Shown piece after piece: positions 1-64,000 of a stretch of 64,000 nt of DNA. Under the pieces are notes generated by a model. That model had not been told where the DNA came from, did not search any database, and saw only the letters and a program-made list of their open reading frames with translations. Each line of letters starts with the position of its first letter. The first letter of the stretch is position 1. The translations under genes and the position numbers were made by a program. Origin of the DNA: a bacterium (lineage in GTDB: Bacteria > Patescibacteriota > Doudnabacteria > UBA920); the NCBI GenBank assembly GCA_016699995.1, contig CP064996.1, positions 528,584-592,583 of the forward strand, read 5' to 3'.

Positions 1-547
1 TCATATTGCTGCTATCCCCGCTTTCTAATTCGATGATAGAAGCCAACACCAGCACATCATACAAAGACAAGCCCGACTGCCCATCGCCACCTATCGGTTT
101 TAAATTCTCGTATCCAGGGATGATAAACTTATCATCACTAACTGTGACGCCTATAGAAGACATGCGCCTCACAAAATTCTTCAGCATGGTATCTATCACG
201 CTAGCGGGAGTGGCATCTTTGGCAAAGCGATAAGTATCCGGAAACAAGTAACCTTCCAATAAAGTTTTGCCTGGCTTTTGAATAATCGGAAAATTGGTAG
301 TGTCAAAGTTTTCCACCGCTTCCATAAACTGATCTTTGTTAAACATGCCTGCATCTTCCAGCTTTTCCGCAATCTCTTCGGTGTTAAGGCCTTCAATAAT
401 AGTAACCTTAACTTCTTCTGCTTTCTTTTGCATCTCGGCAACGCGCTGGGCCTGGTCGGAGCGATAATCTTTAAGCATCTTAAACATCCCCAGAAATATG
501 AGGATCATAAAAATGAGCAATAAAAACGGCCAGAACTTTCTGATCAT
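1..547 (-). CDS. mltG: endolytic murein transglycosylase MltG/YceG family, N-terminal ~182 aa (gene continues beyond window start)
   Basis: Minus-strand translation from ATG (rc of 545-547) gives MIRKFWPFLLLIFMILIF...LEGYLFPDTYRF, the hallmark MltG motif. TM helix at N-terminus. ORF runs off coordinate 1. Confidence 0.75.
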   Translation of the reverse strand, partial: MIRKFWPFLLLIFMILIFLGMFKMLKDYRSDQAQRVAEMQKKAEEVKVTIIEGLNTEEIAEKLEDAGMFNKDQFMEAVENFDTTNFPIIQKPGKTLLEGYLFPDTYRFAKDATPASVIDTMLKNFVRRMSSIGVTVSDDKFIIPGYENLKPIGGDGQSGLSLYDVLVLASIIELESGDSSNM

Positions 548-713
548 GGATTTATTATAGCATTTTTGATTAGACAGACTTGTCCACAAATTTATTTCAT
601 AATTTAAAAGGCTGCCCTGTTTTGGGTGCATAAGTGACCAGGCTAGAATCTATTTCGACAATCCCTAACTGAATTCCTCCCTGCGGGTAAGGTATATAGA
701 TAAGGATAAGCTA

Positions 714-807
714 GCTTGCACAAAGCCCAGTGTTGTGATAAAAGTATAGGATAAGAAATCCTGATGGATTTCTTAAAATTGCATATTTACAACCAAAAAG
801 GAGGTAA
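714..807. repeat. left arm of ~95-bp inverted repeat; carries 9-4-9 palindrome aagaaatcc-tgat-ggatttctt followed by aaaattgcatatttacaaccaaaaaggaggtaa (RBS) immediately upstream of the 811 start codon
   Basis: Reverse complement of 6645-6737 aligns to 714-807. The distal 57 bp are identical, including the flipped palindrome loop. The proximal part is ~85% identical. Confidence 0.85.
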
Positions 808-810
808 GTT

Positions 811-1347
811 ATGAAATCCAAGAATGAGTATTTTATGGCAGCCAATTCGGAGCCACGTGCAATAATCACAGGGATGACCACTGGCCGTGAATTTTCTGTT
901 CGTGAATATACGTACGGAGTCCTTGTGCCAGACAGCAGTCACCCACTCTCGTGCGTCAGCGTGTCTAACAGCTCGTTGAGCATAGATCTATGGGTTGGAT
1001 GCTCTTGGCAGTGTAGATATTGCCACGTCCAAGACACGCATCAAGATCTCGCAGATCAGGGCACAATGCCCAAAAGACCGAGGCAACGCACTCAGTTCAC
1101 TGTTGATCAAATCATTGATGAACTGATTAAACATCCATTTTTTGTTGCTGATGAGACAATCATCAGCATTGGAACAGCAAGCACTGAACCGTTTGCACCC
1201 GGACCTGTTACTGACAGTACGTTTGAGATTATGGATGCATTCGTGCGTCGAGGTCTTCGAAACCCTTTCTGGATCGTCACTAAAGGCGGTGTTCCGAAAG
1301 GAAAAAAGAAGACATTGCCCGTATTACAAACGCAACACGGGGCCTGA
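811..1347 (+). CDS. radical SAM domain protein (CxxxCxxC; SplB/COG1533-like 'GCxxxCxYC' context), 178 aa
   Basis: WVGCSWQCRYCH motif is C-x3-C-x2-C preceded by G, as in SPL-like radical SAM enzymes. Strong RBS aaaggagg 8 nt upstream. Stop TGA overlaps next ATG (TGATG). Confidence 0.5.
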   Translation: MKSKNEYFMAANSEPRAIITGMTTGREFSVREYTYGVLVPDSSHPLSCVSVSNSSLSIDLWVGCSWQCRYCHVQDTHQDLADQGTMPKRPRQRTQFTVDQIIDELIKHPFFVADETIISIGTASTEPFAPGPVTDSTFEIMDAFVRRGLRNPFWIVTKGGVPKGKKKTLPVLQTQHGA

Positions 1348-2045
1348 TGTTGTCTCTATGTTGGGCAGATAATCCTAATACGATTGAGCCCGCTCGCAAC
1401 AATCGCTTCCTTAACGCAGAAGAGGCAAAAGAGGCTGGCGCTACTATCGCATGGTACATGCGGCCGATAGTTCCTGAATGGAGCGGGAACAGGAATCGCA
1501 TCGAAATGATGATGCTCTGGGCCAAGAAGCACTACGGCAACGTCATTGATATGATCATACCCGGAGGATTGCGTTGGACTGAAGGTATTGAGAATGGACT
1601 GGTGGGAATTCATAAACTCCCCATGCCAAACATTCCACGGGATGACAATGTAAAGATGCTACCTCAAGATCTGATAGACTTTACCTTTTCCTTGAGCGCC
1701 GAACACTTCCCTGGAATTCCTGTATACCTCAAATCCTCTTGCGCACTTACTAGGATGCTCAAGATCCCAAGTATTACTTCGGTTCATGCATTTGCCAAAC
1801 ACGAATGCGAGGAGTCTCGTTGCCCTATTGCTCAGCGACAAATCTGCGCTAACGGAGCAGCATATTCCATGAGCACAGAACGAGCCCAGGCAATATTAGA
1901 TGATCTCGGGATTCCAGCTCATGTCCTGAGCTGGGATATTAACCACGGACTTGTCACTTACCCCGAGATGAACAAGTTCACCTACGCAGTCAGGCAGACT
2001 ATATTCAAACATTTGGCAATGGGAGATTCACATGAAGTTGTATAA
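1347..2045 (+). CDS. hypothetical protein, 232 aa; possibly C-terminal half of a split radical SAM enzyme (translationally coupled to 811..1347)
   Basis: ATG overlaps the upstream stop codon. No recognisable motif. Cys-rich (CPIAQRQIC). Confidence 0.35.
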   Translation: MLSLCWADNPNTIEPARNNRFLNAEEAKEAGATIAWYMRPIVPEWSGNRNRIEMMMLWAKKHYGNVIDMIIPGGLRWTEGIENGLVGIHKLPMPNIPRDDNVKMLPQDLIDFTFSLSAEHFPGIPVYLKSSCALTRMLKIPSITSVHAFAKHECEESRCPIAQRQICANGAAYSMSTERAQAILDDLGIPAHVLSWDINHGLVTYPEMNKFTYAVRQTIFKHLAMGDSHEVV

Positions 2046-3891
2046 TGAAATCAAAGATCACTTCAGAACCTACGGTTTCAACTGGCAAGACAGTGTTCCG
2101 ATCTTGAGTTCAAATCCTAAACTCCTGTTCAATATTTCAGGCGGTGTAATATTCGAAAGCACGATCTCTGATGGAGTGACCCCAGAGAAAGCCCGTGTCG
2201 TTTCGGTGCAAACCTGCCTCAGAACTGATGGCTGGGAAAAGATAGGATACTCAGGACGGCATCATCTGGCATTCGACATGCTAGGCCACTTTTCCCTATA
2301 CGAAGACAAAGAAGACAAGGTGAAAGGTGTGATGATAGAAAGTGCTTGGAACTATTTGACCCAACGTCTGGGCATTAATCCGGGCCTCTTATCGGCAACC
2401 GTTCATCCGCAAGACACAACATCGCAAAAATTTGGAAAAAATTTCGGTGTAAAGACTGCCGCTAACGATGGCAATGTCACTTACACTCCGACCAGAAACA
2501 GATGCGGCGTCCGCACGGGAGATTGTCTGGCAAAATCCGCATACGAATAAATCAATCGAACTCTGGAACTTGGTTTTTACCCAGTTTGAGGGAGATGCTC
2601 TATTCAAATCTCCGTTGGAAACAATCGCTGCCGATTCTGGAGCCAGTATTGATCGCATCGTCACTGCAATCGAATGTAGCCGAAGCGATTATGAAAACTC
2701 CAACTGGAAAGGCATAGTCGAATCAATCACTGAGCGATCCAAAGTTCAAGATCAAGCCATCATGTGTCGCTTAGCCGATCTAGGTAAAGCATCAACGCTG
2801 CTAGTATCTCAAGGGCTTAGACCTGGAAACAAAGCAGCTGAATACGTTCTTCGGAAACTCATCCGAGAGGCTTACATTCTCTGTCGGCAAACCTCGATTC
2901 AATTCGATGAGTTTGCTGCGATATCAGAAAGTCATTGGTCTCCGTCCGCTGCGGTTCAAACCGTACTTATCGAAGAAGTGTCAAAGTTCGAGAAAGGTCT
3001 CGAACGTGGGAAAAGAGAATATCAAAACTCATATCCCGCAAGACAATTCCCTTGTCGAATCGGATATAAAATATCTAGCATCTACGTTCGGCTTTCCAAA
3101 AGCTTTAATCGAACTCGAGGAATCGAAACGAAAGGAGGCGAAATGAAAAATCTCGTTTCCGAACTTGCTCGCATTCTGCGTGAACTACAAGGCTTACAAG
3201 TGCTAGTACATGTCGGATTGAAAAGAGATTCTTCTAAGGACAAAGTCGATCTCTTAGCGGGCTGTGATCAGGGAAGGATTGAAACATATTCCCCCTCATT
3301 GATTCCCTCCTAAGAAAACGATGGCCCGTTGGGAACTTCTCCGTTTGTGACGACAGTGTTCGCGGACCTATCATCAGGTACGGGCGGCATTGCAGTATGC
3401 GATGCTAGTCTGCTTATCGAGCAGGTTCAAGAATGGATAGAAGGCAAAAATTGGGCGGACAACACCGCTCCTGGGCAACTGGATATTGGTTGCCGGAGGC
3501 GTTATGTGGAGACTTGGCAACGGCAGAAACCCTATATGACAAGACTGGCATCAATGATAAATTAAAAAAACTACTTGTTCCCTATCCAGCTTCGCTCTCG
3601 AAATTTATCAGTGAGCTATGCATAGACGAGATCAGGCAAAAACAATCGACATTCAAAATGCTGCACGAAAATGCAACAATCGAACGTCAGCTATGCCTCT
3701 CGGATATCTCGGCTTCGTTGGTGAGACTTGCATTCGCTCGCAGCCACCAATACCTTCGCGGATTCCGCTCACTTGAGAAACAAGCGAAACTGCTTGAGTT
3801 TTCAGATCTGCCTATTTATGGGCTTGCCTTGGAGATTTCAAAGGGCACAAGAGTAAAATCGATGATGAAAAGAATTGAGGAACTACTCTAA
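2032..3891 (+). pseudogene. divergent alanyl-tRNA synthetase-like gene (catalytic + tRNA-recognition region), disrupted by >=2 frameshifts and with degenerate motif 2
   Basis: ORF 2032..2550 has AlaRS N-terminal signatures: LLF, VQTCLR (cf. SQRCVR) and GYSGRHHLAFDMLGHFS (cf. GYTARHHTFFEMLGNFS). ORF 2468..3313 has IELWNLVFTQF (cf. EIWNIVFMQF), a motif-3-like DSGASIDRIV, and RPGNKAAEYVLRKLIREA (cf. PSNEGRGYVLRRIIRRA). ORF 3433..3891 has AETLYDKTGI (cf. AFRLYDTYGFP). The frames are 1, 2, 1. The GPCGPC of motif 2 is replaced by LTLRPETD. Confidence 0.7.
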
Positions 3892-4530
3892 TTATAGAGG
3901 TATACGAAAGTGTGCCTCTTTTTTTATTCAACAAGGGTCTTTTTCCATTTTCAATAAAAATAGCCTGCGAGTTATTTATTCTCTCAACACAGACCTTGTA
4001 TTTTTCTTCAAAAGCTTTTGCTTGTTCCTCAATATCTGAAGAATAGTGCGGTAATACGATAAGGTTTGTGATCCCAAGCCCTGTATAATCTTCGAGACCA
4101 ACCTCGTTTTTATCTGCAGAAACTTCTCCGGCAATTTCGATTGATGGACCAACAATAATACTTCCTGCGCTGACGCCTATATATATCCCATTTCGATCTA
4201 GCAGGCTTTCGATTGATGTCTTAAAGTTTGATTTTCGAGCAAATTTAAGAAGTTTGAAAGTATTACCCCGCAAACATAGATAATAGCGTATTGAGTAAAA
4301 TCCCTATCGGGTTCGGTTTCAAGGTCTATAAAATCAATATGCGAGAACCCCATCTCCACAAATTGTTCCTTGGCGAGTTGAGCGTATTTATTATTTTCTT
4401 TTTCTTCTGCAGCTGTCGTGACTATAGCAACGGAATAATTAATATAATTTAAAAATGAGCCCTTAAACCTTTTGATAACCGGCTCGGAAGAAAATCCAGT
4501 TGATGTTAGAAATATAAAACCTTTAACCAT
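3812..4530 (-). pseudogene. pepE: peptidase S51 (dipeptidase E / PepE-like), frameshifted at a G-homopolymer
   Basis: N-terminal ORF 4198..4530 ends ...AIIYVCGV. C-terminal ORF 3812..4273 reads GNTFKLLK...IYIGVSAGSII (GxSAG serine nucleophile motif). The junction falls in the conserved GGGNT, where the sequence has tgcggggtaat. One more G would restore the frame. Confidence 0.65.
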
Positions 4531-4559
4531 GGCTTCATTTTACATGATTTTTGTAATTT

Positions 4560-4603
4560 TTAAAAAAAGACCTGCCTCGTGGTTTACACAAAGCAGGTCT
4601 GGG
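4560..4603 (-). terminator. rho-independent terminator downstream of the alaS-paralog
   Basis: Minus strand reads cagacctgc-(loop)-gcaggtct followed by ttttttt. Lies 8-50 nt after the stop at 4611. Confidence 0.6.
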
Positions 4604-4610
4604 TATTTTA

Positions 4611-5903
4611 TCACTTCTTAGGTCGGCGTGATACGTTCCGATGATCCTCGATAAGTTTAAGAAACTCCACCTTCGGAAAAGTTATGTCATGACGCTCACA
4701 AAATTCTTCCAGGAGGTCCTCGGGAATACCTATACCGGTTTTTAACGTGAATGCTTGATGTGCATCCAATTCTTTCGCCGCGACGATTTTGTCGAGATAC
4801 TTTCCACTGCGATTCATCAACTTTTCAAAACTGACCCGTTCTTCGCTGATCCAATGTGCGATAACAGATTTGTGACGAAAAGTTAAATCCTTGTTATCAA
4901 TCACTTGGCTAAGAGAATCCACCCACTCTTGGAGAATAGTCAGATCAATTCCTCGTAGAAAGATGCCTATCATCGCTCGCCGTAACGCGCGACGGAGAAG
5001 GTATCCCTCCCCAGTATTGCTCGGAATGATACCCTCGCGAATCATCAAAATCGAAGTTTTGACATGGTCAAGGATAATCCTCGTCCATGGCATGTCGCCA
5101 ATTCGCTGGTTAATAAGAAGGTAAGACGATTCATATTGGTCGATCTCATGAATCGAAGCGCGGTCTTGCAGGATCATGGCAAAACGCTCAAGACCTGCAC
5201 CTGTGTCTACACACTTCATCGGGAGCTGGGAGAAATTCTGTTGTTCATCCTTGAAGTATTGCATGAACACCCCGGCATTCCAGATTTCGATGTGTCGCCC
5301 AGGCACCAACATATCATCCGTCTCCTCCTCAGCAAATTCCTCGCCACGATCAAAGAAGACTTCCGTGCAAGGACCGCATGGGCCGCTGGTTCCCGCCGGA
5401 CCCCAAAAATTATCTACTGGTGGCCTACCAATGATTCGATCCCGCGGCAGGAATTTCTCCCAGATTCGAGCAGATTCTTCGTCGTCCGGAATACCTGGGA
5501 GACTGTCGTCAGCAACGAATACTGTGGCATAGAGACGGCCAGCTGGAATACCAAACCCTTCGGTAATGAGCTCAAAAGCAAATTCGATGGCTCGCTCTTT
5601 GAAGTAGTCCCCGAAAGACCAAGAACCCATCATACGGAAGCTAGTCCCGTGATAGGAATCACCAATGCTTTCGACATCGACAAATCGGATGCAATCCTGC
5701 ACATTGGTCAGACGTGGATAGGGCGGTTTAACTTGGCCAGTAAAATAAGGCTTAAGCGGGGCCATACCAGAGTTAATAAACATAAGGGTCGGGTCATTCT
5801 CGGGGATGATACCCGATTGCTTGATAAGCCGGTGATCACGCTTGAGAAAATAGTCCAGAAAAGTCTGGCGCACCTCCTCAGTGGTCTTAGATGGCAATTT
5901 CAT
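4611..5903 (-). CDS. alanyl-tRNA synthetase paralog, catalytic/aminoacylation domain only (430 aa; no editing or C-Ala domain)
   Basis: Full class-II AlaRS core: ENDPTLMFINSGM, VQDCIRFVDVESIGDSYHGTSFRMMGSWSFGDYF, motif 2 GPAGTSGPCGPCTEVFFD, IEIWNAGVFMQYF, motif 3 DTGAGLERFAMIL, YLLRRALRRA. Stops after the tRNA-recognition region. Own RBS (ggag) and own terminator. The start overlaps the AKR stop by 17 nt. Confidence 0.8.
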   Translation of the reverse strand: MKLPSKTTEEVRQTFLDYFLKRDHRLIKQSGIIPENDPTLMFINSGMAPLKPYFTGQVKPPYPRLTNVQDCIRFVDVESIGDSYHGTSFRMMGSWSFGDYFKERAIEFAFELITEGFGIPAGRLYATVFVADDSLPGIPDDEESARIWEKFLPRDRIIGRPPVDNFWGPAGTSGPCGPCTEVFFDRGEEFAEEETDDMLVPGRHIEIWNAGVFMQYFKDEQQNFSQLPMKCVDTGAGLERFAMILQDRASIHEIDQYESSYLLINQRIGDMPWTRIILDHVKTSILMIREGIIPSNTGEGYLLRRALRRAMIGIFLRGIDLTILQEWVDSLSQVIDNKDLTFRHKSVIAHWISEERVSFEKLMNRSGKYLDKIVAAKELDAHQAFTLKTGIGIPEDLLEEFCERHDITFPKVEFLKLIEDHRNVSRRPKK

Positions 5904-6673
5904 AATTCTTCTCCTTTAAGGTGCCAATATTTCGTGTGATTTGCTCCTCTGTTGTCATACCAATAACGACAGATGATCCAAGTGCTAACGCATTTTGTAT
6001 AATCATTTCAGCGGAGCGTGTACTAGTGAGCAATTTTCCTTGTTTGAACAAACTTCTCAGTAGAACCTCCTTCTTAGAATCCAGTAGATATGGAAGCTGT
6101 TGAAGGACCCAAGTCTGCTCAATATTAAAGGGAGCTTCCACTATGTCGATGTACGGCAAAACCGTTTCAGAGACAGGGTATAAAAAATTGTCAGGTAAAG
6201 AGATTCCTACACGCTTAACAACACCTTCATTCTTGAGTCCATTCAGGCATTCTAGGATTGCTTCCTGCTTTCTGATGACCATGTCGGCAACCAGTTATGC
6301 AAAAGCACTGCATCAATAGAAGATCGACGCAACCTTTCCAAGGATCCGTACAAACTTCGATGTATATTGCCTTGTGAGTAAAATCTTTCAATCGGTTCAG
6401 GTCTTCTAGATTCGGTTTGATTGCTGCGGGAATTTTAGTCACAATGGTCACATCTTCGGGCAGACATGCGCCGAGCATTGCTTCGACTTTGCCTCCCCCA
6501 TAGACGGCCGCCGTGTCAAAACGGCGAATGCCAGACCTAACAGCGAAAAGCAAAAGCGATTCGATGTACTCAGTAGACAAATTTTTGAATTGCCCACCAA
6601 GTTGCCACGTACCGAAGTAGAAGCCGATTAGACCAATCCATAAATTACCTCCTTTTTGGTTGTAAATATGCAA
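5887..6673 (-). pseudogene. aldo/keto reductase, split into two overlapping ORFs (frameshift near 6282)
   Basis: 6227..6673 has LIGFYFGTWQLGG...FDTAAVYGGG, the AKR N-terminal signature. 5887..6282 has ILECLNGLKNEGVVKRVGISLPDN, the AKR 'GkirylGvSN' region. The two reading frames overlap by 56 nt. Confidence 0.6.
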
Positions 6674-6737
6674 TTTTAAGAAATCCTGATGGATTTCTTA
6701 TCCTATACTTTACCACAATACTGAGCCTCGTGCAAGC
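6645..6737. repeat. right arm of the ~95-bp inverted repeat (inverted copy of 714-807), supplying RBS/start context for the minus-strand AKR gene
   Basis: See left arm. The palindrome plus aaaaaggagg module faces inward on both sides. Confidence 0.85.
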
Positions 6738-6757
6738 CCGCCCACCCTCATCGCAAT

Positions 6758-6789
6758 AATTTAAGGGCTGCCCTGTTTTGGGGCAGCCC
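6758..6789 (+). terminator. hairpin gggctgccc-tgttttg-gggcagccc; terminator-like; a direct-repeat copy of 601-626
   Basis: Perfect 9-bp stem, then gtgtttgttttt. Similar sequence aatttaaaaggctgccctgttttggg at 601-626. Confidence 0.45.
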
Positions 6790-6820
6790 GTGTTTGTTTT
6801 TGTATATTAGTTAGCGAATG

Positions 6821-7513
6821 CTAAGCCTTGCGAGAAATTCCGTCTTCGACATGGTCCAGCACTTTTCGCGCATGGTCCTTGCCCCCGAGGCCAAACGCCA
6901 AACCGCCGGCAATTGCAATCATGGCGATTACAGCACGGAACAGGTCGAGCAAGAAAGCTTTGGCAATTTGCAATTCGGACAGCGCAGCTATTAAAGCAAA
7001 AATGATAACTGCCCAGCGAGTGATAGAACCAAGCATATGGCCAGATTCAAAACCGCCTGCTTTAACGGTGCCTTTTACAACATCGCCTAAGAAGTTAGCG
7101 GCAATAATACCGAGCAACATAATTGCCATAGCAATCACTACATGGCCGGCATAGCCCAAAACGTCTGCATAGAAGAAGTTGGTAATATCGGAGAGTCCCA
7201 AAATATCTGCAGCTGCGATGATGCTAGCCAAGATGAAGAACCACTTAATTACAAACTGAACGATGCTAGAAATTTTGATAGTGCGGCCGCTGCGTTCGGA
7301 TAAACGCTTTAAGCCGAGCTGATCCCCGAGCCCGTCGATACCGACAGACACCAATGCTCTGCGAAGAACATTGCCTAAGAAGATACCAATAATCCAACCG
7401 AGCAACAAAACAATTGCAGCAGCTAAGATGTTTGGCAAAAACTGAATTACCCGATCGTACAGGTTATATACAGAATCCTGAACTACGGTTGGATAATCGT
7501 TATAATAATTCAT
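6821..7513 (-). CDS. integral membrane protein with repeated conserved-TM-helix motifs (MscS-associated TM_helix-like), 230 aa
   Basis: Multiple hydrophobic helices with repeated ILGLSDITNFF / AIIFALIAALSELQIA patterns. Confidence 0.4.
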   Translation of the reverse strand: MNYYNDYPTVVQDSVYNLYDRVIQFLPNILAAAIVLLLGWIIGIFLGNVLRRALVSVGIDGLGDQLGLKRLSERSGRTIKISSIVQFVIKWFFILASIIAAADILGLSDITNFFYADVLGYAGHVVIAMAIMLLGIIAANFLGDVVKGTVKAGGFESGHMLGSITRWAVIIFALIAALSELQIAKAFLLDLFRAVIAMIAIAGGLAFGLGGKDHARKVLDHVEDGISRKA

Positions 7514-7627
7514 TGATTGTTCCTTTCTTGCATTATGCAGCCGTACGAACTGCGCAATGCGATTTTTTAGCCTCCGGTAATCGACCTATGCCGGAAAATT
7601 AAACATAAAAAAACAACAGGAAAATAC

Positions 7628-8071
7628 CTATTGTTCGCCGTAAATAAGAATAGAAAAATCTCGATTGCGACCCCCATCGCATTCCACAAAGAAAATGCTC
7701 TGCTTAGCGCCTAAAGCCAATTCGCCATTTAAGATCGGCACAGTCTCGGACGTACCCAGCAAAAACGACTTCACATGAGCATGGCCATTAGAGCGTTCGT
7801 TTACGTCTACTTCGCTGCGCATCTCGAACACGTCGTGGCCGTAGTTGTCTTCTATCGGCACCAAACGATACAACATCTTCATGATGTCCTGCTGCAACAT
7901 AGCTTCGTTGTGAGTTAAGCGAATGCTAGCCGTGGTGTGAGGATTATAAACCAGCGCCATCCCGCTTTTTACGCCGCTATCAACAACGGCCGCTTTAGCG
8001 TGGCTGGTTATGTCTATAAGCTCAAATTGTTTTTTTGACATCACTTCAACGGTTTTGTGAAAGATGGCCAT
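7628..8071 (-). CDS. yjbQ: YjbQ/UPF0047 family protein (secondary thiamine-phosphate synthase-like), 147 aa
   Basis: Conserved HTTASIRLTHNE, NGHAHVKSFLLG, LALGAKQSIFFVECDGGRNR blocks typical of UPF0047. Confidence 0.75.
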   Translation of the reverse strand: MAIFHKTVEVMSKKQFELIDITSHAKAAVVDSGVKSGMALVYNPHTTASIRLTHNEAMLQQDIMKMLYRLVPIEDNYGHDVFEMRSEVDVNERSNGHAHVKSFLLGTSETVPILNGELALGAKQSIFFVECDGGRNRDFSILIYGEQ

Positions 8072-8129
8072 AGAGATTTTTACAGCAAGGCTTTATGCCT
8101 GCCTGTATATATTATACCACGGACAAGCC

Positions 8130-9842
8130 TTATTTTTGGGCTTCGACCGGCGGTGCAGGGGTTTCGACGGGTGCGGTGGCTGACTGAGGAGCCAATTCTT
8201 GAGCTAAATCGAGCGTAGAGGCCTTTAAATCGCTCTTAATTGGGAGGGAAAAGGCAAAGGTGGAACCCAAGCCTGGCCCGTCGCTTTCGGCCCAAATTTT
8301 GCCATTGTGCTGCTCGATGATAACTTTTGCCACATACATGCCCAAGCCCAGCCCGGTAGCATGGGTGGCCGAGTCTTTCCCGCGGGAATATTTGTTAAAG
8401 ACGTTTTCGAGCTCGCTCTTTTCGATGCCTTTGCCGGTATCCTTAACGCGTACGGTAATATTTTTGTCATCGGCTTCGATACCGATTTGAATATCCCCTA
8501 CTTTGGAATATTTAATGGCGTTGTCTATCATGTTATTCACAACCTGCCGAACTTTTTCGTGATCCACGATTATATCGGGAATAGGCATCTTTGGCGGAGT
8601 GTAAACCAAGTGCTGCTTCTTCATTTGAGCAAGCGGTTCGAGCTGCTCTACCAACACCTTCACCATCGGCTCCAGATTGAAGTTCTCAAAGAAGAATTCT
8701 AACTTGCCGCGCTCGATGCGAGAAGCATTAAGAAGATCGTCGATGGTAGAGATCTGTGCTTCGTTGGTAACGTTGGTACGGCTAAGGGCGGCTTTAAGTT
8801 CTTCGCTGAGCGGGCCGAAATCGCCATTAAGTACCGCTCCTAAATACCACTTAATGGTTGCAGGAGGCGTGCGCAACTGATGACTAGCGATGGAGATGAA
8901 CTCTGCACGAGCTTTGTCCAGCGCTTTGAGCTGTTCATTAGCGGCAGCGAGCTCTTTAGATAATACTTCTAACTCTTCGCGCTGTTTGACTTCGCGGATG
9001 ACGGAACGGACCAGGAGGATGCCAACACTAAGCACCAATAAAAAGATGCTCGAACGAACAATGATCGCTAAAATATCATCGGAAACAATTACTTCGAACA
9101 GAGTTGCAATAGCTAGTACGAATACCAATACTTCTGTAGATACAACTTTTACATTTAGCAAATGATGTTTGAATATCGCATAAGCGGCTGCAAACGCGAA
9201 GGGAAAAACAAAGACCGCGCTTAACGGAATGAAAGATGTATTGTTAAGCACGGTAGGAAAAATAAAATTGAGCACGATAATACAGGCGAACATTACGATA
9301 ATGCCGCCCATGAGATTCCATAACGGTTTTCTTTCTACTGATGTCGCTCTATTTATTTTCTTTGCCAGGCTAACAATTCCGCCGATCACCATAGCCACAG
9401 CAAAAGCGCCAAAGAACATTATTCCAGGCTCTACCACTGGCTGAGCAACACTTCCAGGAGTAAAAATAATGGAAGAAAATACAAAGGGTGTTAACGTAAA
9501 CATCGCCACCACAAATGCGACGATTAAAAGAATATAGTACCTCTTAGGGCTTATTTGTAATTTTTCACTCGGAAAATTGTATAGCAGCAACAAAAGTGTT
9601 AGAGATTGAAACACAGCAAAAAACAAAACCAGCCTAATAATCCATAGGGCCAATACTGGATTACTGACTTGATAATTTAAGTAATTAACGATACTCCAAG
9701 CGCTGCTGGTAAGACTAAAAAGCAAAAAGAAAATATTGGTAGCGCTCCTTGTGTTTTGGAAAAAGACAATAAATCCCAAAATGGTCACTGCTGCAACAGA
9801 AACGCCAACGGATATTAAATCTGCGTTTAAAAAAATATTCAT
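8130..9842 (-). CDS. sensor histidine kinase with N-terminal multi-TM sensor domain, 570 aa
   Basis: H-box SIASHQLRTPPATI. HATPase_c blocks DNAIKYS, VKDTGKGIEKSELENVF, GLGLGMYVAKVI. About 8 TM helices at the N-terminus. Confidence 0.85.
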   Translation of the reverse strand: MNIFLNADLISVGVSVAAVTILGFIVFFQNTRSATNIFFLLFSLTSSAWSIVNYLNYQVSNPVLALWIIRLVLFFAVFQSLTLLLLLYNFPSEKLQISPKRYYILLIVAFVVAMFTLTPFVFSSIIFTPGSVAQPVVEPGIMFFGAFAVAMVIGGIVSLAKKINRATSVERKPLWNLMGGIIVMFACIIVLNFIFPTVLNNTSFIPLSAVFVFPFAFAAAYAIFKHHLLNVKVVSTEVLVFVLAIATLFEVIVSDDILAIIVRSSIFLLVLSVGILLVRSVIREVKQREELEVLSKELAAANEQLKALDKARAEFISIASHQLRTPPATIKWYLGAVLNGDFGPLSEELKAALSRTNVTNEAQISTIDDLLNASRIERGKLEFFFENFNLEPMVKVLVEQLEPLAQMKKQHLVYTPPKMPIPDIIVDHEKVRQVVNNMIDNAIKYSKVGDIQIGIEADDKNITVRVKDTGKGIEKSELENVFNKYSRGKDSATHATGLGLGMYVAKVIIEQHNGKIWAESDGPGLGSTFAFSLPIKSDLKASTLDLAQELAPQSATAPVETPAPPVEAQK

Positions 9843-10855
9843 ACCCTAACTATAACCTTATCCAAATCTATTCTAGGACTAAAATGAGGCATATCTGGAC
9901 CATAACCGATTCTAAAAAACATTTGAGGTCTCGTACTGATGCCTAAAGCTTGTTTAACCAATTTATAATTATCTCCTATTTCGATAGGTGCGCCCATTAT
10001 TCCAATTCTTAAACCTAAACCCTCCGCTTTTAAAGCTATTTTCTCGAAAGACATACCTGCCTTAACCCAAGCGCTTTCGTTATCTTCTACAGTACTGATA
10101 ACACCATACACTGGTGCATTCTTAAGCCACTCTTCGTGCATCTTGGCTTGAAAGTTTTGCAAGTTAAAATTTCTAATTGCAAATGGTAATAGGTAAGAAA
10201 TTAATTTTGGCACGCCGATCGTGTAGCCAGGCATACCGTCCCGATACTTAACAGAACTTGGCTTTACCCAAGCTGATAATTCGGTAGTAAACTTCTTATC
10301 TGCAAAAGCTTCTTTAACCGATTTAGAAACAATATCTCTAATGGACTGTTTCTGATTTTCTTGGCTCACAAAAGTTGAAACTATTCCCTCTAAGCACTCA
10401 GCAGCCATTTCATCCAATATGGATTGGTCTATTCGTCTGTCTTCAAGAGGCAGTCGGTTAGTTTTACGGTTTACCAGATTATCAAAAGCTTTCTGATCGA
10501 TTGAAGATGATGCTAGAGATTGATAATAAATTGTAAAAATAGTGTTCTTATCAAAATCGAAATTATACTCTGCATCATACTTCAAGCCTAAAGAATCTGA
10601 TCCGTGCAGTAAATTCTGGATCGCTGCGCCGATGCTCAGAAAAAGCTGGCGGTTATTTTCGTCGGAATAAGGTAATTTTCGATCGAAGTTTGCTTTGACA
10701 GTTATTGTTTTATCTCGAATCTCAAAAAGCCATGGTTGAGTATTATGGCTCGAGGGTGCTAAAGATGCTAATAGAACCAAAAAATCCAATCTTGCAGAAT
10801 CTGTTTGTAATTGGTCGTATTTTTCTATTTTTATTTCTGTACGAGGATTGTACAT
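9839..10855 (-). CDS. nitroreductase-family protein (tandem/extended nitroreductase fold), 338 aa
   Basis: SSHNTQPW (SxHNxQPW nitroreductase signature) near the N-terminus. Start overlaps the HK stop (ATGA-type coupling). Confidence 0.6.
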   Translation of the reverse strand: MYNPRTEIKIEKYDQLQTDSARLDFLVLLASLAPSSHNTQPWLFEIRDKTITVKANFDRKLPYSDENNRQLFLSIGAAIQNLLHGSDSLGLKYDAEYNFDFDKNTIFTIYYQSLASSSIDQKAFDNLVNRKTNRLPLEDRRIDQSILDEMAAECLEGIVSTFVSQENQKQSIRDIVSKSVKEAFADKKFTTELSAWVKPSSVKYRDGMPGYTIGVPKLISYLLPFAIRNFNLQNFQAKMHEEWLKNAPVYGVISTVEDNESAWVKAGMSFEKIALKAEGLGLRIGIMGAPIEIGDNYKLVKQALGISTRPQMFFRIGYGPDMPHFSPRIDLDKVIVRV

Positions 10856-10880
10856 TTAATTTATTATACCACAAAATTGG

Positions 10881-10904
10881 AAAAACCGGCCGGGCCGGTT
10901 TTGT
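10881..10904 (-). terminator. rho-independent terminator right after the ammonia-lyase remnant stop
   Basis: Minus strand: aaaaccggcccggccggttttt plus T-run. Confidence 0.6.
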
Positions 10905-11180
10905 TTAATTCTGAATTAAATCCTTTTTTAGTTTTTCAATCTCTTTGTATATCAAAGCGTCGTCAGCATAGAAAGGAACCTTTGATCTCACATATTCATA
11001 AGTTTCAGCATTGCCTTTACCAGCCTTTAATGGACTTCGCAATTCAACAGCCTGGGCAGCTGCCGCTAACTCGACTACCAAAATTTCAAATGCCATGTTT
11101 ATAATGTCTCTGCATTTTCGAGCAGCGGTCGTCGCGAAGCTTACGTAGTCTTCCTGGTTAGCAGAAGTAGGGATAGAAAC
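10905..11180 (-). pseudogene. hutH: C-terminal remnant (~90 codons) of an aromatic amino-acid (histidine/phenylalanine) ammonia-lyase; 5' part missing
   Basis: Minus-strand frame reads IPTSANQEDYVSFATTAARKCRDIINMAFEILVVELAAAAQAVELR..., matching the HAL/PAL C-terminus (SIPTSANQEDHVSMG..AARK; AIELLAAAQALD). The frame opens at a stop immediately adjacent to the res gene end at 11180. Confidence 0.6.
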
Positions 11181-13780
11181 TATTCAAGATCATCCAATTC
11201 TTCTAATAAATTTTCTAATTCACACCTAAATTTTTCTTGGCCTTTTAATATTCTCCCATCCTTCAAATACTCAAAAAATGTAGAATATCCTTCTGGACTC
11301 AAGAAATGAAAAATGTATTTTTGTTTAATTTTATTTTCCTCTAATTTATTGTTCAACCTCTCAAAATGTTCTTTCGCATATTTGTATTTTGCCTTGTTTT
11401 CATCGCTGTCGTCTTTGTCCGCTTTTATCTCAACAACAACAAAATAATCTACATTATCTTTTGTGATCTTGATAAAGAAGTCAGGATTAAACATCCCAAT
11501 CTTTTGGTGATTTGATGGTCTCCATGAATACTCAATGCCATAAAATCCACGATCCCGAGATTTTAACCACGCATCAATTTTCTCCGCAATATCCTTTTTG
11601 CAAAGGTTCTCGATGAATCTTCGTTCTGGTTCTGCGTTAGAAAAAACAACATTGACGGGGGTCTTAAACAAAAACTCATTTTGTTCCTTGTCGGCACTCT
11701 TGGGGAAACTCTCATCTTCTTTGAGCTTCTGCATTATGTTTCGTTGTTCATCGTCAAAGATCTCATTCTCCCAGTTGTTTGTGTAGAATAATGAATATCC
11801 ACGCCTAAAATTACCAACACCAGAACTTTCGCGGATGATATTTTTTGTAGAAATAACAACGGGTTCATTTACTTTTAATTGTGGCACAACTGTCTTGCTC
11901 TTTTTTCGCAGAAGTGTAGCAAAGGTATTGAGAATCTTATTGACATTTTTTTCGATGATTTGATCACCCTTAATACCAACGTTTTTCATGGATTTGAGAA
12001 TGATCTCTCGGATTTTTTCTTTCGGTGGGAGGTTATTTTGTGTGTACTGCTCTTCCCCGAGTTTCAATATTCTTCCTTCCCAATCTCTAATCTCAAATTC
12101 CTCATAGATTCTGTCCACCACTTCTTGAACAGTCCAAGTTCCGTATTCAATAACATAATTCTTCTCCCGAATATCTTTCGCAGTTATTGATTCATAAGAG
12201 GTGCCTTTTTCTGTTTGTATCACTTGAGAATCCAATTTGATACCTTCTTTTTCAATACGAGAATAATTAACAACTGGATTGGGTTTGTGTTCTACTTCCA
12301 CTTCTTCTTTGGTGTAATCAAGATTGTAAACATCAAAATGATATTTTGATCGGTCATCATTCTTAACAATCTCACTGATTATTCGAGTTTCGATTTCCAA
12401 CACTTCATCAACAAGAGCTTTTATACCTCTGCTCCATGCGTCATGGTTAAAAACAATGATTTTTGGTTGAGGAGTTGTATATGCCTCTGGTAAACGCAAA
12501 CCGCGCCCCAATACTTGTGCGATAAGAAGTTTAGAATTAAACGCCTTATCTTCCCATGGAACGATTTGAAAAACGTTTTTAACATCCCAACCTTCTGTAA
12601 GCATCGAGACAGAAACAATCCATTCAGTCGGATTTTCTCTATGATCAACTGTTTTCAATTTTGATAAATTGCCTTTATGATCCTTATGAGAAGTAACAAT
12701 CAAAACTTTTTCTTCAATACTTTCACGAGGTCGCCCCTCTCTCTTTTCAAGGAAATCAAGCAAATCTTCCATTAAACTTTTTGCCTTGGAAATATCTTTA
12801 GTGATCAAAATTGAAAGAGGTTTGATTTTTGGGTACTTATCAATATTCTCCTTGTGGTTTTGATATATTTTTTGGAACTTTTCATCAGTCCCCGAACTGT
12901 CATCTTTTTGTACATATTCAATATTCTTTACTATTCTATCTTCAATGGCTTCGCGCAAAGAATAGCGATAAATAACATCGTTAAAGTACTCGTTGTCATG
13001 ATACGCTGTACCAGTAAAACCAAGAATGTAACGAAAGTTGAAATCTAGATTTAATAAAAACTCCTTCCACCGCTTCAAACCTTGCGCTTCTGTTGTATTG
13101 CCAGATATTTTATTAAAAATATGGTGAGATTCATCATTAAGCACTAAAACGCGCTCGCCTTGTCTTTGGAAACTATCCTTAATCGATGACCCAGTTGTTT
13201 CATAAACTGCATGGATATTTTCAACACAAATACTTCCGTTTTTGACAGTGATATTTGCATCAACAATGCTTGGGTTTTTATAAAGAGCATTCGCTGGTAT
13301 CGATTTTTTGATTCGTGCATTCCCACTCAAATCCTCAAACTTCTCCAACAGTCCGTCTTCAATCGTCAAAGATGGGCAGAGTACCAAAACTTTATCTACC
13401 AAGCCTAACCCAAGCATGATTTGTGCCACACCATAAATTACATACGATTTTCCTGTACCAGTCGCTAAATCAATGTTTGCAAAAAGTTTATTAGGTAGCT
13501 GTAAATGGTGATGGTAATCGCTAAGGGTCGGATACTTTTCTTGCAGTTCGGGATTTTTATTGTAATTCTCATGTACTAAATCCTCAGTAGTAACATAACG
13601 CCCAGATGCAAGAAAGATAACCGCGTGTTTTATTGCTTCCTTTTGGTATTCTCTGTCTACACACAAGGTATCCAAAAAAGAATCCCATGCGCCCAAATCT
13701 AACTTTGTCGGATCATAGTTTTGATTCACTTTTAGAACCAAGTCTTTTTGTTTGTAAGTTTTAATATCCTGCATAGTCAT
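11180..13780 (-). CDS. res: Type III restriction endonuclease Res subunit (SF2 helicase + C-terminal PD-(D/E)xK nuclease), 866 aa
   Basis: Walker A LATGTGKSYVIYGV. DEAH-like VLNDESHHI. Helicase C motifs. C-terminal DFFIKITKDNVDYFVVVEIKADKDD nuclease-like motif. About 33% GC. Confidence 0.85.
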   Translation of the reverse strand: MTMQDIKTYKQKDLVLKVNQNYDPTKLDLGAWDSFLDTLCVDREYQKEAIKHAVIFLASGRYVTTEDLVHENYNKNPELQEKYPTLSDYHHHLQLPNKLFANIDLATGTGKSYVIYGVAQIMLGLGLVDKVLVLCPSLTIEDGLLEKFEDLSGNARIKKSIPANALYKNPSIVDANITVKNGSICVENIHAVYETTGSSIKDSFQRQGERVLVLNDESHHIFNKISGNTTEAQGLKRWKEFLLNLDFNFRYILGFTGTAYHDNEYFNDVIYRYSLREAIEDRIVKNIEYVQKDDSSGTDEKFQKIYQNHKENIDKYPKIKPLSILITKDISKAKSLMEDLLDFLEKREGRPRESIEEKVLIVTSHKDHKGNLSKLKTVDHRENPTEWIVSVSMLTEGWDVKNVFQIVPWEDKAFNSKLLIAQVLGRGLRLPEAYTTPQPKIIVFNHDAWSRGIKALVDEVLEIETRIISEIVKNDDRSKYHFDVYNLDYTKEEVEVEHKPNPVVNYSRIEKEGIKLDSQVIQTEKGTSYESITAKDIREKNYVIEYGTWTVQEVVDRIYEEFEIRDWEGRILKLGEEQYTQNNLPPKEKIREIILKSMKNVGIKGDQIIEKNVNKILNTFATLLRKKSKTVVPQLKVNEPVVISTKNIIRESSGVGNFRRGYSLFYTNNWENEIFDDEQRNIMQKLKEDESFPKSADKEQNEFLFKTPVNVVFSNAEPERRFIENLCKKDIAEKIDAWLKSRDRGFYGIEYSWRPSNHQKIGMFNPDFFIKITKDNVDYFVVVEIKADKDDSDENKAKYKYAKEHFERLNNKLEENKIKQKYIFHFLSPEGYSTFFEYLKDGRILKGQEKFRCELENLLEELDDLE

Positions 13781-13783
13781 ATT

Positions 13784-15748
13784 TTATACGGTGAAAATTT
13801 CAGCAAAGTCATTACCGTAAACATCAGTATAAATCACCATTATTTGCTTTCCCAATTCAGATTTTTTGAACGAAATTTCTAAACCCTTCTTCTCTATTTT
13901 CTTAAGTTCTGATTTTATATCCTCGTCATCGTCTTCTTTTTTATTTGCTTTCTTTGGCAAAAGTTCATCAGCAAAAAAAGCGTCATCCATTTCGAATGCT
14001 TTTCCATTGTAGCTTTTATCAACAAAGACAGCAGATAGGGTTTCGAAATTTTTCATCCCTTTCTCGTCTTGTGATTTGTCGGATTCAAGTTCTTGGCTAG
14101 TAAAACTCTTAATTAAGATTTTTACTCTATCCTTGTCTTTCTTTATTTCCGACTTTACTTCGGGATGTCGAATAAAGTGGAAACCAATCGCTTCTTCCAA
14201 ATCGTTCACATTCTTTTTACTTTGCGGTTGTCGCAATTTTAGGAATGGTGTTTTGTGGAGCTCTTTAATTACATGATATGGAATCTTGAGGAAGTAGTAT
14301 TTTACCCCGTCAATTTCATGGTAGTTAGAGAGAAAATCAACAAAGTTTGCTGGGGCAATAATATACACGCGACCACTTGCTTTCTTTCCGACAACTGCAT
14401 GTACATCTTTCAGATATTTTTCGTTAATTGTAGAGTTTTTGAAAGTTTGATAATCAAAAATCTTTACTGGGAAATCGCCTTTCATACCCTCAAATTCAAA
14501 CCCCGCAATTTTGTTTTTCTTGATTTCCACTTCAAAAAGCCCAGAGACAAACTCTTGATATTTTTGCCATTCCAAATCAAGTGCTCTTTTTAGATCATAG
14601 ATACCGAGTTGAGCAGTAACAAAACTTTTTGATTTCTTCCCGTACTTTTTATTTTGATCTTCTAAATCCTTTGAATTTTCAATTTGCAAAATGCGCTTTT
14701 GCATTGTGAAATAGGAAAGCTTACCTAGGTCACATGTAATCCATTTTCGTCCTAACTTTTCGGCTATATAAGCGGTTGCGCCAGAACCACCAAAAAAATC
14801 CATCACAATATCGCCTTCAACTGAAGCCGCTTTGATTATTCTCTCGATAAACTTATTTGGCTTCTCTGTCGGGTATCCAGTTCTTTCAACACCGTCTACT
14901 CTCAAACGAGCGGCGACTGAAAACTCCCACCAATCTTCTGGAACTTTTCCCTTTTTTCTTAATTCCTCCAAATCTTCCTCATCCCATCCTTCACCATCAT
15001 CAAAAGCAGTACGAAATGATTGATTAGGGTCTTTGTAAGGAACCCTGATCTGATCTTTGTTAAAAGTCCATTTATCCGATTTTGAGTACCAAAAAATCGT
15101 ATCGTGTTTCCTATTAAATTGCTTCATTTTAGGCGATCCTGGGCCTGTATATACCCAAATAATTTCATTCACAAGATGAAGTTCGCCGAATATCTCATCC
15201 AGTGCCAATTTTATGTAATGAGATTTTTTGTAATCGAGGTGGACAAATATACTTCCATCATCTGCCAATATTTCTTGTGCTAAAATAAGTCTACGTCGCA
15301 AAAACTCAACAAATTCTGCACCTTTCTTTTTGTCATTGTAAGCTTTTGCTCCTTCTTTGTTTAAGAAATCATCGGTAGTCGCAAAAGGTGGATCTATATA
15401 AATAAGCTTTACTTTTCCTTTCACCTTATCTTTTATCAGAGGGTCCTTATTTTCGTAAATGGTTTTAAGGAATTGCAGATTATCACCGAACACGATCATA
15501 TTTTTCCATCCATCCTTAAACGATTCGTATTCATTGCCATTGAAAACTTTTTCAGTTTGAAGAGGGACAGGGAAAACACCATCCTCATTTGCAAGCAAAT
15601 CTTCTTTTCGCATCTTCCCAGCATATACCAACTCATACTCTTTTTGAGTTGTTGGGAAAAGCAAGTATTTAAAATCGAATGGAATTTCTCTCCCGTCTTG
15701 TAGTGTTTTAACTAAAAATTCTGTATCAAATTTAGTGAGTTTTTTCAT
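13784..15748 (-). CDS. mod: Type III RM Mod subunit, N6-adenine (beta-class) DNA methyltransferase, 654 aa
   Basis: Motif IV IYIDPPFAT (DPPF/Y). Motif I VMDFFGGSGATAYIAEKLGRKWI. Immediately upstream of res, on the same strand. AT-rich. Confidence 0.85.
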   Translation of the reverse strand: MKKLTKFDTEFLVKTLQDGREIPFDFKYLLFPTTQKEYELVYAGKMRKEDLLANEDGVFPVPLQTEKVFNGNEYESFKDGWKNMIVFGDNLQFLKTIYENKDPLIKDKVKGKVKLIYIDPPFATTDDFLNKEGAKAYNDKKKGAEFVEFLRRRLILAQEILADDGSIFVHLDYKKSHYIKLALDEIFGELHLVNEIIWVYTGPGSPKMKQFNRKHDTIFWYSKSDKWTFNKDQIRVPYKDPNQSFRTAFDDGEGWDEEDLEELRKKGKVPEDWWEFSVAARLRVDGVERTGYPTEKPNKFIERIIKAASVEGDIVMDFFGGSGATAYIAEKLGRKWITCDLGKLSYFTMQKRILQIENSKDLEDQNKKYGKKSKSFVTAQLGIYDLKRALDLEWQKYQEFVSGLFEVEIKKNKIAGFEFEGMKGDFPVKIFDYQTFKNSTINEKYLKDVHAVVGKKASGRVYIIAPANFVDFLSNYHEIDGVKYYFLKIPYHVIKELHKTPFLKLRQPQSKKNVNDLEEAIGFHFIRHPEVKSEIKKDKDRVKILIKSFTSQELESDKSQDEKGMKNFETLSAVFVDKSYNGKAFEMDDAFFADELLPKKANKKEDDDEDIKSELKKIEKKGLEISFKKSELGKQIMVIYTDVYGNDFAEIFTV

Positions 15749-16279
15749 ATAAATTCTATTTGAGTCCCAAAAAAGTTAATCGAGATAAGTGAAACCATTT
15801 TACCATAAATCACACCTTAAATAAAGGGTTTTAGAGTGACCAAACCATCATTCGGCGTCATTAATCCGTTGCTCGCAAATGCAGAACATACTAAACTGAC
15901 ACCTGACGAGTTTAAAACAACTAAGAAAGTGAGATGCTGTTCTCTGCTCCCCCTAAATCGACAGAACAAGATGAACCGGAAGCTTTTTCTATCTATTCCG
16001 AAATAAGGGAAATGATGAATATGACATATAGGAAAAGCCTACATACCGAGAGATTGTAGAGAATTCATTCAGCAAAGAACTCCCGTGCCATTGAATATTA
16101 TCTGTTTCGCAGGAAGAAGCCCCAAAAACAGCTCGGCAACCTTGGGATTACTTTAGCTTCCACACACCGAATCCTTCTTTTAATTTATGATAATAGCACG
16201 TATATTAATACAGTGAAATTTGGCTCTCACGAGGAATAGCTTGTACAAACCATTTTTAATATAATTTTAATTTAATTTC

Positions 16280-17494
16280 CTACATCCCCATCATCTTAAT
16301 CAGACCATCCCGCTTCTTAGTCTCTGCCTTACTTGGCGGCAAAAAGGCACTATCTAGGTTAAAGTCCGTTCTGCCCGACTTTACGTTTTCCCCTAAAATA
16401 ATCTTGCGCGCTAAATATGTAAGCACGCTGCCGCACAAGTTAGCGGCATTACCCAGTTGCGGCCAAGAATAAATAGTCTTCCCTACCTGCATTACCGACT
16501 CTATCATGCGCACTGTGCTCATTTCTGCACCGGCCATCTTGGCAATTACCCGAGGCAAGTCTTGCGGGTGCACTTTGCTAAATTCCTGCGCCGTCATCTT
16601 GCCTAATATACCGTGCAGAATAGGATACTTTTTGTTTTGGTCGTAACGCTCGACGTCTACGATAATGCTGTCGGCGTTATCGGCGGCCATAATTACGGGA
16701 ATACCAAGTGGACGAGCTAATTCGCGGGCGCGCATCTTAAAGTACGGCTGATCCATTTCTTCTACCAACACATCCAGCTTTGCGGTACCTTTTAAGAACT
16801 TTGGCAAATTTTCTTTGGTTAAGCCATCAGCAAACAACTCTACTTTAGCATACGGATTCATTTCGTAAATCTGCCTAGCTACTGCTACAACCTTGGGTAC
16901 TTCTATATTTACAAACCCGGTACGAATGCGGTTCATGTTAGAGGCCGAAAGCACGTCTAAATCGGCCAACTTAATGTGCCTAGCGCCGCCCGTCATGGCG
17001 ATGGTTAGCGCCACATGGCTGCCTACACTCATGCCTAAAATACCGATTACCGAGTTGTAAAACTTCTTTTGTTCGCTGGCAGTAATTAAATTGCGGTTGC
17101 GGCCGGTGCGCACCTCTTGGTGCATAGCGTCCGGTAAAAAATGAATCACAGTGTGGAGCCAAGGATAGTAAAACCAATTGCCGCTAGTCACGTACTTGTC
17201 GCCCGAGCCGTTTTTGGCGGCAAACTGCTTAAACTCGCCGTGATAGTCTTTGTCGAACCTGTACTTAGGGTTGCGCAGCAAAAACACTTCTTCCAACTGG
17301 ATGGCATACTGGTCGATAACTTTTACCGGACGACGATCTGGCTTTACTCCGTTAGGCAGTTTAAGGCGGCGAATTTGCGCTTCGAAGTTCTTCCGCGCGT
17401 CTAGCTTTACCGGCTTAAACGAACTGCGGTCGAAATTGTCTTTGATTATGATTTTTTTTGCCATAGTTTTATAAACGGCGCCGCAACAGCGCAA
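16280..17494 (-). CDS. ThiF/MoeB/E1-like adenylyltransferase-fold protein with ~130-aa N-terminal extension, 404 aa
   Basis: GILGMSVGSHVALTIAMTGGARHIKLADLDVLSASNMNRI is the classic E1 Rossmann GxGxxG plus the D.D.V..SNLNRQ-like block. Confidence 0.7.
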   Translation of the reverse strand: MRCCGAVYKTMAKKIIIKDNFDRSSFKPVKLDARKNFEAQIRRLKLPNGVKPDRRPVKVIDQYAIQLEEVFLLRNPKYRFDKDYHGEFKQFAAKNGSGDKYVTSGNWFYYPWLHTVIHFLPDAMHQEVRTGRNRNLITASEQKKFYNSVIGILGMSVGSHVALTIAMTGGARHIKLADLDVLSASNMNRIRTGFVNIEVPKVVAVARQIYEMNPYAKVELFADGLTKENLPKFLKGTAKLDVLVEEMDQPYFKMRARELARPLGIPVIMAADNADSIIVDVERYDQNKKYPILHGILGKMTAQEFSKVHPQDLPRVIAKMAGAEMSTVRMIESVMQVGKTIYSWPQLGNAANLCGSVLTYLARKIILGENVKSGRTDFNLDSAFLPPSKAETKKRDGLIKMMGM

Positions 17495-17499
17495 ATTAA

Positions 17500-19047
17500 T
17501 TATTTAATAGTCCACTTTTGCTTGCCGCCCCCTGCAAAGTGAGGCGCGCTTTGGTGTTGCCACAGCTTTACCACCGGCACCATCTTCTTGCTAAAGTTAG
17601 AGTGCAGCACGCGATACTCAGAATTCTTTTTTAACAGCACCTTTATTAACGTATCGCGCAGTGTAGCAATAAACTTCTTAGACAGCTTCGCTCCGGGCTT
17701 AAGTTCGGTATTAACCTCTAATACCGGATTATGCTTTTTGTCGTAAGTGATGCGCATGGCAAACTTGCCAGTCGTATGTTTATTTGTTGCTTTTGTTAAA
17801 TGCGCCTCGCGCACATGCTCCGGGTAAATATTGCCGCCGTACCAGCTCACCACCATATCGCTGCGCTCGTATACGTACACAAACGGCAAATTCCAAACGG
17901 TGTCTTTCAATTTTGCCGTCCTAATCTCTTTATCCAAATCAATGCCGCAGTCTTTAGCTTTGGCCATCACCTCCTTGGCGCTCATTATTCCGCCGCGGTC
18001 CTTGAGGTCATACCTAAACAAGGGCAGGCCGCTAAAAGCCGAGCAGTACAAATTTCCATTGTCGTTTTCGAAATAAAACAGCTCCGGCAAGTATTGCGTT
18101 AGTGTGGGTTGCCTTTCCAAAGCAGCGTCATTTTCGGCAATGCCAGAGAATAACTTAGCTTTAAACTTTTTATTCTTATTGCTTAGTCTGCGCACCAAAA
18201 TCGACAGCGGGGTTTCGTGAGAGTGAGTCCCCTGGTCCACAGTGCCGTAATGATTAAGCGTGGAAGTATAGATATTTTTTAGGCCAGCTTGTTTGGCCAC
18301 ATAGTCGCGAAATGCTTCGGTAAAACCTTCGGCCGAAAAAATTATTCCTAAATTATATTTCTTCCAGTTCAAGCCTTCGCTTAACCCTTGGTCGATGGTG
18401 TCTTTAACAAAGGGAGGATAGCCACCCAAAATAACCTGGTCGTATTTATCGCCTAACTGGCGCATAGCCTTAATGATCTCCTTGCTATTTACGCCTGGAG
18501 TAATAATGCTGATGTCGTAGCCTTTTTGCTGCAAAATCTGTACGGCTTCGTAAGTGAACAGGCCGCCGATCCACGCGCCCATAGCAAACCCGTCAATGTA
18601 TAAAGTGGACTTCTTGTGGATCTGAAAGTTGTTGCGCAAGTACAGCTCAGCGGTTAACGCATACTGCCGGCTCTGCTCATGCGTGCGCGGAAAATAAAAC
18701 GGTTCGCCGGTGGTGCCGGAAGTGGCGGCATAAACGCTCTGCTGTTTGCTTAACACGCCGTCCCAGCACAGCTGCTTAAGCGGATACTTGCGCAGGTAGT
18801 TGTTCTTGTCGATGGTCGGAACCAAAGCAAAATCCGCCGCGCTCTTTATCTTTGCAGGGTTCACTTTGTGCTTTTTTAAAAAGTCCTTGTACGCCGGAAC
18901 CCTCTTGGCCATTTCGTGGAACAGCTTGAGAGCGCGCTGCTCTCCCCGCTTCTGCCAGAAACTTTCCGGCTTGGTCTTTAAGTTCTTTTCTAAGGATGTA
19001 ATATTAGCGGTCTGCAATGATTTGGGAAATGAAAGCTCGTTCTTCAT
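17500..19047 (-). CDS. adenylate-forming ligase of the phenylacetate-CoA ligase (PaaK)/CapK/coenzyme F390 synthetase family, 515 aa
   Basis: P-loop-like YAATSGTTGEPFYFPRT (SGTTGxP). The size and N-terminal motif arrangement are typical of PaaK-like ANL enzymes. Confidence 0.65.
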   Translation of the reverse strand: MKNELSFPKSLQTANITSLEKNLKTKPESFWQKRGEQRALKLFHEMAKRVPAYKDFLKKHKVNPAKIKSAADFALVPTIDKNNYLRKYPLKQLCWDGVLSKQQSVYAATSGTTGEPFYFPRTHEQSRQYALTAELYLRNNFQIHKKSTLYIDGFAMGAWIGGLFTYEAVQILQQKGYDISIITPGVNSKEIIKAMRQLGDKYDQVILGGYPPFVKDTIDQGLSEGLNWKKYNLGIIFSAEGFTEAFRDYVAKQAGLKNIYTSTLNHYGTVDQGTHSHETPLSILVRRLSNKNKKFKAKLFSGIAENDAALERQPTLTQYLPELFYFENDNGNLYCSAFSGLPLFRYDLKDRGGIMSAKEVMAKAKDCGIDLDKEIRTAKLKDTVWNLPFVYVYERSDMVVSWYGGNIYPEHVREAHLTKATNKHTTGKFAMRITYDKKHNPVLEVNTELKPGAKLSKKFIATLRDTLIKVLLKKNSEYRVLHSNFSKKMVPVVKLWQHQSAPHFAGGGKQKWTIK

Positions 19048-19049
19048 AA

Positions 19050-20096
19050 CTAGCGGCCGTTAAAGATTTCTTCTGCCATTTCGTCGGCAATAATATTGGT
19101 GGCGCGGTTCATAGTCTGGCTGCGGCTAAAAATCTCTTTAAGGATCACGACAATGTTGTTTAAGCGGGTCTTAACGCGGGCGCTGTTAAACTGCTTATGC
19201 TCGTACTCATCCACTACAGAAATTAAGCCGCCCGAATTAACCACGTAATCCGGCGCATACATAATGCCCAACGAGTGCAGCAATTCGCCCACAGAACGGT
19301 CCTGCAGCTGGTTGTTGGCGCCGCCGCAAATAATCGGCGCCTTAAGCTTGGTAATAGTCTGCGAAGTCAAAGAGTTACTCAATGCGCAGGGAGAGAATAC
19401 ATCTACATCCGCTTTATAAATAGCGGTCGGCGAAACGACTTCGACCTTTGGGTACTTCTTTTTTATCTCTTTTAAACGAACGCTATCTACATCCGTAATA
19501 ACAATGCGGCCGGCTTTTTTATACAAAATATGCAGCAAGGCTTCGCCGATCTTGCCCACGCCCTGAATAGCAAACGAGCGCTTCTTTAAATCTTTGTTGC
19601 CAAAGCGGGCTTGCACGCAAAACTCAATAGCCTTAAACAAGCCTTGGGCGGTGTACAGCACCGGATTGCTGCGTACTCCGACAATGAACTCGCTATTGGC
19701 GTGCATGATCTTTAAGTCGGAATTGGTTACGCCTACATCGGCTCCAGTTACAAAGTGGCCAGCAAAATAATTAACAGCTTCGGTATAGGAAGCAATGATC
19801 TTCTCCCTATCGGCTTTATTTACACCGGCCGGTAGCAAAATTACACCCTTGCCGCCGCCGTAGTCCAAGCCGGCCATAGCGGCTTTATAAGACATCAAGC
19901 GAGATAAGCGCAAGGCGTCGCGCAAGGCGTCCTCTTTATTGGCATATCTGGCAATACGGGTCGCGCCAAAGCTAGGGCTAGTTAAGCTGCCCCGGTGCAA
20001 GGCGATATAAGCTTCTAATTTGGTTTTTTTGTCGACAGCGAAAGATACCAGCTTATGATTATCAAACTCTTCTAAAATCTCGATATTTACGCTCAT
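19050..20096 (-). CDS. Glu/Leu/Phe/Val-type amino-acid dehydrogenase (leucine/phenylalanine dehydrogenase-like), 348 aa
   Basis: Catalytic GLDYGGGKGVI motif. NAD-binding GVGKIGEALLHIL. Stop is 3 nt from the ligase start. Confidence 0.8.
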   Translation of the reverse strand: MSVNIEILEEFDNHKLVSFAVDKKTKLEAYIALHRGSLTSPSFGATRIARYANKEDALRDALRLSRLMSYKAAMAGLDYGGGKGVILLPAGVNKADREKIIASYTEAVNYFAGHFVTGADVGVTNSDLKIMHANSEFIVGVRSNPVLYTAQGLFKAIEFCVQARFGNKDLKKRSFAIQGVGKIGEALLHILYKKAGRIVITDVDSVRLKEIKKKYPKVEVVSPTAIYKADVDVFSPCALSNSLTSQTITKLKAPIICGGANNQLQDRSVGELLHSLGIMYAPDYVVNSGGLISVVDEYEHKQFNSARVKTRLNNIVVILKEIFSRSQTMNRATNIIADEMAEEIFNGR

Positions 20097-20183
20097 GGAT
20101 ACTTTTTATATAAATATTATAGAGTCGGTGCAGAACCCTTTAAACTTTTTAAATAGGCTCATATATGGTATAGTAAAGGCACT

Positions 20184-20642
20184 ATGGAATCTACTTCATC
20201 AGAAACAAAGAAAAAAATTGTCATTGTCGAGGATGATGTCGCGATGCGCGAAATCGTCGCTCACAAGCTGGTAACCAGTGGCTACGACGTAAAAGAAGCA
20301 GAAGATGGCCAGCAAGGAATCGACGCCATAATCGCCGATAAGCCCAATTTGGTCCTGTTGGACCTAATGCTTCCAGAAGTAGATGGCTTCAAAGTTTTAG
20401 AAACTATCCGCAAGCATTCCGATCCTGTGGTAGCCAAAACCCCGGTCATCATTCTCAGTAACCTCTGGAGCAATAAAGACATCCTCAAGACTAAGGCACT
20501 CAATGTGCAAGCTTATCTTGTGAAGGCCTACTTTACCACAGAAGAAATTCTTAAAAAAGTACAAGAGGTGATGGCTAATCCCAATAAATCGGCCGAACTT
20601 TCGGTTAGCAACCAAGCCGGCGCTCCGGCCATTAATCAGTAA
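20184..20642 (+). CDS. single-domain CheY-like response regulator receiver, 152 aa
   Basis: IVIVEDD...LVLLDLMLPEVDG...VIILS: the acidic pocket, phospho-acceptor Asp and conserved Thr/Lys positions are all present. Confidence 0.8.
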   Translation: MESTSSETKKKIVIVEDDVAMREIVAHKLVTSGYDVKEAEDGQQGIDAIIADKPNLVLLDLMLPEVDGFKVLETIRKHSDPVVAKTPVIILSNLWSNKDILKTKALNVQAYLVKAYFTTEEILKKVQEVMANPNKSAELSVSNQAGAPAINQ

Positions 20643-20701
20643 TTGCAATTTTGCGCATTACCGTCTGCAATCCGCTGATATAATTTTTTCTAAAGAACAA
20701 T

Positions 20702-20747
20702 AAAGGGTCACCCCGTCCGCGTGCCGGACAGAAAGGTGACCCTTTAA
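20702..20747. terminator. long GC-rich hairpin between the convergent response regulator and hup; bidirectional terminator
   Basis: aagggtcacc...ggtgaccctt outer stem with an inner ccgtccg/cggacag stem. Confidence 0.55.
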
Positions 20748-20754
20748 TATTGGA

Positions 20755-21027
20755 TTAAAGAATTGCGTCTTTTGCAGCCTTTGCAACTGTAAACTTCACT
20801 ACAGTCTTAGCTGGGATCTGGATGGTTTCGCCGGTTGCAGGATTGCGGCCCTGGCGAGCATCGCGATGCTTCTTCTTAAGCTTACCCAAACCTGGGATAG
20901 AAAATTCACCGCTGCTCTTGGTTTCCTTGTAAGCCAAGGCGACCATTGCTTCCATGAATTCTACTACTTCTTTTTTGGTCTTGCCGGTCTTTTCGGCAAG
21001 GTGCTGCAAGATTTCTGACTTAGTCAT
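20755..21027 (-). CDS. hup: HU/IHF-family nucleoid-associated DNA-binding protein, 90 aa
   Basis: MTKSEILQHLAEKTGKTKKEV...RQGRNPATGETIQIPAKTVVKF is the canonical HU arm motif. Confidence 0.9.
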   Translation of the reverse strand: MTKSEILQHLAEKTGKTKKEVVEFMEAMVALAYKETKSSGEFSIPGLGKLKKKHRDARQGRNPATGETIQIPAKTVVKFTVAKAAKDAIL

Positions 21028-21204
21028 TCTTGTTTTCCTTTTATCTTTCTGGATGACTAGGCGGTTAGCTTCGCTGAATACCGAAAGATAATTATTTGAT
21101 TTATGAATTAATACTAACCAAAAACCCGCTGTTTTACAAGGATTTTTTAAACCGCGTCAAGGGTTTTTGGGGAAAACTTCAATAAAAATTAAGTTTTTTG
21201 ATTT

Positions 21205-21240
21205 TGGAAACAAAAATAGCGCTTATCTAAGCGCTATTTA
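21205..21240 (-). terminator. rho-independent terminator after the sortase gene
   Basis: aaatagcgcttagataagcgctattttt on the minus strand. Confidence 0.55.
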
Positions 21241-21252
21241 TAAGGTTAAAAT

Positions 21253-21885
21253 TTAGTCCTTAACTAATTCAGCCTTCACAATATATCTTTTGAGGGCCGT
21301 GCCAATCGGGTATGAAGTCTGCAGGGTCAAGATGCGCTTGCCTCTGGTGTTTTGCTCGAGCTGTTTGACGTCGTTGCTTTCTACTACGAACTTATCATAA
21401 ACTCTATAGACGTACTTCTCGCCCTCTTTGTTAGTAACGCTCACTTCGGCGCCGATTTGGATTTTAGGCAGCAACGCAAACACAGTTTTGTAATCACCCT
21501 TGCTAAAAGCAAAGTCGGACGAGTGGCCAAAGATGTAGCTATTGCCTTCGGCGCCAAACTCCGCGGTGCCGGGATAATGAACAACGCCGTTGGCTAGCGC
21601 GGCTTGAAACACCGGTTCGTTAGATTCGGTCACATACTGAATCGGTGCAACTACATCCAACGAAGGAATTTGAAGCTGGCTCGGCTCTTCTACAACTGGT
21701 CGCTCGCGGCGAATGTTCTCGCGCTGCTGTTCTGTTACAAATACCTGACTGGTGTAATAGCGAAGCTGCTTGAAGAAATATTCGTTGTTTAAGAGCGCGA
21801 AGATTGCTGCTGCCACGAGGACTGCGATCACTGCCCATTTTATAATTTTACCTAGCATAAATTGAATGTGCGCCGAAATGCGCAT
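21253..21885 (-). CDS. sortase-family transpeptidase homologue with Ser in place of the catalytic Cys (protein contains no Cys), 210 aa
   Basis: N-terminal TM anchor. His-motif IFGHSSD. The TLxTC block reads RILTLQTSYPIG (DNA acc ctg cag act tca tac). Arg follows in LKRYIV. Adjacent to an LPRTG-bearing substrate. Confidence 0.65.
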   Translation of the reverse strand: MRISAHIQFMLGKIIKWAVIAVLVAAAIFALLNNEYFFKQLRYYTSQVFVTEQQRENIRRERPVVEEPSQLQIPSLDVVAPIQYVTESNEPVFQAALANGVVHYPGTAEFGAEGNSYIFGHSSDFAFSKGDYKTVFALLPKIQIGAEVSVTNKEGEKYVYRVYDKFVVESNDVKQLEQNTRGKRILTLQTSYPIGTALKRYIVKAELVKD

Positions 21886-21894
21886 TAGTTGTTA

Positions 21895-21930
21895 AAAGAA
21901 AAAACTACCTTATTGCTAAGGTAGTTTTAT
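21895..21930 (-). terminator. rho-independent terminator after the giant surface-protein gene
   Basis: aaaactaccttagcaataaggtagttttttc on the minus strand. Confidence 0.6.
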
Positions 21931-21938
21931 TATATCAC

Positions 21939-24900
21939 TTATTTTTGTTTGCTTGCCTTAACCTCTACGGTCGCATATTTGGGCAATAACACGATGGTTA
22001 ATAATCCCAAAATAGTGAATACAATAGAAGCTGGGGTTCCGGTACGAGGCAATGTTGTAGCGCCTAATACAGAACCAGTAGGAGCGGGAGTTTCTTGGTC
22101 GCTAGGGGTATTAGTAGAATCTCCCAGGACTCGTCCTGTTGGTGGAGGTGGAGTTTGGCCACCGCCGCCTCCGCCCGAGCTTCCGCCAGAGCCGCCATTG
22201 CCGCCGTTGCCGCCGCGGCCATTGTCGAAGTTACCGAAGTTGACCCCTACAGCATCCCCTGCTGAAGTAATTAGCAAAGGTCCTGCTGCAGCATGAGCAG
22301 TTTTAATGAATAGTGAAGCAAAGAATCCTTGGCCAGAGTCGGTAAATAACTCGTTACAGTTATTAACTCCGCCCACGGCTACGTGATATGAATCAGAATC
22401 CACGTCTGGTTCTGTAACGATCCAGCCGCCCGGAGTGCTTTCTGTTACTAAATAGCAACCGGCTACTAGACCAGTAAACTGATAATTACCATTTTCGTCC
22501 GAGGTAGTACTGTCGGTAAAGGCTTCTTCTTCACCTAATTTTTCGATATTAATCTGCCAGCCTGGCAAACCAGACTCGCCTTCGTCTTTTGTGTTGTTAG
22601 CATTGGAATCTTCGTAAACTATTCCGCTAATTTTGTATCCGGAACCGCCGTTGCCGCCACCATTACAATCAAAGGTAACATCGTCCAGCTTGTAAATGAG
22701 CCCCGTTGGGTTATTAGGCTGGTCAAAAGCGTCGTTCTTTACTACAAATTTTAAGGTGTGAGTGCCAGCGGTTAACGCTAACGCGCCAGTCGTAGAAACT
22801 GTAGTAAAACCGCTGTTTGGAGCTGTACTGCCAACCAAAACATCGTCTAGATAAGCTTCTACAGAGTTGTCACCGGCGAAGCTCAATACAGGAGAATTAA
22901 TATTAATTGCCCCCGCAGGAATGGTAAAGGTATGAGAGAATAATCGGTAAGATTCTACGCCGCCGTTATAGCCGGCCGCGCCGCCAAATGTCGGCTGAGT
23001 AGAATCATTGCTTACGTAGCTGGCTCCAGCAATGGCCGAACCGCTCCAAGCTCCAGGATATCCGGTAGAATCCGCTGATTGTGCAAATCCCCAGCTTCCC
23101 AATGGATAATTGCCAATGTTAGTTGGAATTGGAGGTACAGAACCCTCACGAACACCCCAAGACAGAGTTACGCCTGCGGCGCTGGCTACAGAAATCGGCT
23201 CATCTACGCATGGGGCAATCTTTTCTATGTTGTACGCAATACAGTAAATATTCTCTGGGGTTGCTCCGTTAAGATTGATGAATTCTAGGTTGTCTCCGTT
23301 GAAGGCGTCGTCGTAACATCGCAGTGCAGCAAAATCATAACCGCCTTGAGTAACTTCGCTCACCCAGAAGTTGCCATTCTGAATGCCAGCCTGCAATTCT
23401 GCAGACAAAGCCGAGCCCGGACCATACGCAGCGGTGGTATAAGTACCATTAACGGTAGCTACGGTTTGGTTATCGTCATTTTGGTCTTGATCCGTAGACA
23501 GCAAGAACTGCCAGTTATGAGCCATGGCACAGCCATCCGGAATTTCCTCAGGATCGACGAAGCCGCCTACCAAAGGACTAGGTGAAAATGCGCCATTTGC
23601 ATAGTTATTGAAATAGACATAATTGCCGCCGGTAGCATCGTACGCGTCGCTCATTGCATTTCCTGCAACATCGCTAAAGCTGTCGCAAACTACTTTGATC
23701 AAATGCAGGTTTGGAACAACCGGTTCCGGCTGATTGCAGATTTCGTCTACTACACAAGCGTTAACTAGAGTGAAGCCAGGATTGCCGTCGAGCAATGGAT
23801 TCGGGCCTTCGACTGGACCATTCACAACTACGATATCGCCTTCCCCATCTTCATTCATCCAGCCATCCTGCATAATCTCACCCAAGCTGTATGTGCCGTA
23901 AGGAACATCATTCAAAGTTACACAGCCGTCTTCTTCTGTTACGCCAGAATAGACTTCGTAAATCTTCACAGTTAGCGGGCCGACGTTGTCGCCGAACCAT
24001 GCGGAGCTGCTATTATCAGCATCATTCTGGTTGGCAAAATCATAAACACGGAATTTAGCGGTAGAGCCGCTGCCGGTCATCAGATAGTTATAGGTATGAG
24101 ATGTATTGTAAGGGCCCCATTCTACAAAGCCGTCATCAACCTGAAGCTCAAGCAATTCATCTTGATACCCGCCCTGAGGAGCGTCTAAAACTGTGCTCCA
24201 ACCGTCCGGAGTAGTAAACTTGGCATCTACAGTTTCGAAACTGCGATTGCCCCACGTGCCACTGGCAACGGCCAAGTATTGCTTGCCGTTTTGCAATGTT
24301 GCAGAAGTAGTAGCCCCTAAAGGATTATTAGAGTTTACAGAAACAGTTTCTACTAGCTTGCCTTTTAGGAATACAGTCCAGCCAGATAATGGTTGATCAT
24401 TAGCATCGTTTACCTTACAAACAGTTACTTGAGATTCACAGCCAGTGTCACACTTGTTTACGAGGGTAAAGGTATCGCTGACACCGTCTACATTAGCGGT
24501 TTGGCCTTGGCCAGAAACGTTGGACCAGCCCTGCTGCATAACTTCGTCAACAGTGTAAGTTCCAAAAGGTACGTCTTTGAGGGTAATACAGCCGTTGTCC
24601 CCTGTTGTTCCTTTTAGCACTTTATAAATATCCACAGTTAAGCTGCCGGAGTTATCGGAATAGTTATCGTCCAAAATTCGGAAGTCCATTGCATCAGGAC
24701 CGCCAAGAGTACGGAAAGTAGAGTATTGGTGTGCCGGGTTAAAAGTAGAGCCCCAATCGGTGAACCCTTGATCAATCTGAATACCCAGCCAGCCAGTGTG
24801 AGGGTTTGGAAAATCGTTCACTCTCACCCATGGAGCAAAAGCCCCACCGTAAACAGGATCAGAAGGCAAGCGCTTAGAATACGCTGCATCAGAAGTAGAC

Positions 24901-26837
24901 GCGGCAGGATCGCCAGGGCGATATACGTAAGTACCGCTAGCTTCTACAACATATTGGCCAGCAGGCAAAGTTCCTGCGGTAGAATAGTCCGCGCCATCAG
25001 GATATACAGTCACTGTTTCAATTTTTGGACCCTTCAAATAAACTTCCCAGCCGGACAACGGATTCTGGTTGTTATCTAACTTACAAATAGTAACGTCGGA
25101 CAGACATTCCTGCTTAACGCTAACATCATCTACGAACGCTCCAAAAGAATCGCCCACCCCTTGGTCGCTGATTTCCAAACGAGTGACGCCGCTTGTAGCA
25201 GTAAATGTGTAAACATGTTCGGTCCAGACAGTATTAAGATTGCCAGTACCATCTTCTATAATTGTATCTAGGACAACTGCACCGGCCTTAACCTGGGTAA
25301 CATTCTGAGAAGAATTCTGCCCTGGACGAGGAGAAGTCCATAGTTTAACGGTATACTTGCCGCCGGGAACAGTGATTAAGTCTTGGAAAAGTTTAACAGA
25401 TCCATTTTCACCGTTAGTCGGGTCAGACGGGCCGCCCCAATCAGAATCTAGCTCAGTATGTTGAGAACCACTCTTAGGGTCCCAACCATTTACACCGCGA
25501 TGCAATTCGGCCTTTGCAATTGCAGGAGCACCGGTTGGATTAACCCAGTCTACACTCCAGCCTAGGCCAGGTGTACCAGAATCACGAACATCCCAGCTAT
25601 TAGAGAGTACAGGAGCTTCGAATCCACCATTAGCTACTAGCTCTGCACTACAAGGCTGTGGTGTTTTTAATTTATTAATAACTGTGTGAGTACATGGTTC
25701 TTGAGAATCTACGTCACAAACAACGTCAACACTTCCAACTGTTTGATCATCAACTTCCCAACCTGCTGGTAAGCCAGTTTCTGTAACGGTAATTTCTTGA
25801 CCATTATTAACGATTATTGCGTCGTGATTACAAACTAAAGTATCACCTTCATACTTACATGTAGCAGGTGCATTGCCGCCGTAGTTTACTGTAATGGTAA
25901 TATCATCTTTATTATCCGGAGCAGGAATTGGATTTCCTTGAGCATCCTGCCAAATTTTTTCAATTTCAATATCTACTGGAGTAGGTGTAGGAACAGGTTC
26001 AAAGTCATAGGTTGTAATCAATGAAGCAGTAGAAACCACCACTTTATCCAAATAACCATCTAATCCAGCGTCAGAAGCGGAAGTATCGCCAACATTCAAA
26101 GCAAACATGCGGATATTTGATCCTGAGCTAAAATTATTCATATCTGCCGGCACAGAAGGGCAAGTGTGAGGCGAAGGGTCTCCACCAGCTCTAGTTGTAA
26201 CTGGATAAGACTGTGTGGGATCAAATGTTACAGTTGTAAAACTACCTGTAGAACCAAAAGTTGGTACAACATTATATCTACAATCATAAAACTTGGTTGG
26301 GCTAGACGAACCAAAGTTTGCATAAACGTTCATGTAGAATTGCTCTTCATCAGTATTGTCACCGCCGCTGCCAATTTTAAAGTCATAGCTAATGCTATTT
26401 ATATCTACTATTAACTTGTTAATAAAATTTTCAGCGACCATCTTGTCTGCTGGTGTAGCTCCAATAGGTAAGACATTTAAGCTCCCCGACCCAATACTTG
26501 CCGCGTTTGTATTAAATGCAAAAGGAGTATCTGTGGAAGTATCACGGTTAAACATCCAGCCAGGTTGGTTTTCTCCAGCAGCTGTGTCGCCAGTAATAAT
26601 TATAGTATTACTTGGAATTGCTGGTGTATCTAAACTCTCACAACCACCCTGAGGCACAGGGTATACATCACCATGATTAATATGGGTCTGCAATGAATTT
26701 GAGTTTACACTTAAGCTATTGTATCCATTGCCAGTTTTGTGGCAAACATCAACAAAAGTTGTTGCCGCATAAGTGGTGGAGAGAGGTGCAAGCACTGTGC
26801 TTACCAAAGCAAAGCGCGATACGCCTTGATATGCCAA
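21939..26837 (-). CDS. giant (1632 aa) secreted cell-surface protein with LPXTG-type (LPRTG) C-terminal sorting signal, repeated SpaA/SdrD-B/prealbumin-like Ig domains, DUF642-like jelly-roll region and Gly-rich linker
   Basis: Signal peptide MAYQGVSRFALVSTVLAPLSTTYAA. Internal repeats (NPLSGWEVYLKG / QPLSGWTVFLKG; GTYTVDEVMQQGW / GTYSLGEIMQDGW). SdrD-B-like block SGIVYEDSNANNTKDEGESGLPGW...NGNYQFTGL. C-terminal LPRTG, then a hydrophobic stretch, then a KYATVEVKASKQK basic tail. Confidence 0.85.
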   Translation of the reverse strand: MAYQGVSRFALVSTVLAPLSTTYAATTFVDVCHKTGNGYNSLSVNSNSLQTHINHGDVYPVPQGGCESLDTPAIPSNTIIITGDTAAGENQPGWMFNRDTSTDTPFAFNTNAASIGSGSLNVLPIGATPADKMVAENFINKLIVDINSISYDFKIGSGGDNTDEEQFYMNVYANFGSSSPTKFYDCRYNVVPTFGSTGSFTTVTFDPTQSYPVTTRAGGDPSPHTCPSVPADMNNFSSGSNIRMFALNVGDTSASDAGLDGYLDKVVVSTASLITTYDFEPVPTPTPVDIEIEKIWQDAQGNPIPAPDNKDDITITVNYGGNAPATCKYEGDTLVCNHDAIIVNNGQEITVTETGLPAGWEVDDQTVGSVDVVCDVDSQEPCTHTVINKLKTPQPCSAELVANGGFEAPVLSNSWDVRDSGTPGLGWSVDWVNPTGAPAIAKAELHRGVNGWDPKSGSQHTELDSDWGGPSDPTNGENGSVKLFQDLITVPGGKYTVKLWTSPRPGQNSSQNVTQVKAGAVVLDTIIEDGTGNLNTVWTEHVYTFTATSGVTRLEISDQGVGDSFGAFVDDVSVKQECLSDVTICKLDNNQNPLSGWEVYLKGPKIETVTVYPDGADYSTAGTLPAGQYVVEASGTYVYRPGDPAASTSDAAYSKRLPSDPVYGGAFAPWVRVNDFPNPHTGWLGIQIDQGFTDWGSTFNPAHQYSTFRTLGGPDAMDFRILDDNYSDNSGSLTVDIYKVLKGTTGDNGCITLKDVPFGTYTVDEVMQQGWSNVSGQGQTANVDGVSDTFTLVNKCDTGCESQVTVCKVNDANDQPLSGWTVFLKGKLVETVSVNSNNPLGATTSATLQNGKQYLAVASGTWGNRSFETVDAKFTTPDGWSTVLDAPQGGYQDELLELQVDDGFVEWGPYNTSHTYNYLMTGSGSTAKFRVYDFANQNDADNSSSAWFGDNVGPLTVKIYEVYSGVTEEDGCVTLNDVPYGTYSLGEIMQDGWMNEDGEGDIVVVNGPVEGPNPLLDGNPGFTLVNACVVDEICNQPEPVVPNLHLIKVVCDSFSDVAGNAMSDAYDATGGNYVYFNNYANGAFSPSPLVGGFVDPEEIPDGCAMAHNWQFLLSTDQDQNDDNQTVATVNGTYTTAAYGPGSALSAELQAGIQNGNFWVSEVTQGGYDFAALRCYDDAFNGDNLEFINLNGATPENIYCIAYNIEKIAPCVDEPISVASAAGVTLSWGVREGSVPPIPTNIGNYPLGSWGFAQSADSTGYPGAWSGSAIAGASYVSNDSTQPTFGGAAGYNGGVESYRLFSHTFTIPAGAININSPVLSFAGDNSVEAYLDDVLVGSTAPNSGFTTVSTTGALALTAGTHTLKFVVKNDAFDQPNNPTGLIYKLDDVTFDCNGGGNGGSGYKISGIVYEDSNANNTKDEGESGLPGWQINIEKLGEEEAFTDSTTSDENGNYQFTGLVAGCYLVTESTPGGWIVTEPDVDSDSYHVAVGGVNNCNELFTDSGQGFFASLFIKTAHAAAGPLLITSAGDAVGVNFGNFDNGRGGNGGNGGSGGSSGGGGGGQTPPPPTGRVLGDSTNTPSDQETPAPTGSVLGATTLPRTGTPASIVFTILGLLTIVLLPKYATVEVKASKQK

Positions 26838-27191
26838 GCATCTTGTACACCCGAGATACTTTTCTTAGACATAGTTTATTCTCTTAATTACTTATTTATT
26901 AAGCTGAGGAAGTTGATCCAGAGGCTAGCAGATCAATACCTGTATATCACCACTATCGCAACTCCAGCTCTTTTTGTCAATATTCTTTTTATTTATGCGA
27001 TATTTTAAGAAGTATGTCAAACACTGAAGGAATATTAGGGTAAAAAACCCGAAAACCTCTACCCGTGTAAAGTCAGCCCATTGAGCCTTTATAATAGTTC
27101 GATCGTGCCATTGCATCCTAATGTTTCAAAAACATCTCACACACCATGCTAAAATTAAGACATAAACAAATAACTAAAAATTCCAACAAAT

Positions 27192-28091
27192 ATGAAAAAA
27201 CACGCCCATCGGCAAGTCTGCGCGGTACTTCCCCCGCATGTGAACGAAAACGACCTCGCCTGGTCCACTGGCCAGCTGGAATCGCTGTTTAATATCCGCA
27301 AGGGGGGGTTTTCCAGCCGCCGCTTGATTAAAATCATGAACGAATTCATAAGCGGCTACAGATTTATCCGCCACTACAAAAAAGCGGTCAGCGTGTTCGG
27401 CTCGGCCCGTTCTGGCTTTGGCGACAAAGTCTACCAGGATGCGGCCAAACTCGGCTTTGAGCTGGCCTCAGACGGATTCGCAGTCATCACCGGCGGCGGT
27501 CCCGGCATCATGGAAGCCGCCAACGCCGGCGCCCTCAAAGCAGGCGGCGAAAGCGTCGGCCTCAACATCCAGCTGCCGACCGAACAACGCATCAACAAGT
27601 TCGTTAACGAATCATCCTCATTTCATTATTTCTTTACCCGCAAGGTAATGCTCGCTTCGGCTTCTCAGATCTATGTATTCTTCCCCGGCGGATACGGCAC
27701 CATGGACGAATTGTTCGAAATGCTCACCCTCATTCAAACTAAAAAAGTCGACCCTATTTTAATCATTCTGGTAAACAAAACATTCTGGAAGCCCATGTTG
27801 AAGTGGGTAGAGCAATCCATGTACGAAAAAAACCGAGCCATCTCCAAGTCGGATCTTAGCCTATTCAAAGTTGTGGCCGATGCCGACGAAGCGGTAGATT
27901 TAATCCGCCATTTGGTTGCCCGCAAAAAAATTGCCAAACACCCGCGCGAACTGGTCGGCAGCTATGGCAAAACTCCGGGAGGCATTCGCATGCCCAAGCG
28001 CCGCGGAAAAGTAGCTCCGAAGGTAAGCGAGATCAAAATAACCAGCCAGGTAATAAAGAGCGGCAAAAAAACCTCCAAGCGCAGCAGATAA
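27192..28091 (+). CDS. LOG-family protein (TIGR00730; cytokinin riboside 5'-monophosphate phosphoribohydrolase / 'lysine decarboxylase-like') with Lys-rich C-terminal tail, 299 aa
   Basis: VITGGGPGIMEAANAGA and the PGGxGTxxE motif (FFPGGYGTMDELFE). About 58% GC, which differs from the flanks. Confidence 0.8.
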   Translation: MKKHAHRQVCAVLPPHVNENDLAWSTGQLESLFNIRKGGFSSRRLIKIMNEFISGYRFIRHYKKAVSVFGSARSGFGDKVYQDAAKLGFELASDGFAVITGGGPGIMEAANAGALKAGGESVGLNIQLPTEQRINKFVNESSSFHYFFTRKVMLASASQIYVFFPGGYGTMDELFEMLTLIQTKKVDPILIILVNKTFWKPMLKWVEQSMYEKNRAISKSDLSLFKVVADADEAVDLIRHLVARKKIAKHPRELVGSYGKTPGGIRMPKRRGKVAPKVSEIKITSQVIKSGKKTSKRSR

Positions 28092-28108
28092 ATTTTTAAG
28101 CTTGATTC

Positions 28109-28615
28109 ATGGACTTCCTAAATACCAAAAAAAATTCTGAGTACGTATGGGCCTCCACTTTTGTGAACTATATTAACCAAAAGCACGGCACCAATTACCA
28201 AATCGACCCGGAGCTAGGCGAAAACTCCCCTATCGACATGCACCTGCAATGCGCCCGCTGCACAGAGCAGCATCTCGACCTGCAGCTCACCCACGCGATC
28301 GAAGTGCCCTTTATCGCCCTGCAGGAACATATGCCTATCGACTACAGCAAACAGCCTACCATCGACGCGATCGACCGCAAGCAGCAAAAGCTCCAGTCGC
28401 AGGGCGCCGACCTCTCGCAGATTATTCTCATCATTCAAGGTTACATGAACAGCACCCAAGCGGAGAAGGTGTTTAACGATGACGACTTTAACAAATACGC
28501 CGACTCGCCGTTTGCAGGAATCTATTACGTCTCCCCGCCAATGATCTCCGGAGAAACCGACGAATACATGCAAGACGGCCTGGTCGTTCCTATAAAAGAT
28601 TTTTTTAAAGAATAG
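28109..28615 (+). CDS. hypothetical protein, 168 aa (GC-rich)
   Basis: Long ORF with good coding periodicity. No recognisable motifs. The high GC produces spurious ORFs on the opposite strand (28214..28633). Confidence 0.45.
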   Translation: MDFLNTKKNSEYVWASTFVNYINQKHGTNYQIDPELGENSPIDMHLQCARCTEQHLDLQLTHAIEVPFIALQEHMPIDYSKQPTIDAIDRKQQKLQSQGADLSQIILIIQGYMNSTQAEKVFNDDDFNKYADSPFAGIYYVSPPMISGETDEYMQDGLVVPIKDFFKE

Positions 28616-28634
28616 CCGAGACAGCAGTGGCAAA

Positions 28635-28675
28635 ATAAAAAAAGGCAGTTCTAATCGAACTGCCTTGTATTAATT
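28635..28675. terminator. hairpin aaggcagttc-taatc-gaactgcctt between convergent genes (bidirectional terminator)
   Basis: 10-bp perfect stem flanked by A/T runs. Confidence 0.55.
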
Positions 28676-28695
28676 TTGGGTTATACCCGTTTAGG

Positions 28696-29217
28696 CTAGT
28701 CGCCCTTTTCGCCTGCGTCTTTGGCGAACTCAACGCTGTCTCCGCCGTAAACGACATAGTCATTGTTGACTTCCTGGCCATTAACGTAGGCTTTAGCCGC
28801 CGGAGAAATACTCAAAGCATCTCCCAGCTTGCCGCGCAGAGCGCGAATGGTCATGCCGCTCACGTTAAGCGACTTCTGGTGAGCGCCGCTGACAACTTGG
28901 ACAGCGGTGGCACCCGTGGCTTCGGCCAAACCGGTAGACTCGAACGCGATGCGGTCGCCGGCCTGGATCGTGTAATTATCACCGATCTGCTCGCCCGAAA
29001 CAAACGCTTTGTGGTGCTTGCCCAGGCTGAGGCTGGCGCCGTACTGGTCGCGAATGAAAAAGATCGATTTACCGACTGCGTCGGACTCAGGGATGTTGAT
29101 CACATTCCCGTCACACGACACCTCGATAACGTTATCCCTCGTTTCATCAAACAGATCCGCAAACATGTTACCGCCTGCTTCCGTAGTTTCCATATCAAAT
29201 TCGTTTTCATTTGCCAT
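28696..29217 (-). CDS. tandem ThiS/MoaD-like beta-grasp (ubiquitin-like) protein, two ~65-aa Ubl repeats after a ~30-aa leader, 173 aa
   Basis: Repeats ...ASLSLGKHHKAFVSGEQIGDNYTIQAGDRIAFESTG and ...DALSISPAAKAYVNGQEVNNDYVVYGGDSVEFAKDAG match the ThiS consensus (vavNGe.v.....l.dGD.vei). Preferred start ATG at 29217 (MANENEF) with GGAGG ~15 nt upstream, 8 nt after the E1 stop. The track ORF extends to 29343 but overlaps E1. Confidence 0.6.
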   Translation of the reverse strand: MANENEFDMETTEAGGNMFADLFDETRDNVIEVSCDGNVINIPESDAVGKSIFFIRDQYGASLSLGKHHKAFVSGEQIGDNYTIQAGDRIAFESTGLAEATGATAVQVVSGAHQKSLNVSGMTIRALRGKLGDALSISPAAKAYVNGQEVNNDYVVYGGDSVEFAKDAGEKGD

Positions 29218-29224
29218 AGTTCTT

Positions 29225-29968
29225 TTATAGTTCCTCCATACTTTTTGACGAGACCGCTCTTTGAGCAAGCCCCTTGATACTACAATATACAATATCCGGG
29301 AAAAAAGGCTTCTCGGTATAGTACACATTGTAGAAAACTTCACCCATTAGTGCCGCCACCCGCCAGTTGGTGAAAATCAGTTGGGGGGCTCCTGCGACAG
29401 CCAGTTCTTCACAACCGGCTTCGCCTGGATTCTTATCCTTTGGATCACCGATCGAAGGCGAGCTTTCGACTAGGGATTTAGTGAAATTTTCACCATCTTT
29501 CCTAATGTACAGCTGTACGCTTCCGTCGTCAAACTCATTTCCGCCGCAGATCATCACCGCATCGGCGAGATCTTCGAACCGTTCGGAAAAGAGCTTTCGT
29601 GAAGCATTATTATCCACTCCCATGAACACCAGATCATTTTCCCGGACATGCCGGTTGATGTTAGCCTTGGTTACGTACTCCATGACTGTCGATATTCTGA
29701 GATTGGTAAAATGCGCGACTTGATCTCTCAGAAGCTCGGCCTTATAGCCAAGCCCGTTGAAATTTTGTCTGGTAAAATTCCGTTCTTCTACTTTGTCGCC
29801 ATCGATGAGGACGATCTCCGTCTTTTCTCCACCTTCCTTATGGGCAAAGTGCAGAAATCGGCATAGGGGCGGGACAAGCCAGCCCCCAATGCCGCCACAT
29901 CCAACCACGACAATGCGGTTGAATTTATTGATCATTAGTTCCCTCCTTAACTGCCGTTTCAGTTGCAA
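29225..29968 (-). CDS. minimal E1-like (ThiF/MoeB superfamily) adenylyltransferase, 247 aa
   Basis: NRIVVVGCGGIGGWLVPPL...IVLIDGDKVEERNFTRQNF is the E1 nucleotide-binding signature. No rhodanese or Cys-rich C-terminal domain. 5' end overlaps JAB gene by ~44 nt. Confidence 0.75.
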   Translation of the reverse strand: MQLKRQLRRELMINKFNRIVVVGCGGIGGWLVPPLCRFLHFAHKEGGEKTEIVLIDGDKVEERNFTRQNFNGLGYKAELLRDQVAHFTNLRISTVMEYVTKANINRHVRENDLVFMGVDNNASRKLFSERFEDLADAVMICGGNEFDDGSVQLYIRKDGENFTKSLVESSPSIGDPKDKNPGEAGCEELAVAGAPQLIFTNWRVAALMGEVFYNVYYTEKPFFPDIVYCSIKGLAQRAVSSKSMEEL

Positions 29969-31667
29969 CCTCTACTATCACGGCATCCGCTTCCGGAGCC
30001 GTTGGAGCAACAATGACCGGCTCCAAAGGTGTCGGAACAGGCACATAGGGTGTTGTCAAACTTAACGGGTTTACAGCACTGTGCGGTATCTTCGAATTGC
30101 CGCTGACCGAAACTTCAGCCTTCGCCGGAGCATTTGCTTCGGGCAGGGCTGGAGGTTTCGGAGGCGGTCCTTCCCCTGGGAGGTACGGTGTCGTTCTCGA
30201 ACCGCTTCTCGAAAAGGCTCCGGGATTTTGATTCATCCCGGATTTTTGGGCCATCGGTTTATAAGGTGGCCTAAAAAAGGATCTTTCTCTCACCATATCG
30301 AACCAGGATGTTGGGAAGTTGATCTGTTTTGCAGAAGTTATTTGCTCCGGCAAAATCAAATCATATTCCTTTCCAGTTCTAGACACGCCGCCAAACCAGC
30401 CGCCGTCATTGCTGCTTTCGGATACATACCCCTTAACCGACGGCCTCGGATTGACATCCTTGACAGGTTCCGGTTTTGGGGCAGCACCTCCGATCGGAAC
30501 AATAGGCACGGTATATTTCCACAACCGATGCCATGCGCGATAGGTATAGTAGCGACAAACGCCAAGCTGATGGTCTTCTCCGATCTTGTTCTGAGCTACT
30601 TCCGGTCCATCGAGTTCCTGCCATGTCCTCCACTTAAGGGAGATACACAGCATGATAAAGAATGAAATCGGCAAAAACAGCCAGAACACCAACCGGTCTT
30701 CGAACTTCACTCGTTCCGGGTACTTAAGCGTCGGTCGGTAAGACACGCTTCTTCGTACCTGGTCTGCGATCGCCGGACTTGCTTTTCCATGACCAGGCAC
30801 TACCGGGGTTGGATCCCCAGGAATAACCTGGATCTTTGTTGCGATTACAGCAGGCGGTCCGTCTAACGGCTGCTCTTGCGGCTGCTCCACAGCCACAGGC
30901 TGGGTTTCGACAGCCGGTTCCGGAGTCTCGACCGGTTTTGGCTCTTCCGCCTCCTTGGCAGCTTTTTTGATGTTATAAAGAAGCTTGCCTAAGGTATTGC
31001 CTTGATAAGCACTGCCGTAACTTGTAAGGACAAGCCCGTCGATCACATCTTCCGGTTTAACTTTAAACCGGCTTGCGTTGACCGACAGTTCGGAGCTGAC
31101 GGAGAATCCGCCCCAATCCATATTCCCCAAAGTTACGTGCAGACCGTCGAAGTTGATCTCATCGTGAGTATCGGTACCAGAATGATAGGCCGCGAAACCT
31201 GCGTGGGAATGGATAGAACCAACCAGCAGGTAGCCCGGTTTGCGGGGCGGCGGCTTGTAAGAGATGCCTCCGCCCGAAACATCCTGTTCCGGACATCCGA
31301 AGAAATACTTTTGGTCGTGCAGCGAGTAATAGATTAAGACCATCGCTTCGGCCTTGCGGGCTTCATACACCATCTTAAAAAAGTAAGCGGTATGAATCAT
31401 CTCCTTCAGCGGCAGTTTAGGCAAAAGCCATTCTGCCGATTCGCGATGAGGCGCAAGGTCACCAATTGCCTTCACTTTCACCGTGGCGTCCAGCACGCTA
31501 GTTCTCTTATGAACGAACGGGCCGTTGGAAGCCAAGATGTAGTGATAATCAGGCGGCTGAAATCCTGGTGCAAATAGCGGAGCCCCCGTCCTTTTGATAA
31601 AGACCGGGATATCCCCATTATTGTTTGCAGTCGGCACAGCCGGAGTAACGTTTATCTTTTCTGTCAT
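29925..31667 (-). CDS. JAB/MPN+ (JAMM) metallopeptidase domain protein with Pro-rich linker, single TM helix and large C-terminal region, 580 aa
   Basis: JAMM motif GSIHSHAGFAAYHSGTDTHDE (HxHx7Sx2D) with upstream Glu. PEPAVETQPVAVEQPQEQP linker. TM LVFWLFLPISFFIMLCISL. Start overlaps upstream gene stop (ATGA). Confidence 0.8.
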   Translation of the reverse strand: MTEKINVTPAVPTANNNGDIPVFIKRTGAPLFAPGFQPPDYHYILASNGPFVHKRTSVLDATVKVKAIGDLAPHRESAEWLLPKLPLKEMIHTAYFFKMVYEARKAEAMVLIYYSLHDQKYFFGCPEQDVSGGGISYKPPPRKPGYLLVGSIHSHAGFAAYHSGTDTHDEINFDGLHVTLGNMDWGGFSVSSELSVNASRFKVKPEDVIDGLVLTSYGSAYQGNTLGKLLYNIKKAAKEAEEPKPVETPEPAVETQPVAVEQPQEQPLDGPPAVIATKIQVIPGDPTPVVPGHGKASPAIADQVRRSVSYRPTLKYPERVKFEDRLVFWLFLPISFFIMLCISLKWRTWQELDGPEVAQNKIGEDHQLGVCRYYTYRAWHRLWKYTVPIVPIGGAAPKPEPVKDVNPRPSVKGYVSESSNDGGWFGGVSRTGKEYDLILPEQITSAKQINFPTSWFDMVRERSFFRPPYKPMAQKSGMNQNPGAFSRSGSRTTPYLPGEGPPPKPPALPEANAPAKAEVSVSGNSKIPHSAVNPLSLTTPYVPVPTPLEPVIVAPTAPEADAVIVEVATETAVKEGTNDQ

Positions 31668-33271
31668 GCCTTCAATTTTCTCCTTAACATATTCTCAGAC
31701 AGCGTGAGCGGCGTAGCTTGTAGCCTTATAGGCACTTCTTCGCTTAGCTCCTCAAAATGATTTTGAACCGTTTCGTGAAAGCGCTCCACGATAGTATCGT
31801 GAAACCTGGCCACTAGCGCCGGATTCAAAGAGTCGGGGAATGCCTGGAAAAAATCTTCTCCAAACATCGACCACGCAGCCTTAATCTGCCTCCGCAAGTG
31901 TTCTTCTAATTTCTGAACAGTTACTTTGCCAAACTTGTTCTTTGTAGTCAGGTTCTCTTTGAGCTTTTTAGCGATTCGCTTGCCAACTCCGAGGCGGAAT
32001 TCCTCGCCAAAAGCGCGGATCACCTCTTCGGTGTTGCGGTCAACAGCTTTGCCGCCTTTGGTGGCTGCAATGCCGCTGCCGTAGTGATTGATGTAGTCCT
32101 CAAGCGTATAGCCCTTTCGCCAGGTTTCTGGCTCCAAGGCGAACGTATGATCTCGGATCGACAGGTCTTCCCACTTTTTAAAGCCTACTGCCGCGCCGCC
32201 GGAACCAGTATTGATTCCCGCCGGGAAGTAGACGTTGCCAGTCCAATGGCTATTAAACCGGCTTTCCCAAAAATGGCTGATGCCTCTCTGGATTTCGCGG
32301 TAAACATCCCGATTGGAACTACCTGGCAACTGCGTGCAGATTCTGTACATGTTGGCCGCGCTATCAAAGTTGGGTAGATTCGGCAGGTACAGCTGGTCGG
32401 TTCTTGACTCGATAGGTTTTAAACTATAGGCCATGGTCATGTTTTGGATCTGACCGCCAATCAACCGTATAAAGAAGACCGTGTAAGGGAAAGCCAGACG
32501 CATACGCGTCATTCCCCTTTCGGTTCGGCCCGCGATGGTGAAGTAGCTCTGATCGATTACAATCGTCCGAACGCGAGGTTCTTCTTCCACAACAACCAAA
32601 GCCTGGTCGCCGCTAGCAAAGAAGTACTTCACATTTTTCGGAAACACGTTTTGCGTGCCAATGGCAGCGTACTGTTTGGAAACGTCGATAATGTTTTTGA
32701 CGACTTTATCAAACGCTCCCTTCCACAAGCTCTCGATCTCCTGGACCAATTCGTCTTCCAGATAACCTGTAACTTCGTCTTTATAACTTGCCAATGCCTG
32801 GTCAACGATTTCTTGCGCCGTAGCCTTAACCGCCTTAAAGTCGGTGAACTCTTTTTCCATGGCCATCTTCGCTGCTACTTCCCTTGCTTTAGGGGCGAGG
32901 GACTTAACAATATGAGAGGCCAAGTCCATTGCAACATGGTTATCCATTTCTGTAAGCCCAGATAGCTGCCTCGAAGCGATCTTTAAACCAAGTTCGCGGA
33001 ATGCTCGAGTTTTGCTATCACCCAAAATCATGCCTTTGAACATGTCAAAGCTGACCTTTGCGATAGTAACTTCTGAATATATAGGTGTGGGCAAAAGCCT
33101 CCACCGGACATCAACACGACCTTTTATTAAGCTGGCAGAGCCATCTTCGTCCATCATAATGCGAGCGGGACGGTCGATCATGTCGAGATATTCAGGAGCA
33201 ACCTGCTCTACAAACCATTGCTTGATAACGCCGCTAAGCGTGTCATCAAAAGATTCGTACATTGCTGACAT
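31664..33271 (-). CDS. uncharacterised 535-aa protein, first gene of the Ubl operon; central segment resembles an E2/UBC-like active-site arrangement (hypothesis)
   Basis: AFPYTVFFIRL...LYLPNLPNFDSAANMYRICTQLPG resembles the E2 pattern (fP..Pf...F....HPN....G.ICL.iL), with LPN in place of HPN and one candidate Cys. The rest is unassigned. Confidence 0.4.
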   Translation of the reverse strand: MSAMYESFDDTLSGVIKQWFVEQVAPEYLDMIDRPARIMMDEDGSASLIKGRVDVRWRLLPTPIYSEVTIAKVSFDMFKGMILGDSKTRAFRELGLKIASRQLSGLTEMDNHVAMDLASHIVKSLAPKAREVAAKMAMEKEFTDFKAVKATAQEIVDQALASYKDEVTGYLEDELVQEIESLWKGAFDKVVKNIIDVSKQYAAIGTQNVFPKNVKYFFASGDQALVVVEEEPRVRTIVIDQSYFTIAGRTERGMTRMRLAFPYTVFFIRLIGGQIQNMTMAYSLKPIESRTDQLYLPNLPNFDSAANMYRICTQLPGSSNRDVYREIQRGISHFWESRFNSHWTGNVYFPAGINTGSGGAAVGFKKWEDLSIRDHTFALEPETWRKGYTLEDYINHYGSGIAATKGGKAVDRNTEEVIRAFGEEFRLGVGKRIAKKLKENLTTKNKFGKVTVQKLEEHLRRQIKAAWSMFGEDFFQAFPDSLNPALVARFHDTIVERFHETVQNHFEELSEEVPIRLQATPLTLSENMLRRKLKA

Positions 33272-33382
33272 AATATCCTCCTAAATGTATGAAAAGTACC
33301 CTTTGCCGGTAATTCGGCAAAGACTTGTAAGAGTAACATATGAAGCAGAAAAAGTCAATTCCCTTTCAACTAAGAATAAAAA

Positions 33383-33412
33383 CAAAAAATCCCTTAAATA
33401 TAAGGGATTTTT
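33383..33412 (-). terminator. rho-independent terminator of the rplM-rpsI transcription unit
   Basis: aaaatcccttatatttaagggatttttt on the minus strand, 15 nt after the rpsI stop. Confidence 0.65.
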
Positions 33413-33426
33413 GAGTATAAAAGGGA

Positions 33427-33987
33427 TTAACGCTTTGCCCACTGTGGCGAACGGCGCGCACCGCGGAGACCTGGCTTTTTTCGTTCCTTTTTACGGTCGT
33501 CTCGGGTCAAGAAACCGTTCTTCTTGAGCACGCTTTGAAGGTCGTTGTTAAGCTTAGACAAGGCCTGAGCTACGCCATGACGCACTGCTTCCACCTGGGA
33601 ATTGCGTCCGCCGCCGGCAACGTGGCTAGTAAAATAATACTCGCCCATCAAGCCGGTTACCGCCAAAGGACGGAGTGCAGTGTCTTGCTGCGGCTTGTTA
33701 GGAAAATAAGCTTCGAAAGCTTTCTTGTTAACAATATTGTCACCACTGCCTGCAAATAATCGCACGTTGGCAATCGCCGTCTTGCGTCGGCCGGTGGCAA
33801 AGATATATTTGCCGGAAGCAGGCTTGGCATGATCTGCAGTCTTCGCGCTAGAGGACTTTGCAACTACTGCCTTAACCTCCGCCTTTGGAGCTGCTTCCTT
33901 TTTTGGAGCAACTTTTTTAGCGACGGCCTTTGCAGGGGCCTTCTTGGCTACAGTTTTTTTAGCTGGAGTTTTCTTTGGAGTTACCAT
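33427..33987 (-). CDS. rpsI: 30S ribosomal protein S9 with ~60-aa Lys/Ala-rich (histone H1-like) N-terminal extension
   Basis: C-terminal ...GGGRNSQVEAVRHGVAQAL...KKPGLRGARRSPQWAKR matches the S9 end (..RRAPQFSKR). N-terminal PKKTPAKKTVAKKAPAKAVAKK low-complexity region. Confidence 0.9.
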   Translation of the reverse strand: MVTPKKTPAKKTVAKKAPAKAVAKKVAPKKEAAPKAEVKAVVAKSSSAKTADHAKPASGKYIFATGRRKTAIANVRLFAGSGDNIVNKKAFEAYFPNKPQQDTALRPLAVTGLMGEYYFTSHVAGGGRNSQVEAVRHGVAQALSKLNNDLQSVLKKNGFLTRDDRKKERKKPGLRGARRSPQWAKR

Positions 33988-33989
33988 AA

Positions 33990-34421
33990 TTATTTAATCT
34001 CTTTATCAATCTTATAAGTGTGCTTATCGCCTTTTACAAGCTTGAGGCGAGAAACCATTGTCTTACGAAATTTAACTTCATCAAGCATAGAAAATACTGC
34101 GCGCTGCAAAACCTTTTCCGGGTTGCGTACGATTTCATCTTTCAAAGTCTTAGTCTTGAGTCCGCCCAAGTAGCCGGAGTGATGATAATACTTCTTCTGC
34201 TCAACCTTGCGGCCGGTAAACTTTAGCTTATCCACGTTGATAGCGACTACAAAATCACCCATATCCATATGAGGAGTAAAGTTGCGCTTGTGCTTGCCGC
34301 GAAGAACGTTAGCAATCTTGGTAGCTACGCGTCCCATAGTCTGGCCGCTTGCATCGACAACGAACCATTGGCGGGAAATTTCTGATACTTTTGGTAGAGT
34401 AATTTTTTGAGTCTTTAACAT
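33990..34421 (-). CDS. rplM: 50S ribosomal protein L13
   Basis: QWFVVDASGQTMGRVATKIANVLRGKHK...YHHSGYLGGLK is the canonical L13. Confidence 0.9.
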   Translation of the reverse strand: MLKTQKITLPKVSEISRQWFVVDASGQTMGRVATKIANVLRGKHKRNFTPHMDMGDFVVAINVDKLKFTGRKVEQKKYYHHSGYLGGLKTKTLKDEIVRNPEKVLQRAVFSMLDEVKFRKTMVSRLKLVKGDKHTYKIDKEIK

Positions 34422-34436
34422 ATATTTATCTAAACC

Positions 34437-34781
34437 TTATTCTACAAATTCCAACACTGCTTTAGAAAGACCAGCTTTTGGATTATTCAACTTAGTTAAT
34501 CTTAAATAGCCACCATTGCGAGCGCTATAGCGAGGGCCGTAAACTTCCAATGCTTTTGCAGTTGCATTGCGGGACAGCTTAGACAACAGCATGCGGCGGT
34601 TGTGCAAAGTGTTTTCTTTCGAACGGGTAATCAGCTTTTCTAAGTAAGGCTTAACGGCGCGGGCATTAGCGTAAGAAGTTTCGATTCTTTCGTATAGGAT
34701 CGCTGAAGAAGCCAAAGTACGCAACAATTTGCGGCGATGGTCCATGCCTTTTCCAAATTTTTTCTTCTTCTGGTGTCTCAT
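34437..34781 (-). CDS. rplQ: 50S ribosomal protein L17 (start chosen at MRHQKKKK; the ORF extends to 34823 with a GTG start)
   Basis: MRHQKKKKFGKGMDHRRKLLRTLASS...GGYLRLTK matches L17. Confidence 0.8.
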   Translation of the reverse strand: MRHQKKKKFGKGMDHRRKLLRTLASSAILYERIETSYANARAVKPYLEKLITRSKENTLHNRRMLLSKLSRNATAKALEVYGPRYSARNGGYLRLTKLNNPKAGLSKAVLEFVE

Positions 34782-34831
34782 AAAATAATAATTATCTTTA
34801 ATTGTCGGCGCTAAGGCTAGCACCCGGGAGA

Positions 34832-35803
34832 TTACTGCTGGGTACGGCCCAACATTTCCATAATTTCATTAATAGTCTTTTCGCCTAGTCCGGAAATATT
34901 ATTAATATCATCGTCAGACATTGCAGTCAATGCTTCCATGGTGTTAATGCCGGATTTCTGCAAAGCATTCTTAGCGCGGTTAGACAAAGTAGTATCGTCA
35001 ATCGGAGTGCCGGTTTCTGCCGGTTCTGCCAATTCGCTAGGAACTTCCTGAGGAGCTTCTTCCATAGCTGCTTCTTCTAGCGCTGCCTGGCTCATCATTT
35101 CGAGGCGTTCTGCACCCTCATTGTTGAACAGCATGCTAAAGTGATCTACTAAGATGTGGGAAGCAATGTCGATTGCTTCGCCGCCAGTAATAGTGCCGTC
35201 GGTTTCCATGCGCACAACCAGCTTATCGAAGTTAGTCATGCCGCCAACGCGGACGTTTGATACGTCAAAGTATACGGAACGAACCGGGGTGTAAATTGCG
35301 TCGATCGCCAGCATGCCTGCTTCTAAATTAGCGGCACTTGGTCGAACCTCTACCGGCTCATAACCGCGGCCCTGTTCGACAATCAGTTCCATTTCCAGGT
35401 CAGAATTCTTGTTATCCAAAGTGCAGATGTAAAGATCCTTGTTCACTACTTCTACCTGGTCGGTTTCGCCAATCATGTCTGCGGTAATAACGCCTTCGCC
35501 CTTGGCGGTAAGCTTCAAGCGAACCGGTTCGGTCGAGAAGCTGCGCAAGCGAAGCTGTTTAAGGTTCAGAATAATCTGAATCACATCTTCCTTTACGTTT
35601 GGAATCGCAGAGAACTCGTGGTCAACATATTTAATTTTAACCGCAGTTACTGCTGCACCAGGCATGGAAGACAGCAAGACGCGGCGAAGCGTATTGCCGA
35701 TAGTCACGCCGTAGCCAGGGTAAAGTGGCTCGAGGACTGCTTCGTAAGAGTTGCCACCTAAGTGGGAAATCTTCGCCTGATTTGGTAATGGGATTGGTTG
35801 CAT
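34832..35803 (-). CDS. rpoA: DNA-directed RNA polymerase subunit alpha
   Basis: N-terminal domain GYGVTIGNTLRRVLLSSMPGAAVTAVKI. C-terminal domain with NISGLGEKTINEI helix-hairpin-helix. Confidence 0.9.
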   Translation of the reverse strand: MQPIPLPNQAKISHLGGNSYEAVLEPLYPGYGVTIGNTLRRVLLSSMPGAAVTAVKIKYVDHEFSAIPNVKEDVIQIILNLKQLRLRSFSTEPVRLKLTAKGEGVITADMIGETDQVEVVNKDLYICTLDNKNSDLEMELIVEQGRGYEPVEVRPSAANLEAGMLAIDAIYTPVRSVYFDVSNVRVGGMTNFDKLVVRMETDGTITGGEAIDIASHILVDHFSMLFNNEGAERLEMMSQAALEEAAMEEAPQEVPSELAEPAETGTPIDDTTLSNRAKNALQKSGINTMEALTAMSDDDINNISGLGEKTINEIMEMLGRTQQ

Positions 35804-35927
35804 AAATGCCCCTTAGTTACTGCACGCTTTGGCCAATGATCGTGTGTCTGCGAAAAGTAACTTATTAATGATTGATTGAAGGCCGAGCGATAACGCTCTG
35901 GCAATAAAACTAAATTTAGATACGGCC

Positions 35928-36536
35928 CTAGATTCTGCTGTAGTGTTCGACGATAAGCTGAGTGTCGATGAGGTTGCCGATTTGTTCTGGTGTCGGTGTC
36001 GATAGAACTTTACCGGAAAAATCCGCTGCCTTAAGCTCTACCCAGTCCTGGCTCTTAAAATTCTTCAACACTTCGCGCATAGACTGCATGTACTTAGATT
36101 CTTTCTTGTTAGCGCGAACGGAGATAACATCTCCCGGCTTAGTAGCGTAAGAAGGAATATCAACTTTCTTGCCGTTAACTTCGAAGAAACCATGGTTCAC
36201 CAGCTGGCGAGACTGCGCCCGGGTAGCAGCAAATCCTAAGCGGAATACTACGTTGTCCAAGCGAAGCTCTAAAGCTGCCAGCAAATGATCACCGGTTACA
36301 CCAGCGCCTTTTTGGGCCTTTTCGAAGTAGCGCAAGAACTGGCGTTCGGTTACCCCGTAATTGATCTTAGCCTTCTGCTTTTCGCGCAACTGGGTGCCGT
36401 ATTCAGAAATACGAACGCGGTTTTGGCCGTGCTGGCCAGGTGCGAAGTTGCGCTTCTGCAAGATCTTGGCGTCCTTATCGGTAAAGGCAAACCCTAACCG
36501 ACGGGCTCTTTTAACTTTTGGTCCTGTATATCGCAT
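35928..36536 (-). CDS. rpsD: 30S ribosomal protein S4
   Basis: MRYTGPKVKRARRLG...LRLDNVVFRLGFAATRAQSRQLVNHG (S4 domain). Confidence 0.9.
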   Translation of the reverse strand: MRYTGPKVKRARRLGFAFTDKDAKILQKRNFAPGQHGQNRVRISEYGTQLREKQKAKINYGVTERQFLRYFEKAQKGAGVTGDHLLAALELRLDNVVFRLGFAATRAQSRQLVNHGFFEVNGKKVDIPSYATKPGDVISVRANKKESKYMQSMREVLKNFKSQDWVELKAADFSGKVLSTPTPEQIGNLIDTQLIVEHYSRI

Positions 36537-36537
36537 G

Positions 36538-37053
36538 TTATACCCTTCTCACTTTCTTCGGACGCACGCCGCCATGTGGGGTTGGGGTTCGATCTTTAAT
36601 GGTTAAAACAGTCAAGCCGGCACCGAGCAAAGCGCGAATGGCTTGTTCGCGGCCGCTGCCGATTCCTTTAATAAAAATATCAACTTCCTGCAAGCCGCGG
36701 TCTTTAACGCGGGACAATACATCTTCCATAGTTTTACCGCCGGCGTAAGGAGTAGATTTCTTAGAGCCTTTGAAGCCAGCTTTGCCGGCGCTACCCCAAG
36801 CAATCACGTTGCCGATCGGATCAGTTACAGAAATGATGGTGTTGTTGTAAGTGGAGTTAATAAAGATCTTGCCCTTTGGAACTTTGATCTTGTTCTTCTT
36901 TTTCTTACCGCCCTTGATCTTAGTGGCAATGTCGTCGCCGCTAGATGCTGCATTCAACTCGGCACTGACCTGTTCGGCTGCGCTCATTTCGGTAGCAGGA
37001 GTTTCGGCTACGGGAGTATCTTGTTTAATTGTTGTGTCGTTAGTATCAGACAT
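36538..37053 (-). CDS. rpsK: 30S ribosomal protein S11 (with acidic/Lys-rich N-terminal extension)
   Basis: GKIFINSTYNNTIISVTD...AWGSAGKAGFKGSKKSTPYAG...GIGSGREQAIRAL. Confidence 0.9.
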   Translation of the reverse strand: MSDTNDTTIKQDTPVAETPATEMSAAEQVSAELNAASSGDDIATKIKGGKKKKNKIKVPKGKIFINSTYNNTIISVTDPIGNVIAWGSAGKAGFKGSKKSTPYAGGKTMEDVLSRVKDRGLQEVDIFIKGIGSGREQAIRALLGAGLTVLTIKDRTPTPHGGVRPKKVRRV

Positions 37054-37120
37054 AATAGTTTATATAGTTATGGCTTTTACGAAGTTTAGTGCTTCGTAAT
37101 CGCTATGCGCGAGCTGCGCT

Positions 37121-37510
37121 TTAGGTCTTATCGGATGCTTTCTTACGGCCGCTGCCTGCAGTGCGACGAACGTTGCCGTGTCGGGTGCGGGAATTGGTCT
37201 TGGTGCGCTGTCCGCGAACCGGCAAACTCTTTTTGTGGCGAGTGCCTCGGTAAGAACCGATTTCCTTAAGGCGCTTGATGTTAAGCAGAACTTGCTGCTT
37301 AAGGTTGCCTTCGGTCTTAAAGTTCTTATCGATGTAATCGCGCAGCTTGGTTAAGTCTGCTTCGGACAAATCTTTAGTGCGAATGTCAGGGCTTACGCCT
37401 GTTTCAGACAGTGCTTTCTTTGCTAAGGTCGCCCCTACTCCGTAGATATACTGCAGAGAGGCTTCGATTCTTTTTTCGGTAGGAATATTTACTCCAGCGA
37501 TACGTGCCAT
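37121..37510 (-). CDS. rpsM: 30S ribosomal protein S13
   Basis: [26 protein letters not shown]...[22 protein letters not shown]. Confidence 0.9.
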
Positions 37511-37550
37511 ACTTTACAAATTAATTACAATTTAGAGAACAACAAAAACG

Positions 37551-37664
37551 TCAGAGTTAATTAACCCTGGCGTTGCTTGTGCTTTGGTACTTCACAAATA
37601 ACAAAGACTCGACCAAATCTTTTGACGATTTTGCATTTCTTGCAAATTGGTTTTGCGCTTGCGC
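37551..37664 (-). CDS. rpmJ: 50S ribosomal protein L36 (37 aa; below the ORF-track size cutoff)
   Basis: rc of 37551-37664 translates to [37 protein letters not shown], the canonical L36 with a C-x2-C...C-x4-H zinc ribbon. Sits between rpsM and infA as expected. Confidence 0.85.
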
Positions 37665-37822
37665 GTACTTTCATAAAATGTATCCTTGAATTTTTGTTCT
37701 GCTTGCAGAGACAAAAATCAATTTAGGGAAATAACATCGCCTCAAATGGCTTTGTCGGGTTCCCACAGCCTGAGCGAATCGCCGGCCGGTTCCATAAATT
37801 TATTAATAACTACTTATCTTTC

Positions 37823-38050
37823 CTATTTTAGGCGGCGCGTAATGCGTCCCTTAGAAAGATCGTAGGGCGTAACCTCGAGCAACACCTTATCGCCTGGCAG
37901 AACGCGAATGCGATGCAAGCGCATTTTGCCGGATAAGTGGCCGATAATTACTTGACCAGAGTCCAATTGAACGCGAAAAACAGTGTTAGGTAAACTCTCA
38001 ATGACTTTACCCTCGAGTTCTATGGTCTGATTTTGTTCGGAACTTCCCAA
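37823..38050 (-). CDS. infA: translation initiation factor IF-1
   Basis: [47 protein letters not shown] is the canonical IF-1 OB-fold. Confidence 0.9.
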
Positions 38051-38227
38051 ATTCTTGTGTTTCCTTACGGATTAACTAAATAACGAATTTCTCTAATTTT
38101 AACACACATTTTAGGTTTGTCAACTTATTTTCTAAGTTTTTGGCCTATATTGCCTATTTCTTGACAATTTCTCCATTTTATGGTAAAATGCGAATAAAGT
38201 TTAGATCACAATTTTTGAGGAGGAATT

Positions 38228-38842
38228 ATGACAACAGATTTCGATTTAGATAAATATCTTGAGGAAAGCGAAATGGGGCTTAAATCCAATTCGGTCCATA
38301 TCCGAAATTTTATGGACAAGCTCAGGGCTAGCTACGGTACCGGTTATTGGCTCCTGATGGAACGTGAGGAATTTACCGAGAGCGAGCAAAGCTACGGCAA
38401 ACGCCTGGTAAAAATGGCCCTTTACGATATTCGGCGCGGCCTCGAAACCGGCTCGCCCAGGAACGCCAAACTGCAAAATTTCCATGTCATCAGACTCTTC
38501 GGATGCCCGGAGCATGTTCGCGAGGTTCTTAACCTTCGCGGGTTCACCGCGCTATGGGATCACCACGATCGCAGTTACCGCTCGAGTATCTTCAAGTTTC
38601 TGGAAAAGAACGCGACAAAGGCCGATCTTCCACAATTGGAGGAGTTTCACGCGCGGCTCAACCAGATCGACTATGCCGCCAACGAGCGCGTCGACCCGGA
38701 GCTCGAAGGCGAATTCGAAAACGAATTCGACTTTGCTCTATCGTTTGATGACCCGTATGAGCGCAGAACAACCCCCAATGAGCTTTCTGGGTTCGACCAG
38801 CAAGATATGCGTCGCGTGCTGGATGCCATTTCCGGGTATTAG
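38228..38842 (+). CDS. hypothetical protein, 204 aa (GC-rich, ~54%)
   Basis: RBS ggagg 7 nt upstream. No motif recognised. Opposite-strand ORFs inside it are composition artefacts. Confidence 0.45.
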   Translation: MTTDFDLDKYLEESEMGLKSNSVHIRNFMDKLRASYGTGYWLLMEREEFTESEQSYGKRLVKMALYDIRRGLETGSPRNAKLQNFHVIRLFGCPEHVREVLNLRGFTALWDHHDRSYRSSIFKFLEKNATKADLPQLEEFHARLNQIDYAANERVDPELEGEFENEFDFALSFDDPYERRTTPNELSGFDQQDMRRVLDAISGY

Positions 38843-38935
38843 CCCACGGCCCTGCTCAGCTATTTGGGACATTAAGCCGAAATTTCAATTTATCGTATAG
38901 GCGAAAACCACCGGCAATTCGTCGGTGGTTCTTTA

Positions 38936-39625
38936 TTGGAGGGAGCCATGAAGATAAAACCAATCAACGTTGTTTTTGATAGCAACGTCCCCAATTCTCT
39001 GAAGAATGCAACCAGCATGGCTGTTTCTCAGCTCGTCAATCTTGCTGGCCTCACCTATCAGATGTCGATAAATAACTACGGCGTTTGGAGGCAGGAAGAC
39101 TGGCAAGACGAGCAGGGAAATCTGTTGCCATTCCACAGCGTGGATTGGTAAGTAAAGCGCGGCCGAGAAGATAGCCAGCGCAGCAGCCAGCTTGATGCGG
39201 ACACTCTGTTCAGCTGCCTGTATGTCGAGCCTTGGCGTGACTACCAAGACCACTACGACCTGCTTGTAGTCTCGGAGGATATCTACTCCAAGAATACTAA
39301 CTATGTCTTAGGTCTGGGCGCGCCCGGAGTGGGGACTGTGATCTCGGTTAACAGATTTTCGCCATTACCGGAAAAGTCTGCAATCGACATCTGTCAGACG
39401 TTGGTTTTCCACGAAATGGGTCACGCCTTTGGTATTGTCTCCGAAGGTCGCACTCTCAAAGTGGTCGACAGTCTCGGCCGACACTGTACAAGCTTTGGCT
39501 GCTCGATGCAGCAAGGTCTGACGTTTCCTGCCGATTGGCAAGAGATCACTCGGCAACGTTTGCAAGTTAAAGAAATTTACTGCAAGCACTGCCGCGATGA
39601 TCTGCGCCAATGGTTCCGGAATTAG
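38936..39625 (+). pseudogene. amzA: archaemetzincin-like zinc metallopeptidase interrupted by a single in-frame TAA (39149-39151)
   Basis: The 71-aa ORF, the 177-nt gap and the 98-aa ORF are all in the same frame. Downstream part has HEMGHAFG-x16-HCTSFGCSM-x32-CKHC, which is the archaemetzincin signature HExxHxxGx3CxxxxCxM...CxxC. RBS tggaggga upstream of 38936. Confidence 0.6.
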
Positions 39626-39682
39626 CATCGCATTACGCGAAAGCCGCCAACATTACGTTGGCGGCTCTTTTTATTTCTAAAT

Positions 39683-41485
39683 TTATTCTTCAATTTTTAT
39701 ATGAATCTTAGTTCCTAATCTTGGGAAAGATTTTTGCCAGCTTGGAGCTAAAGTGATGTCTGCCCGCTCGATATTTTGATTTGTTAATAAAATATCATTA
39801 GCTTGCTCCTTAGACTTCCCTGCTAGCTGAGCAACCAAATCCTGCTGGTCAATTTTAGCCTTTGCCTGGCTTTCATAATGAATAGACAGCTGCATCAAAC
39901 CAGCGGCGAGATCCAAATTCTTGATCTTATAAACCACCTGGTCCAAATCGGCTTCCTGCAAAGCCTTATCGCTGCCCAGGGTCTGGGTTAAGCGGCCACG
40001 TACCATTTGACGCAAATCATTTTCGTTAAATGCTAAACCAGTAATTTTAATATTGGCGCTGGCTACAAAAGTAGTGCTTTCGGTTCCTTCGGGCTTATCG
40101 GAAGTAAAATTACTAACTTCTACGTTATACGCCCCTTCTACCAACTTGCGGCCGTCAGATAAGCCATTGTTAACTTCCTCCACGGCTTTGCTAATCAGTT
40201 CCTTTTGTGCCCTGTCTAAATCTTCTTTGCTCACCACAGATACAAAGCGGGACGATCCGCCAATAACCTGGGTGACAGTTTTTGCGTACAGTCTCTGAGG
40301 CTGGCTGCCGAATGCCTGATTTGTAATTTCCACGCGTGTACCAGCCGGTAGATTAAAGTCCTCTCCCCCATCTGCGGCAATTATATCTGCTGTGGTTGCG
40401 TTACTGTCCTTGGATGGATTTTCTAAAGCAACAATTCCGTTTTGATCGCTTACGAAATAATATGACTTTGTGCCGACTGTTAATACTGTGGTACTGGTTC
40501 GCAAATTCATAGCGCTGCCAGTTAAGTTATAGATCGCTACGCGACCTTGCGCCTTGCTGCCGACTTCCTTTTTGCCATTTGTTGTAAAAGAATTGGAAGG
40601 AGCTTTAGTTTCATCTACCTTAGTGGCTGGCAAGGTTAGCCGGCTAGCGTCTACTGTCTCTAAATTAGTATCAATCGTTAAGTCTAGATCCCTGGCTACT
40701 GTCTGCGAACGGGCATACACCGTTACATTAGCGCTTGGCAGTACCATCACTACTAATGCCACAACAGCAATTAGAGCCAAAGCTACAAACGCCAAAGAGA
40801 ACTTTTTATACGAACGACGGCGCGGCGCCTTACTGCTCTTGCTGCTTGGTGGCATAAACATATTGTCAGCCTTTGTTCGCAACCCGCCAGTGGTTGGGGT
40901 AAGCCAATCATTATTCTCTAACGGACTTTGTCTAGCTGCGGCAACTTTTGCGCCGCGGTGTTCCAAAATTTTTCCGGCGGCGATGCCTGCTCCTACCATG
41001 GAACTTTTCGCTACTGGCTGGGCAGATCGGGATGCAACGCGCTCTGCTGATTTAGCTGCAACTTTGCGAACAACTTTTTTGGGCTTAGCCGCTGGTCTAA
41101 CTGCAGGGGCGATAAACTCATCTTGCATGTCTGATACAGGAGAAGGATTCACTTCATATCGGGCTTTACCAAATGTCATAACAGATTTAGAACCAGACTG
41201 AGGACGAATGTCGGAAAAGGTTTTGCTGCGAGAAATTTTTGGCAGGTTTTTTAAAGTGAAGCCGGCTTCGCGGGCATAAATCTGACCGGTTTCATCCATG
41301 GTTAAAATAGATACTTTAGAGCCTAAAATATCTGTCTGCTTTTTAAGCAATCGCAAATTTATGCTGTCGGCCAAAACATAAGCATCTTTAGGAATGACCA
41401 AAACCGCATCTTCGCCTTTCAGAGCCTTTACCTTGGCGACGATCCTGGCTACATCATCTTCTAAATTTAAATAAATCGTTTTCAT
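39683..41485 (-). CDS. hypothetical single-pass membrane protein, 600 aa (cytoplasmic N-domain, Ala/Lys-rich linker, TM helix, large extracytoplasmic C-domain)
   Basis: TM FSLAFVALALIAVVALVVMVL near residue 235. No catalytic motif recognised. Confidence 0.45.
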   Translation of the reverse strand: MKTIYLNLEDDVARIVAKVKALKGEDAVLVIPKDAYVLADSINLRLLKKQTDILGSKVSILTMDETGQIYAREAGFTLKNLPKISRSKTFSDIRPQSGSKSVMTFGKARYEVNPSPVSDMQDEFIAPAVRPAAKPKKVVRKVAAKSAERVASRSAQPVAKSSMVGAGIAAGKILEHRGAKVAAARQSPLENNDWLTPTTGGLRTKADNMFMPPSSKSSKAPRRRSYKKFSLAFVALALIAVVALVVMVLPSANVTVYARSQTVARDLDLTIDTNLETVDASRLTLPATKVDETKAPSNSFTTNGKKEVGSKAQGRVAIYNLTGSAMNLRTSTTVLTVGTKSYYFVSDQNGIVALENPSKDSNATTADIIAADGGEDFNLPAGTRVEITNQAFGSQPQRLYAKTVTQVIGGSSRFVSVVSKEDLDRAQKELISKAVEEVNNGLSDGRKLVEGAYNVEVSNFTSDKPEGTESTTFVASANIKITGLAFNENDLRQMVRGRLTQTLGSDKALQEADLDQVVYKIKNLDLAAGLMQLSIHYESQAKAKIDQQDLVAQLAGKSKEQANDILLTNQNIERADITLAPSWQKSFPRLGTKIHIKIEE

Positions 41486-41582
41486 TTCAAGTAGTTTTTC
41501 CTAAGAAATTTGGGTAAAAATAAAAAACCTCTACCGGTATTGTAGGGGTTTTTTGCACGGTGAGCAAACGGGATATTTAGAG

Positions 41583-42749
41583 TTATAAAGAGCCTTTAAA
41601 TTGCTGGCGTTTGGCAAAACTGATCTTTTTACTAGCCTCTACCTGAGGCTGATTGTACGGATCCACCCCACGCATGCAAGAAGCGTATACAGCATAGAGC
41701 TGCCAGAAAGCCATAAACTCGCCGACATCCTTATGGTCAACTGTTTCGAGCATCATATCTACTACCGGAATGTTTTGCAGTTTAGCATCTTCCAGCGTTG
41801 CTTCGCGTTCGAACTGCATAGCGCTTTGCAACGGAATTCCGTCCAATAAATTTAAAGTAGAAGTTTTCAAAGGCACGTTAGACAAAGATTCAGGTATCTT
41901 AGTAACCAGCATATTATCGGAACGCATATCTCCTATGAACCACCCAGCAATATTTTTCTGTCCGCCAAAAAAGCGCTGGTTGGTATGATGCTGAGACTCC
42001 GGTGCCCGGTGGGCGAAATAAGTTTGGCCTTTGCCGTCTTTACCAAAGCTTTCATGACACAGCTGAATAATCAGATTAGAGTATGGAAAAAGTTCTTCGG
42101 AATAAATTGGCAAAAATACATCTGCAATCCCTTGCTGCTCTAGCTGGTACAGAATACTAGCGGCTTCGTAAGCGGGATTATTGGACTGAAATTGCTGCAA
42201 ATATTTTTGACCGGCGTCATAAATTTCTTTTGCGTTTATCCCAGCTAGTGCAATTGGCAACAAACCAACCTCGCTAAAACCGCTAAACCGTCCGCCGATT
42301 GGCGGATGAATAACCTGGGTTGAGTTTAGCTTGGCTGCAATTTCCGATAGAGGACCCGCAACACCGGTGACGATCAACATCGGATAATCTATAAACTGCA
42401 TCAGTGCTTCGATCTGCGTGACTGTTTCGCCGGATTTGCTGATCGCAATCACTAGACTATTATCTTTGGATGCAAAACTCTTTATAGCGGCAATGTAGTC
42501 CGGGTCGATGGTGGAAACAAAATGCATCTGCGTGCGTGCGGATGAACGCAGCGCGGAGTAAATCCCCACACTGGAAGTAATGCTCCCACCGTGACCTACG
42601 ACGATCACATGTTCTTTGTCCTCAAACTGCTTTGTTAAACGGTCCATCAAGGCAAAATCCGGCCGGTAATCTATAAAGTTCGGCTTATCTTTGATCAGCG
42701 CTGCATCAAACGCGGCAGGCTGAGGCGTATTGTAAAAGTTTATTTTCAT
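41583..42749 (-). CDS. pgi: glucose-6-phosphate isomerase, short form (388 aa)
   Basis: VVGHGGSITS, SKSGETVTQ and PIGGRFSGFSEVGLLPIALAG (PGI signatures 1 and 2). Confidence 0.8.
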   Translation of the reverse strand: MKINFYNTPQPAAFDAALIKDKPNFIDYRPDFALMDRLTKQFEDKEHVIVVGHGGSITSSVGIYSALRSSARTQMHFVSTIDPDYIAAIKSFASKDNSLVIAISKSGETVTQIEALMQFIDYPMLIVTGVAGPLSEIAAKLNSTQVIHPPIGGRFSGFSEVGLLPIALAGINAKEIYDAGQKYLQQFQSNNPAYEAASILYQLEQQGIADVFLPIYSEELFPYSNLIIQLCHESFGKDGKGQTYFAHRAPESQHHTNQRFFGGQKNIAGWFIGDMRSDNMLVTKIPESLSNVPLKTSTLNLLDGIPLQSAMQFEREATLEDAKLQNIPVVDMMLETVDHKDVGEFMAFWQLYAVYASCMRGVDPYNQPQVEASKKISFAKRQQFKGSL

Positions 42750-42844
42750 TTTTGTTTCGTCTTAACCGCTTAGCGATCATTTAGAGTTTTTACCGCAAGT
42801 AAAATTCTAATCTTATTTTATCAGGATCATCAAACCAAAGAAAA

Positions 42845-44626
42845 CTATTCAATCACAGCCTTAATGCGGCGCACTCCTGCAGAAACAGCTTCTTCTTTGG
42901 TAATTTTGAATTTGCCTACTAAGCCAGTATGCTCAACGTGCGGTCCTCCGCAGAATTCGCGAGAGATCACATTGCCGTCTTTATCTGTTGCAGTATAAAT
43001 AGATACAGTGTCGGCATACTTTTCTCCGAACAAGCCAATCGCACCAAGTTCGCGGGCTTTATCTAACGGCATCATTTCCTGTTCCATTTTGGCATCCATC
43101 ACAATCCACTTATTCACTAGCTCTTCGACCTGGGCAATCTGTTCCGGAGTCATCTTTTGCGGGTAAGTAAAATCAAAACGGGTACGTTCGGCGGTAATAT
43201 TACTCCCTTTTTGCCATACGTCATTGCCTAATACATCGCGCAAAGCTTTATGCATTAAGTGAGTAGCTGTGTGCAAGCGCACAACTTTTTCGCTATGATC
43301 CGCCAGACCTCCTTTAAATGTGCCGGCGCTGGCAGTACGGGACAAGTCCTGATGAGCCTTAAAGCCTGCTTCGAATTCTTCTTTATCTACTTCCTGTCCT
43401 GCAGCCTGGGCTAATTCTTCGGTTAACTCCAAAGGGAAACCGTAAGTTTGGTACAAGTTAAATGCGTCGGTACCGCTCAACGAGCCTTGCTTTTCGAACA
43501 GCTTGGCAAATTCCTTTAAACCTTTCTCCAAAGTCTTTTCGAACTTTTGCTGTTCGCCTTGCAGGCTTGCAAAAATCTTTTCGGAGTTAGCAATCAATTC
43601 CGGATAAGCATCGCCATATTCTTCCATTACCTTTCCAATCAGCGCTTTCATCCAGTGTTCGTTCAAATTCAAACGGCGGGCATAAACCATAGCTCGGCGC
43701 AGCAGGCGGCGCAAAATATAGCCGCGTTCTTTATTAGATGGCTCTACTCCATCGCCGCTAATAAATACCGAAGCGCGGATATGGTCTACAATAATTCGCG
43801 CTTGGCGAACCTCGTCGCCGGACAAAATTGCCTGGCTCTTGCCGATAACTTCGAACATCCCTGTGAAAAATTCAGAATCATATACAGACTTATGTCCGTT
43901 AAGAACCGCAATCACACGGTCTAAGCCCATACCAGTGTCTACATTCTGCTTTTCTAAAGGAACCAGGCTGCCATCAGCTTTCTTTTCGAACTGCATGAAC
44001 ACATCGTTCCAGATTTCTACCCAGCGCGGGTCGCTGGCTGTGTCCTGAAAATTTTCGGGCGCAGGAGTACCGTCATCTATCCAATAAAACATTTCTGTAT
44101 CCGGGCCGCATGGGCCAGTGGTGCCGGCAATCCACCAATTATCCTCTTTGCCAAGCTTAGCGATGCGCGATTCGGGTACGCCTAAGCGCTTCCAATGTTC
44201 GTAGCTTTCTTCATCAAATGGCGCATCGTCATCTCCGGCAAAAACTGAAAATGCTAAACGATCCAAAGGAATATTCAGCCATTTTTCTGATGTTAAAAAT
44301 TCGTAACTCCATTCGATTGCTTCCTTTTTAAAATAATCGCCGAAGCTCCAGTTGCCCATCATTTCGAAAAAAGTAAGGTGAGTATTATCGCCTACGTCAT
44401 CAATGTCGATGGTGCGAATACATTTTTGAACATTGGCAACGCGGGTGCCGCCCGGATGTTCCTGGCCCATCAGATATGGAACCAAAGGAAACATTCCGGC
44501 CATGGTAAACAATACGGACGGATCGTTTTCCGGCACCAAGGATGCGGACGGGATAATAGTATGATTCTTTTCTTTAAAAAATTCGAGCCACTTGCTGCGT
44601 AGCTCATTTGCTGTGATTCTAGACAT
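42845..44626 (-). CDS. alaS: alanyl-tRNA synthetase (catalytic + tRNA-recognition + editing domains; no C-Ala domain), 593 aa
   Basis: Motif 2 GPCGPDTEMFYW. Motif 3 DTGMGLDRVIAVL. Editing-domain HTATHLMHKALRDVLG (HxxxH) and CGGPHVEHTG. Confidence 0.9.
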   Translation of the reverse strand: MSRITANELRSKWLEFFKEKNHTIIPSASLVPENDPSVLFTMAGMFPLVPYLMGQEHPGGTRVANVQKCIRTIDIDDVGDNTHLTFFEMMGNWSFGDYFKKEAIEWSYEFLTSEKWLNIPLDRLAFSVFAGDDDAPFDEESYEHWKRLGVPESRIAKLGKEDNWWIAGTTGPCGPDTEMFYWIDDGTPAPENFQDTASDPRWVEIWNDVFMQFEKKADGSLVPLEKQNVDTGMGLDRVIAVLNGHKSVYDSEFFTGMFEVIGKSQAILSGDEVRQARIIVDHIRASVFISGDGVEPSNKERGYILRRLLRRAMVYARRLNLNEHWMKALIGKVMEEYGDAYPELIANSEKIFASLQGEQQKFEKTLEKGLKEFAKLFEKQGSLSGTDAFNLYQTYGFPLELTEELAQAAGQEVDKEEFEAGFKAHQDLSRTASAGTFKGGLADHSEKVVRLHTATHLMHKALRDVLGNDVWQKGSNITAERTRFDFTYPQKMTPEQIAQVEELVNKWIVMDAKMEQEMMPLDKARELGAIGLFGEKYADTVSIYTATDKDGNVISREFCGGPHVEHTGLVGKFKITKEEAVSAGVRRIKAVIE

Positions 44627-44723
44627 AATAGTAAATTTACTTTATAATTCTAGCGAAATTTGCAGATTACCGCAAAGGCTTCCCAAGCAGGCGAAGACCA
44701 TTGAATACCATGAAGGAGGGCGT

Positions 44724-44897
44724 ATGGAACAGCTGTTCTATGATACAGCCTATTATTTTCCCAGCCTGTTGGGTATATTCCTAATCTTGCTAACTATCGG
44801 ATCAGTATTTTTGATCATATATCTTGGCATCGGCGTAATGAATATTCCCGACATCATTCGTATAAGACGATCTAGAAAATCAAAACGGCCTCATTGA
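44724..44897 (+). CDS. small hydrophobic protein (57 aa) with basic C-terminal tail
   Basis: ATG at 44724 preceded by gaaggaggg. MEQLFYDTAYYFPSLLGIFLILLTIGSVFLIIYLGIG... single TM. The track ORF 44592..44897 starts further upstream without an RBS. Confidence 0.3.
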   Translation: MEQLFYDTAYYFPSLLGIFLILLTIGSVFLIIYLGIGVMNIPDIIRIRRSRKSKRPH

Positions 44898-44909
44898 GGC
44901 CGTTTTATT

Positions 44910-46175
44910 TTATTTTGCTGCTTCCGCAACTGCCCGGTCCAACTGAGGATCGAGGTTCTTCTCATAATCCTCTTCCGTCATCTTCACCTCTATATCCGGT
45001 ACCAACCCGTCTTTGTGCAAATTCTTTCCGCCTGGGGTAATCCATTTTGCCACTGTTACCTTCACAGCTGTATTTTGAGACAATGGCACCAGCTCCTGGA
45101 CACTGCCTTTTCCAAAGCTCTTCTCGCCAATGAGTATTGCTTTGCCATTATCCTTTAAAGCTCCCGATAATATTTCCGAGGCGCTAGCAGAACCGCCGTT
45201 AATGAGCACAACAGTTTTAATGTTCCCTAATCGGTTTAACCCCGAAGAAGTATAGTCTTTTACATCCTTTTCGCTATGAGCTTCTTTCACGATCAACTTG
45301 CCCCGCTCGAGCCAATCCGAAGCGACATCTACAGAAGTATCCAAGTATCCGCCCGGATTATTGCGCACATCCACCACAATACCTGCTACATTCTTGCTGC
45401 GGATATCCGAAACAGCTGCTTCGAAGAGTCTTTCGGTATCATCGCCAAACCGGGAGATCTTTAATATCGCAACTTGCTTGCTGCCCACCTGCTTATAAGA
45501 AACTTTTACGCTCTTCAATTCTATCTGCGCACGGGTAATGGTCACATCAAAAGTGCCATTGCCGCCTTCGCGGAATAATGTCAGCTTTACCTGAGTGCCA
45601 GATTCTCCTCGGATTATATCCACCACCTGGTCGACATTCTTGCCGCTAACAGATGCGTCATCTACGCGCACAATTATATCGTTAGCCTTTAAGCCGGCGC
45701 GCTGCGCAGGGCTGTCGTCTAATGGCGCCACAACAACTATGTTGCCTTCGCGCTTGCCTATTTCTGCACCAATGCCGCTAAACTTTCCTTCTAACTCTGT
45801 CTTAAACTGAGCCAAAGTTTCCGGGTCAAAAAATTCCGTGTACTCATCCCCAGCAGCCTGAACGGCGCCCTGGATTGCCCCGTACAAAACTTTGCGCTGG
45901 TCGATGTTGTCTTTTTCGATATATTTATTGCCGACTACATTCAAAGCTTCCCACAATAAGCCGTAATCCACTTCTGCGGTCGGACTAGTTTTATTTACAA
46001 CTTTGAATTCCCGCAAGGAAAAACTATATCCAGACTGCCCAAAGTTGTAGCCCAATCGAAAGACTATCCCCAGAATAATTACAACTAGCAGAATGCCGCC
46101 AATATATTTGCGCAGAGATCTTGTGCTTACAACAGCGCTGTTAGTTTGGTTTGAATTATTTGTTTCTGAATCCAT
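44910..46175 (-). CDS. ctpA: C-terminal processing peptidase, family S41 (PDZ + S41 catalytic domain), 421 aa
   Basis: PDZ GIGAEIGKREGNIVVVAPLDDSPAQRAGLKANDIIVRVD. S41 VLINGGSASASEILSGALKDNGKAILIGEKSFGKGSVQ. Confidence 0.85.
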   Translation of the reverse strand: MDSETNNSNQTNSAVVSTRSLRKYIGGILLVVIILGIVFRLGYNFGQSGYSFSLREFKVVNKTSPTAEVDYGLLWEALNVVGNKYIEKDNIDQRKVLYGAIQGAVQAAGDEYTEFFDPETLAQFKTELEGKFSGIGAEIGKREGNIVVVAPLDDSPAQRAGLKANDIIVRVDDASVSGKNVDQVVDIIRGESGTQVKLTLFREGGNGTFDVTITRAQIELKSVKVSYKQVGSKQVAILKISRFGDDTERLFEAAVSDIRSKNVAGIVVDVRNNPGGYLDTSVDVASDWLERGKLIVKEAHSEKDVKDYTSSGLNRLGNIKTVVLINGGSASASEILSGALKDNGKAILIGEKSFGKGSVQELVPLSQNTAVKVTVAKWITPGGKNLHKDGLVPDIEVKMTEEDYEKNLDPQLDRAVAEAAK

Positions 46176-46182
46176 AAATATT

Positions 46183-47748
46183 TTAATTTTCTTGCCCTTT
46201 CTTAAGCGACAGATTTACGATTGCCGCCAAGGCCATTAGATATAACAAAACACGTTCATTAAGAATAGTAACATCAAAGAACCCGTAAGCCAACAGCCAC
46301 ACCATAGCCAACCCGATATTTAAAAGCAGGGCTGTATGGGCGTTGAATTCAAATTGATAGCTCTTCAGCTTTAACCAAATATTTTTAAAGAAAGACAGCC
46401 ATACGATACCAAACAAAATCAAGCCAGCAACTCCCAATTCCACCAGCAGATGCAGATACAACGAATGGGCAGTGATAAATTTTTGGGGAAGATTATAGCG
46501 GAGATTTTTTTCTCCAGCCACCTCTTCAAAATTGCTGCTATTGCTGTGGGTAATTGACGAAATAAAATTGCCATAGCCGGTCCCTAGCGGGTGAGTGAAA
46601 GCATAGTTAATGCTGGATTTCCAAATCTCTAGTCGGCCAACGTTAGAGCTTTCATTTAAGTCGTATATGCTCGTAGCCCGGTCTAAAAAGTTGTCGTCTG
46701 TATTAATGGTCCGGATTAAATTCAACCCGGAAGAAATCAACGGAGAAAGCACGAATAAAACTACCACTATGCCATAGCTAACAAAGGGCAACAAAAGCAG
46801 TGATCGAGCTCTATGCCGGGCCAGCAAAAATAACCCTACCGCGACCGGGGCAAGCATGGCCAGCCATGCCCCGCGCGTACCGCTGGCGATGACAGCAAAA
46901 CATAAGCCAACCAATCCGACCCAAAAATACCAGGGTAAAGATTTTAGAGAGCGGCCGGCAAAACGAGCTATCCACAAAGCCAGGGCGAAAATAACGATAA
47001 CCGAAAATGCATGAGTGTCCTGCAAGATACCGAACATGCGCAGGCTTTGGCCGCCGCCGTTAGCGCTGAACCATGAATTGGAATAACTCAGCACTTCTCC
47101 CAAAGAATCTCCGTAATAACTGCTGGATACCAAAGTTGCCCAGTACTGCCAAAAATAATATGGTGTTGCAAGCAAGCTGGCTCCATATTGAACAAATCCC
47201 AAAATAACTGTAATCAGCAAAGAAAATTTTACATAATAAAGCAAACTAGAAAGAAACTCTTTCCCCGCAGCGGCAATTAAGCAAGTCACGTACAGCAAAT
47301 AAATATTAAACAGAAAAATAATTTGCTTCGCGCCATGAATCTTAAAGCGCGCAGCCAGCAAAGATAAAACTCCTATAATCAACAAACCGAACAGCCACTT
47401 ATCCCAGGGAGCGAACATTTTTAAAGACTTCAAAGTGAGTTCTTTTATACCCCCTAGGTTTTGCAGAAGATATTTGGCACAAACAACTAGAAACAGCCAT
47501 GCTACCAGTGGGCGCCACATAGGCAATTCTCCAATCGGCAGCACAATCATGAACGGCAATGAGAGCAGAAACAAGCCTACAGCGTCCAACTTCGGTAAAA
47601 TTACAAACAAAGCCGAAAGCAAAGCTAAATTAATCAACGCAACGGAATCCGGCCATACGTTGGTGGAGATTAATCCCACAGATATAAATTGCCAGGCGAT
47701 TGCGATCGCTAGAATGAGATTATTTTTTTGTAACAATTTTTTAAACAT
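46183..47748 (-). CDS. polytopic membrane protein of the O-antigen ligase/polymerase (Wzy_C/WaaL) family, 521 aa
   Basis: More than 10 TM helices. Periplasmic loop with SGTRGAWLAMLAPVAVGLFLLARHRAR, the Wzy_C-like Arg-containing motif. Confidence 0.5.
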   Translation of the reverse strand: MFKKLLQKNNLILAIAIAWQFISVGLISTNVWPDSVALINLALLSALFVILPKLDAVGLFLLSLPFMIVLPIGELPMWRPLVAWLFLVVCAKYLLQNLGGIKELTLKSLKMFAPWDKWLFGLLIIGVLSLLAARFKIHGAKQIIFLFNIYLLYVTCLIAAAGKEFLSSLLYYVKFSLLITVILGFVQYGASLLATPYYFWQYWATLVSSSYYGDSLGEVLSYSNSWFSANGGGQSLRMFGILQDTHAFSVIVIFALALWIARFAGRSLKSLPWYFWVGLVGLCFAVIASGTRGAWLAMLAPVAVGLFLLARHRARSLLLLPFVSYGIVVVLFVLSPLISSGLNLIRTINTDDNFLDRATSIYDLNESSNVGRLEIWKSSINYAFTHPLGTGYGNFISSITHSNSSNFEEVAGEKNLRYNLPQKFITAHSLYLHLLVELGVAGLILFGIVWLSFFKNIWLKLKSYQFEFNAHTALLLNIGLAMVWLLAYGFFDVTILNERVLLYLMALAAIVNLSLKKGQEN

Positions 47749-48844
47749 GTTTGTTCTTCCCTGCTTCTATTAATACCGCCAAAGTTTCTCTAGCGCATTT
47801 TTCCCAGCTAAAATCCTTTAGCCTATGGTACCCTTTCTGAACCATATCCGCTGCCAGGCCTTCCTGGGTTAAGACTTTTAATATAGTTTGCTTAATCTCC
47901 TCTTTGCTATTAGGGTCAAAATAGATCGCCGCATCCCCGCCGACTTCCGGCAAGCTAGAATTATTGGAAACAGCAACCGGCACTCCGCATTCAAAAGCTT
48001 CCAGAATCCACATGCCAAAGCCTTCGTAAAAACTCGGATGAATGAACAGTTCGGCCCGATGAAAAATTGGCCAGCGATCCTGATCATCTACCCTGCCCAG
48101 GTAAACGACAATATCCTTATTGGCTTCCATGGCCTCCAGGCTCTGTTCGTACTTCCAGCCGGGCTTGCCTACTACTACTAATTTATGAGGCAATTCTGGG
48201 CGCTCTGATTTTAATTCTTTAAATGCGTCAATCAAGCCGATTAAATTTTTTCGCGGCTGGATAGTAGAAAGAAAAAGTATATATTTCTCCGGCAGTTTGT
48301 CGGCTACCTGCGGAGAAAGATTATTAAAATCTCGCCCCGTTTCTTCGTAACCATGAGGTACGACACTAATCTTTTGCGGGTTAACTCTATAGTGCTTTAT
48401 TAGATCCTGTTTGGTATTTTCCGATATCGAAATAATCTTTGTCGAAAATGTTCGGGCTAGCCAGGAGAATATCCGATGAAACCAGCGCATGTAAAAGGTA
48501 AAAATCTCCGGATAATAAATCCAAGCCACATCATGTTCGGTGTAAACGCTTTTGGGATGGACAAAAGGCAATGTCGAAGCCGGAACAAACAGTACGTCCG
48601 GCGGATACCAGATCATTTCCCAGCTCAGCCGAAGCTGAGTCCAAAACACCGGAAACGGCATCACCTTAACCTTGAAGTTAGCCGGTAAAGATAAAAACCA
48701 GTCTTCTGGCTGGGTTTGTAAGTATAAAATATATTGATTGTCGGAGTCGATTTTTGCCAGATGCAAAATTAATTGCTTGGCATAATGCTCAACTCCGGTC
48801 TTAACGCGGTTATTCGCGCGTTCGGCTTCGATACCAATTACCAT
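47741..48844 (-). CDS. glycosyltransferase family 4 (GT-B, Glycos_transf_1), 367 aa
   Basis: C-terminal ELFIHPSFYEGFGMWILEAFECGVPVAVSNNSSLPEVGGDAAIYFDP (E-x7-E GT4 motif). Confidence 0.8.
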   Translation of the reverse strand: MVIGIEAERANNRVKTGVEHYAKQLILHLAKIDSDNQYILYLQTQPEDWFLSLPANFKVKVMPFPVFWTQLRLSWEMIWYPPDVLFVPASTLPFVHPKSVYTEHDVAWIYYPEIFTFYMRWFHRIFSWLARTFSTKIISISENTKQDLIKHYRVNPQKISVVPHGYEETGRDFNNLSPQVADKLPEKYILFLSTIQPRKNLIGLIDAFKELKSERPELPHKLVVVGKPGWKYEQSLEAMEANKDIVVYLGRVDDQDRWPIFHRAELFIHPSFYEGFGMWILEAFECGVPVAVSNNSSLPEVGGDAAIYFDPNSKEEIKQTILKVLTQEGLAADMVQKGYHRLKDFSWEKCARETLAVLIEAGKNKHV

Positions 48845-49242
48845 ACTTGAGAATCATTGTTTTCGTAAATAAAAGTTCCATTGCGATAGCCAATGATTTC
48901 ATCATCACCGGCAATCTTTTGCGCGATTTCTTGCTCAGCCGGATCTAGGGCCAAAAACTTAATGCTGCCATCACCGACCGTACGCCAAAATCCAAACACG
49001 TCGCGATTTTTCTCATCTTTATTCGGATAGATGTCTATTACGCCCAATTCTTTAGGCCGGTACTTGCCTTGCTCTTTATTCCGAACCAGAGTTCGAATAA
49101 GTCCCACCGTGATGGGTTCGTGCAATGGCTGCTCCCCTTCATTTGCGGCTTCGGTTGCTGCCAGCTCTGTTTCCGGCTTCGAATCGGCAACCTCATCTGG
49201 TTCCACGCCTGGCAAATAAGGATTTTCGTAATTTCTGTCCAT
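48838..49242 (-). CDS. hypothetical acidic protein, 134 aa
   Basis: ORF only. Overlaps the GT4 start by 7 nt (operon). Confidence 0.35.
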   Translation of the reverse strand: MDRNYENPYLPGVEPDEVADSKPETELAATEAANEGEQPLHEPITVGLIRTLVRNKEQGKYRPKELGVIDIYPNKDEKNRDVFGFWRTVGDGSIKFLALDPAEQEIAQKIAGDDEIIGYRNGTFIYENNDSQVW

Positions 49243-49308
49243 GCATTCATTATATAAAATTTAGCCCGAAAGTGCTATAATGGAACAAAAGCTCATTAAT
49301 CTAAATCA

Positions 49309-49824
49309 ATGAAACAAAAGACTAACAAACATTTAATTGAAGGCCTAATTGCGCTGGTGCTGATTATCGGCTTAGGCTGGCTAGTTTTGCGCAGCCGCAA
49401 TGCTTCTGCTCCCACAGAAACTACAAACACGCAAAATTCTCAACAACCAGCTACCCAGACTCCGGCACCGACTAACACCACTCCGGCTACGAATCAGTTG
49501 GCCAGCAACGACTCGGTTGCGGTGAGCACACAAAGCGACAATACTAAAGTTGTATATATAGACAATGTAAACTTGAGCAAACCGGGATTTGTTGTCATTA
49601 CAACAGAAGGGCCTGATGACGCAGTTAAAGTGATCGGTACAAGCAAACTAATCACTGCCGGCGAAAAGCAGGATTTGCAAATTACGCTCAGCAACCATAT
49701 TCTAGATTCAAGTATTAATTACAGCGTTTTACTCTATCAGGATAATGGCGACAAAGTCTTTAACATTAAAACCGATACACTACTCACCGGCAAAAACTCT
49801 TCCGCAACATTCATCGCTAAATAA
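49309..49824 (+). CDS. hypothetical membrane-anchored/secreted protein with Thr/Pro/Gln-rich linker, 171 aa
   Basis: N-terminal TM IEGLIALVLIIGLGWLVL, then TETTNTQNSQQPATQTPAPTNTTPATNQ low complexity. Confidence 0.45.
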   Translation: MKQKTNKHLIEGLIALVLIIGLGWLVLRSRNASAPTETTNTQNSQQPATQTPAPTNTTPATNQLASNDSVAVSTQSDNTKVVYIDNVNLSKPGFVVITTEGPDDAVKVIGTSKLITAGEKQDLQITLSNHILDSSINYSVLLYQDNGDKVFNIKTDTLLTGKNSSATFIAK

Positions 49825-49871
49825 TAATACCTCTAAATAACAAAAAAACCGCTCTGCTTATCAGGGCGGTT

Positions 49872-50285
49872 TTAAATTTTCATCAATCCGTAAAGCTTGA
49901 GCAAATAGTTGCGCTGCTTATAATCCACAAATTTTGCGGCCATGGCCAATTTAAATTCCGCACCATGGTTTAAGTAAATCAGATGCAGGCATTCATGAAA
50001 TACAACCAGTTCCACTAATGATTGCGGAAGCAACTTAAGCTTAGTATTAAAAGACAAAACCTTATGTTCGCTGCAGCTGCCCCAGCGGCTCTTCATAGTC
50101 CGAAACTTAAGCTGCTTGTAATCTGTCTGAAGTTCGGTCGTGTATTGCGCTACCAAATTAGCCACCCGCAGTCGAAACAAGTTTAAAGGCACATAAGGCA
50201 GTGGGTTTTGTTTATACTCAGCCTTAAGCTTTTTTAAATCTAACTGTAAAGACGGGTTCATATTTTTGATCGTTTTCATCGACAA
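49872..50285 (-). CDS. YgjP/DUF45-like (SprT/WLM-type) predicted zinc metallohydrolase, short form, 137 aa
   Basis: HECLHLIYLNHGAEF (HExxH) near the C-terminus, in the DUF45 context. Confidence 0.5.
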   Translation of the reverse strand: MSMKTIKNMNPSLQLDLKKLKAEYKQNPLPYVPLNLFRLRVANLVAQYTTELQTDYKQLKFRTMKSRWGSCSEHKVLSFNTKLKLLPQSLVELVVFHECLHLIYLNHGAEFKLAMAAKFVDYKQRNYLLKLYGLMKI

Positions 50286-50574
50286 GCTCCACTGTTTCGC
50301 CCGACATCAACTGATTAATCGCCAAGTCAGACATGAGTTCGTTGTCATTCTGAATATGCATTTTATAAGCTTCTAGTTTTTGAATCTCGCCCTGTAAATC
50401 CGATTTAATATCGGCTTCTATGCTCTTCTTGCGCGCTTTTAAATTCTCTAGCTTTTCTAATAGCTCCTGATATTCTTTATGCTGAGTTAATTCATCTTTA
50501 TATAGAGCGCGAATTTCCTTTTGCTTGCGCTTGGTTTCTTTTATTCTCGCAAAGACAGTCTGCAGGTCGTTCAT
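50224..50574 (-). CDS. hypothetical coiled-coil protein, 116 aa
   Basis: Heptad-rich KETKRKQKEIRALYKDELTQHKEYQELLEKLENLKARKKSIEADIKSDLQGEIQKLEAYK. Overlaps the downstream gene by 62 nt. Confidence 0.4.
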   Translation of the reverse strand: MNDLQTVFARIKETKRKQKEIRALYKDELTQHKEYQELLEKLENLKARKKSIEADIKSDLQGEIQKLEAYKMHIQNDNELMSDLAINQLMSGETVELVDENDQKYEPVFTVRFKKA

Positions 50575-50665
50575 TTTGTTTCTAAAATCTTAATGTTAAC
50601 TTATTGATTATATCACACAGGCAAGATAGAATAAGTAATACTAAAAGCATTCTGGAGGAATAATT

Positions 50666-51007
50666 ATGTTCGAGGAAATTGACCCAGATATAAGCTCCAT
50701 GCCTATTTATAAGCTGCAGCAGCTCGTCCAGAAACAGCGCAACGAGGCGAGAAAAGCCCTTAAAACCCTAGCGGCAAATGGGAATGACAACTGCTGGGAT
50801 GACTTGCTCAAAGCTTTGGAAAGCATTTTGCCGCCGGAGGAAAGAAAGCTATTCAAGCTGGGTAAATTTAATATGTGCCCGACGGATATATTAAAGCATT
50901 GCGAGGCATGGATACGATATCAGGCCAGCCAAGGAAATATTTTAATAAAACCCTCAGATGATGATTCAAAATTTGCCAGGCTTAACAAATTTATCCTTAT
51001 AGTATAA
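50666..51007 (+). CDS. hypothetical protein, 113 aa
   Basis: RBS ggagga 6 nt upstream. No motif. Confidence 0.4.
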   Translation: MFEEIDPDISSMPIYKLQQLVQKQRNEARKALKTLAANGNDNCWDDLLKALESILPPEERKLFKLGKFNMCPTDILKHCEAWIRYQASQGNILIKPSDDDSKFARLNKFILIV

Positions 51008-51030
51008 AACGAGCTTAAGCTCGTTTTTAT

Positions 51031-51432
51031 TTATTCTTTCTTCTCAAAATTTAAAGCGCACGAATTTATGCAATAGCGCTTGCCACCTCTATCCCGCGGA
51101 CCATCGTCATAAACATGGCCTAGGTGGGAACCGCAGCGCTTGCAAGTTACTTCCAACTGATGAATACCCATATAGCTATAATCATCTTGAAGCTCAATGT
51201 TCTCTAAGTTCGCGGGATCTGTAAACGACGGCCAGCCGGTGCCAGAATCAAACTTAGCACCAGAATCAAACAGCTGCAAACCGCAAGCTGCGCAAGCGTA
51301 CATGCCGTCTTCGTGGTTATCTACATACTTACCGGTAAAAGGAGCCTCGGTTCCTCTCTCTCGCAAGATTTTATATTGTTCCGGAGTTAAATTCTTTTTC
51401 CACTCTTCTTCGGTTTTTATCAATTTGTCCAT
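51031..51432 (-). CDS. msrB: peptide methionine-R-sulfoxide reductase MsrB (SelR), zinc-containing, 133 aa
   Basis: GTEAPFTGKY...GMYACAACGLQLF...GWPSF...CKRCGSHLGHVYDDGP...RYCINS: both CxxC pairs and the catalytic RYCINS are present. Confidence 0.9.
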   Translation of the reverse strand: MDKLIKTEEEWKKNLTPEQYKILRERGTEAPFTGKYVDNHEDGMYACAACGLQLFDSGAKFDSGTGWPSFTDPANLENIELQDDYSYMGIHQLEVTCKRCGSHLGHVYDDGPRDRGGKRYCINSCALNFEKKE

Positions 51433-51547
51433 TTAGTCATTAATTAATATTAAACACCCTCCACCAAAAACTTCTTCTGCAACGCTTTTCATACCACAAT
51501 AGTAACATATCCCACTTGAAAATAATCGCACAATATGCTAAAATGTT

Positions 51548-51874
51548 ATGGTTGTTATAGAAAGAGTGACAGCACAATGCCAAGGGGGTTCCATGAGAAG
51601 ACCAGACGAAATTTTTGAAGTCACCGGAGTATTCGCCGGTTTTACAAACACAACATACAACTGTATGTTTGTGGAACATAATTTCAATTCAGCTAATAGC
51701 TCCGCTATACAAATGCCTGCCGTATTCGAAATTATCGACCCCGCCCTGATTGCTAGAGCAAAAGAATTACCAGTGCGGTCAAAACTTAAGCTCACAGTCA
51801 CCCGCAAGACAACCGCTACCGGTCTCGCGGCCATCATTCATAATTTCGAACACATTACAAAGCCTGTCAGTTAA
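51548..51874 (+). CDS. hypothetical protein, 108 aa
   Basis: ORF followed directly by a strong terminator. Confidence 0.35.
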   Translation: MVVIERVTAQCQGGSMRRPDEIFEVTGVFAGFTNTTYNCMFVEHNFNSANSSAIQMPAVFEIIDPALIARAKELPVRSKLKLTVTRKTTATGLAAIIHNFEHITKPVS

Positions 51875-51927
51875 TCCTGGACAGGCTTTTTTATAACAAA
51901 ACCCGCTCAATATTCTGAGCGGGTTAT
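51862..51927. terminator. two tandem hairpins (agcctgtc..gacaggct+T6; acccgctc..gagcgggt+T7) between convergent genes
   Basis: Perfect 8-bp stems, each followed by a T-run. Confidence 0.65.
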
Positions 51928-51934
51928 TATTTTT

Positions 51935-52753
51935 TTAAAAGCCTACGGTGACATCGCTGACCCGTTTAGGATTGGCGGTTTTCCAAAAACCTATTTCATC
52001 ATAACGAATCATCAGCAAATGAGCGATCATCTCATCGCTGGGACAAAGAAAACCGGTGTAAGTGTTGGCGTAGTAACCGGTGGGGTGTGAACATAATCCA
52101 GACACAAAGTGGAACGAACCATCTTCCTGGGCACGAAATGCCAAGGTTGGCCTGTTGCGCCGGATGATGTAGTGCAAACCGCTCCGGGTCTTTGGCTCGC
52201 AGAAAGCATCAGTCAATTCTAATGCACGAACCTGAGCCGGCCGAAGCAAGCTAAGCAATTTTTCGCGGGCAATTTTTTCGGCATCAGCATTTTGCCAAAT
52301 GAAAGCTTTTTTTAGGCTTCGGCAAGTTAGCATCATGCGTTCATTGTCAGAAGATAAAAGCTCCTCTATCTCATGGCGGCGTTCCTTAGTTAAAGCATGC
52401 TCGTAAATGATAACCTCGTAGCGCTTCTTGGAACCAGCTTTGCAAGTAGTCCAATTGTTCAGCACTCCCCAATTCTCATTTGCCTTGCACTGCTTTTTGA
52501 ACTCCCTGTTCTTTTTGGCTTCTTCGCGCTTTTCTTTGGGGGTCATAAAGGCAGCCCGGAGTTTTCGGCGCAGTGTTATTAAAGCTGCGTCATCGGTCAT
52601 TATATCGTCCCAAATAAATCCGGCCGGCAAGCCATAAGGAAACAGGTCTGTTAGATTATGCTCTTCCAAAAGTTGCTCTTCCAGGAGAATATCTTCCTGG
52701 CCCCGCAACGTCCTTTCCAGAAAGCCATCTTCATCATCTGCAAGAGCAAACAT
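51935..52753 (-). CDS. hypothetical protein, 272 aa
   Basis: ORF. Start overlaps the upstream 98-aa gene stop. No motif recognised. Confidence 0.4.
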   Translation of the reverse strand: MFALADDEDGFLERTLRGQEDILLEEQLLEEHNLTDLFPYGLPAGFIWDDIMTDDAALITLRRKLRAAFMTPKEKREEAKKNREFKKQCKANENWGVLNNWTTCKAGSKKRYEVIIYEHALTKERRHEIEELLSSDNERMMLTCRSLKKAFIWQNADAEKIAREKLLSLLRPAQVRALELTDAFCEPKTRSGLHYIIRRNRPTLAFRAQEDGSFHFVSGLCSHPTGYYANTYTGFLCPSDEMIAHLLMIRYDEIGFWKTANPKRVSDVTVGF

Positions 52754-52754
52754 A

Positions 52755-53051
52755 TTAACCTCCAGCCATTGGGGACACTACGAGCACGTCAGTGTTTCGG
52801 CTGGGTGCGCGTTTGGTGGGTCCAACCAAAATCCACTCGTTGGTTTCCTGGTCGTATCCTGTGATCTTGAAGTGCTCTTTGCCTACCTCCAAAAAGCAGG
52901 TGGCCTTTTCTTTGATAAGCCTGGTAATTTCCTCTGCAACCTGCGCACGCCCCTCGGGCGTATCCTCATAGATCTTTTCCTTGTCGCCGGCACTGGCATG
53001 AAGGTTTGAAATCCGTATCTGTCCAACTTCTTCTTTGTTAGTCTTAGCCAT
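52755..53051 (-). CDS. hypothetical protein, 98 aa
   Basis: ORF with RBS-like aggagga upstream. Confidence 0.35.
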   Translation of the reverse strand: MAKTNKEEVGQIRISNLHASAGDKEKIYEDTPEGRAQVAEEITRLIKEKATCFLEVGKEHFKITGYDQETNEWILVGPTKRAPSRNTDVLVVSPMAGG

Positions 53052-53131
53052 CGTATATTCCTCCTAACATATAATGTCGATAAATCGACTTACTATTTAA
53101 CCATAAATACGGAGCAAAGTCAATGGTAAAC

Positions 53132-53166
53132 AAAAAAGACCTCACTAGTCTGAGGTCTTTTTTTAT
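53132..53166. terminator. hairpin aagacctca-ctagt-ctgaggtctt with T/A runs on both sides; terminator of the ECF sigma/anti-sigma operon
   Basis: Immediately 3' of the 53171 stop. Confidence 0.6.
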
Positions 53167-53170
53167 TTGC

Positions 53171-54775
53171 TTATTCCCCGCTAGGAACAGTTGTTTCGGC
53201 TGGCAAAACAGCTGGTTCCGAATTGGTAGTCGCAGGCGGATCAACCAATGGAATTGGCTGGCCTGGATACTGAGGGTTTTCGTTGTCTAGAATGTCGCGC
53301 ACCAAAGGTACAATTACATTCTTGCGCCAGTAGTTATTCTGGGCAGCGTTATTAATCGGGAAAACTAAGGCTGGGATGTATAATTCTTCGCCTGGACCTT
53401 TGTTATCTTTGCTATACCACATCTTTACCAAGTTCACGGTCGGTGTGCCTAATTCTAGGGTCACAACTTTTCCCGGGTACTCGTAAACATAATTGCGGTA
53501 ACCGCCGCGCTCTGCGATTTCGATAATACGATTCTGATCGGTTTCGCCTTTGTAGTTAGACTTCTGGTACTGCTTAGTTTCTAAGCCATACATAGCGGAA
53601 ACACGCTTGCTGCGAATATCGATGGTGATGTTGATGCCAGAGTTCATGCCGCTTTCGTCATACACGTCCTTTTCTTCCAACACTAATGGATAGATTACGT
53701 TAAGCTGCTCTGGAATATATATGCTGCTCTTATCCGGCGCTTGGTCGTACAAGACGCGCCAGTTGCTATAGTCATAAACAAATGGCTTGCCGAGTCCTTC
53801 TCGAGAAATCTGGTAATCATTCATGAATTGAGCGGCAATCCTGATGAGCTCATCATCGCCAGGAATGTCGGACGGGGTTAGGCGCGGTTGAGTGCCGCAC
53901 GAGTAGCCATAACATCCGTATTGGTACTGGGGCCACTTCTCCCAGTTCTGGTTCATGTTGATGGTGCCGTAATTGAGGTTGATGTATGCCGCTAAGCCGT
54001 ATTCCTTGTCCTCAAGAAAAGAAACGGACTCCATGCGAGGATTTTCGAACTTGCCTAAATCGACCAAGCCAAAGCTGAACATGCGAATCAAGCGGCTGAT
54101 CAAAGTCGGCGGCTGAACCGGTTTAGAACGCTTTAATACTGATTCTGTCTCAGATAAGTTGGCCAGATCGCTGCCTACATACTTAAATTTATAAGAAACC
54201 GCTTCTGGGTAAGGGTAATAACCGCCGCCAGTACCGCCGCCTGGTTCTACTGGCATAGCAGCGCGTTCGCCCTCTGCACCAGGAGCCGCCATGTCTGCAG
54301 CAGTATTATTACCGCCCTGATTGTTGCGGCTTGGGTCAGCGATAATGCTGACTTTGTTTAAGTCGCCGAAAGAATTTTCGTCCACTTCGGTAACGGCATA
54401 TTTTCCGGAAAGCAGTTCATTGCCTTCTACTCCAAGCAAAGCAGGATCATTTTTACTGGCAAACCAGTAACCGGTTCCGGATGCAATCACTGCAACCGCA
54501 ACCAATGGAATAATAATCTTATTCATAAAACTAAAAAGTGTTAATGGTGGTTTATTGTTTGAGCTGGCAGAATTAGCATAATGTGCCGCAGCCTGCTGAT
54601 TCGCTTTATCGGCGATTTCTGCGCGCAGCATAGTGCTAAAATTGCGGTCAGGACTAATTTGATTAGCCTGTGACTTTAGCTGTGCCAGCTTGGCCAGCGT
54701 AGCCTTATCGCTATCGCTTAGCCCGTTCTCGAAACTGTCGTTATCGAGATTGAATTTTCGGTTATCTAAATTCAT
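53171..54775 (-). CDS. putative anti-sigma factor: single-pass membrane protein (cytoplasmic N-domain, TM, large extracytoplasmic domain), 534 aa
   Basis: Translationally coupled (ATGA overlap) to the ECF sigma gene. TM IIIPLVAVAVIASGTGYWF near residue 95. Gly-rich linker. Confidence 0.5.
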   Translation of the reverse strand: MNLDNRKFNLDNDSFENGLSDSDKATLAKLAQLKSQANQISPDRNFSTMLRAEIADKANQQAAAHYANSASSNNKPPLTLFSFMNKIIIPLVAVAVIASGTGYWFASKNDPALLGVEGNELLSGKYAVTEVDENSFGDLNKVSIIADPSRNNQGGNNTAADMAAPGAEGERAAMPVEPGGGTGGGYYPYPEAVSYKFKYVGSDLANLSETESVLKRSKPVQPPTLISRLIRMFSFGLVDLGKFENPRMESVSFLEDKEYGLAAYINLNYGTINMNQNWEKWPQYQYGCYGYSCGTQPRLTPSDIPGDDELIRIAAQFMNDYQISREGLGKPFVYDYSNWRVLYDQAPDKSSIYIPEQLNVIYPLVLEEKDVYDESGMNSGINITIDIRSKRVSAMYGLETKQYQKSNYKGETDQNRIIEIAERGGYRNYVYEYPGKVVTLELGTPTVNLVKMWYSKDNKGPGEELYIPALVFPINNAAQNNYWRKNVIVPLVRDILDNENPQYPGQPIPLVDPPATTNSEPAVLPAETTVPSGE

Positions 54776-55422
54776 AGGTTGGTCCCTCCAATCACAAAGA
54801 CAATAAATAAAAGTAATTGAGGATTCTCCCGCAAGCCGGCGATGATGCGAGAAAACTGCATCTTCAAACTTGCTTCGCTTTTATCCATAATCTTGGCGAT
54901 TTCAGCATATGGAAGTTCTTCCCATATCCTTAAGATAATTAATTCCTGAGCCTGTTCCGGCAAAGTACCCATTAAAGTCTGTACTTGCGCGATAGTTAGC
55001 TCCCGTTCCGTATCTTGTTCCGGAGAGCTGTCGGAAGCTACGTTCTCTGCAGCTTCTAAATCGACATTGCGTCTTGGAATTCGATAATGGTCTATTAATA
55101 AATTATGAGCAATGCGGTACAGCCAGCTTTGGAAAGTACCTTTGCTGCTGTCGAAACTGTTTATTTTATCCAAAGCTTTCAAAAATGTCTGGCTAGTCAA
55201 GTCTTCGGCGGTTTCCTGATGATTGGTGCGGAAGTATAAAAATCGGTAAATTTTGTCCAAATAAGAATCATAAAGCAACACAAAGTTTTCACTCATGCCT
55301 GCCTGAACTTTTGCAACTAAAACCCTATCTCTTTCGGTTTGGGTTGCGATGTCTGCCTGATTGTTTAAGTCCATATCTACCACAGCCGTAAATCCGGCCA
55401 AGTTACTTGTCTCTAGCATCAT
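54772..55422 (-). CDS. ECF-type sigma-70 family RNA polymerase sigma factor, 216 aa
   Basis: Region 2 FQSWLYRIAHNLLIDHYR. Region 4 LPEQAQELIILRIWEELPYAEIAKIM. Confidence 0.8.
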   Translation of the reverse strand: MMLETSNLAGFTAVVDMDLNNQADIATQTERDRVLVAKVQAGMSENFVLLYDSYLDKIYRFLYFRTNHQETAEDLTSQTFLKALDKINSFDSSKGTFQSWLYRIAHNLLIDHYRIPRRNVDLEAAENVASDSSPEQDTERELTIAQVQTLMGTLPEQAQELIILRIWEELPYAEIAKIMDKSEASLKMQFSRIIAGLRENPQLLLFIVFVIGGTNL

Positions 55423-55502
55423 TTTATCTTATTTTAGGCATATCTTAAAGCGCTTCTGACTACTATTACGCATTTCGGACATAAAGGTAACAATAGGAAA
55501 AT

Positions 55503-55529
55503 AAAAAAGCGAGCCGTTTCTGACTCGCT
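55503..55529 (-). terminator. rho-independent terminator after the 55566..56453 gene
   Basis: agcgagtcagaaacggctcgcttttttat on the minus strand. Confidence 0.55.
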
Positions 55530-55565
55530 AAACTTAACAATTCGTTTTTTCAACGCAAGGCCGGG

Positions 55566-56453
55566 CTACTTAGCGGCTGCGGCAGTTTTCTCGTGCCAGG
55601 CTTCGATGATCTTGAAGCTCTCAGGCAGCGGAAGATCGTCGATAAGCATCTGATATTCTTTCCCTTGAAACACTTGCACTACCGAGTAGTTCTGGTAATG
55701 CTTGTTTATCTCCAAGGGCTGAATAGTGGATCCAGAAACCTTTCTGCCGCCAGGACCACGCAGGTATTTAACCAGCACTAGATCTTTGCCGTCGCGACGA
55801 GCATTTTTCCAGCATTCCGGCCGGGAATGGAAATAGGCTTCAGTTGCTTCCAGCGACCGCATACTGCCTTGGTATATCTTGGGAAAGAGATACAGAGAAC
55901 CTGTGCTCGGGGACCAACGATAGGCGTACATGCGTACATCGCAAAAGTGAGGATCTTTATCGTGCAAAAAGGGAGCAAACTGAAACCGAATCATGGATCC
56001 CTGCGTAATCTCATAGTGCAGGACCCTGCCGCAATTTTGGCATACGCGACCGTGAAAGATGACCTTGTTACTCTGGTAAGCGCCGCAGGAATCGCACTTC
56101 TTATGCGTCTCAACTTTAAGCCGCGCATCCCACATATGGGCGCCTTGTTCGATAAGAGTCCCGCGGCTGACCGGTATGCCGTTAGGCCGGCCAACTTTGC
56201 CGATCCAGTTACGGTCGTTGGTGACGTTTCTATTCGCTTCGAGGAATTTATCCACTATGCGGTAACCGGCATTTTGCAGAAGCCTCTTGAGCGGCTTTAG
56301 CGCCGCCTCGTCATCGACGAGAAAAGAATTGTCTGCGAAGCGGACACCAGGAACATCCAATGCGGACTGCAGAGCCTCGGGCAAAGTTTTGCCCGAACCC
56401 ACAATCTGTACCGAATCACCTTCGTCCATATCTGCGAAGAATGAATTGTTCAT
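55566..56453 (-). CDS. hypothetical protein with CxxC...CxxC zinc-ribbon, 295 aa
   Basis: CDSCGAYQSNKVIFHGRVCQNCG. Otherwise unassigned. Confidence 0.4.
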   Translation of the reverse strand: MNNSFFADMDEGDSVQIVGSGKTLPEALQSALDVPGVRFADNSFLVDDEAALKPLKRLLQNAGYRIVDKFLEANRNVTNDRNWIGKVGRPNGIPVSRGTLIEQGAHMWDARLKVETHKKCDSCGAYQSNKVIFHGRVCQNCGRVLHYEITQGSMIRFQFAPFLHDKDPHFCDVRMYAYRWSPSTGSLYLFPKIYQGSMRSLEATEAYFHSRPECWKNARRDGKDLVLVKYLRGPGGRKVSGSTIQPLEINKHYQNYSVVQVFQGKEYQMLIDDLPLPESFKIIEAWHEKTAAAAK

Positions 56454-56538
56454 TATTAAACCTCCAAAATGATTTTCCTAATTCTATCATATTTATGAGG
56501 TTTTGTCAATATTTAGCTCAAGTAACAAAAGAACAGGC

Positions 56539-57081
56539 CTATCGCCTGCTCTTGCTAGGGGCGCTTTTGATCTTTTCGCTTGCCGCCTGTCTTTTGGAAA
56601 TTATAGAGGTTTTGTACAAATGCGGTTTATAAGCTTTTAGCTTAACTATTCTCACTTTTAAGCCCTTGCTTGCCAGCAATGTTTTCAAGCCTTTTACATA
56701 AGCAACCTGGTCGTACCCTATGGCTATGATTTGGGGACTTTCTTTTAAGATGTGAGGAATATGATCTCTGTAACCGCCCACCACGGCCTTATCCACTTCA
56801 GGTGCAGACTGTACCAAAATGCGGCGCTCAAACTGGTTCTTAGAAGGACGGCGGCCTTTGATGCGGAGCACATTTTTATCCCTCGCTATAGAAACAATTA
56901 AGAAAGGCTTTTTAGCTAGCTTGCGGGCCTGGCTAAAAAAATCCCGGTGCCCTGGATGAACGATGTCAAAAGTACCGAAAACCATAATCCGCGTTAAGTC
57001 GCTATTATTGGAAGAAAATTTTGCTGAATCTTGCGCGCCTAGATTGCGTCCTAACGCAACATCCTTGCTAAGAAGCGTCAT
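56539..57081 (-). CDS. cytidylyltransferase-like nucleotidyltransferase (HxGH family; RibL/FAD synthetase-like or glycerol-3-phosphate cytidylyltransferase-like), 180 aa
   Basis: IMVFGTFDIVHPGHRDFF is the (T/H)xGH nucleotidyltransferase motif. Overlaps the flippase gene's 3' end by 14 nt. Confidence 0.6.
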   Translation of the reverse strand: MTLLSKDVALGRNLGAQDSAKFSSNNSDLTRIMVFGTFDIVHPGHRDFFSQARKLAKKPFLIVSIARDKNVLRIKGRRPSKNQFERRILVQSAPEVDKAVVGGYRDHIPHILKESPQIIAIGYDQVAYVKGLKTLLASKGLKVRIVKLKAYKPHLYKTSIISKRQAASEKIKSAPSKSRR

Positions 57082-58513
57082 AACTTTTGCGCATTAATTT
57101 TTTGAAAAAAATTAAATCATCCTTCCTGAAGAATCCCAGAGCCAAAAGTATGCCTACGTACACCACCGCGCCGGCCGCGATAGGTACCAGTAAGAACTGA
57201 TCACGGACCAAATAAACCATCAGACCCATTATGCTGCTGGCAATAAGCGGCTGCCACAAATTAGAAAGAAATTCGAATTTTGTAATTTTATTGCGGACGA
57301 AATAGAAATAGAATAGCCCCTGAAGACCCTCGGAAACTAGAGTCATGATGGCAGCACCCATAATGCCGATGCGCGGCAATAATATAAGGTTGCCGATAAT
57401 ATTAATGGCTACATTGGCGCCGGTGATGAAAGTGGCAAATTTTGTGAGCTGAGACACCACCAAAGAATTTACCACGACGTACATAAACAGCACGGCCGGC
57501 GCCCAAGCCAAAATTGCCAAGGTAGTTGCAGCTGGCGCGAACTCCTCACCAGCCAGCAGACGGATAATAGGACCAGCCAACAGCATCGCTCCAGTTGCCA
57601 TAGGCAAAGCTACAGCAGCCATAAAACGCAAATAGCGCTCGAGCATGCCGCGGACTTCGGCCAATTTGTTCTCGGCCATCAATGTGGCAAACAACGGATA
57701 TAGAGAATGGGAGACCACTGCCGGGAAGAACGCCATCAAATCGAAGAATTTATAAGCGGCAGTATACAAGCCTGTTTGAGTGTAGCCCAAGATTTTAGTA
57801 ATGAGTACTACATCGAGGCGATTATACAAAGTACTGAACCCGACTAGGATCGCGAAAGGCAAGGCAGCGCGGAACATGCGTCTCATTAACTTAAAGTCCA
57901 GCGATTTAATCCCCTTCATCACCTCCGGCGGTCCGATATAGGCTTTTACGAACTGATAATACAAAGTTATAGCCAGCAATGCATAGATTATCTGCTGCGA
58001 AGTAAGCAGGACAATCCCGCGATTTAACCAGATCACTGCAAAAATAATCGCGACGTTAATTACCGAGGATATAAAGTTCAGTAGCGCCGCTTTCTTCAAA
58101 TCGTAAAAAGCAGTGATTACTGCCAAGAACGGATAGGTCAAGCCGTGGAGCGCCGCGCCAAGGCCGGCAACCATGATGGCTTTGATTACCACAGGCTCAT
58201 AGCCATTGTAAAAAGCGATGCCAACCAGAGCGCCGTACACCATTGCCGCCAAAGCAACTTCTACGGCTAAAAAATTGTGGAAGTAAAGCTTAGCCTTGCT
58301 GCGATCTTCGCTGATCTTTTTAATAATATATTGCTGTATGCCGAAATCAATGACAACCCCGAAGAGCGCCACGTACGAAAGCACGAACTGAAACTTGCCA
58401 GTCGTCTCCGGGCCCAGATATCGGAATAGCTGCGTGTAGGCCAAAAATAAAAGGACCAGCGAAATGACCCTAGAAACAGATAACCATAAAATGTTTTTGG
58501 ACGGCGTAGACAT
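57068..58513 (-). CDS. wzx: polysaccharide biosynthesis protein / oligosaccharide flippase (Wzx, MOP superfamily), 481 aa
   Basis: About 12-14 TM helices. N-terminal LWLSVSRVISLVLLFLAYTQLFRYLGPETTGKFQFVLSYVALF is typical of Wzx/PST family. Confidence 0.7.
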   Translation of the reverse strand: MSTPSKNILWLSVSRVISLVLLFLAYTQLFRYLGPETTGKFQFVLSYVALFGVVIDFGIQQYIIKKISEDRSKAKLYFHNFLAVEVALAAMVYGALVGIAFYNGYEPVVIKAIMVAGLGAALHGLTYPFLAVITAFYDLKKAALLNFISSVINVAIIFAVIWLNRGIVLLTSQQIIYALLAITLYYQFVKAYIGPPEVMKGIKSLDFKLMRRMFRAALPFAILVGFSTLYNRLDVVLITKILGYTQTGLYTAAYKFFDLMAFFPAVVSHSLYPLFATLMAENKLAEVRGMLERYLRFMAAVALPMATGAMLLAGPIIRLLAGEEFAPAATTLAILAWAPAVLFMYVVVNSLVVSQLTKFATFITGANVAINIIGNLILLPRIGIMGAAIMTLVSEGLQGLFYFYFVRNKITKFEFLSNLWQPLIASSIMGLMVYLVRDQFLLVPIAAGAVVYVGILLALGFFRKDDLIFFKKLMRKSYDAS

Positions 58514-58545
58514 TCAGTAATATAAAATCTATCTTATTCTACCAT

Positions 58546-58575
58546 AGCATTGACAAAGGTGCTATAATGTGATAG
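58546..58575 (+). promoter_or_regulatory. extended -10 promoter (tgcTATAAT) for the 58611 gene
   Basis: gtgctataatgtgatagaat, 35-45 nt upstream of RBS aggaggg / ATG 58611. Confidence 0.4.
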
Positions 58576-58610
58576 AATCTGATGTTAGAAATACAATCAT
58601 AGGAGGGAAA

Positions 58611-58916
58611 ATGGGAAAACAATTTTTAGGCATCCCAAAAGCAATCGGCACCTACGCCACTGCAAGCGGCCATTTCAAGCAGAGCCTGATAGAATGGTCT
58701 GCTCAGGGCAACGACACGTCGACGATTAACGCCGAGCATCTCGCCAAGTGCGAAGATTGCCAAGAGAGGGTCGCGAAAGCGCGGGATGAGTTCATACTAA
58801 TGGAAGCGTCATCGCCTCCTAACAGAGATGGCGTGCCAGCCGATAAAAACCGGGTGAATAAGACCGGCAGATCCAGCCCCCGCTACGTGGCGATGATCAG
58901 CACCAGCATTGGCTAA
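58611..58916 (+). CDS. hypothetical small protein, ~101 aa (start at MGKQFLG with strong RBS)
   Basis: aggagggaaaATG. Contains CEDCQERVAKAR. The track ORF starts at 58569 without an RBS. Confidence 0.35.
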   Translation: MGKQFLGIPKAIGTYATASGHFKQSLIEWSAQGNDTSTINAEHLAKCEDCQERVAKARDEFILMEASSPPNRDGVPADKNRVNKTGRSSPRYVAMISTSIG

Positions 58917-58971
58917 CAATAAGCAAAAGCTCGAGAAGTTTCTCGAGCTTTTTTATTTTTATATAGAGAAT

Positions 58972-60828
58972 CTAGCGTTCTCCGGCACCCTTGCCTAAAT
59001 ACCGCGCAACTTCTGCTGCAGGCAAAGTCACTACATTCTTGAAACTCAACTTTCGAGCCGCAAAATCTGCGCCGCTAAGGGCGACCGGCTGGCTCTTCTC
59101 GATAATATACACCGCCGGACTGTTATCTGCCTTGATCAAGGTTCCGTCTCTAGGAAAGATCGGATCGCCTTCCGGCCAATTCTTAACTTCATCTGCACTA
59201 AAGGTAACATCCGGTGTTATGCCGCGCTGCTTGGCGACAAAGCTAGATAAGAAGTGCCGGCTGGAGTTTTTATATATATACAATTCCCCGCTGCCCGCAA
59301 CCTGATAGTAAGTCGGATCCTTCGGTTCTGCCAAATTCCCGATCGGCATCGCCAGCATCTCGTCATCGCTGATAGTTTGTACGTCCGAAAACTTAAAATT
59401 ATAAGTACGGAAGACTAAGTAAGTCATTGGGCGCTTGATACGGTCGACAACAAGGAATACAGTCTGTACCGAAGGAGATTTTATAAGTGTGCCATTCGCA
59501 GGAGCTAGAAAGCCGCCCTTCGGCAAAGTTGCCAATTCGCTATCCGGCATCAGCTGAATCTTGCTAGCCAGGTTGCGCTGAGCGAATACTAACGCAGAAA
59601 CCAAACGAAGCTGTCCATTCTCCACCACGTATACCGCAGGGCCGTTATAACCGCGTAGTACAGATCCCTCGGCCGGAGTCAGCTGAGGGCCGTCCGGGTA
59701 CGGTGCCAGATCTGCTACCGAAGCAGTAATAGCGTTATTCAAACTTAAACCGCGCTGCTTGAGGATAAATTCAGAAGCCGGGTGTTTCTTGTTATTAAGA
59801 AAAACATGCACCTTTCCCTCTGCTATGGCTACTGTATTGTCCGCTAAACCCAGCAGTCCGCCGTCCGGATAGCTTTCCAGCTCGTTAAAGCTCAGCAGAA
59901 CCGGGCTGGCAGTATTGACGTTGCGCACGCGGGCTATAAAATCATTGATTTGCATGCGGCTGCCATTTTGGATCATGAATTTTTGCCCGTTTGGAGAAGC
60001 GATGATGGTACCGCTAGGATAACGGAACCACTGGTTCATGTAGCGCCAAAAGTTATAATTGCCATTAAAAACATGGGGAGTATATCTGTACAATGCAGCA
60101 GTAGCGGAGTTTTCCAATGTAACGCTTTGCTGAGCCTGAACTCCGCTGTAACCACCCAGGGTATTGCCAAGGACAATGGTCTCGCCCACCTTGGACACCG
60201 CTCCATTATATAGTGGTCCGCGTCCGCCCGGGGTAGTAAATGACCGCATCAAGGATTTAGCCGCACCTAAATAACGGTTATTTTCCGAATCTACATTACC
60301 GAAAATCTGAAAGTAAAAGCCTTTATATAATCCCGCGCAACCGCCAGAATCCGGACAGCCAAAGCCCATCGCATAATCCAATGCGGTTTGGAGCCGTTCT
60401 GGGGATGAGCCTTGATGGCCTGTGGTTAAGCTCTGCTCCTTTTGCAAAGTCACAATTATGACTTGGGGATTAATGCCGCTGGATTGGCTAGCATCCCAGA
60501 TTAATTCTGCAGCAGTGCGCAAGCGATCCATGCTGGGACGAGGATCTTCTAACGTAACTTTTAAAGTCGAATTGGTTGGTTCGCGCAGCTTGGCAACAAA
60601 ATCGCTGCTAGTGTTAGCTAAGATGCTATTTTTGCTTTCTAAAAATTTCTGAATCCCCTCCGCGCTTCCCATCGCAGTTTTATCGCTGAATACAGAATCT
60701 TCCACCAGACGGTTTGGATTGAATCCTGGCAAAGGGGCTTCTTGGGCCTGAGCTGTATTAACTAAATTTAAAGACGTTACAAATAACGTAAAGATAAATA
60801 TTGAAAGTAGAATTTTTGTTTTGTGCAT
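58972..60828 (-). CDS. secreted hypothetical protein with three C-terminal ~70-aa repeats shared with the adjacent S8 protease, 618 aa
   Basis: Signal peptide MHKTKILLSIFIFTLFVTSLNLVNTAQA. Repeats GSVLRGYNGPAVYVVENGQLRLVS.., GTLIKSPSVQTVFLVVDRIKRPMT.., GTLIKADNSPAVYIIEKSQPVALS.. Confidence 0.5.
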   Translation of the reverse strand: MHKTKILLSIFIFTLFVTSLNLVNTAQAQEAPLPGFNPNRLVEDSVFSDKTAMGSAEGIQKFLESKNSILANTSSDFVAKLREPTNSTLKVTLEDPRPSMDRLRTAAELIWDASQSSGINPQVIIVTLQKEQSLTTGHQGSSPERLQTALDYAMGFGCPDSGGCAGLYKGFYFQIFGNVDSENNRYLGAAKSLMRSFTTPGGRGPLYNGAVSKVGETIVLGNTLGGYSGVQAQQSVTLENSATAALYRYTPHVFNGNYNFWRYMNQWFRYPSGTIIASPNGQKFMIQNGSRMQINDFIARVRNVNTASPVLLSFNELESYPDGGLLGLADNTVAIAEGKVHVFLNNKKHPASEFILKQRGLSLNNAITASVADLAPYPDGPQLTPAEGSVLRGYNGPAVYVVENGQLRLVSALVFAQRNLASKIQLMPDSELATLPKGGFLAPANGTLIKSPSVQTVFLVVDRIKRPMTYLVFRTYNFKFSDVQTISDDEMLAMPIGNLAEPKDPTYYQVAGSGELYIYKNSSRHFLSSFVAKQRGITPDVTFSADEVKNWPEGDPIFPRDGTLIKADNSPAVYIIEKSQPVALSGADFAARKLSFKNVVTLPAAEVARYLGKGAGER

Positions 60829-60915
60829 ATTCTTATCTTAATTCATAGGGTTAATTAACTCAAATTTTGTGCAGGAAAAAATTTAATTGGGCATATTCAG
60901 GATAAAAACCGAACA

Positions 60916-62817
60916 TTAATCCAAAACGTAACTTGCCCCTGTTGGCAGTTTTGTCAGATCATTGTCCGAAATGTAAACCACCGGAAAGATGCTTAAGCCT
61001 CGATCCTGGTAAAACTTGAAGTTTATCGGATGAAGAACCTCGCCTACTACCCAATACACTGTCGGGTTTTTCCCGGTCCTCACTAAGGTGCCTTCCGGCG
61101 GGGTTAGAAAACTGCCGGCGACCCAGGAATTAACTTCCGATGACGATAGAGTGTAAACGTTTTTAAAATCAAAATTGCGCATCAGGAAAATCTGATAAGT
61201 CACAGGAAGGCGCAGGCCCTTATTCATATAATATACAGTGCCGCTATCGGGAGTTTTGATTAAAGTTCCATCGCTAGGCTCTGCATACGAACCCTCGGGA
61301 AAGCGTTCTAGCTCGGACATGAACACTTGCTTTGGAACAGCCGTACTGTAACGCTGATTCCTTACAAATGCAGAAATCAGCTGGCGCTTGCCCCCGTTAA
61401 TATAGTACCAATCGCTGGTACCGATTACCTGAACGATATCGCCGTCGGTAATAGAAATGATTGCATCCTGCAAACTCTTGGCCACGTTAATGCGCCCGCT
61501 TCCCATTAGCCCTTTACAAGATTTGCCACCGCACTGATAAAGATTGAGGTTATCAATGTTATCCGCGGTAGAAATAATGCGGTCCCGAATTTGGCGATTA
61601 GAAGCCAATGGGAACAAAGATTTTAACAAGGCAGCTTGTGCGCTAACATATGGGGTCGCCAAAGAAGTGCCCGAAGCGTAAGCATAGCTGTCTGGGGCAT
61701 CCAACCCCGTTGCAGGATCGTGGTTAATAGTAGAGAGAATGCGTCGTCCGGGCGCCGCTACGTCTACGCACGCTTTTCCGTAGTTTGCAAAACTGGGCTT
61801 GAGGTCGTTCACATCCGTAGCGGTAACTCCGATCACCATGTTCTTTCCGTTGTCGTTGCAAATCGGAAACACCGGTTCAATATCCAAATTGCCGCCGGTA
61901 ATGGCTACATCGTTCCCGGCCGCCGCTACTACCACCACGTTTTTATCAAACGCGTAAGTAATAGCATTTGCCAAGGTAGTGTCGTGCGAAAATCCGATGC
62001 CACCCAATGATAAATTGATAATATTAGCACCGTTGTCGGCTGCCCATACAATTCCTTCGGAAAGATTGCTGGCAGAACCGCTGCCACTGGTATTAAGCGC
62101 CTTTATCGGCATTAAGGTCACGCTCCAATTGGCCCCGCTGATACCAGTAGCATTATTTGTGACAGCCCCTATTACTCCAGAAACCAAAGTACCGTGGCCG
62201 TTATCATCTGAGTTTGTATAATTGATAATTTTCTTTCCAGTCATCACATTATACCCGTCGATAAAACGAGTCGCGCGAATATCTTCGTGAGTACGGTCGA
62301 TGCCGGTATCGATTACGGCAACAACGGTTGCAGTATTGCCTTTAGTTTTATCCCAGCCTTCGATAAATTTAGCTTTGGCTAACCCCCACTGCTTATCTAT
62401 ATTGAATTCATTTGTGCTGAAGCCTGGGTCGTTAGGCAGCTGAGTAACCGTGAGCTGCTCAGCCTGTACAGCCTGGTTGTATTCAACATATGCGGCGCTG
62501 GCTGGCGACTGCCCTACCAGTTTCTGACGCACTGCATTTGCAGGCAAAGAAGACTGGAATGTATAAATATTCTTAAACTGTGCGGCGGAACTGAATTCAA
62601 ATTCTTTATTGATATTTACCGCCACCTCTCGAAGCAGTGAAGTGTCTGCAGAATTGAGTTTTGTTATATATGAAAAGTTAACCGCGAAGGCCGATGGACT
62701 TTCCGTCTGCGCCGCTGCGGAAGCGAACGGCTTGCCGGCGCCGAAAACACCCATGAACAAAATTGCCGCAATTATCGGCAATATTGTATTTCGGCAAATT
62801 TTATATTTCAAAAACAT
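60916..62817 (-). CDS. secreted subtilisin-like serine protease (peptidase S8) with C-terminal tandem repeat module, 633 aa
   Basis: Signal peptide. Asp VAVIDTGID. His DNGHGTLVSGVIGA. Ser ASGTSLATPYVSA. C-terminal repeats GTLIKTPDSGTVYYMNKGLRLPVTYQIF... and GTLVRTGKNPTVYWVVGEVLHPINFKFY... Confidence 0.85.
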   Translation of the reverse strand: MFLKYKICRNTILPIIAAILFMGVFGAGKPFASAAAQTESPSAFAVNFSYITKLNSADTSLLREVAVNINKEFEFSSAAQFKNIYTFQSSLPANAVRQKLVGQSPASAAYVEYNQAVQAEQLTVTQLPNDPGFSTNEFNIDKQWGLAKAKFIEGWDKTKGNTATVVAVIDTGIDRTHEDIRATRFIDGYNVMTGKKIINYTNSDDNGHGTLVSGVIGAVTNNATGISGANWSVTLMPIKALNTSGSGSASNLSEGIVWAADNGANIINLSLGGIGFSHDTTLANAITYAFDKNVVVVAAAGNDVAITGGNLDIEPVFPICNDNGKNMVIGVTATDVNDLKPSFANYGKACVDVAAPGRRILSTINHDPATGLDAPDSYAYASGTSLATPYVSAQAALLKSLFPLASNRQIRDRIISTADNIDNLNLYQCGGKSCKGLMGSGRINVAKSLQDAIISITDGDIVQVIGTSDWYYINGGKRQLISAFVRNQRYSTAVPKQVFMSELERFPEGSYAEPSDGTLIKTPDSGTVYYMNKGLRLPVTYQIFLMRNFDFKNVYTLSSSEVNSWVAGSFLTPPEGTLVRTGKNPTVYWVVGEVLHPINFKFYQDRGLSIFPVVYISDNDLTKLPTGASYVLD

Positions 62818-62874
62818 GAATTTGGTTGGGGTTCTCTACCTTATTTAGACGCAATTGCAGCCAAAAAGTTTCAG

Positions 62875-63600
62875 CTATTTATTATATTGACCGCTGAGAG
62901 AACGGAGTTTGATTTTAAACAAGTCGATAAGAGACTCGATATACGCGCTTAACGGTACATGCCCGCCGCCGTGCTCGGTCCAGGATACGCCGATCTCTTT
63001 GATCTTATAGCCCTTGGCTAAGGCTATGGTAAGCACCTCCATATCGAACCCCCAGCGCAATACTCTTACCTTGGGGAAGATATCTTTGGCAGCCTTGGCT
63101 GTAAAAGCTTTAAAACCTAATTGAGTGTCTTTGATTCCAGGAACAGCTAAAAATTGGATTAGCAAATTGCTCATGCGGGACAATAAAATACGGTAAAATG
63201 GCTGGTGCACTTTTACCAAATCGGGATTGGTGTAGCGGGAACCGATCACTACGTCGAAACCCTGGTCAAAGTAAGGCAGGAACTTTTCGATCTCAGAAAT
63301 TGGAGTAGCATTATCGGCATCCATGAACATGACGATGTCGCCGGTGGCCTTTTCTAAAATGCCACGGCGTACCGCGTTGCCCTTGCCGCCCTCTTTTAAA
63401 TTCATAGCAACTGCCTTTTGGACAGTGGTCTTTTCCAGCTCTTGAACAACTTCAAAGGTGCGATCCTTGGTATTATTGACGACCACGACGATTTCGTAGT
63501 CATAAGATTGCTTCTCTAGATAGCTGTCTATGTTCTGCAGAGTCTCGGTAATGCGCTTTTCTTCGTTATACGCCGGTATAACAACGGAAAGTTTTTTCAT
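62875..63600 (-). CDS. glycosyltransferase family 2 (dolichyl-phosphate mannose/glucose synthase-like), 241 aa
   Basis: LSVVIPAYNEE...EIVVVVNNTKDRT...FMDADNATP (DxD). Confidence 0.8.
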   Translation of the reverse strand: MKKLSVVIPAYNEEKRITETLQNIDSYLEKQSYDYEIVVVVNNTKDRTFEVVQELEKTTVQKAVAMNLKEGGKGNAVRRGILEKATGDIVMFMDADNATPISEIEKFLPYFDQGFDVVIGSRYTNPDLVKVHQPFYRILLSRMSNLLIQFLAVPGIKDTQLGFKAFTAKAAKDIFPKVRVLRWGFDMEVLTIALAKGYKIKEIGVSWTEHGGGHVPLSAYIESLIDLFKIKLRSLSGQYNK

Positions 63601-63792
63601 ATGTATTTCTTTAAAAATGCTTTATTTTCCTTATTATATCATTAAATTCGGTTATTCCGAACTAGTGATTAGCTTCCGTGCCCGCTTAACTGGAAGGTGA
63701 ATAAAAGAGTTAAAAACTAATAATATATGCGCGGCAAAAAAAAAGACGGCCCAAGTATTACCTTGAACCGTCGAATATAGAACAAATTATTG

Positions 63793-64000
63793 TCATGGCC
63801 TCCGCGGCCTAGTAGGAACTGTCCCTAAGCCGCTTCCGCTGCCCGTGGGGTTTCCATCGGAACCAGTGGAACCACCGGTAAAGGTGGTGCCGCGCGGAGG
63901 CTGCTGCACAGTGTTGGTTTTCCTTGCCTTGTCGCTTCTTTTTATGAAGTAGACAACAGCAGCGCCAACTGCAGTGCCGACCAGGAACGAAACCCAGTTC
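63793..64000 (-). CDS. 3' end of an unassigned gene continuing beyond the window (TM helix + Gly/Thr-rich tail)
   Basis: Minus frame reads ...NWVSFLVGTAVGAAVVYFIKRSDKARKTNTVQQPPRGTTFTGGSTGSDGNPTGSGSGLGTVPTRPRRP*. Confidence 0.3.
   Translation of the reverse strand, partial: NWVSFLVGTAVGAAVVYFIKRSDKARKTNTVQQPPRGTTFTGGSTGSDGNPTGSGSGLGTVPTRPRRP

Follow-up and report, generated by a model that had tools for sequence, protein, structure and literature searches.

A Type III-like restriction-modification (RM) gene pair, mod-res, has very probably replaced the first four-fifths of a resident hutH gene, encoding histidine ammonia-lyase (HAL), in the bacterial genome from which the window, i.e., the whole 64,000-nucleotide stretch of DNA analysed here, was taken. 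Sequence comparison establishes the identity of the hutH remnant that follows res, the intact gene possessed by relatives, the exact breakpoint at which homology to these relatives ends, the foreign nature and wide occurrence of mod-res, and the remnant of a recombinase gene on the mod side of the pair. The features of the locus are collected in Table 1.

Table 1. Features of the hutH/mod-res locus (positions in the window).
Feature	Position	Strand	Basis or extent
Acg/Rv3131-type nitroreductase, resident	9839..10855	-	Pfam, NCBIfam; synteny
TGTGGTATAAT, extended -10-like element before the nitroreductase ATG (10855-10853)	10863..10873	-	Sequence comparison
Hairpin and T-run, intrinsic-terminator-like, native to hutH	10881..10902	-	Terminator scan
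3' remnant of hutH (histidine ammonia-lyase)	10905..11183	-	Codons 411-502 of a 502-codon gene, plus stop
Right junction	11180..11183	-	Ungapped three-way comparison: window, RM loci, hutH loci
res, 866-aa SF2-helicase-type restriction subunit	11180..13780	-	Pfam ResIII, SWI2_SNF2
mod, 654-aa N6/N4 DNA methyltransferase	13784..15748	-	Pfam N6_N4_Mtase 4e-51
Central block of mod, presumed target-recognition domain	14846..15160	-	Gaps in blastn alignments to L011, L012, L097-L101
Stretch from ThiF stop to mod start, 531 bp, no intact gene	15749..16279		tblastn, blastn
31-nt inverted copy of hutH remnant 11128-11097 (codons about 429-439)	15866..15896	+	27/32 aligned positions
Large serine recombinase gene, decayed and reduced to an N-terminal part, divergent from mod	15952..16092	+	tblastn, custom profile
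ThiF-like E1 enzyme, resident, matching the N-terminal half of the Rv1355c family	16280..17494	-	Pfam, NCBIfam; synteny in L001-L006, L096

Downstream of res, the minus strand from 11183 to 10908 reads IVSIPTSANQEDYVSFATTAARKCRDIINMAFEILVVELAAAAQAVELR...LIQN, a frame of 92 codons closed by a stop codon at 10907-10905. An earlier note on this DNA had attributed it to the C-terminus of a HAL/PAL-family ammonia-lyase, and this identity is borne out by the Pfam profile PF00221 (Lyase_aromatic; E 1.5e-15, 57.3 bits for a cut-off of 27.3), which is matched at positions 401-465 of 466 only, by the NCBIfam histidine ammonia-lyase model NF006871 (E 9.8e-24), for which the 83.9 bits obtained lie far under the full-length cut-off of 524, and by an alignment to residues 406-489 of the 509-residue HAL chain from P. 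putida (1gk2). The remnant includes the SxPTSANQED motif of the latter enzyme, although P. putida HAL has NQEDHVSM where the clade of the remnant has NQEDYVSF. Altogether, 18% of hutH is retained; about 80% of the lyase fold is absent, and the catalytic ASG triad with the MIO-forming region (residue 147 in the lyases of L093 and L094, two of the relatives considered below) is missing from the window. Searches by tblastn with six full-length HALs and the HALs of the relatives gave no other lyase-like sequence in the 64 kb outside 10908-11183 (remaining matches E > 0.3), and the lyase N-terminus which the earlier note had proposed to look for at 15749-16279 was likewise not found. As also stated there, the lyase frame opens exactly at the res stop: it follows an in-frame TGA (11186-11184), and its first codon, an ATA located right after this TGA, overlaps the res stop codon (TAG, 11182-11180), so that it has no start codon of its own at this place. 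The first ATG occurs 29 codons into the remnant and delimits a 63-aa ORF at 10905-11096.

It is very improbable that this ORF, taken as 92 codons or as the 63 codons beginning at the internal ATG, functions as a small gene and has been retained because of its product. The frame is open across all 92 codons, with no internal stops or frameshifts, the comparison with the L094 hutH yields a pN of 0.08, a pS of 0.54 and a dN/dS of about 0.09, and the source record (NCBI) annotates a protein, "aromatic amino acid lyase". However, a recent truncation also predicts a low dN/dS, and the low ratio together with the open frame implies that most of the divergence of the remnant arose while the gene was under selection. 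A low dN/dS would equally fit a still-functional small ORF. The standalone conserved gene of some 90 codons which the earlier note had considered was found in no relative; close relatives all have the full-length gene, and the best other matches, at most 57% identical, belong to full-length genes or to contig-end fragments. Besides the loss of the triad and of most of the fold, and a beginning at ATA over the res stop, two residues invariant in four intact relatives are altered in the remnant (D412V, and P to A in LKPG). On this evidence, the window holds a dead hutH gene remnant and no functional member of the lyase family. No entry with exactly the sequence of the annotated protein (92 aa) could be retrieved; its annotation needs to be corrected to that of a gene remnant, and histidine ammonia-lyase activity is not creditable to the genome on that basis.

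The closest relatives available, L093, L094 and L102, were picked by the identity of their nitroreductase (72-74%). It is through this search that the hutH orthologue was found, having been missed by searches with the hutH fragment itself: a word-indexed protein search gave 3 matches only, an exhaustive protein search gave no relative above 51% identity, and the best match of a metagenome scan (55-57%) was the full-length HAL of L013. None of these three closest relatives has RM genes at the locus. Their hutH (about 502 aa), either intact or truncated by the end of the contig, immediately precedes the nitroreductase, histidine kinase, YjbQ and channel genes also present in the window, and that of L094 clears the NCBIfam hutH equivalog cut-off (TIGR01225, 602 versus 539 bits) and has the ASG triad. 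The DNA of the window is collinear with L093 and L094, at 77-79% identity, from 11183 (11178 for L093) to about 6800, i.e., over ~4.4 kb, and with L102 from 11183 to 8295, where the L102 contig ends. The homology breakpoint at 11183 corresponds to hutH codon 411. By tblastn, the remnant is 86.7% identical to residues 411-500 of the L094 HAL and 77% identical to the L093 HAL; without gaps, the last 92 residues are 86% identical to L102 and 85% to L094. The comparison with RM-less relatives which the earlier note had called for has thus disclosed both the intact hutH and the right junction, the left flank being unalignable as these contigs stop before ThiF, and its proposal that the RM genes replaced most of the lyase gene finds support in the intact hutH of the relatives and in the collinear DNA up to 11183.

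The lyase tail might have come as cargo with mod-res, from a donor having the RM genes beside or in its lyase gene, and hutH would then never have resided here. This origin, in agreement with the GC3 of the remnant (0.35, low like that of mod-res) and with the distant relatives L003, L004 and L006, where ThiF is next to a nitroreductase-like gene and the lyase is absent, is nevertheless most improbable, given that the closest relatives have an intact hutH at the exact position, with DNA collinear over the remnant, the terminator, the promoter and four downstream genes, and that res is followed by lyase sequence in none of the seven other RM loci. Moreover, in the RM-free L093 the SLOG-hutH-nitroreductase genes display a GC3 of 0.30-0.38, compared to 0.51-0.60 in their flanks, and the low GC3 of this segment therefore predates the RM genes. 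The cargo origin had initially been favoured from the ThiF-nitroreductase adjacency of the distant relatives, and was dropped after the closest relatives had been found. A single low-GC imported island covering 9250-16250, nitroreductase included, was also considered and was rejected because of the same low GC3 in L093.

The hairpin and T-run behind the remnant, which the earlier note had taken for the terminator of the lyase gene itself, indeed keep their structure in L093, L094 and L102, with three pairs changed on both sides. The hairpin has a folding energy of -13 kcal/mol and is, according to the terminator scan, the sole terminator-like site now occurring downstream of mod-res. The TGTGGTATAAT element, unchanged across the window and the three relatives, is a candidate promoter element for the nitroreductase gene; sites detected by a promoter scan were no commoner than in shuffled sequence.

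At the right junction, the four nucleotides ATAG are common to the native end of res (...GAATAG, as in L101) and to the hutH of L094 (...GTGATAGATTCA...), and the res stop codon sits within this overlap. Such a 4-nt microhomology may have been used in the joining, but could also be a coincidence. At the same site, L093 has ATTG.

The junction also bears on a possible assembly artefact, in which the low-GC mod-res would have been misjoined in the metagenome while the real genome has an intact hutH. The source is a metagenome-assembled genome, the composition of the RM segment is deviant, and the contig of the relative L001 breaks directly after ThiF, 6 nt beyond the end of this gene. A misjoining is nonetheless extremely improbable: it needs two chimeric joins returning to the same neighbourhood, since relatives have ThiF next to, or not far from, the nitroreductase, one of these joins must hit the stop codon exactly and spare res, and the 5' part of hutH, SLOG and AstE are found nowhere in the 64 kb.

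Within the inserted pair, mod immediately precedes res, both genes lying on the minus strand in an operon-like arrangement, with a 3-nt gap between the mod stop (13784-13786) and the res ATG (13780-13778). Mod matches PADLOC MTase_III (PDLC03633, 7e-55) and the Mod subunit of EcoP15I (4zcf, 1e-15), and the motif order read from its translation, i.e., DPPF (motif IV), a variable block and FGGSG (motif I), is that of the beta class. Res, full length as judged by its homologues (855-876 aa), matches ResIII (59.1 bits, cut-off 22.5) and SWI2_SNF2 (36.7 bits, cut-off 26.7), with GTGKS and DESHH visible in the translation; in its C-terminal region, PDFF...VVEIKADKD, a candidate PD-(D/E)xK nuclease motif, can be seen by eye near residue 780, the one profile match in its favour being a sub-threshold TnsA-like endonuclease match (18.2 versus 26.5 bits). 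The pair resembles the Type III RM systems of the EcoP15I/EcoP1I type in the succession of mod and res, in a beta-class Mod with a central variable domain and in the SF2 helicase motifs of Res, the homologues of which carry the JGI name "type III restriction enzyme". It differs from them by a Res that stays under the curated NCBIfam Type III endonuclease cut-offs (NF012027, 32.9 versus 564 bits; NF046055, 78.9 versus 800), matches PADLOC REase_III only partially and has no PDB sequence match at E <= 1e-3, and by a mod in which no phase-variable or simple repeat tract was found. Owing to these properties of Res, "Type III-like" is the safe label for this predicted system.

The GC3 of mod-res (0.32-0.33) departs from that of the host genes (0.49 +/- 0.06), and unrelated contigs contain copies with a DNA identity of 82-86%, which is confined strictly to the segment between the mod ATG and the res stop. 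Homologues of Res number 5487, with a best identity of 94%, and are spread over many phyla; those with 65-94% identity are named in Thermoanaerobacteraceae, Sulfurimonas, Treponema, Falkowbacteria and Levybacteria. These comparisons identify mod-res as foreign and widely distributed, the same pair moving among very different bacteria at 65-94% protein identity. The central block of mod has no nucleotide similarity to copies which are otherwise 77-86% identical, and the target-recognition domain has presumably been exchanged relative to the copies of L011, L012 and L097-L101.

The stretch upstream of mod, which the earlier note had described as 530 bp of non-coding DNA, does lack an intact gene and a HAL N-terminus, but remains of a serine recombinase gene and a short inverted piece of hutH sequence occur in it. 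It contains no remnant of the hutH N-terminus, SLOG, AstE, the 163-aa protein of L094, the intervening genes of L096 or the HTH controllers of the RM copies, and an Rfam scan of 10700-16400 gave no match. The recombinase remnant has lost its first ~29 codons, comprises about 47 well-aligned codons and an in-frame stop, and its weak similarity may extend to about 16230. It was recognized by BLAST and by a custom profile, each with shuffle controls: tblastn with the recombinases that accompany the mod-res copies of L012 and L011 gave 32.0 and 30.4 bits (400 shuffles, mean 17.1, maximum 24.6), and a profile HMM made from 3 recombinase N-termini gave 23.0 bits with an E of 1.6e-8 (300 shuffles, maximum 5.6), while the Pfam Resolvase model did not match the translated remnant. 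Serine recombinases adjoin 94%-identical mod-res copies, and the remnant has the same divergent geometry as the recombinase in L012. An intact recombinase (with Resolvase, Recombinase and zinc-ribbon domains) and terminal attachment sites, as expected of a large-serine-recombinase mobile element, are not seen at the locus, and its recombinase sequence is at best the relic of such an element. The left junction falls between about 16092 and 16258, the latter being the position where the homology of the ThiF 3' flank to L096 stops.

The 31-nt inverted copy of the hutH remnant reaches a local score of 37 (500 shuffles, mean 21.5, maximum 32) and a BLAST E of 0.008 over the whole window, and carries the allele of the window at 5 of the 6 sites at which, on a count by eye, the window and L094/L102 disagree. 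The replacement model does not predict this copy. Apart from it, the direct and inverted repeat pairs around the insert are short and at chance level. Large serine recombinases often integrate within genes, and the recombinase remnant adjoins this hutH-like 31-mer, which could be taken for the attachment site through which the recombinase put the element into hutH. Such a site-specific integration is highly improbable, however: the hutH site at 11097-11128 is unbroken and collinear with the relatives on both sides, which implies that no crossover took place there, and the true breakpoint is situated 55 nt upstream, at codon 411. In addition, the related elements of L011 and L012 lie beside cell-division genes with no hutH-like sequence near their recombinases, and the 31-mer, having the allele proper to the window, looks copied from the host rather than imported. 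It is similarly very unlikely that the copy represents a recognition site rather than a repair scar, in an element family targeted to hutH by its recombinase; if true, mod-res would lie between two inverted sites, one in the element and one in the surviving hutH tail, and would be, or would once have been, an invertible segment.

Among relatives, the interval between ThiF and the nitroreductase is variable, being devoid of genes in L003, L004 and L006 and containing 7 of them in L096. In no relative is ThiF linked to SLOG-hutH on one contig, those of L093, L094 and L102 ending before ThiF; the course of events given below is therefore inferred as regards the arrangement on the left before the insertion and the size of the loss. 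The ancestor would have carried the SLOG-hutH-nitroreductase-kinase order, as the closest sampled relatives do. A horizontally moving Type III-like mod-res would have entered the variable interval accompanied by a large serine recombinase gene or a part of it, the arriving DNA being probably a serine-recombinase-linked element and not a bare RM pair. The DNA from the ThiF 3' flank through hutH codon 410 would have been lost, in the same illegitimate joining or by later deletions; this loss probably exceeded the lyase alone, as the SLOG gene, located upstream of hutH in the relatives, is missing here. The surviving foreign segment, from about 16258 to 11180, would comprise what is left of the recombinase gene, a promoter region and the complete mod and res genes, its right junction landing on the res stop codon inside the ATAG of both partners. 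The hutH tail probably persists as the event is recent, as it carries the terminator which would end the mod-res transcript reading through into it, and as it adjoins the nitroreductase promoter. The insert thus appears tightly trimmed around mod-res, which would fit a situation where RM loss is lethal and flanking deletions are tolerated, and suggests that such elements can shrink until nothing remains but the two genes which the cell may be unable to lose. Here, in a genome of the Candidate Phyla Radiation, two defence genes would have taken the place of a metabolic gene, in an example resolved to the base pair; genomes of this group are already minimal, and each gene lost narrows the abilities of the cell.

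Large serine recombinases have placed a number of islands and prophages in genes, e.g., SPbeta in spsM, skin in sigK and A118 in comK. The hutH locus resembles them by a recombinase gene beside the cargo and by the interruption of a host gene, and the closest mod-res copies reside in recombinase-bearing islands. In contrast, its recombinase gene is reduced to a short and dead piece, attachment sites were not identified, the survival of one part of the target gene would make the event irreversible, and the junction looks illegitimate rather than site-specific.

The substitution of RM genes for other genes is a recognised class, found in 116 of 760 locus pairs and defined by flanks that align with an RM-free relative, and an RM region without counterpart, in place of which the relative has 1 kb or more of different sequence (Furuta, Abe & Kobayashi 2010, Nucleic Acids Res 38:2428, PMC2853133). 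In the window, the right flank, the only alignable one, is collinear over 4.4 kb, and the relatives have 1.2 kb of hutH plus SLOG where the RM genes lie. As in this class, the RM genes occupy a locus where relatives have unrelated resident genes, and no functional mobility gene is left. The window differs in its breakpoint, located inside an ORF and coincident with the res stop codon, in the recombinase stump and the short inverted target copy at the other end, and in its host, a reduced Saccharibacteria-like genome. The hutH replacement would be a clear and well-documented example of this already known class of RM-linked rearrangement, and opens no new question.

The frame lying immediately 3' of res on the minus strand, which reads IVSIPTSANQEDYVSFATTAARKCRDIINMAFEILVVELAAAAQAVELR...KDLIQN* in translation, is the 3' tail of a histidine ammonia-lyase (HAL) gene, hutH. 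The earlier note had recognized in it the C-terminus of a HAL/PAL-family lyase, and this assignment is confirmed by Pfam Lyase_aromatic (E 1.5e-15, profile positions 401-465 of 466 only), by the NCBIfam histidine ammonia-lyase model (E 9.8e-24) and by the P. putida HAL chain 1gk2 (509 residues), whose residues 406-489 align with the remnant. As also proposed there, the lyase frame opens at the res stop: a TGA at 11186-11184 closes it upstream, it is open from 11183, and the TAG of res at 11182-11180 overlaps its beginning. The terminator ascribed to the lyase tail was found as a hairpin followed by a T-run, and, in agreement with the claim that no HAL N-terminus occurs upstream of mod, six full-length HALs and the HALs of the relatives used as queries detected no other lyase sequence in the 64-kb window, including the 531-bp stretch. 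The remnant should therefore be counted as a gene fragment. The source record names it a 92-aa 'aromatic amino acid lyase' with a non-ATG start codon (ATA in the window), and no pseudogene treatment is visible in the name returned for the annotated protein.

Features of the locus and blastn alignments to the closest RM-free relatives
Feature	Window position	Counterpart	Remarks
Nitroreductase region	9839-10855		
Hairpin + T-run	10881-10902		3' of hutH remnant
hutH remnant	11183-10905 (minus)		92 codons
res	11180-13780		ResIII and SWI2_SNF2 domains
mod	13784-15748		N6_N4_Mtase domain
Central block of mod	14846-15160		between motif IV (DPPF) and motif I (FGGSG)
531-bp stretch	15749-16279		between ThiF-like gene stop and mod start
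Extended -10-like element	15797-15805		TGGTAAAAT, ~50 nt upstream of mod ATG
Inverted hutH copy	15866-15896 (plus)	window 11128-11097	27/32
Recombinase remnant	15955-16083 (plus)	L011, L012 recombinases	tblastn
AT-rich tandem repeat	16254-16278		TTTTAATATAA x 2.3, directly after ThiF stop
ThiF-like gene region	16280-20096		
Collinear DNA	11183 to 6827	L094, 3234 to 7576	78.6% identity
Collinear DNA	11178 to 6793	L093	77.3% identity
Collinear DNA	11183 to 8295	L102	77.7% identity

The closest relatives, all without the RM genes at this position, were located by a search with the window's nitroreductase (72-74% identity) and their contigs were then read. Two of them, L093 and L094, display the order SLOG, 502-aa Lyase_aromatic gene, nitroreductase, kinase, YjbQ and mechanosensitive-channel gene, and the third, L102, possesses the same lyase, cut at 390 aa by the contig end. 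The intact hutH which the earlier note expected in RM-less relatives thus occurs in L093 and L094, with collinear DNA starting at the junction. The L094 protein scores 602 bits against a curated hutH equivalog threshold of 539, has its ASG triad at residue 147, and is entered by the alignment at codon 411 of 502 (position 3234). The remnant shares 86.7% identity with L094 residues 411-500 and 77% with L093 (tblastn); over the last 92 residues, ungapped, it is 85% identical to L094 and 86% to L102. The right junction reads ...GATGATCTTGAATAG|TTTCTATCCC... in the window, compared with ...GATGAATAG at the native res end of L101, another mod-res copy, and ...GTTGTGATAGATTCAATCCC... in the hutH of L094, from which it appears that both partners have ATAG in common. 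That res and the hutH tail were brought together by a chimeric assembly is considered very unlikely. The exact 92-aa protein and the exact Res protein both occur on one NCBI MAG contig of 943 kb. The hutH proteins of these relatives and of a further contig, L013, read SIPTSANQEDYVSF, the P. putida HAL counterpart being SLPTSANQEDHVSM. A SLOG/LOG-like gene (LDcluster4) adjoins hutH in L093, L094 and L013, on the opposite strand in the latter.

The ThiF-like neighbour has its best relatives among Candidatus Saccharibacteria MAGs. In three more distant relatives (L003, L004, L006), the genes follow the order p348, p515, ThiF, nitroreductase-like gene and 7TM histidine kinase, with YjbQ also present in L003 and L004, and only 36-115 bp, without any lyase, separate ThiF from the nitroreductase-like gene. 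This adjacency first suggested that the tail had arrived as cargo of the insert, a reading dropped because L093 and L094 (intact) and L102 (contig-cut) carry hutH beside the nitroreductase, and now given very little credence. In another relative (L096, 56% identity), seven other genes stand between ThiF and nitroreductase. Such differing contents indicate that the ThiF|nitroreductase interval is variable in the clade, its nitroreductase side holding hutH in the window's nearest relatives; successive insertions have pulled the pair apart in the window's clade. Both genes correspond to the halves of a fused Rv1355c-family protein (positions 31-340 of model NF005901 cover ThiF, 369-651 the nitroreductase), and they lie next to each other in distant Saccharibacteria as well as in Bacteroidota; in Saccharibacteria they are grouped with p348, a ScyB-like amino-acid dehydrogenase, and p515, a PaaK-like ligase. 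L001, the 2635-bp contig with the nearest ThiF relative (79% identity), stops 6 nt past the ThiF stop, where the variable interval begins, and may end at an assembly break due to strain variation at that point. The AT-rich tandem repeat also stands at the edge of homology to L096.

Compared with L094, the remnant shows pN 0.08, pS 0.54 and a dN/dS of about 0.09, without stops or frameshifts, and the intact neighbour genes range from 0.03 to 0.09. Selection was therefore still acting while most of this divergence built up, and compared with the split from L094 the truncation is a recent one. These values could also be expected of a functional mini-gene, a very improbable reading of a frame that corresponds to the end of an intact hutH in the relatives. 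Changes at residues invariant in four intact relatives (D412V, and P to A in LKPG) are too few for a test of relaxed constraint. With respect to composition, hutH and nitroreductase have a GC3 of 0.30-0.38 in RM-free L093, against 0.51-0.60 in the flanks, so that their low GC3 is older than the RM pair. SLOG, hutH and nitroreductase (GC3 0.27-0.38; window 8991-11183, L093 57-3173) fall below the flanks in L093 and L094 too, and the membrane half of the window's kinase is also low (0.39), which suggests that a local AT bias of this segment, or a low-GC island of older date, was present before the RM insertion.

The mod-res pair exhibits a GC3 of 0.32-0.33, against 0.49 +/- 0.06 in 19 host genes. 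At E <= 1e-20, 5487 homologues of Res were counted, with identities of up to 94%; those of 65-72% identity come, among other named sources, from Thermoanaerobacteraceae, Sulfurimonas, Caminibacter, Treponema, Falkowbacteria and Levybacteria. A Res homologue with 61% identity on a predicted viral contig (L103, IMG/VR UViG_3300042276_000438, 2833-5439) is the sole viral match. DNA identity to seven other copies (L011, L012, L097-L101) amounts to 82-86% over res and the 3' two-thirds of mod and to 77-81% in the 5' part of mod; the similarity is limited to the segment from mod ATG to res stop, minus the central block, presumably the recognition domain. Judging from sequence, this block looks like a target-recognition domain exchanged relative to the other copies, in which case methylation specificity would differ. 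Mod comprises 654 aa in the window, the lengths elsewhere being 702 or 657 aa. Type III methyltransferase models and EcoP15I Mod both match it; Res falls far short of the curated Type III thresholds, no PDB sequence matches it, and the safe label for the pair is "Type III-like".

The copies with 94% Res identity, in L011 and L012, adjoin large serine recombinases. The islands that hold them (L011 5674-11879, L012 4237-18156) also contain further methyltransferases, an S24 peptidase/repressor-like gene and an HNH gene, and both adjoin cell-division genes (mraZ-rsmH-ftsI-mur). The 531-bp stretch resembles neither the relatives nor the small HTH genes which directly precede mod in several copies and are absent in the window. 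However, the L011/L012 recombinases match a segment of it reading KSTEQDEPEAFSIYSEIREMMNMTYRKSLHTERL*RIHSAKNS (KSTEQEDKQALSIESQVKEMITLAEREGLEIVEIKRESHSSK in L012), with 32.0 and 30.4 bits versus at most 24.6 over 400 shuffles; with a profile made from the N-termini of three recombinases, the score is 23.0 bits (E 1.6e-8) versus at most 5.6 over 300 shuffles, and Pfam's own model gives no match. This recombinase remnant is oriented divergently to mod, the arrangement also seen in L012; it is interrupted by an in-frame stop, and the first ~29 codons and anything beyond about codon 130 are missing. Site-specific integration is considered most unlikely, although the recombinase remnant would speak for it. 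The same stretch harbours the short inverted hutH copy (local score 37, no shuffle exceeding 32; BLAST E 0.008 in a search of the whole window), which, as read by eye, has the window's allele at 5 of the 6 sites separating the window from L094/L102. Nothing resembling it occurs near the L011 and L012 recombinases, and one possibility is a templated patch from illegitimate joining.

The terminator hairpin is conserved in 4/4 genomes (the window, L093, L094, L102), both partners being changed in three of its pairs, and the TGTGGTATAAT that follows it and the nitroreductase ATG are invariant in all four. The -10-like element upstream of mod resembles this TGTGGTATAAT in form; it was spotted by eye and was not reported by the consensus promoter scan.

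It is thus proposed that the variable interval between ThiF and nitroreductase received a mod-res element linked to a recombinase. All sequence as far as hutH codon 410 would have been removed, whether in a single illegitimate event or by later trimming, and an intact mod-res would have been left directly against a dead hutH tail. Since no contig joins ThiF to SLOG-hutH, we infer both the amount lost and the position of the left breakpoint, somewhere within about 16092-16258. Deletions removing the RM pair, unlike those in its flanks, are expected to be counter-selected, which may account for foreign DNA being cut back to the ORF boundary. The RM transcript now probably ends at the hutH-tail terminator, and the promoter downstream of the tail probably still drives the nitroreductase.

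Loci at which RM genes occupy the place taken by other genes in related genomes form the "substitution" class, which accounts for 116 of 760 locus pairs (Furuta et al. 2010, PMC2853133). The locus described here, from a Saccharibacteria-like genome, represents a clean further example of this class, the kind of event being already known; the recombinase stump and the short inverted target copy add further details.

Follow-up and report, generated by a model that had tools for sequence, protein, structure and literature searches.

What would a bacterium of the candidate phyla radiation (CPR, Patescibacteria) make with an amino-acid dehydrogenase, an adenylate-forming ligase and an E1-like protein encoded side by side? 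The initial annotation had offered, as one reading of these three genes, a single activation and transfer pathway. An ORF check of the window (the whole 64,000-nt stretch of DNA analyzed) confirmed all three head to tail on the minus strand, among the following features:

19050..20096, minus strand: DH, 348 aa, amino-acid dehydrogenase using NAD(P), from the Leu/Phe/Trp-DH branch; substrate pocket of aromatic type.
17500..19047, minus strand: LIG, 515 aa, divergent PaaK-fold adenylate-forming ligase, the CPR-specific partner of E1.
16280..17464, minus strand: E1, 394 aa from ATG, predicted ThiF-like ATP-dependent cyclase of the TrzS/Rv1355c type (N-terminal half of the TrzS architecture).
9839..10855, minus strand: FDO, FMN-binding oxidase in the Acg family (nitroreductase superfamily), corresponding as a separate protein to the C-terminal half of TrzS.
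8130..9842, minus strand: 7TM-receptor histidine kinase (Pfam HisKA_7TM, HisKA, HATPase_c).
20184..20642, plus strand: receiver-only single-domain response regulator (Pfam Response_reg alone), divergent from DH.
11180..15748, minus strand: type III restriction-modification (RM) genes, Mod 13784-15748 (N6_N4_Mtase) and Res 11180-13780 (ResIII/SWI2_SNF2).
20116..20144, minus strand: promoter-like TTTAAA-17-TATAAT directly upstream of DH.
10858..10902, minus strand: terminator-like GC-rich hairpin and T-run, then an extended -10 (TGgTATAAT) located 8 nt upstream of the ATG of FDO.

DH and LIG are 2 nt apart (TAG tt ATG), and LIG and E1 are separated by 5 nt if E1 starts at TTG or 35 nt if it starts at ATG. 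The mechanical ORF from TTG (16280-17494) encodes 404 aa; the ATG at 17464, where the publicly annotated identical protein (P0121) begins, gives 394 aa, and E1 residue numbers follow the latter unless stated. As originally described, the three genes lie between an RM island and an LPXTG/sortase locus, here the type III RM genes on one flank and a sortase-like ORF with a 1632-aa surface protein (21253-26837) on the other. E1 had been called a second E1-like gene, and the window indeed holds a separate ThiF-domain ORF (29225-29968, 247 aa), which showed no relationship to the E1 family when the two were compared.

Whether the three genes belong together was addressed by a survey of loci picked by LIG similarity (48–81% identity; several are duplicates of one contig), in which counts over 38 refer to related loci with full flanks. 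E1 adjoins LIG in 38/38 loci, while DH occurs in 25 and an aminotransferase in 9, the two together in none. Natural fusions join DH to LIG (P0260, 4 MAG accessions), DH to LIG and ThiF (P0309, 2 accessions), and LIG to ThiF in either order (LIG-ThiF in P0242, ThiF-LIG in P0311). This adjacency, the fusions and the DH/aminotransferase exchange together indicate that the genes are not neighbors by chance; the alternative of independent distribution failed in the survey. Gene order and fusions thus bear out the idea of one pathway unit, with DH, LIG and E1 as the core of a larger cluster conserved in the ultrasmall bacteria of the CPR.

The three-gene extent first proposed captured this core and missed further members: FDO and the 7TM kinase on the far side of the RM insertion, and the receiver upstream. 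The usual cluster comprises a receiver, DH or an aminotransferase, LIG, E1, FDO and a 7TM histidine kinase. An FDO homologue adjoins E1 in 26/38 loci (about a third of full-flank loci have none nearby), a kinase orthologue lies within the cluster in 31/38, and a receiver homologue is found in 20/38 at either cluster end (on the opposite strand upstream of DH or the aminotransferase, or after the kinase). The window's receiver and its syntenic counterpart in locus L002 share 82% identity. Some clusters also contain tailoring-type genes, namely SAM methyltransferases and alpha/beta-hydrolases, the latter free or fused to FDO.

In this window the type III RM genes split E1 from FDO and the kinase. 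None of the other 89 related loci has these genes within the cluster, and the GC content of the RM genes is 0.33-0.38 versus about 0.46 for DH-LIG-E1; the RM genes are evidently an insertion interrupting the conserved cluster and stand outside the system. The FDO stop and the kinase start share the 4 nt ATGA, as read from the sequence, and the two genes are predicted to be translationally coupled. The hairpin with T-run and extended -10 before FDO suggests that FDO and the kinase now form their own transcription unit. The site before DH was the top hit of a promoter scan (10/12 matches), though shuffled sequence gave at least as many sites in total, which makes this evidence positional only.

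The Pfam ThiF domain of E1 spans residues 132-271 of the 404-aa ORF (122-261 in the 394-aa numbering), leaving a genuine N-terminal extension of about 120 aa, the extra domain noted initially. E1 scored 312 bits against the NCBIfam Rv1355c family (NF005901, profile positions 31-340 of 722), compared with 63 bits for the next-best ThiF family, though it falls below the equivalog cutoff of 476 bits. It is 34% identical over 331 aa (E 1e-53) to a Rhodococcus qingshengii protein named by PGAP as Rv1355c family, and the two are colinear through the N-terminal extension. The AF2 model (pLDDT 92.5) has a core resembling ThiF/MoeB/AclA. R122-N123, G144xSVGS, D168xD170, NxNR179 and D238 are invariant in the E1 family. 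E1 also shares its adenylation motifs with the R. qingshengii protein, among them the Asp (EEMD in the window, D238) whose TrzS equivalent, D217, is essential (PMC12856293). Members of the Rv1355c family use ATP to cyclize N-acyl amino acids, giving oxazolones (PMC12856293), and by its sequence E1 is of the TrzS/Rv1355c type specifically.

TrzS fuses its ThiF cyclase to an FDO domain, and the cluster holds both halves. FDO scored 221 bits against the NCBIfam Acg family (NF047509, cutoff 199), also matched the Rv1355c profile at positions 369-651, contains the Pfam domains Nitroreductase and TM1586_NiRdase, and aligned full length to MsAcg (2ymv, E 6.6e-11). Natural E1-FDO fusions occur in four CPR loci (L042, L043, L066 and L089), and in the three scanned (L043, L066 and L089) the match covers the Rv1355c profile over its whole length; the fusions and E1 score 312-382 bits against the 476-bit cutoff. 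These matches indicate that E1 and FDO represent the two halves of the TrzS (Rv1355c)/OxzB architecture in split form. FDO of the window shares only 20% identity with a TrzS FDO domain and by similarity is closer to Acg-type proteins, which include Rv3131 of the mycobacterial DosR regulon. We know of no reaction assigned to Acg proteins, which have no ThiF link, whereas FDO is ThiF-linked or ThiF-fused, like the FDO-A enzymes. Among solved structures, it is Acg that comes closest to the FDO domain of TrzS (PMC12856293).

LIG is divergent. A Pfam search returned no matches, and the PaaK, FlxY and F390-synthetase profiles matched weakly (23-33 bits; E about 1e-8 for PaaK), yet the AF2 model (pLDDT 88) has a PaaK-like fold, with a target-normalized TM-score of 0.78 to PaaK1 (2y27) and best PDB matches to PaaK1/2, BT_0428, 6siw, HCL and ClxA. 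The window protein contains TSGTTGEP, and TSG-G-P (the A3 motif), YG-D, RY-D-G, ER-D and a C-terminal K509 are invariant; LIG has the full ANL motif set and, as modeled, a PaaK fold. At E <= 1e-30 the family numbers 515 clusters at 50% identity. It shares the two-domain ANL fold, A3 motif, hinge and C-terminal Lys motif with its PaaK-fold relatives but is only 15-18% identical to them and about 85 residues longer, falls below every curated family cutoff, and sits in a biosynthetic, E1-linked context rather than a catabolic paa operon. ClxA and 6siw are CoA-independent ester- or amide-forming ligases.

DH contains both ELFV domains (Pfam ELFV_dehydrog_N and ELFV_dehydrog) and a GGGKG motif with the catalytic Lys. 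Its PDB matches include the tryptophan dehydrogenase 5b37 (NpTrpDH/ScyB; E 7.5e-66) and LeuDHs (about 1e-61 to 1e-65). At the positions of LeuDH A113/V291 it has G/L, as in TrpDH, and cluster orthologues keep the G in 47/47 and the L in 43/47. These two specificity positions separate PheDH/TrpDH from LeuDH, and the pocket points to an aromatic amino acid; the branched-chain substrates suggested initially are not favored. DH is no ScyB equivalog (278 bits versus a cutoff of 600), lacks scytonemin genes around it and, unlike known Phe/Trp-DHs, is interchangeable with a class I/II aminotransferase at the same cluster position.

On balance, we lean slightly toward the conserved cluster encoding a CoA-independent oxazolone-type pathway, likely starting from aromatic amino acids. 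Beyond the family assignments, we infer that E1 would adenylate an N-acylated amino acid, probably an aromatic one, at its alpha-carboxylate, that the amide oxygen would then close an oxazol-5(4H)-one ring, and that FDO with FMN would desaturate C-alpha/C-beta, by analogy with the characterized relatives TrzS, TyzB/TyzC and OxzB (PMC12856293, PMC10404671, bioRxiv 10.1101/2020.06.11.147165). The natural N-acyl oxazolones known so far derive from Tyr, Phe and Trp (PMC12856293). The NAS-type N-acyltransferase that defines known oxazolone pathways is missing, and an acyltransferase of the TyzA/OxzA kind recurs nowhere in 90 CPR loci; LIG itself would then make the N-acyl amino acid, forming an acyl-adenylate and then the amide directly, with no acyl-CoA pool, a role for LIG that is an assumption. 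Most economically, DH or the aminotransferase would turn an amino acid into a 2-oxo acid (arylpyruvate) serving as the acyl donor, in which case two amino acids plus ATP and NAD+ would suffice to build the product. The role of DH is the weakest link, as the DH-LIG fusion speaks to coupling and not to the order of steps. More speculatively, a labile, hydrophobic product could be sensed by the 7TM kinase and receiver, or its synthesis controlled through them; the connection to the kinase may be no more than regulatory. Counting against the proposal, many CPR organisms are anoxic, whereas TrzS and TyzC need O2. Keto/amino-acid interconversion and then two ATP-dependent carboxylate activations in succession, as first envisaged, remain plausible, and the remark that no standard pathway has this makeup was fair for the gene combination but overlooked the OxzAB, TyzACB and TrzAS oxazolone pathways as a characterized close relative.

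The nearest of these is TrzAS (Rv1356c/Rv1355c), which makes N-acyl-tryptazolones in Mycobacterium and Rhodococcus (PMC12856293): the cyclase half of TrzS is the closest family match of E1, the DH pocket likewise points to an aromatic amino-acid substrate, and an Acg-like FDO partners E1 and is fused to it in some CPR genomes, though split from it in most CPR loci. TrzA, an acyl-CoA-dependent N-acyltransferase, is absent, replaced by the PaaK-fold ligase and DH or an aminotransferase; the CPR scores lie under the equivalog cutoff, FDO is distant, and the host lineage differs. Both systems have signaling genes next to them, which are c-di-GMP genes in Mtb (L091 has a GGDEF gene) and a two-component system in the CPR cluster; the 7TM-kinase linkage sets the CPR cluster apart. 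The tyrazolone systems TyzACB (Rv2336-2338c; PMC10404671) and OxzAB (Pseudoalteromonas rubra; bioRxiv 10.1101/2020.06.11.147165) follow the same logic, in that a ThiF-like ATP-dependent cyclase and a nitroreductase-superfamily flavin oxidase (separate in TyzB/TyzC, fused in OxzB) process an N-acylated aromatic amino acid, but TyzA and OxzA are AHL-synthase/FeeM-like acyltransferases using acyl-CoA or acyl-ACP. In the NCBIfam profile comparison, E1 groups with the TrzS type.

The same enzymes could instead build another heterocycle or an amide, with a different nucleophile attacking the adenylated carboxylate once LIG has coupled an amino acid to a 2-oxo acid or some other acid. Attack by an enol oxygen, or by an amine once transamination has occurred, would give a six-membered ring of the oxazinone, diketopiperazine or pyrazinone kind or, alternatively, an intermolecular amide, which FDO would desaturate; nitroreductase-fold flavoenzymes also desaturate cyclic dipeptides. 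The sub-cutoff scores of E1 and the E1-FDO fusions, substrate-supplying enzymes wholly unlike those of known oxazolone pathways, and an FDO that is Acg-like and not clearly of the TrzS FDO subgroup all fit this reading, which we consider unlikely but the most serious competitor: oxazolone formation is the sole characterized activity in the closest ThiF clade (PMC12856293, PMC12596934), and ThiF-FDO pairing and fusion are the hallmark of oxazolone chemistry.

An improbable reading is that E1 acts on a protein or peptide, adenylating the C-terminus of a Ubl/sulfur carrier or RiPP precursor (MoeB/ThiF/MccB/PaaA-like), with LIG and DH modifying or supplying the attached group. A fold search of E1 does return ThiF, MoeB, MccB and PaaA, and N-terminal extensions act as peptide clamps in MccB and PaaA; E1's extension, however, is common to TrzS, a small-molecule enzyme. 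A search of 347 intergenic ORFs (30-120 aa) in 90 loci turned up neither a small ORF that is conserved nor a conserved carrier ending in GG; only 2 of the ORFs have a terminal GG, and both lie away from the cluster and lack conservation. E1 has a single Cys, no CxxC pairs and 19-63 bits against MoeB, ThiF and UbaA equivalogs with cutoffs of 152-650. These results make the thiocarboxylation initially suggested, or Ubl-type E1 chemistry, unlikely. Marginally less probable still is catabolism or energy metabolism, in which DH would deaminate an aromatic or branched amino acid, LIG would be an ordinary aryl-acetate/acyl-CoA ligase, and E1 and FDO would be unrelated neighbors or serve cofactor or redox roles. 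The PaaK fold, the weak PaaK family matches and the annotation of homologues as phenylacetate-CoA ligase in some sources are offset by a LIG score of 32 bits against PaaK cutoffs of 646-700, by neighborhoods in which neither 2-oxoacid decarboxylase/oxidoreductase nor paa genes recur among the surveyed loci, and by LIG-ThiF and DH-LIG-ThiF fusions that place E1 in the same pathway. Cyclic t6A is also an oxazolone, JGI names some homologues "tRNA threonylcarbamoyladenosine dehydratase", and TcdA is among the weak PDB sequence matches (E about 4e-4); even so, it is very improbable that E1 is a TcdA-like dehydratase forming cyclic t6A or a related nucleoside modification, given 29 bits against a TcdA equivalog cutoff of 304 and an obligate pairing or fusion with LIG, DH and FDO that has no counterpart in ct6A synthesis.

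Under the oxazolone-type reading, LIG and DH or an aminotransferase would stand in Patescibacteria where known oxazolone pathways have an N-acyltransferase, and the product of the cluster is possibly a signal.

Three head-to-tail minus-strand ORFs, encoding an amino-acid dehydrogenase (DH), a PaaK-fold adenylating ligase (LIG) and a ThiF/E1-like protein (E1), were found exactly where the initial annotation had placed them, and their flanks match its description: type III restriction-modification (RM) genes on one side, and a sortase-like ORF with a 1632-aa surface protein on the other. These genes and those considered with them are:

8130-9842, minus strand, 7TM histidine kinase (HisKA_7TM, HisKA and HATPase_c)
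9839-10855, minus strand as for the three genes, beyond the RM genes, Acg-like flavin oxidase of the nitroreductase superfamily (FDO)
11180-13780, type III RM, Res
13784-15748, type III RM, Mod
16280-17494, minus strand, E1 as mechanical ORF (TTG start); public-record start ATG 17464, 394 aa
17500-19047, minus strand, LIG, 515 aa
19050-20096, minus strand, DH, 348 aa
20184-20642, divergent from the three genes, receiver-only response regulator, 152 aa

The DH-LIG junction reads TAG-tt-ATG, and the LIG stop is separated from E1 by 5 nt for the TTG start or by 35 nt for ATG 17464, where the public record starts its identical protein (P0121, 394 aa). A TTTAAA-17-TATAAT site lies upstream of DH, a terminator-like hairpin and a TGgTATAAT element stand directly before the FDO start, and the FDO stop overlaps the kinase start in an ATGA. 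E1 had been called a second E1-like gene, a wording accounted for by a separate ThiF-domain ORF at 29225-29968 (minus strand, 247 aa, 47 bits), which we rejected as an E1 paralogue because the E1-family HMM gives no match to it. This ORF is preceded by two large ORFs without a Pfam match (29925-31667 and 31664-33271, minus strand; 580 and 535 aa) and abutted by a 215-aa ORF (28696-29343, minus strand), and may be part of another, uncharacterised E1-containing system. The window, whose contig has its nearest relatives among Saccharibacteria MAGs, also holds three alanyl-tRNA-synthetase-related ORFs (a 281-aa fragment at 2468-3313, plus strand; a 430-aa catalytic core only at 4611-5903, minus strand; and 593 aa with a tRNA_SAD domain at 42845-44626, minus strand), as well as an aldo/keto reductase broken into two overlapping ORFs of 148 and 131 aa (5887-6673, minus strand) that is probably a frameshifted pseudogene. 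Scanning the window for Rfam families and tRNAs returned no matches.

Using tblastn and ORF clustering, we compared 89 related loci drawn from genome and metagenome collections; the all-against-all clustering covered 1002 ORFs from 90 loci. A recurrent gene set emerged, comprising the receiver, DH or a class I/II aminotransferase, LIG, E1, FDO (~335 aa) and the HisKA_7TM kinase. In a full-flank subset of 38 loci (at least 3.5 kb upstream and at least 4.5 kb downstream of LIG, several being duplicates of one contig), E1 adjoins LIG in all 38; 25 carry DH and nine the aminotransferase, none of them both; and the kinase, FDO and receiver occur in 31, 26 and 20, respectively, leaving about a third of these loci without a nearby FDO. 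Gene order varies (e.g. E1-DH-LIG-kinase) while the gene set persists. The proposed three-gene unit is therefore real but too small, as the related loci add FDO, kinase and receiver to it. ORF clustering of the 90 loci recovered neither a recurrent N-acyltransferase of the OxzA/TyzA/TrzA type nor any extra core gene beyond this set. SAM-type methyltransferases, alpha/beta-hydrolases (free or fused to FDO) and singletons without a family match occasionally lie inside the clusters, and the first two are consistent with tailoring or turnover of a small molecule.

Fusion proteins join the same genes. Four longer proteins occur among 515 LIG relatives, with architectures resolved by Pfam:

P0260, DH-LIG fusion, four Parcubacteria MAG accessions
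P0242, LIG-ThiF fusion
P0311, ThiF-LIG fusion
P0309, DH-LIG-ThiF fusion, two Patescibacteria accessions

Since P0260 and P0309 each occur in several accessions (four and two), they are not single-assembly artefacts. Natural E1-FDO fusions of 718-761 aa were found at four loci (L042, L043, L066 and L089), and the three scanned (L043, L066 and L089) span the Rv1355c profile from ~12 to 646 in one stretch. The initial annotation had suggested checking whether the neighbourhood is conserved, and the invariable E1-LIG adjacency and the fusion proteins answer this in the affirmative. Because E1, LIG, DH and FDO are found fused and the gene set persists, fortuitous adjacency is excluded, and DH, LIG, E1 and their partners almost certainly belong to one pathway.

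In the closest relative (L002), with DH, LIG and E1 74-79% identical, E1 is followed by a Peptidase_S51 gene and an ABC transporter (NMT1/THI5-like binding protein, ATPase and permease) in place of FDO and kinase (10689-14733), neither of which was found within 6.8 kb. Several loci (L006/L007/L084, L003, L029, L038, L041 and L073) have type IV pilus genes (prepilin peptidase, N_methyl pilins, T2SSE/F ATPase and platform) no more than a few kb from the cluster.

RM genes inside the cluster are peculiar to the window (0/89 related loci), so they are an insertion; RM insertion can evidently split such a cluster yet leave all its genes present. A simple low-GC island boundary was rejected, since the low-GC tract at 9000-16250 (0.33-0.40 vs ~0.46 in DH-LIG-E1) extends past the RM genes over FDO and the 5' third of the kinase gene, where the 7TM region is encoded; neighbouring DNA may have been replaced together with the insertion or after it. 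A search for flanking repeats marking the insertion gave short, chance-level matches only. Between Res and FDO lies a 63-aa ORF (10906-11097, minus strand; in 0/89 related loci) that aligns with residues 434-485 of 497 of ergothionase 6s7j (E 6.7e-6) and with positions 430-465 of 466 of the Pfam Lyase_aromatic profile (14.9 bits). Judged by these alignments, it is a truncated gene relic matching only the extreme C-terminus of the aromatic-amino-acid-lyase family.

E1 matched the N-terminal half of the 722-position NCBIfam 'Rv1355c family' profile at 312 bits, below the equivalog cutoff of 476, as are the natural E1-FDO fusions from Patescibacteria (CPR; 352-382); the MoeB, ThiF, TcdA and UbaA models all gave 63 bits or less. 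A Rhodococcus qingshengii protein named as Rv1355c family by PGAP is 34% identical to E1 over 331 residues (E 1e-53), in an alignment that is colinear across the N-terminal extension and every nucleotide-binding motif. Residues D238 (EEMD), G144xSVGS, D168xD170, NxNR179 and R122 are invariant in 63 E1 homologues, so that E1 carries the adenylation Asp and nucleotide-binding motifs of oxazolone systems; D238 aligns with the IEECD Asp of the Rhodococcus TrzS-family protein, and its equivalence to D217 of TrzS_Msmeg is by motif, not numbering. The core of the predicted E1 structure (pLDDT 92.5) is of the ThiF/MoeB type, and AclA (9egb) was its closest solved structure in a model-based fold search. 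On a Streptomyces sp. NBC_01471 plasmid (L090, 6914-8712), a stand-alone TrzS-type ThiF gene overlaps a GNAT-family gene; its product shares 40% identity with the window E1 across 279 aa, and no FDO is annotated nearby. On Rhodococcus qingshengii pLP1 (L091, 2692-7016), an Rv1355c-family gene lies beside a GGDEF-domain gene, a setting that recalls the c-di-GMP genes reported to neighbour trzAS in Mtb.

FDO aligns with positions 2-319 of 319 of the NCBIfam Acg family profile NF047509 (221.1 bits vs a cutoff of 199) and over its full length with MsAcg 2ymv (E 6.6e-11), placing it in the Acg family. FDO has a further match in the C-terminal half of the Rv1355c profile, and it shares only 20% identity with the FDO domain of a TrzS. 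A nitroreductase-superfamily oxidase adjoining or fused to a ThiF protein, a feature of oxazolone systems, is thus present in these clusters.

TrzS (Rv1355c), a fused ThiF-cyclase/flavin-oxidase, converts N-acyl-tryptophan to N-acyl-tryptazolone in a reaction that needs ATP and O2, with cyclisation preceding desaturation; D217 of its ThiF motif is essential, and among solved structures Acg comes closest to its FDO domain (PMC12856293). The split TyzB/TyzC (PMC10404671) and the fused OxzB (bioRxiv 10.1101/2020.06.11.147165) perform the same chemistry on tyrosine/phenylalanine, and a 2025 review lists this oxazolone type as the sole known case of a ThiF-like enzyme with a small-molecule substrate (PMC12596934). 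The relationship of E1 to FDO in CPR is that of a split TrzS, itself one protein. In TrzAS, TyzACB and OxzAB, the substrate comes from an adjacent AHL-synthase/FeeM-like N-acyltransferase using acyl-CoA, whereas the CPR clusters are without this enzyme, its place being held by LIG and DH or the aminotransferase. The CPR cluster has a ThiF-FDO core of the TrzS/OxzB type and differs in its substrate-supply module and its recurrent two-component-system linkage. The initial annotation knew of no standard pathway with this gene combination; our literature searches likewise found no published description of the CPR cluster, but TrzS/OxzB-type systems are close relatives.

DH has both ELFV domains (Pfam), aligns over its full length with the tryptophan dehydrogenase TrpDH 5b37 (E 7.5e-66) and also with leucine dehydrogenases (LeuDHs), and its catalytic Lys is kept in 47/47 orthologues from related clusters, all of which assign it to the Leu/Phe/Trp branch of ELFV dehydrogenases; it scores 278 against a ScyB equivalog cutoff of 600. 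At two pocket positions that we take to distinguish LeuDH (A113, V291) from PheDH (G124, L307), four of four LeuDH structures have A/V, while TrpDH 5b37 and the window DH have G/L; among the orthologues, G is found in 47/47 and L in 43/47. This G/L pocket makes a bulky or aromatic substrate more likely, as far as sequence can tell, than the branched-chain amino acids that the initial annotation had suggested for assays.

LIG has no match in a Pfam scan, and its best curated-family matches (PaaK, FlxY and F390 synthetase) reach only 23-33 bits. PaaK itself was rejected by sequence (TIGR02155/NF041878, 31.7/32.7 bits vs cutoffs of 646/700, with the N-terminal half alone aligning). The confidently predicted model (pLDDT 88) adopts a PaaK-type ANL fold at 15-18% identity: Foldseek matched it to 2y27 (E 1.6e-21; query-normalised TM 0.66, target-normalised TM 0.78), followed by the PaaK-fold enzymes 6siw, HCL and ClxA. 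ClxA, like some others among these matches, presumably makes ester or amide bonds without CoA. ANL motifs and the C-terminal Lys are invariant across 71 homologues. The family comprises >2200 clusters at 90% identity, and 1.84 billion representatives scanned in full with HMMER contained 515 relatives (clusters at 50% identity) at E <= 1e-30. The homologues at L092 and L093, which lie on actinobacterial and Gemmatimonadota replicons, adjoin neither E1 nor DH and are therefore uninformative on substrate. In L092 (Nonomuraea gerenzanensis, 6699-15966), the homologue, 34% identical and outside CPR, directly follows a HisKA_3 kinase and a LuxR-type response regulator, with an RR-SpoIIE phosphatase and a hybrid kinase also near, in a locus without E1 or DH; this neighbourhood hints that the ligase family is tied to two-component signalling more widely.

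On this sequence evidence, we somewhat favour an oxazolone-type pathway in which ThiF and FDO enzymes build a small-molecule heterocycle. E1 would adenylate an N-acylated amino acid, probably an aromatic one, at its carboxylate, allowing the oxazolone ring to close, and FDO would desaturate the C-alpha/C-beta bond. One step further from the data, LIG may form an acyl-adenylate and from it, directly, the N-acyl amino acid, and the most economical reading is that its acyl donor would be a 2-oxo acid from DH or the aminotransferase. Since these two are mutually exclusive and DH can be fused to LIG, a shared 2-oxo acid is probably an intermediate. More speculatively, the product could be a ligand of, or be controlled through, the 7TM kinase and receiver.

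Points against the oxazolone reading are the sub-cutoff scores of E1 and the E1-FDO fusions, the 20% identity of the window FDO to a TrzS FDO domain, the third of loci lacking a nearby FDO, and the O2 dependence of TrzS and TyzC. The most serious rival is that the same enzymes carry out a different ring closure, which we consider unlikely. An E1 directed at a ubiquitin-like (Ubl) or RiPP substrate, including the thiocarboxylation raised initially, is disfavoured, as the surveyed loci contain no conserved small ORF, whether a GG-ended carrier, a precursor peptide or a Ubl, and E1 has a single Cys (C344), no CxxC pair and no Zn features. A MoeB/ThiF carrier-protein adenylyltransferase was rejected, with equivalog scores far under cutoffs and without the Zn CxxC pairs, and tRNA modification by a TcdA-type ct6A dehydratase fails the family cutoff (NF011696, 28.9 bits vs 304). 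The fusions speak against catabolism, as does the lack of decarboxylase genes and of paa catabolic genes, the latter absent from all 90 loci.

The oxazolone-type pathway could be extended, improbably in our estimate, to a phylum-wide, self-contained signal system whose molecule would take no more than two amino acids, ATP, NAD+ and FMN to make. An arylpyruvate supplied by DH or the aminotransferase would be joined by LIG to a second amino acid without CoA, before the TrzS-like E1 cyclises and FDO desaturates the product; the labile molecule might then be sensed by the 7TM kinase and CheY-like receiver as an autoinducer or host-contact cue. Signalling has been suggested by others as the role of oxazolones in bacteria (PMC12856293).

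To our knowledge, Patescibacteria are thought to possess almost no secondary metabolism, are largely without fatty-acid and CoA metabolism and are not known for oxazolone-type chemistry. Our proposal offers a concrete biochemical assignment for a widespread CPR cluster so far annotated only generically. If true, it would extend ThiF/FDO oxazolone chemistry beyond the Proteobacteria and Actinomycetota, with their acyl-CoA-dependent acyltransferases, and would add a new oxazolone route, using an adenylating ligase with an amino-acid dehydrogenase or aminotransferase, that suits organisms poor in fatty-acid and CoA metabolism. The recurrent, translationally coupled link to a 7TM kinase and receiver would provide a direct handle on the physiological role of oxazolones.

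Follow-up and report, generated by a model that had tools for sequence, protein, structure and literature searches.

Both their definition and their classification (MEROPS C60) treat sortases as cysteine transpeptidases, and inhibitors target them as such. A gene from a Doudnabacteria-like Patescibacterium raises the question of what such a protein does when a serine stands in the place of its catalytic cysteine. The gene lies in a 64-kb stretch of DNA, the whole of which was analysed and is referred to here as the window, directly beside the gene of a very large surface protein. A sequence-only reading had taken its product for a sortase homologue with serine at the catalytic-cysteine position, and Pfam, PDB alignments and an AF2 model now agree on that assignment. 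Either the protein is a sortase that runs on serine, the first natural one, or it is conserved as a companion of the neighbouring surface protein that does no catalysis itself. No description of Ser-type sortases was found in the full-text literature that is openly searchable, and in a 2024 structural review of the sortase family the word "serine" occurs zero times.

A sortase barrel with serine at the cysteine position

The Ser-type sortase gene (21253..21885) is carried on the minus strand, as are all other features located below, and its ORF encodes 210 amino acids from the first ATG. The true start is likely Met10 at 21858, giving a protein of 201 aa; the NCBI annotation of the same gene (QQS22569.1, 201 aa) starts there, and most homologues begin at the equivalent position. 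Translation bore out the earlier claim that the protein has no cysteine anywhere (count of 0), and cysteine is likewise absent from the whole length of most members of the Ser-type family. At the N-terminus, the hydrophobic membrane anchor IIKWAVIAVLVAAAIFALL (residues 14-32, 21790..21846) sits within a helix predicted by AF2 for residues 5-32. The soluble domain amounts to about 140 residues, and the sortase beta-barrel catalytic domain was placed at residues 70-208 (21262..21678) by the Pfam match together with the AF2 strands, which run from E70-73 to E197-207.

Within this domain the motifs that had been picked out by eye, as well as the membrane anchor, were located where they had been said to be. 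The His block FGHSSD (residues 119-124, 21514..21531) holds His121 (21523-21525), the catalytic His by alignment, and, three residues further on, the group-specific Asp124 (21514-21516). The nucleophile block LTLQTSYP (residues 186-193, 21307..21330) comprises Gln189, Thr190, Ser191 and Tyr192, and Ser191 (codon TCA, 21313-21315) occupies the position of the Cys of TLxTC. The codons around it read ACT TCA TAC, which confirms that two substitutions would be needed to turn TCA into TGT or TGC. Arg200 (21286..21288), in LKRYIV (residues 198-203), is by alignment the equivalent of SrtA Arg197, and in the predicted hairpin it would lie across the strand from Ser191.

Membership of the sortase superfamily is supported by a match to Pfam PF04203 (Sortase) that spans residues 71-208 and the full profile (1-125/125) with E=3.8e-24 and a score of 85.3 bits against a cut-off of 26.6; TIGR01076 also scores above its curated threshold (42.6 against 39.35). 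The AF2 model (pLDDT 91.6, pTM 0.81) and the Foldseek comparison both return the eight-stranded beta-barrel of sortases. The top 50 Foldseek matches in the PDB are all sortases (best E 5e-12), with an rmsd of 2.4-3 A over about 143 residues against SrtA and SrtC structures. In all four independent PDB alignments (4d70, 8t28, 7s53, 7f87), the catalytic Cys of T[IL]VTC, the catalytic His and the Arg of the solved sortases pair with Ser191, His121 and Arg200, respectively, and a profile-profile alignment (hhalign) pairs QTS of the Ser type with MTC of its Cys-type relatives. Of the residues by which MEROPS C60 is recognised, the catalytic His and the conserved Arg are thus present as His121 and Arg200, and the catalytic Cys of the TLxTC motif is replaced by Ser191. 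The concurrence of the PDB, Pfam and profile-profile alignments answers the objection that the true catalytic position might lie elsewhere.

Conservation within the Patescibacteria

The same serine occurs in every close relative examined, which is far beyond chance. All of the 120 best relatives, with identities from 100 down to 47%, carry Ser at position 191, and with this the concern that close homologues might all have Cys falls away. Among Patescibacteria relatives, where conservation of the serine was the check that had been proposed, Ser is present in 233/233 Ser-type proteins examined, and Ala, Gly or Thr was never seen. The residue is encoded by all six Ser codons (TCT 29, TCG 20, TCC 16, TCA 14, AGC 2 and AGT 1 over 82 genes). 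These are ordinary TCN/AGY codons, and long ORFs are clean in table 11, on which grounds both recoding and a non-standard genetic code were rejected.

His121 and Arg200 are retained in 143/143 sequences and Thr190 is near-invariant among the relatives; neither a relaxed nucleophile site nor a loss of other catalytic residues, the usual marks of a pseudo-enzyme, is seen here. Several neighbouring positions set the group apart from Cys types. Gln189, at -2 of the serine, is found in 99% of Ser types, whereas 92% of Cys types have Met; Asp124, at His+3, is found in 96% of Ser types against 10% of Cys types, in which Tyr or Asn is the usual residue. The residue following the serine (192) is aromatic in 100% of Ser types. 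Ser122 and Ser123 are invariant too, but they are just as conserved in Cys-type relatives and are therefore not a replacement nucleophile.

The nearest Cys-bearing relatives are Patescibacteria sortases with the same GHSS His motif (phmmer E about 1e-32 to 1e-25; hhalign probability 100%, 37% identity), drawn from Gracilibacteria, Peregrinibacteria and Berkelbacteria and labelled by NCBI as class D/E sortases. They share with the Ser type the GHSS block, a W/YxxGxYKxVFALL loop, an xPxGT...R hairpin and the N-terminal anchor, but differ in having MTC[TWV]P with Cys, and Tyr or Asn instead of Asp after GHSS. They also adjoin an LPxTG cargo gene in 1/55 loci, compared with 59/76 for Ser types, and the named Cys-type matches belong to other Patescibacteria lineages than the Ser types do. 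A few Cys types resemble intermediates in which the Asp is present, such as P0257 (ITCYP with GHSSD). Midpoint rooting gave an NJ tree of poor resolution, and an outgroup-rooted NJ tree with 60 bootstraps gave 1-8 Cys/Ser changes, mostly 2-4, so the Ser types may not be strictly monophyletic. Judged from these sequence comparisons, the Ser state marks a large Patescibacteria group (Doudnabacteria, Kazan and relatives) that is derived from Cys-type sortases. An ancestral Cys would have given way to Ser together with a change of Met to Gln at -2, of Tyr or Asn to Asp at His+3, and the appearance of an aromatic residue at +1.

Cargo, gene neighbourhood and possible roles

The neighbour was expected to be a 1632-aa LPRTG protein, and an ORF of exactly this kind (21939..26837) lies 53 bp upstream of the sortase gene. 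This cargo is a secreted surface protein with a signal-like segment at its N-terminus and a SpaA/SdrD-B prealbumin-like domain at residues 1403-1483 (22389-22631; Pfam SpaA 7.9e-17, SdrD_B 1.4e-14). Its cell-wall sorting signal (21942..22073) has SVLGATT-LPRTG, a hydrophobic helix and a basic tail, the C-terminus reading ...SVLGATT-LPRTG-TPASIVFTILGLLTIVLLP-KYATVEVKASKQK, where KYATVEVKASKQK is the K-rich tail; LPRTG itself lies at 22038-22052 and its Thr is Thr1599. The adjacent cargo thus has the LPxTG-like motif, helix and basic tail of a C60-type substrate, and the stretches VLGATTLPRTGTP, from the sorting signal, and PTGSVLGATTLPRTGTPAS are candidate substrate peptides of the catalytic domain. 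Over 61 cargos the extended signal has the consensus P[QE]VLGAxT[ET]LPRTG. Across all six-frame ORFs of the window, searched with the family HMM, the cargo is the only LPxTG-type protein and the Ser type the only sortase. A consensus scan placed a terminator-like hairpin (12-bp stem and T-run, 21901..21928) between the cargo and sortase genes, and a second (11-bp stem and T-run, 21214..21239) just past the sortase stop codon. The former may attenuate read-through from the cargo gene into the sortase gene, in which case less enzyme than cargo would be made. Rfam and tRNA scans of the 64-kb window found nothing.

The association with a cargo gene extends well beyond this locus. Among the 76 Ser-type genomes with upstream sequence, 59 have an LPxTG-protein gene that ends less than 1 kb upstream on the same strand, with LPRTG in 52 of them, and homologous cargo is found upstream of the Ser-sortase at 60 loci. 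At one locus (L047) the Ser-sortase is duplicated in tandem, with its own cargo beside each copy. Five genomes, the complete one of Kazan among them, have the gene instead within the order murD-ftsW-murG-[Ser-sortase]-murC-ftsQ. No Cys sortase was found within +-10 kb at 80 Ser-type loci or in the window, and no Ser type near the Cys-type genes in 82 metagenome loci, the one exception, L142, being a Ser type itself. Of 43 rpoA-bearing contigs of the lineage that are at least 20 kb long, 21 matched Ser-sortase contigs by length and 0 matched Cys-type contigs among the matches listed, a weak indication, as is the lack of contigs common to Ser and Cys types among the best 120 matches per search. 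The rplJ-rplL pair, neighbours of one Cys-type gene (P0213), was tried as an anchor marker and rejected, being present in only 7/82 Cys-type loci.

Taken together, the evidence favours a Ser-nucleophile variant over a pseudo-sortase without proving it, because the serine is absolute while drawing on six codons, His and Arg are invariant, Asp124 and Gln189 appear to have co-evolved with it and the cargo gene is syntenic. We give a probability of about 0.55 to the reading that the Ser-type sortase is an active Ser-nucleophile transpeptidase dedicated to its adjacent cargo. It would be an even bet that it is moreover the first natural sortase-fold transpeptidase to use serine (Ser-His with Asp124, Gln189 and Arg200, and an ester acyl-enzyme), and the enzyme that chiefly, perhaps solely, anchors surface proteins in Doudnabacteria, Kazan and related lineages, with an extended VLGAxT[ET]-LPRTG specificity. 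In the mechanism that we propose, the 1632-aa cargo, once exported, would stay lodged in the membrane through its C-terminal helix and basic tail, and the enzyme would bind the extended signal P[QE]VLGAxT[ET]-LPRTG. Ser191, activated by His121, which is possibly oriented by Asp124, would attack the Thr-Gly bond of the cargo, and Arg200 would stabilise either the substrate or the transition state. The acyl-enzyme would then be an ester and not the usual thioester, and a peptidoglycan-precursor amine would resolve it, leaving the cargo wall-linked in the manner of Ser-dependent D,D-transpeptidases. The roles of Ser191 as nucleophile, of Asp124 and Gln189 as its helpers and of lipid II as acceptor are inferred.

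A conserved pseudo-sortase would explain the locus differently: the protein would bind the LPRTG of the adjacent cargo in its groove (Arg200, His121 and the Ser hydroxyl) without catalysis and act as a receptor, chaperone or retention factor, either passing the cargo to a Cys sortase elsewhere or keeping it membrane-anchored. Ser191, His121 and Arg200 could in principle be retained for sorting-signal binding instead of catalysis, single-cargo adjacency is typical of accessory factors, and SipA, a peptidase-like protein that reportedly has no catalytic residues, provides a precedent in being needed for pilus assembly. Also, the Cys-type GHSS sortases lie away from cargo genes in a housekeeping-like manner, so that the two types might conceivably share the work in one genome. 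A chemical argument comes from S. aureus SrtA, in which a change of Cys to Ser abolishes or strongly cuts activity; the single change C184S serves as an inactive or cys-less variant, and its activity is reported to have "decreased dramatically" (PMC4827206, PMC5578623). Activity of a Ser type would accordingly need compensating changes, whose role is only inferred. However, if only the loss of the Cys mattered, it would be unexpected that Ser never became Ala, Gly or Thr in 233 proteins, and the 100% retention of His and Arg, with new polar residues (Asp124, Gln189) fixed beside the catalytic His and Ser, likewise speaks for an enzyme. Nor does any of the 80 loci encode, within 10 kb, a Cys sortase to which cargo could be passed, the contigs of Cys types and of the lineage do not overlap among the matches listed, and the murG-murC placement in five genomes resembles that of a housekeeping enzyme. 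A pseudo-sortase is the main alternative and a possibility to be taken seriously, though on this evidence a rather unlikely one.

The conservation that points to an active enzyme applies equally to a Ser hydrolase, which would cut LPRTG between Thr and Gly and detach the cargo from the membrane, for shedding or for the maturation of an S-layer or filament, with no wall linkage. In acyl-enzymes an ester yields less readily to aminolysis than a thioester does, which could let water compete for the intermediate, and the cargo is very large and adhesin-like. Nevertheless, the ester intermediates of Ser-dependent penicillin-binding proteins are efficiently aminolysed, the cargo keeps a classical tripartite wall-sorting signal, and the gene lies inside the murG-murC peptidoglycan-synthesis cluster in Kazan and the four other genomes, all of which makes a hydrolase improbable in our view. 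It is hardly credible that the serine is an artefact, be it an error of sequencing or assembly, a pseudogene in decay or an active site aligned in the wrong register, since only the a-priori oddity of a Cys-less sortase speaks for this. The group-wide conservation of the serine, recorded with synonymous codon variation in sequences from many studies, in effect refutes it; an identical protein was deposited independently (QQS22569.1), the ORF is intact, the AF2 model is confident and all alignment methods agree on the register.

Should the Ser type indeed be an active transpeptidase, neither oxidation nor thiol-reactive sortase inhibitors would affect it, and it might serve as an orthogonal protein-ligation tool with LPRTG specificity. 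A group under purifying selection in which Cys became Ser, His and Arg were kept, and Asp and Gln were gained would show a switch of nucleophile in a transpeptidase. It would also hint at how ultra-small episymbiotic Patescibacteria anchor their very large adhesin-like surface proteins, whose probable function is host-cell contact.

Comparison with known systems

Classical sortases (MEROPS C60/PF04203, classes A-F) share with the Ser type the eight-stranded barrel and N-terminal anchor, the His at the end of beta4, Thr-X at the end of beta7 and Arg on beta8, and an LPxTG-type cargo with helix and basic tail; in having the enzyme gene beside its own cargo, the Ser type is like class B, C and D sortases. 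It differs from them in the Ser at the nucleophile position and the complete lack of Cys, in the GHSSD block, the longer loop after beta4 and the 2-residue beta7-beta8 turn, and in the extended signal P[QE]VLGAxT[ET]LPRTG. Its scores fall short of the cut-offs of all NCBIfam classes (33-53 bits against 140-166). The best similarities are to the class D (49.6 against 165), class C (42.7 against 160) and class E (39.4 against 160) models, and the further values are 32.8 against 166 for class F, 33.6 against 158 for GN and 52.8 against 140 for SrtD-LPxTATN.

The rhombosortase/GlyGly-CTERM system is reported to have a serine enzyme that serves a C-terminal sorting signal of its own (PMC3237569), and the signal-peptidase-like SipA of S. 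pyogenes is reported to be needed for sortase-dependent pilus polymerisation (PMC4049620). Rhombosortase is a rhomboid intramembrane protease and SipA has a signal-peptidase fold, neither of which is related to the sortase barrel. The closest laboratory counterpart is S. aureus SrtA C184S, which carries the same single-atom change (S to O) as the natural Ser type and is essentially inactive, but is without the Gln at -2 and the Asp after His that are fixed in Ser types; active Ser types would be a natural counter-example to it. Ser D,D-transpeptidases (PBPs) and Cys L,D-transpeptidases (YkuD) both undergo acylation and transfer to a peptidoglycan amine. An ester-based sortase reaction is chemically plausible, given that both nucleophiles support transpeptidation through an acyl-enzyme; the folds of PBPs and YkuD are unrelated to sortase, and the analogy is one of function and not of membership. 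Among peptidoglycan transpeptidases we know of no single fold that uses both nucleophiles. Among proteases the chymotrypsin fold uses both, Ser in trypsin-like enzymes and Cys in viral 3C proteases, and if Ser191 is truly catalytic, the sortase fold would likewise be a family with mixed nucleophiles.

Motifs, register and predicted fold of the window protein

The gene at 21253..21885 on the minus strand encodes a sortase homologue of 210 aa counted from the first ATG. It corresponds to GenBank QQS22569.1 ("sortase [bacterium]", on a 943,189-bp contig), which is 201 aa long and starts at Met10 (21858), a position at which most of its homologues also start. The sequence-only reading had described a cysteine-free protein with serine in place of the catalytic cysteine, and the translation bears this out: it contains 0 Cys and carries FGHSSD (residues 119-124), LTLQTSYP (186-193, with the codons ACT TCA TAC as claimed, that of Ser191 at 21313-21315) and LKRYIV (198-203). 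The whole of the Pfam PF04203 profile is matched by residues 71-208 (E=3.8e-24), and the protein falls below every class-specific NCBIfam cut-off. The proposed nucleophile register holds in all four phmmer alignments (against 4d70, 8t28, 7s53 and 7f87), in which Ser191 stands opposite the TLxTC cysteine, His121 opposite the catalytic histidine and Arg200 opposite the arginine.

An AlphaFold2 model made with an alignment of 32 homologues (pLDDT 91.6, pTM 0.81) predicts a helix at the N-terminus (5-32) with a beta-barrel after it, and a Foldseek search of the PDB with this model returned sortases only, at an rmsd of 2.4-3 Å over about 143 residues. The model pairs strands 184-194 and 197-207 in a tight hairpin, so that Arg200 would face Ser191 directly from the opposite strand, the arrangement of canonical sortases. 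Just past the membrane helix, a juxtamembrane motif, LNxxYFxKQ (residues 33-40), is nearly invariant among the Ser-type proteins (GHSS-family Patescibacteria sortases with serine at the nucleophile position, aligned here alongside their Cys-type counterparts); its Asn33 and Tyr36 are each kept in at least 90% of that clade, and it might serve as a lid-like element or one close to the membrane.

Serine as a character of a patescibacterial clade

Conservation of the serine was confirmed in all of the best 120 relatives (100% down to 47% identity), which share the motif ...LQTSYP[IVL]GT[AS]L[KRQ]R[YWF]... and are mostly cysteine-free throughout. Searched exhaustively with HMMER, 1.84 billion cluster representatives yielded 4014 matches, 101 with E<1e-30. 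The top 100 or so are almost all Ser-type, save for a few truncated sequences and the representative P0213; Cys-bearing relatives begin at about E 1e-28 and weaker, bar P0213 at E 2.6e-32. When all proteins retrieved are pooled, the nucleophile position holds Ser in 233 and Cys in 146, and no third residue was found among them (one spurious regex match aside). The Ser191 codon varies across 82 genes (TCT 29, TCG 20, TCC 16, TCA 14, AGC 2, AGT 1), a pattern that reads as synonymous drift under purifying selection at the amino-acid level, and the histidine and arginine are kept in 143/143 aligned domains. A pseudogene, a sequencing error and a misalignment are all ruled out by the clade-wide serine, the intact His/Arg and the consistent register. 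The sortase domain is also found C-terminally within long cluster representatives, namely P0130 (517 aa), P0138 (919 aa), P0150 (673 aa), P0236 and P0266, which may be genuine multidomain proteins, cargo-sortase fusions, or gene calls affected by read-through or a frameshift.

The nearest Cys-type proteins are likewise Patescibacteria sortases, the named ones from Gracilibacteria, Peregrinibacteria and Berkelbacteria, and they share with the Ser-type an unusual GHSS histidine block and the W/YxxGxYKxVFALL loop that follows it. Alignment of the two types with hhalign (probability 100%) sets LTLQTSYPiGT opposite LTLMTC-PvGT. The Ser-type has Gln in 99% at -2 from the nucleophile, Asp in 96% at His+3 and Tyr/Trp/Phe in 100% at +1, whereas the Cys-type has Met (92%), Tyr/Asn (87%, with Asp in 10%) and Thr/Trp/Val, respectively; these residues make up a coupled signature. 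A bootstrapped neighbour-joining (NJ) tree of 45 sampled Ser types, with SrtA, SrtC and SrtD sequences as outgroup roots, recovers the GHSS family as one group with the Cys types basal and 44 of the 45 Ser types in one derived clade, one Ser protein lying outside. Since all outgroups carry Cys, serine is the derived state. Nested inside the Ser clade is one Cys protein, P0257, with ITCYP and GHSSD, which looks like an intermediate between the two states; most bootstraps imply 2-4 Cys/Ser state changes, at limited resolution.

With each species represented by one genome, up to 167 genomes carry a relative. The best 80 of these are all Ser-type; most of their records bear the titles Doudnabacteria, Kazan, Patescibacteria group or, for automatically named MAGs, "uncultured Candidatus Saccharibacteria". 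The window's own RpoA shares 82% and 78% identity with proteins named Candidatus Doudnabacteria, which puts the window in a Doudnabacteria-like Patescibacterium. Among the RpoA matches listed, 21 of the 43 rpoA-bearing contigs of at least 20 kb equal a Ser-sortase contig exactly in length, and the gene appears to be common in this lineage. Many of the Saccharibacteria records have Doudnabacteria-like rpoA genes on the same contigs. Several loci bear other titles despite a Patescibacteria-type Ser-sortase and LPRTG cargo (L028, L051, L059 and L066, Gammaproteobacteria; L042, Binatia; L069, Acidobacteriaceae), and these MAGs are likely mislabelled or contaminated bins.

Cargo, cell-wall cluster and other neighbours

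The adjacent LPRTG protein was correctly recognized: its gene, the cargo (21939..26837, minus strand, 1632 aa), ends 53 bp upstream of the sortase gene. The cargo begins with a signal-like segment, carries a SpaA/SdrD-B prealbumin-like domain at residues 1403-1483 and has a C-terminus (21942-22073, minus) that reads SVLGATT-LPRTG-TM-KYATVEVKASKQK. Terminator-like hairpins lie on the minus strand between the two genes (21928..21901) and 3' of the sortase gene (21239..21214). An LPxTG-protein gene on the same strand ends no more than 1 kb upstream of the sortase in 59 of the 76 Ser-type loci that have 600 nt or more of preceding sequence (LPRTG 52, LPVTG 4, LPKTG 1, LPGTG 1, LPATA 1), against 1/55 Cys-type loci, and that single positive, by inference the metagenome locus L142, is itself a Ser type. 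Several further Ser-type loci with such cargos were passed over by a stricter filter. Most of 61 adjacent cargos share the extended sorting signal P-[QE]-V-L-G-A-x-T-[ET]-L-P-R-T-G; a VLG-containing segment occurs twice in the window cargo, as GRVLGDST... and GSVLGATTLPRTG. At L047, each of two tandem Ser-sortase genes (9947-10597 and 11021-11965) has a separate LPRTG protein encoded in front of it (454 aa and 112 aa).

The other setting in which the gene recurs is murD-ftsW-murG-[Ser-sortase]-murC-ftsQ, a cluster for cell wall and division. The murG-[Ser-sortase]-murC order is seen in the complete Kazan genome L021 (CP011216.1, 9989-10597; domains by Pfam) and in L057, L070, L071 and L079, all without an adjacent cargo. 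After the sortase gene, the window (20184-21027 region) has an HU gene on the same strand, as do 22 loci, and a stand-alone response regulator encoded on the opposite strand, as do 16 loci. No second sortase was found within the 64-kb window, nor any other within ±10 kb of the Ser-type gene in 80 loci, the L047 tandem pair excepted.

Elsewhere in the window, a cell-surface gene set on the minus strand (44910-48844, 57068-58513, 60916-62817) encodes an S41 C-terminal processing peptidase with PDZ, a Wzy_C O-antigen-ligase-like protein, a GT1/GT4 glycosyltransferase, a polysaccharide flippase and an S8 subtilase. At 11180-15748 (minus), an 866-aa ResIII/SWI2-SNF2 helicase-nuclease forms a Type III-like restriction-modification pair with a 654-aa N6/N4 DNA methylase. 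A co-directional trio (16280-20096, minus) encodes a ThiF-family protein (404 aa), a 515-aa protein with no Pfam match, in which an SGTTGEP adenylate-forming-like motif is visible by eye, and a Leu/Phe/Val-dehydrogenase-like protein (348 aa); with the nitroreductase-like gene that adjoins it (9839-10855), the trio may form a small-molecule or peptide modification cluster. Three alanyl-tRNA-synthetase-like ORFs lie in these 64 kb of a <1 Mb genome: 42845-44626 (minus, 593 aa, catalytic and SAD domains), 4611-5903 (minus, 430 aa, catalytic core alone, E=2e-103) and 2468-3313 (plus, 281 aa, partial tRNA-synt_2c match). They may be AlaX-like paralogues, or else an AlaRS that has been split or duplicated.

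An active serine enzyme or a conserved pseudo-sortase

SipA, an accessory protein of a sortase system, is not known to have catalytic residues, and the Ser-type proteins could similarly bind the sorting signal without catalysis. Dedicated accessory proteins of sortase systems have a precedent in SipA (PMC4049620), and the C184S variant of S. aureus SrtA is essentially inactive (PMC4827206, PMC5578623). We consider this explanation rather unlikely, though a serious competitor, and give a probability of about 0.55 to an active enzyme in which Ser191 would be the nucleophile of a transpeptidase. The latter reading is favoured by a serine that is absolutely retained, without one change to Ala, Gly or Thr, by the invariant His and Arg, and by newly fixed polar residues, Asp124 next to the catalytic histidine and Gln189 on the nucleophile's strand face, which would offer the kind of help that a hydroxyl, unlike a thiolate, requires as a nucleophile. 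The tight coupling of the gene to a classical wall-sorting cargo and its position inside a peptidoglycan-precursor cluster in some genomes also argue for it. An active serine enzyme might be hydrolytic and release the cargo, which the same conserved residues would allow; we regard this as improbable. Penicillin-binding proteins, which are Ser-dependent, form ester acyl-enzymes that are resolved by peptidoglycan amines, and by analogy they lend support to the transpeptidase reading.

No description of a Ser-type sortase was found in the searchable full-text literature, subscription-only papers aside, and the word "serine" is absent from the text of a 2024 structural review of sortases. The variant is of high interest because it touches the catalytic nucleophile itself, is kept across a large clade and is open to direct test. 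The window protein belongs to the sortase superfamily on the grounds of its fold, topology, His and Arg and type of substrate; what it lacks is the cysteine nucleophile, the one feature by which sortases are chemically defined.
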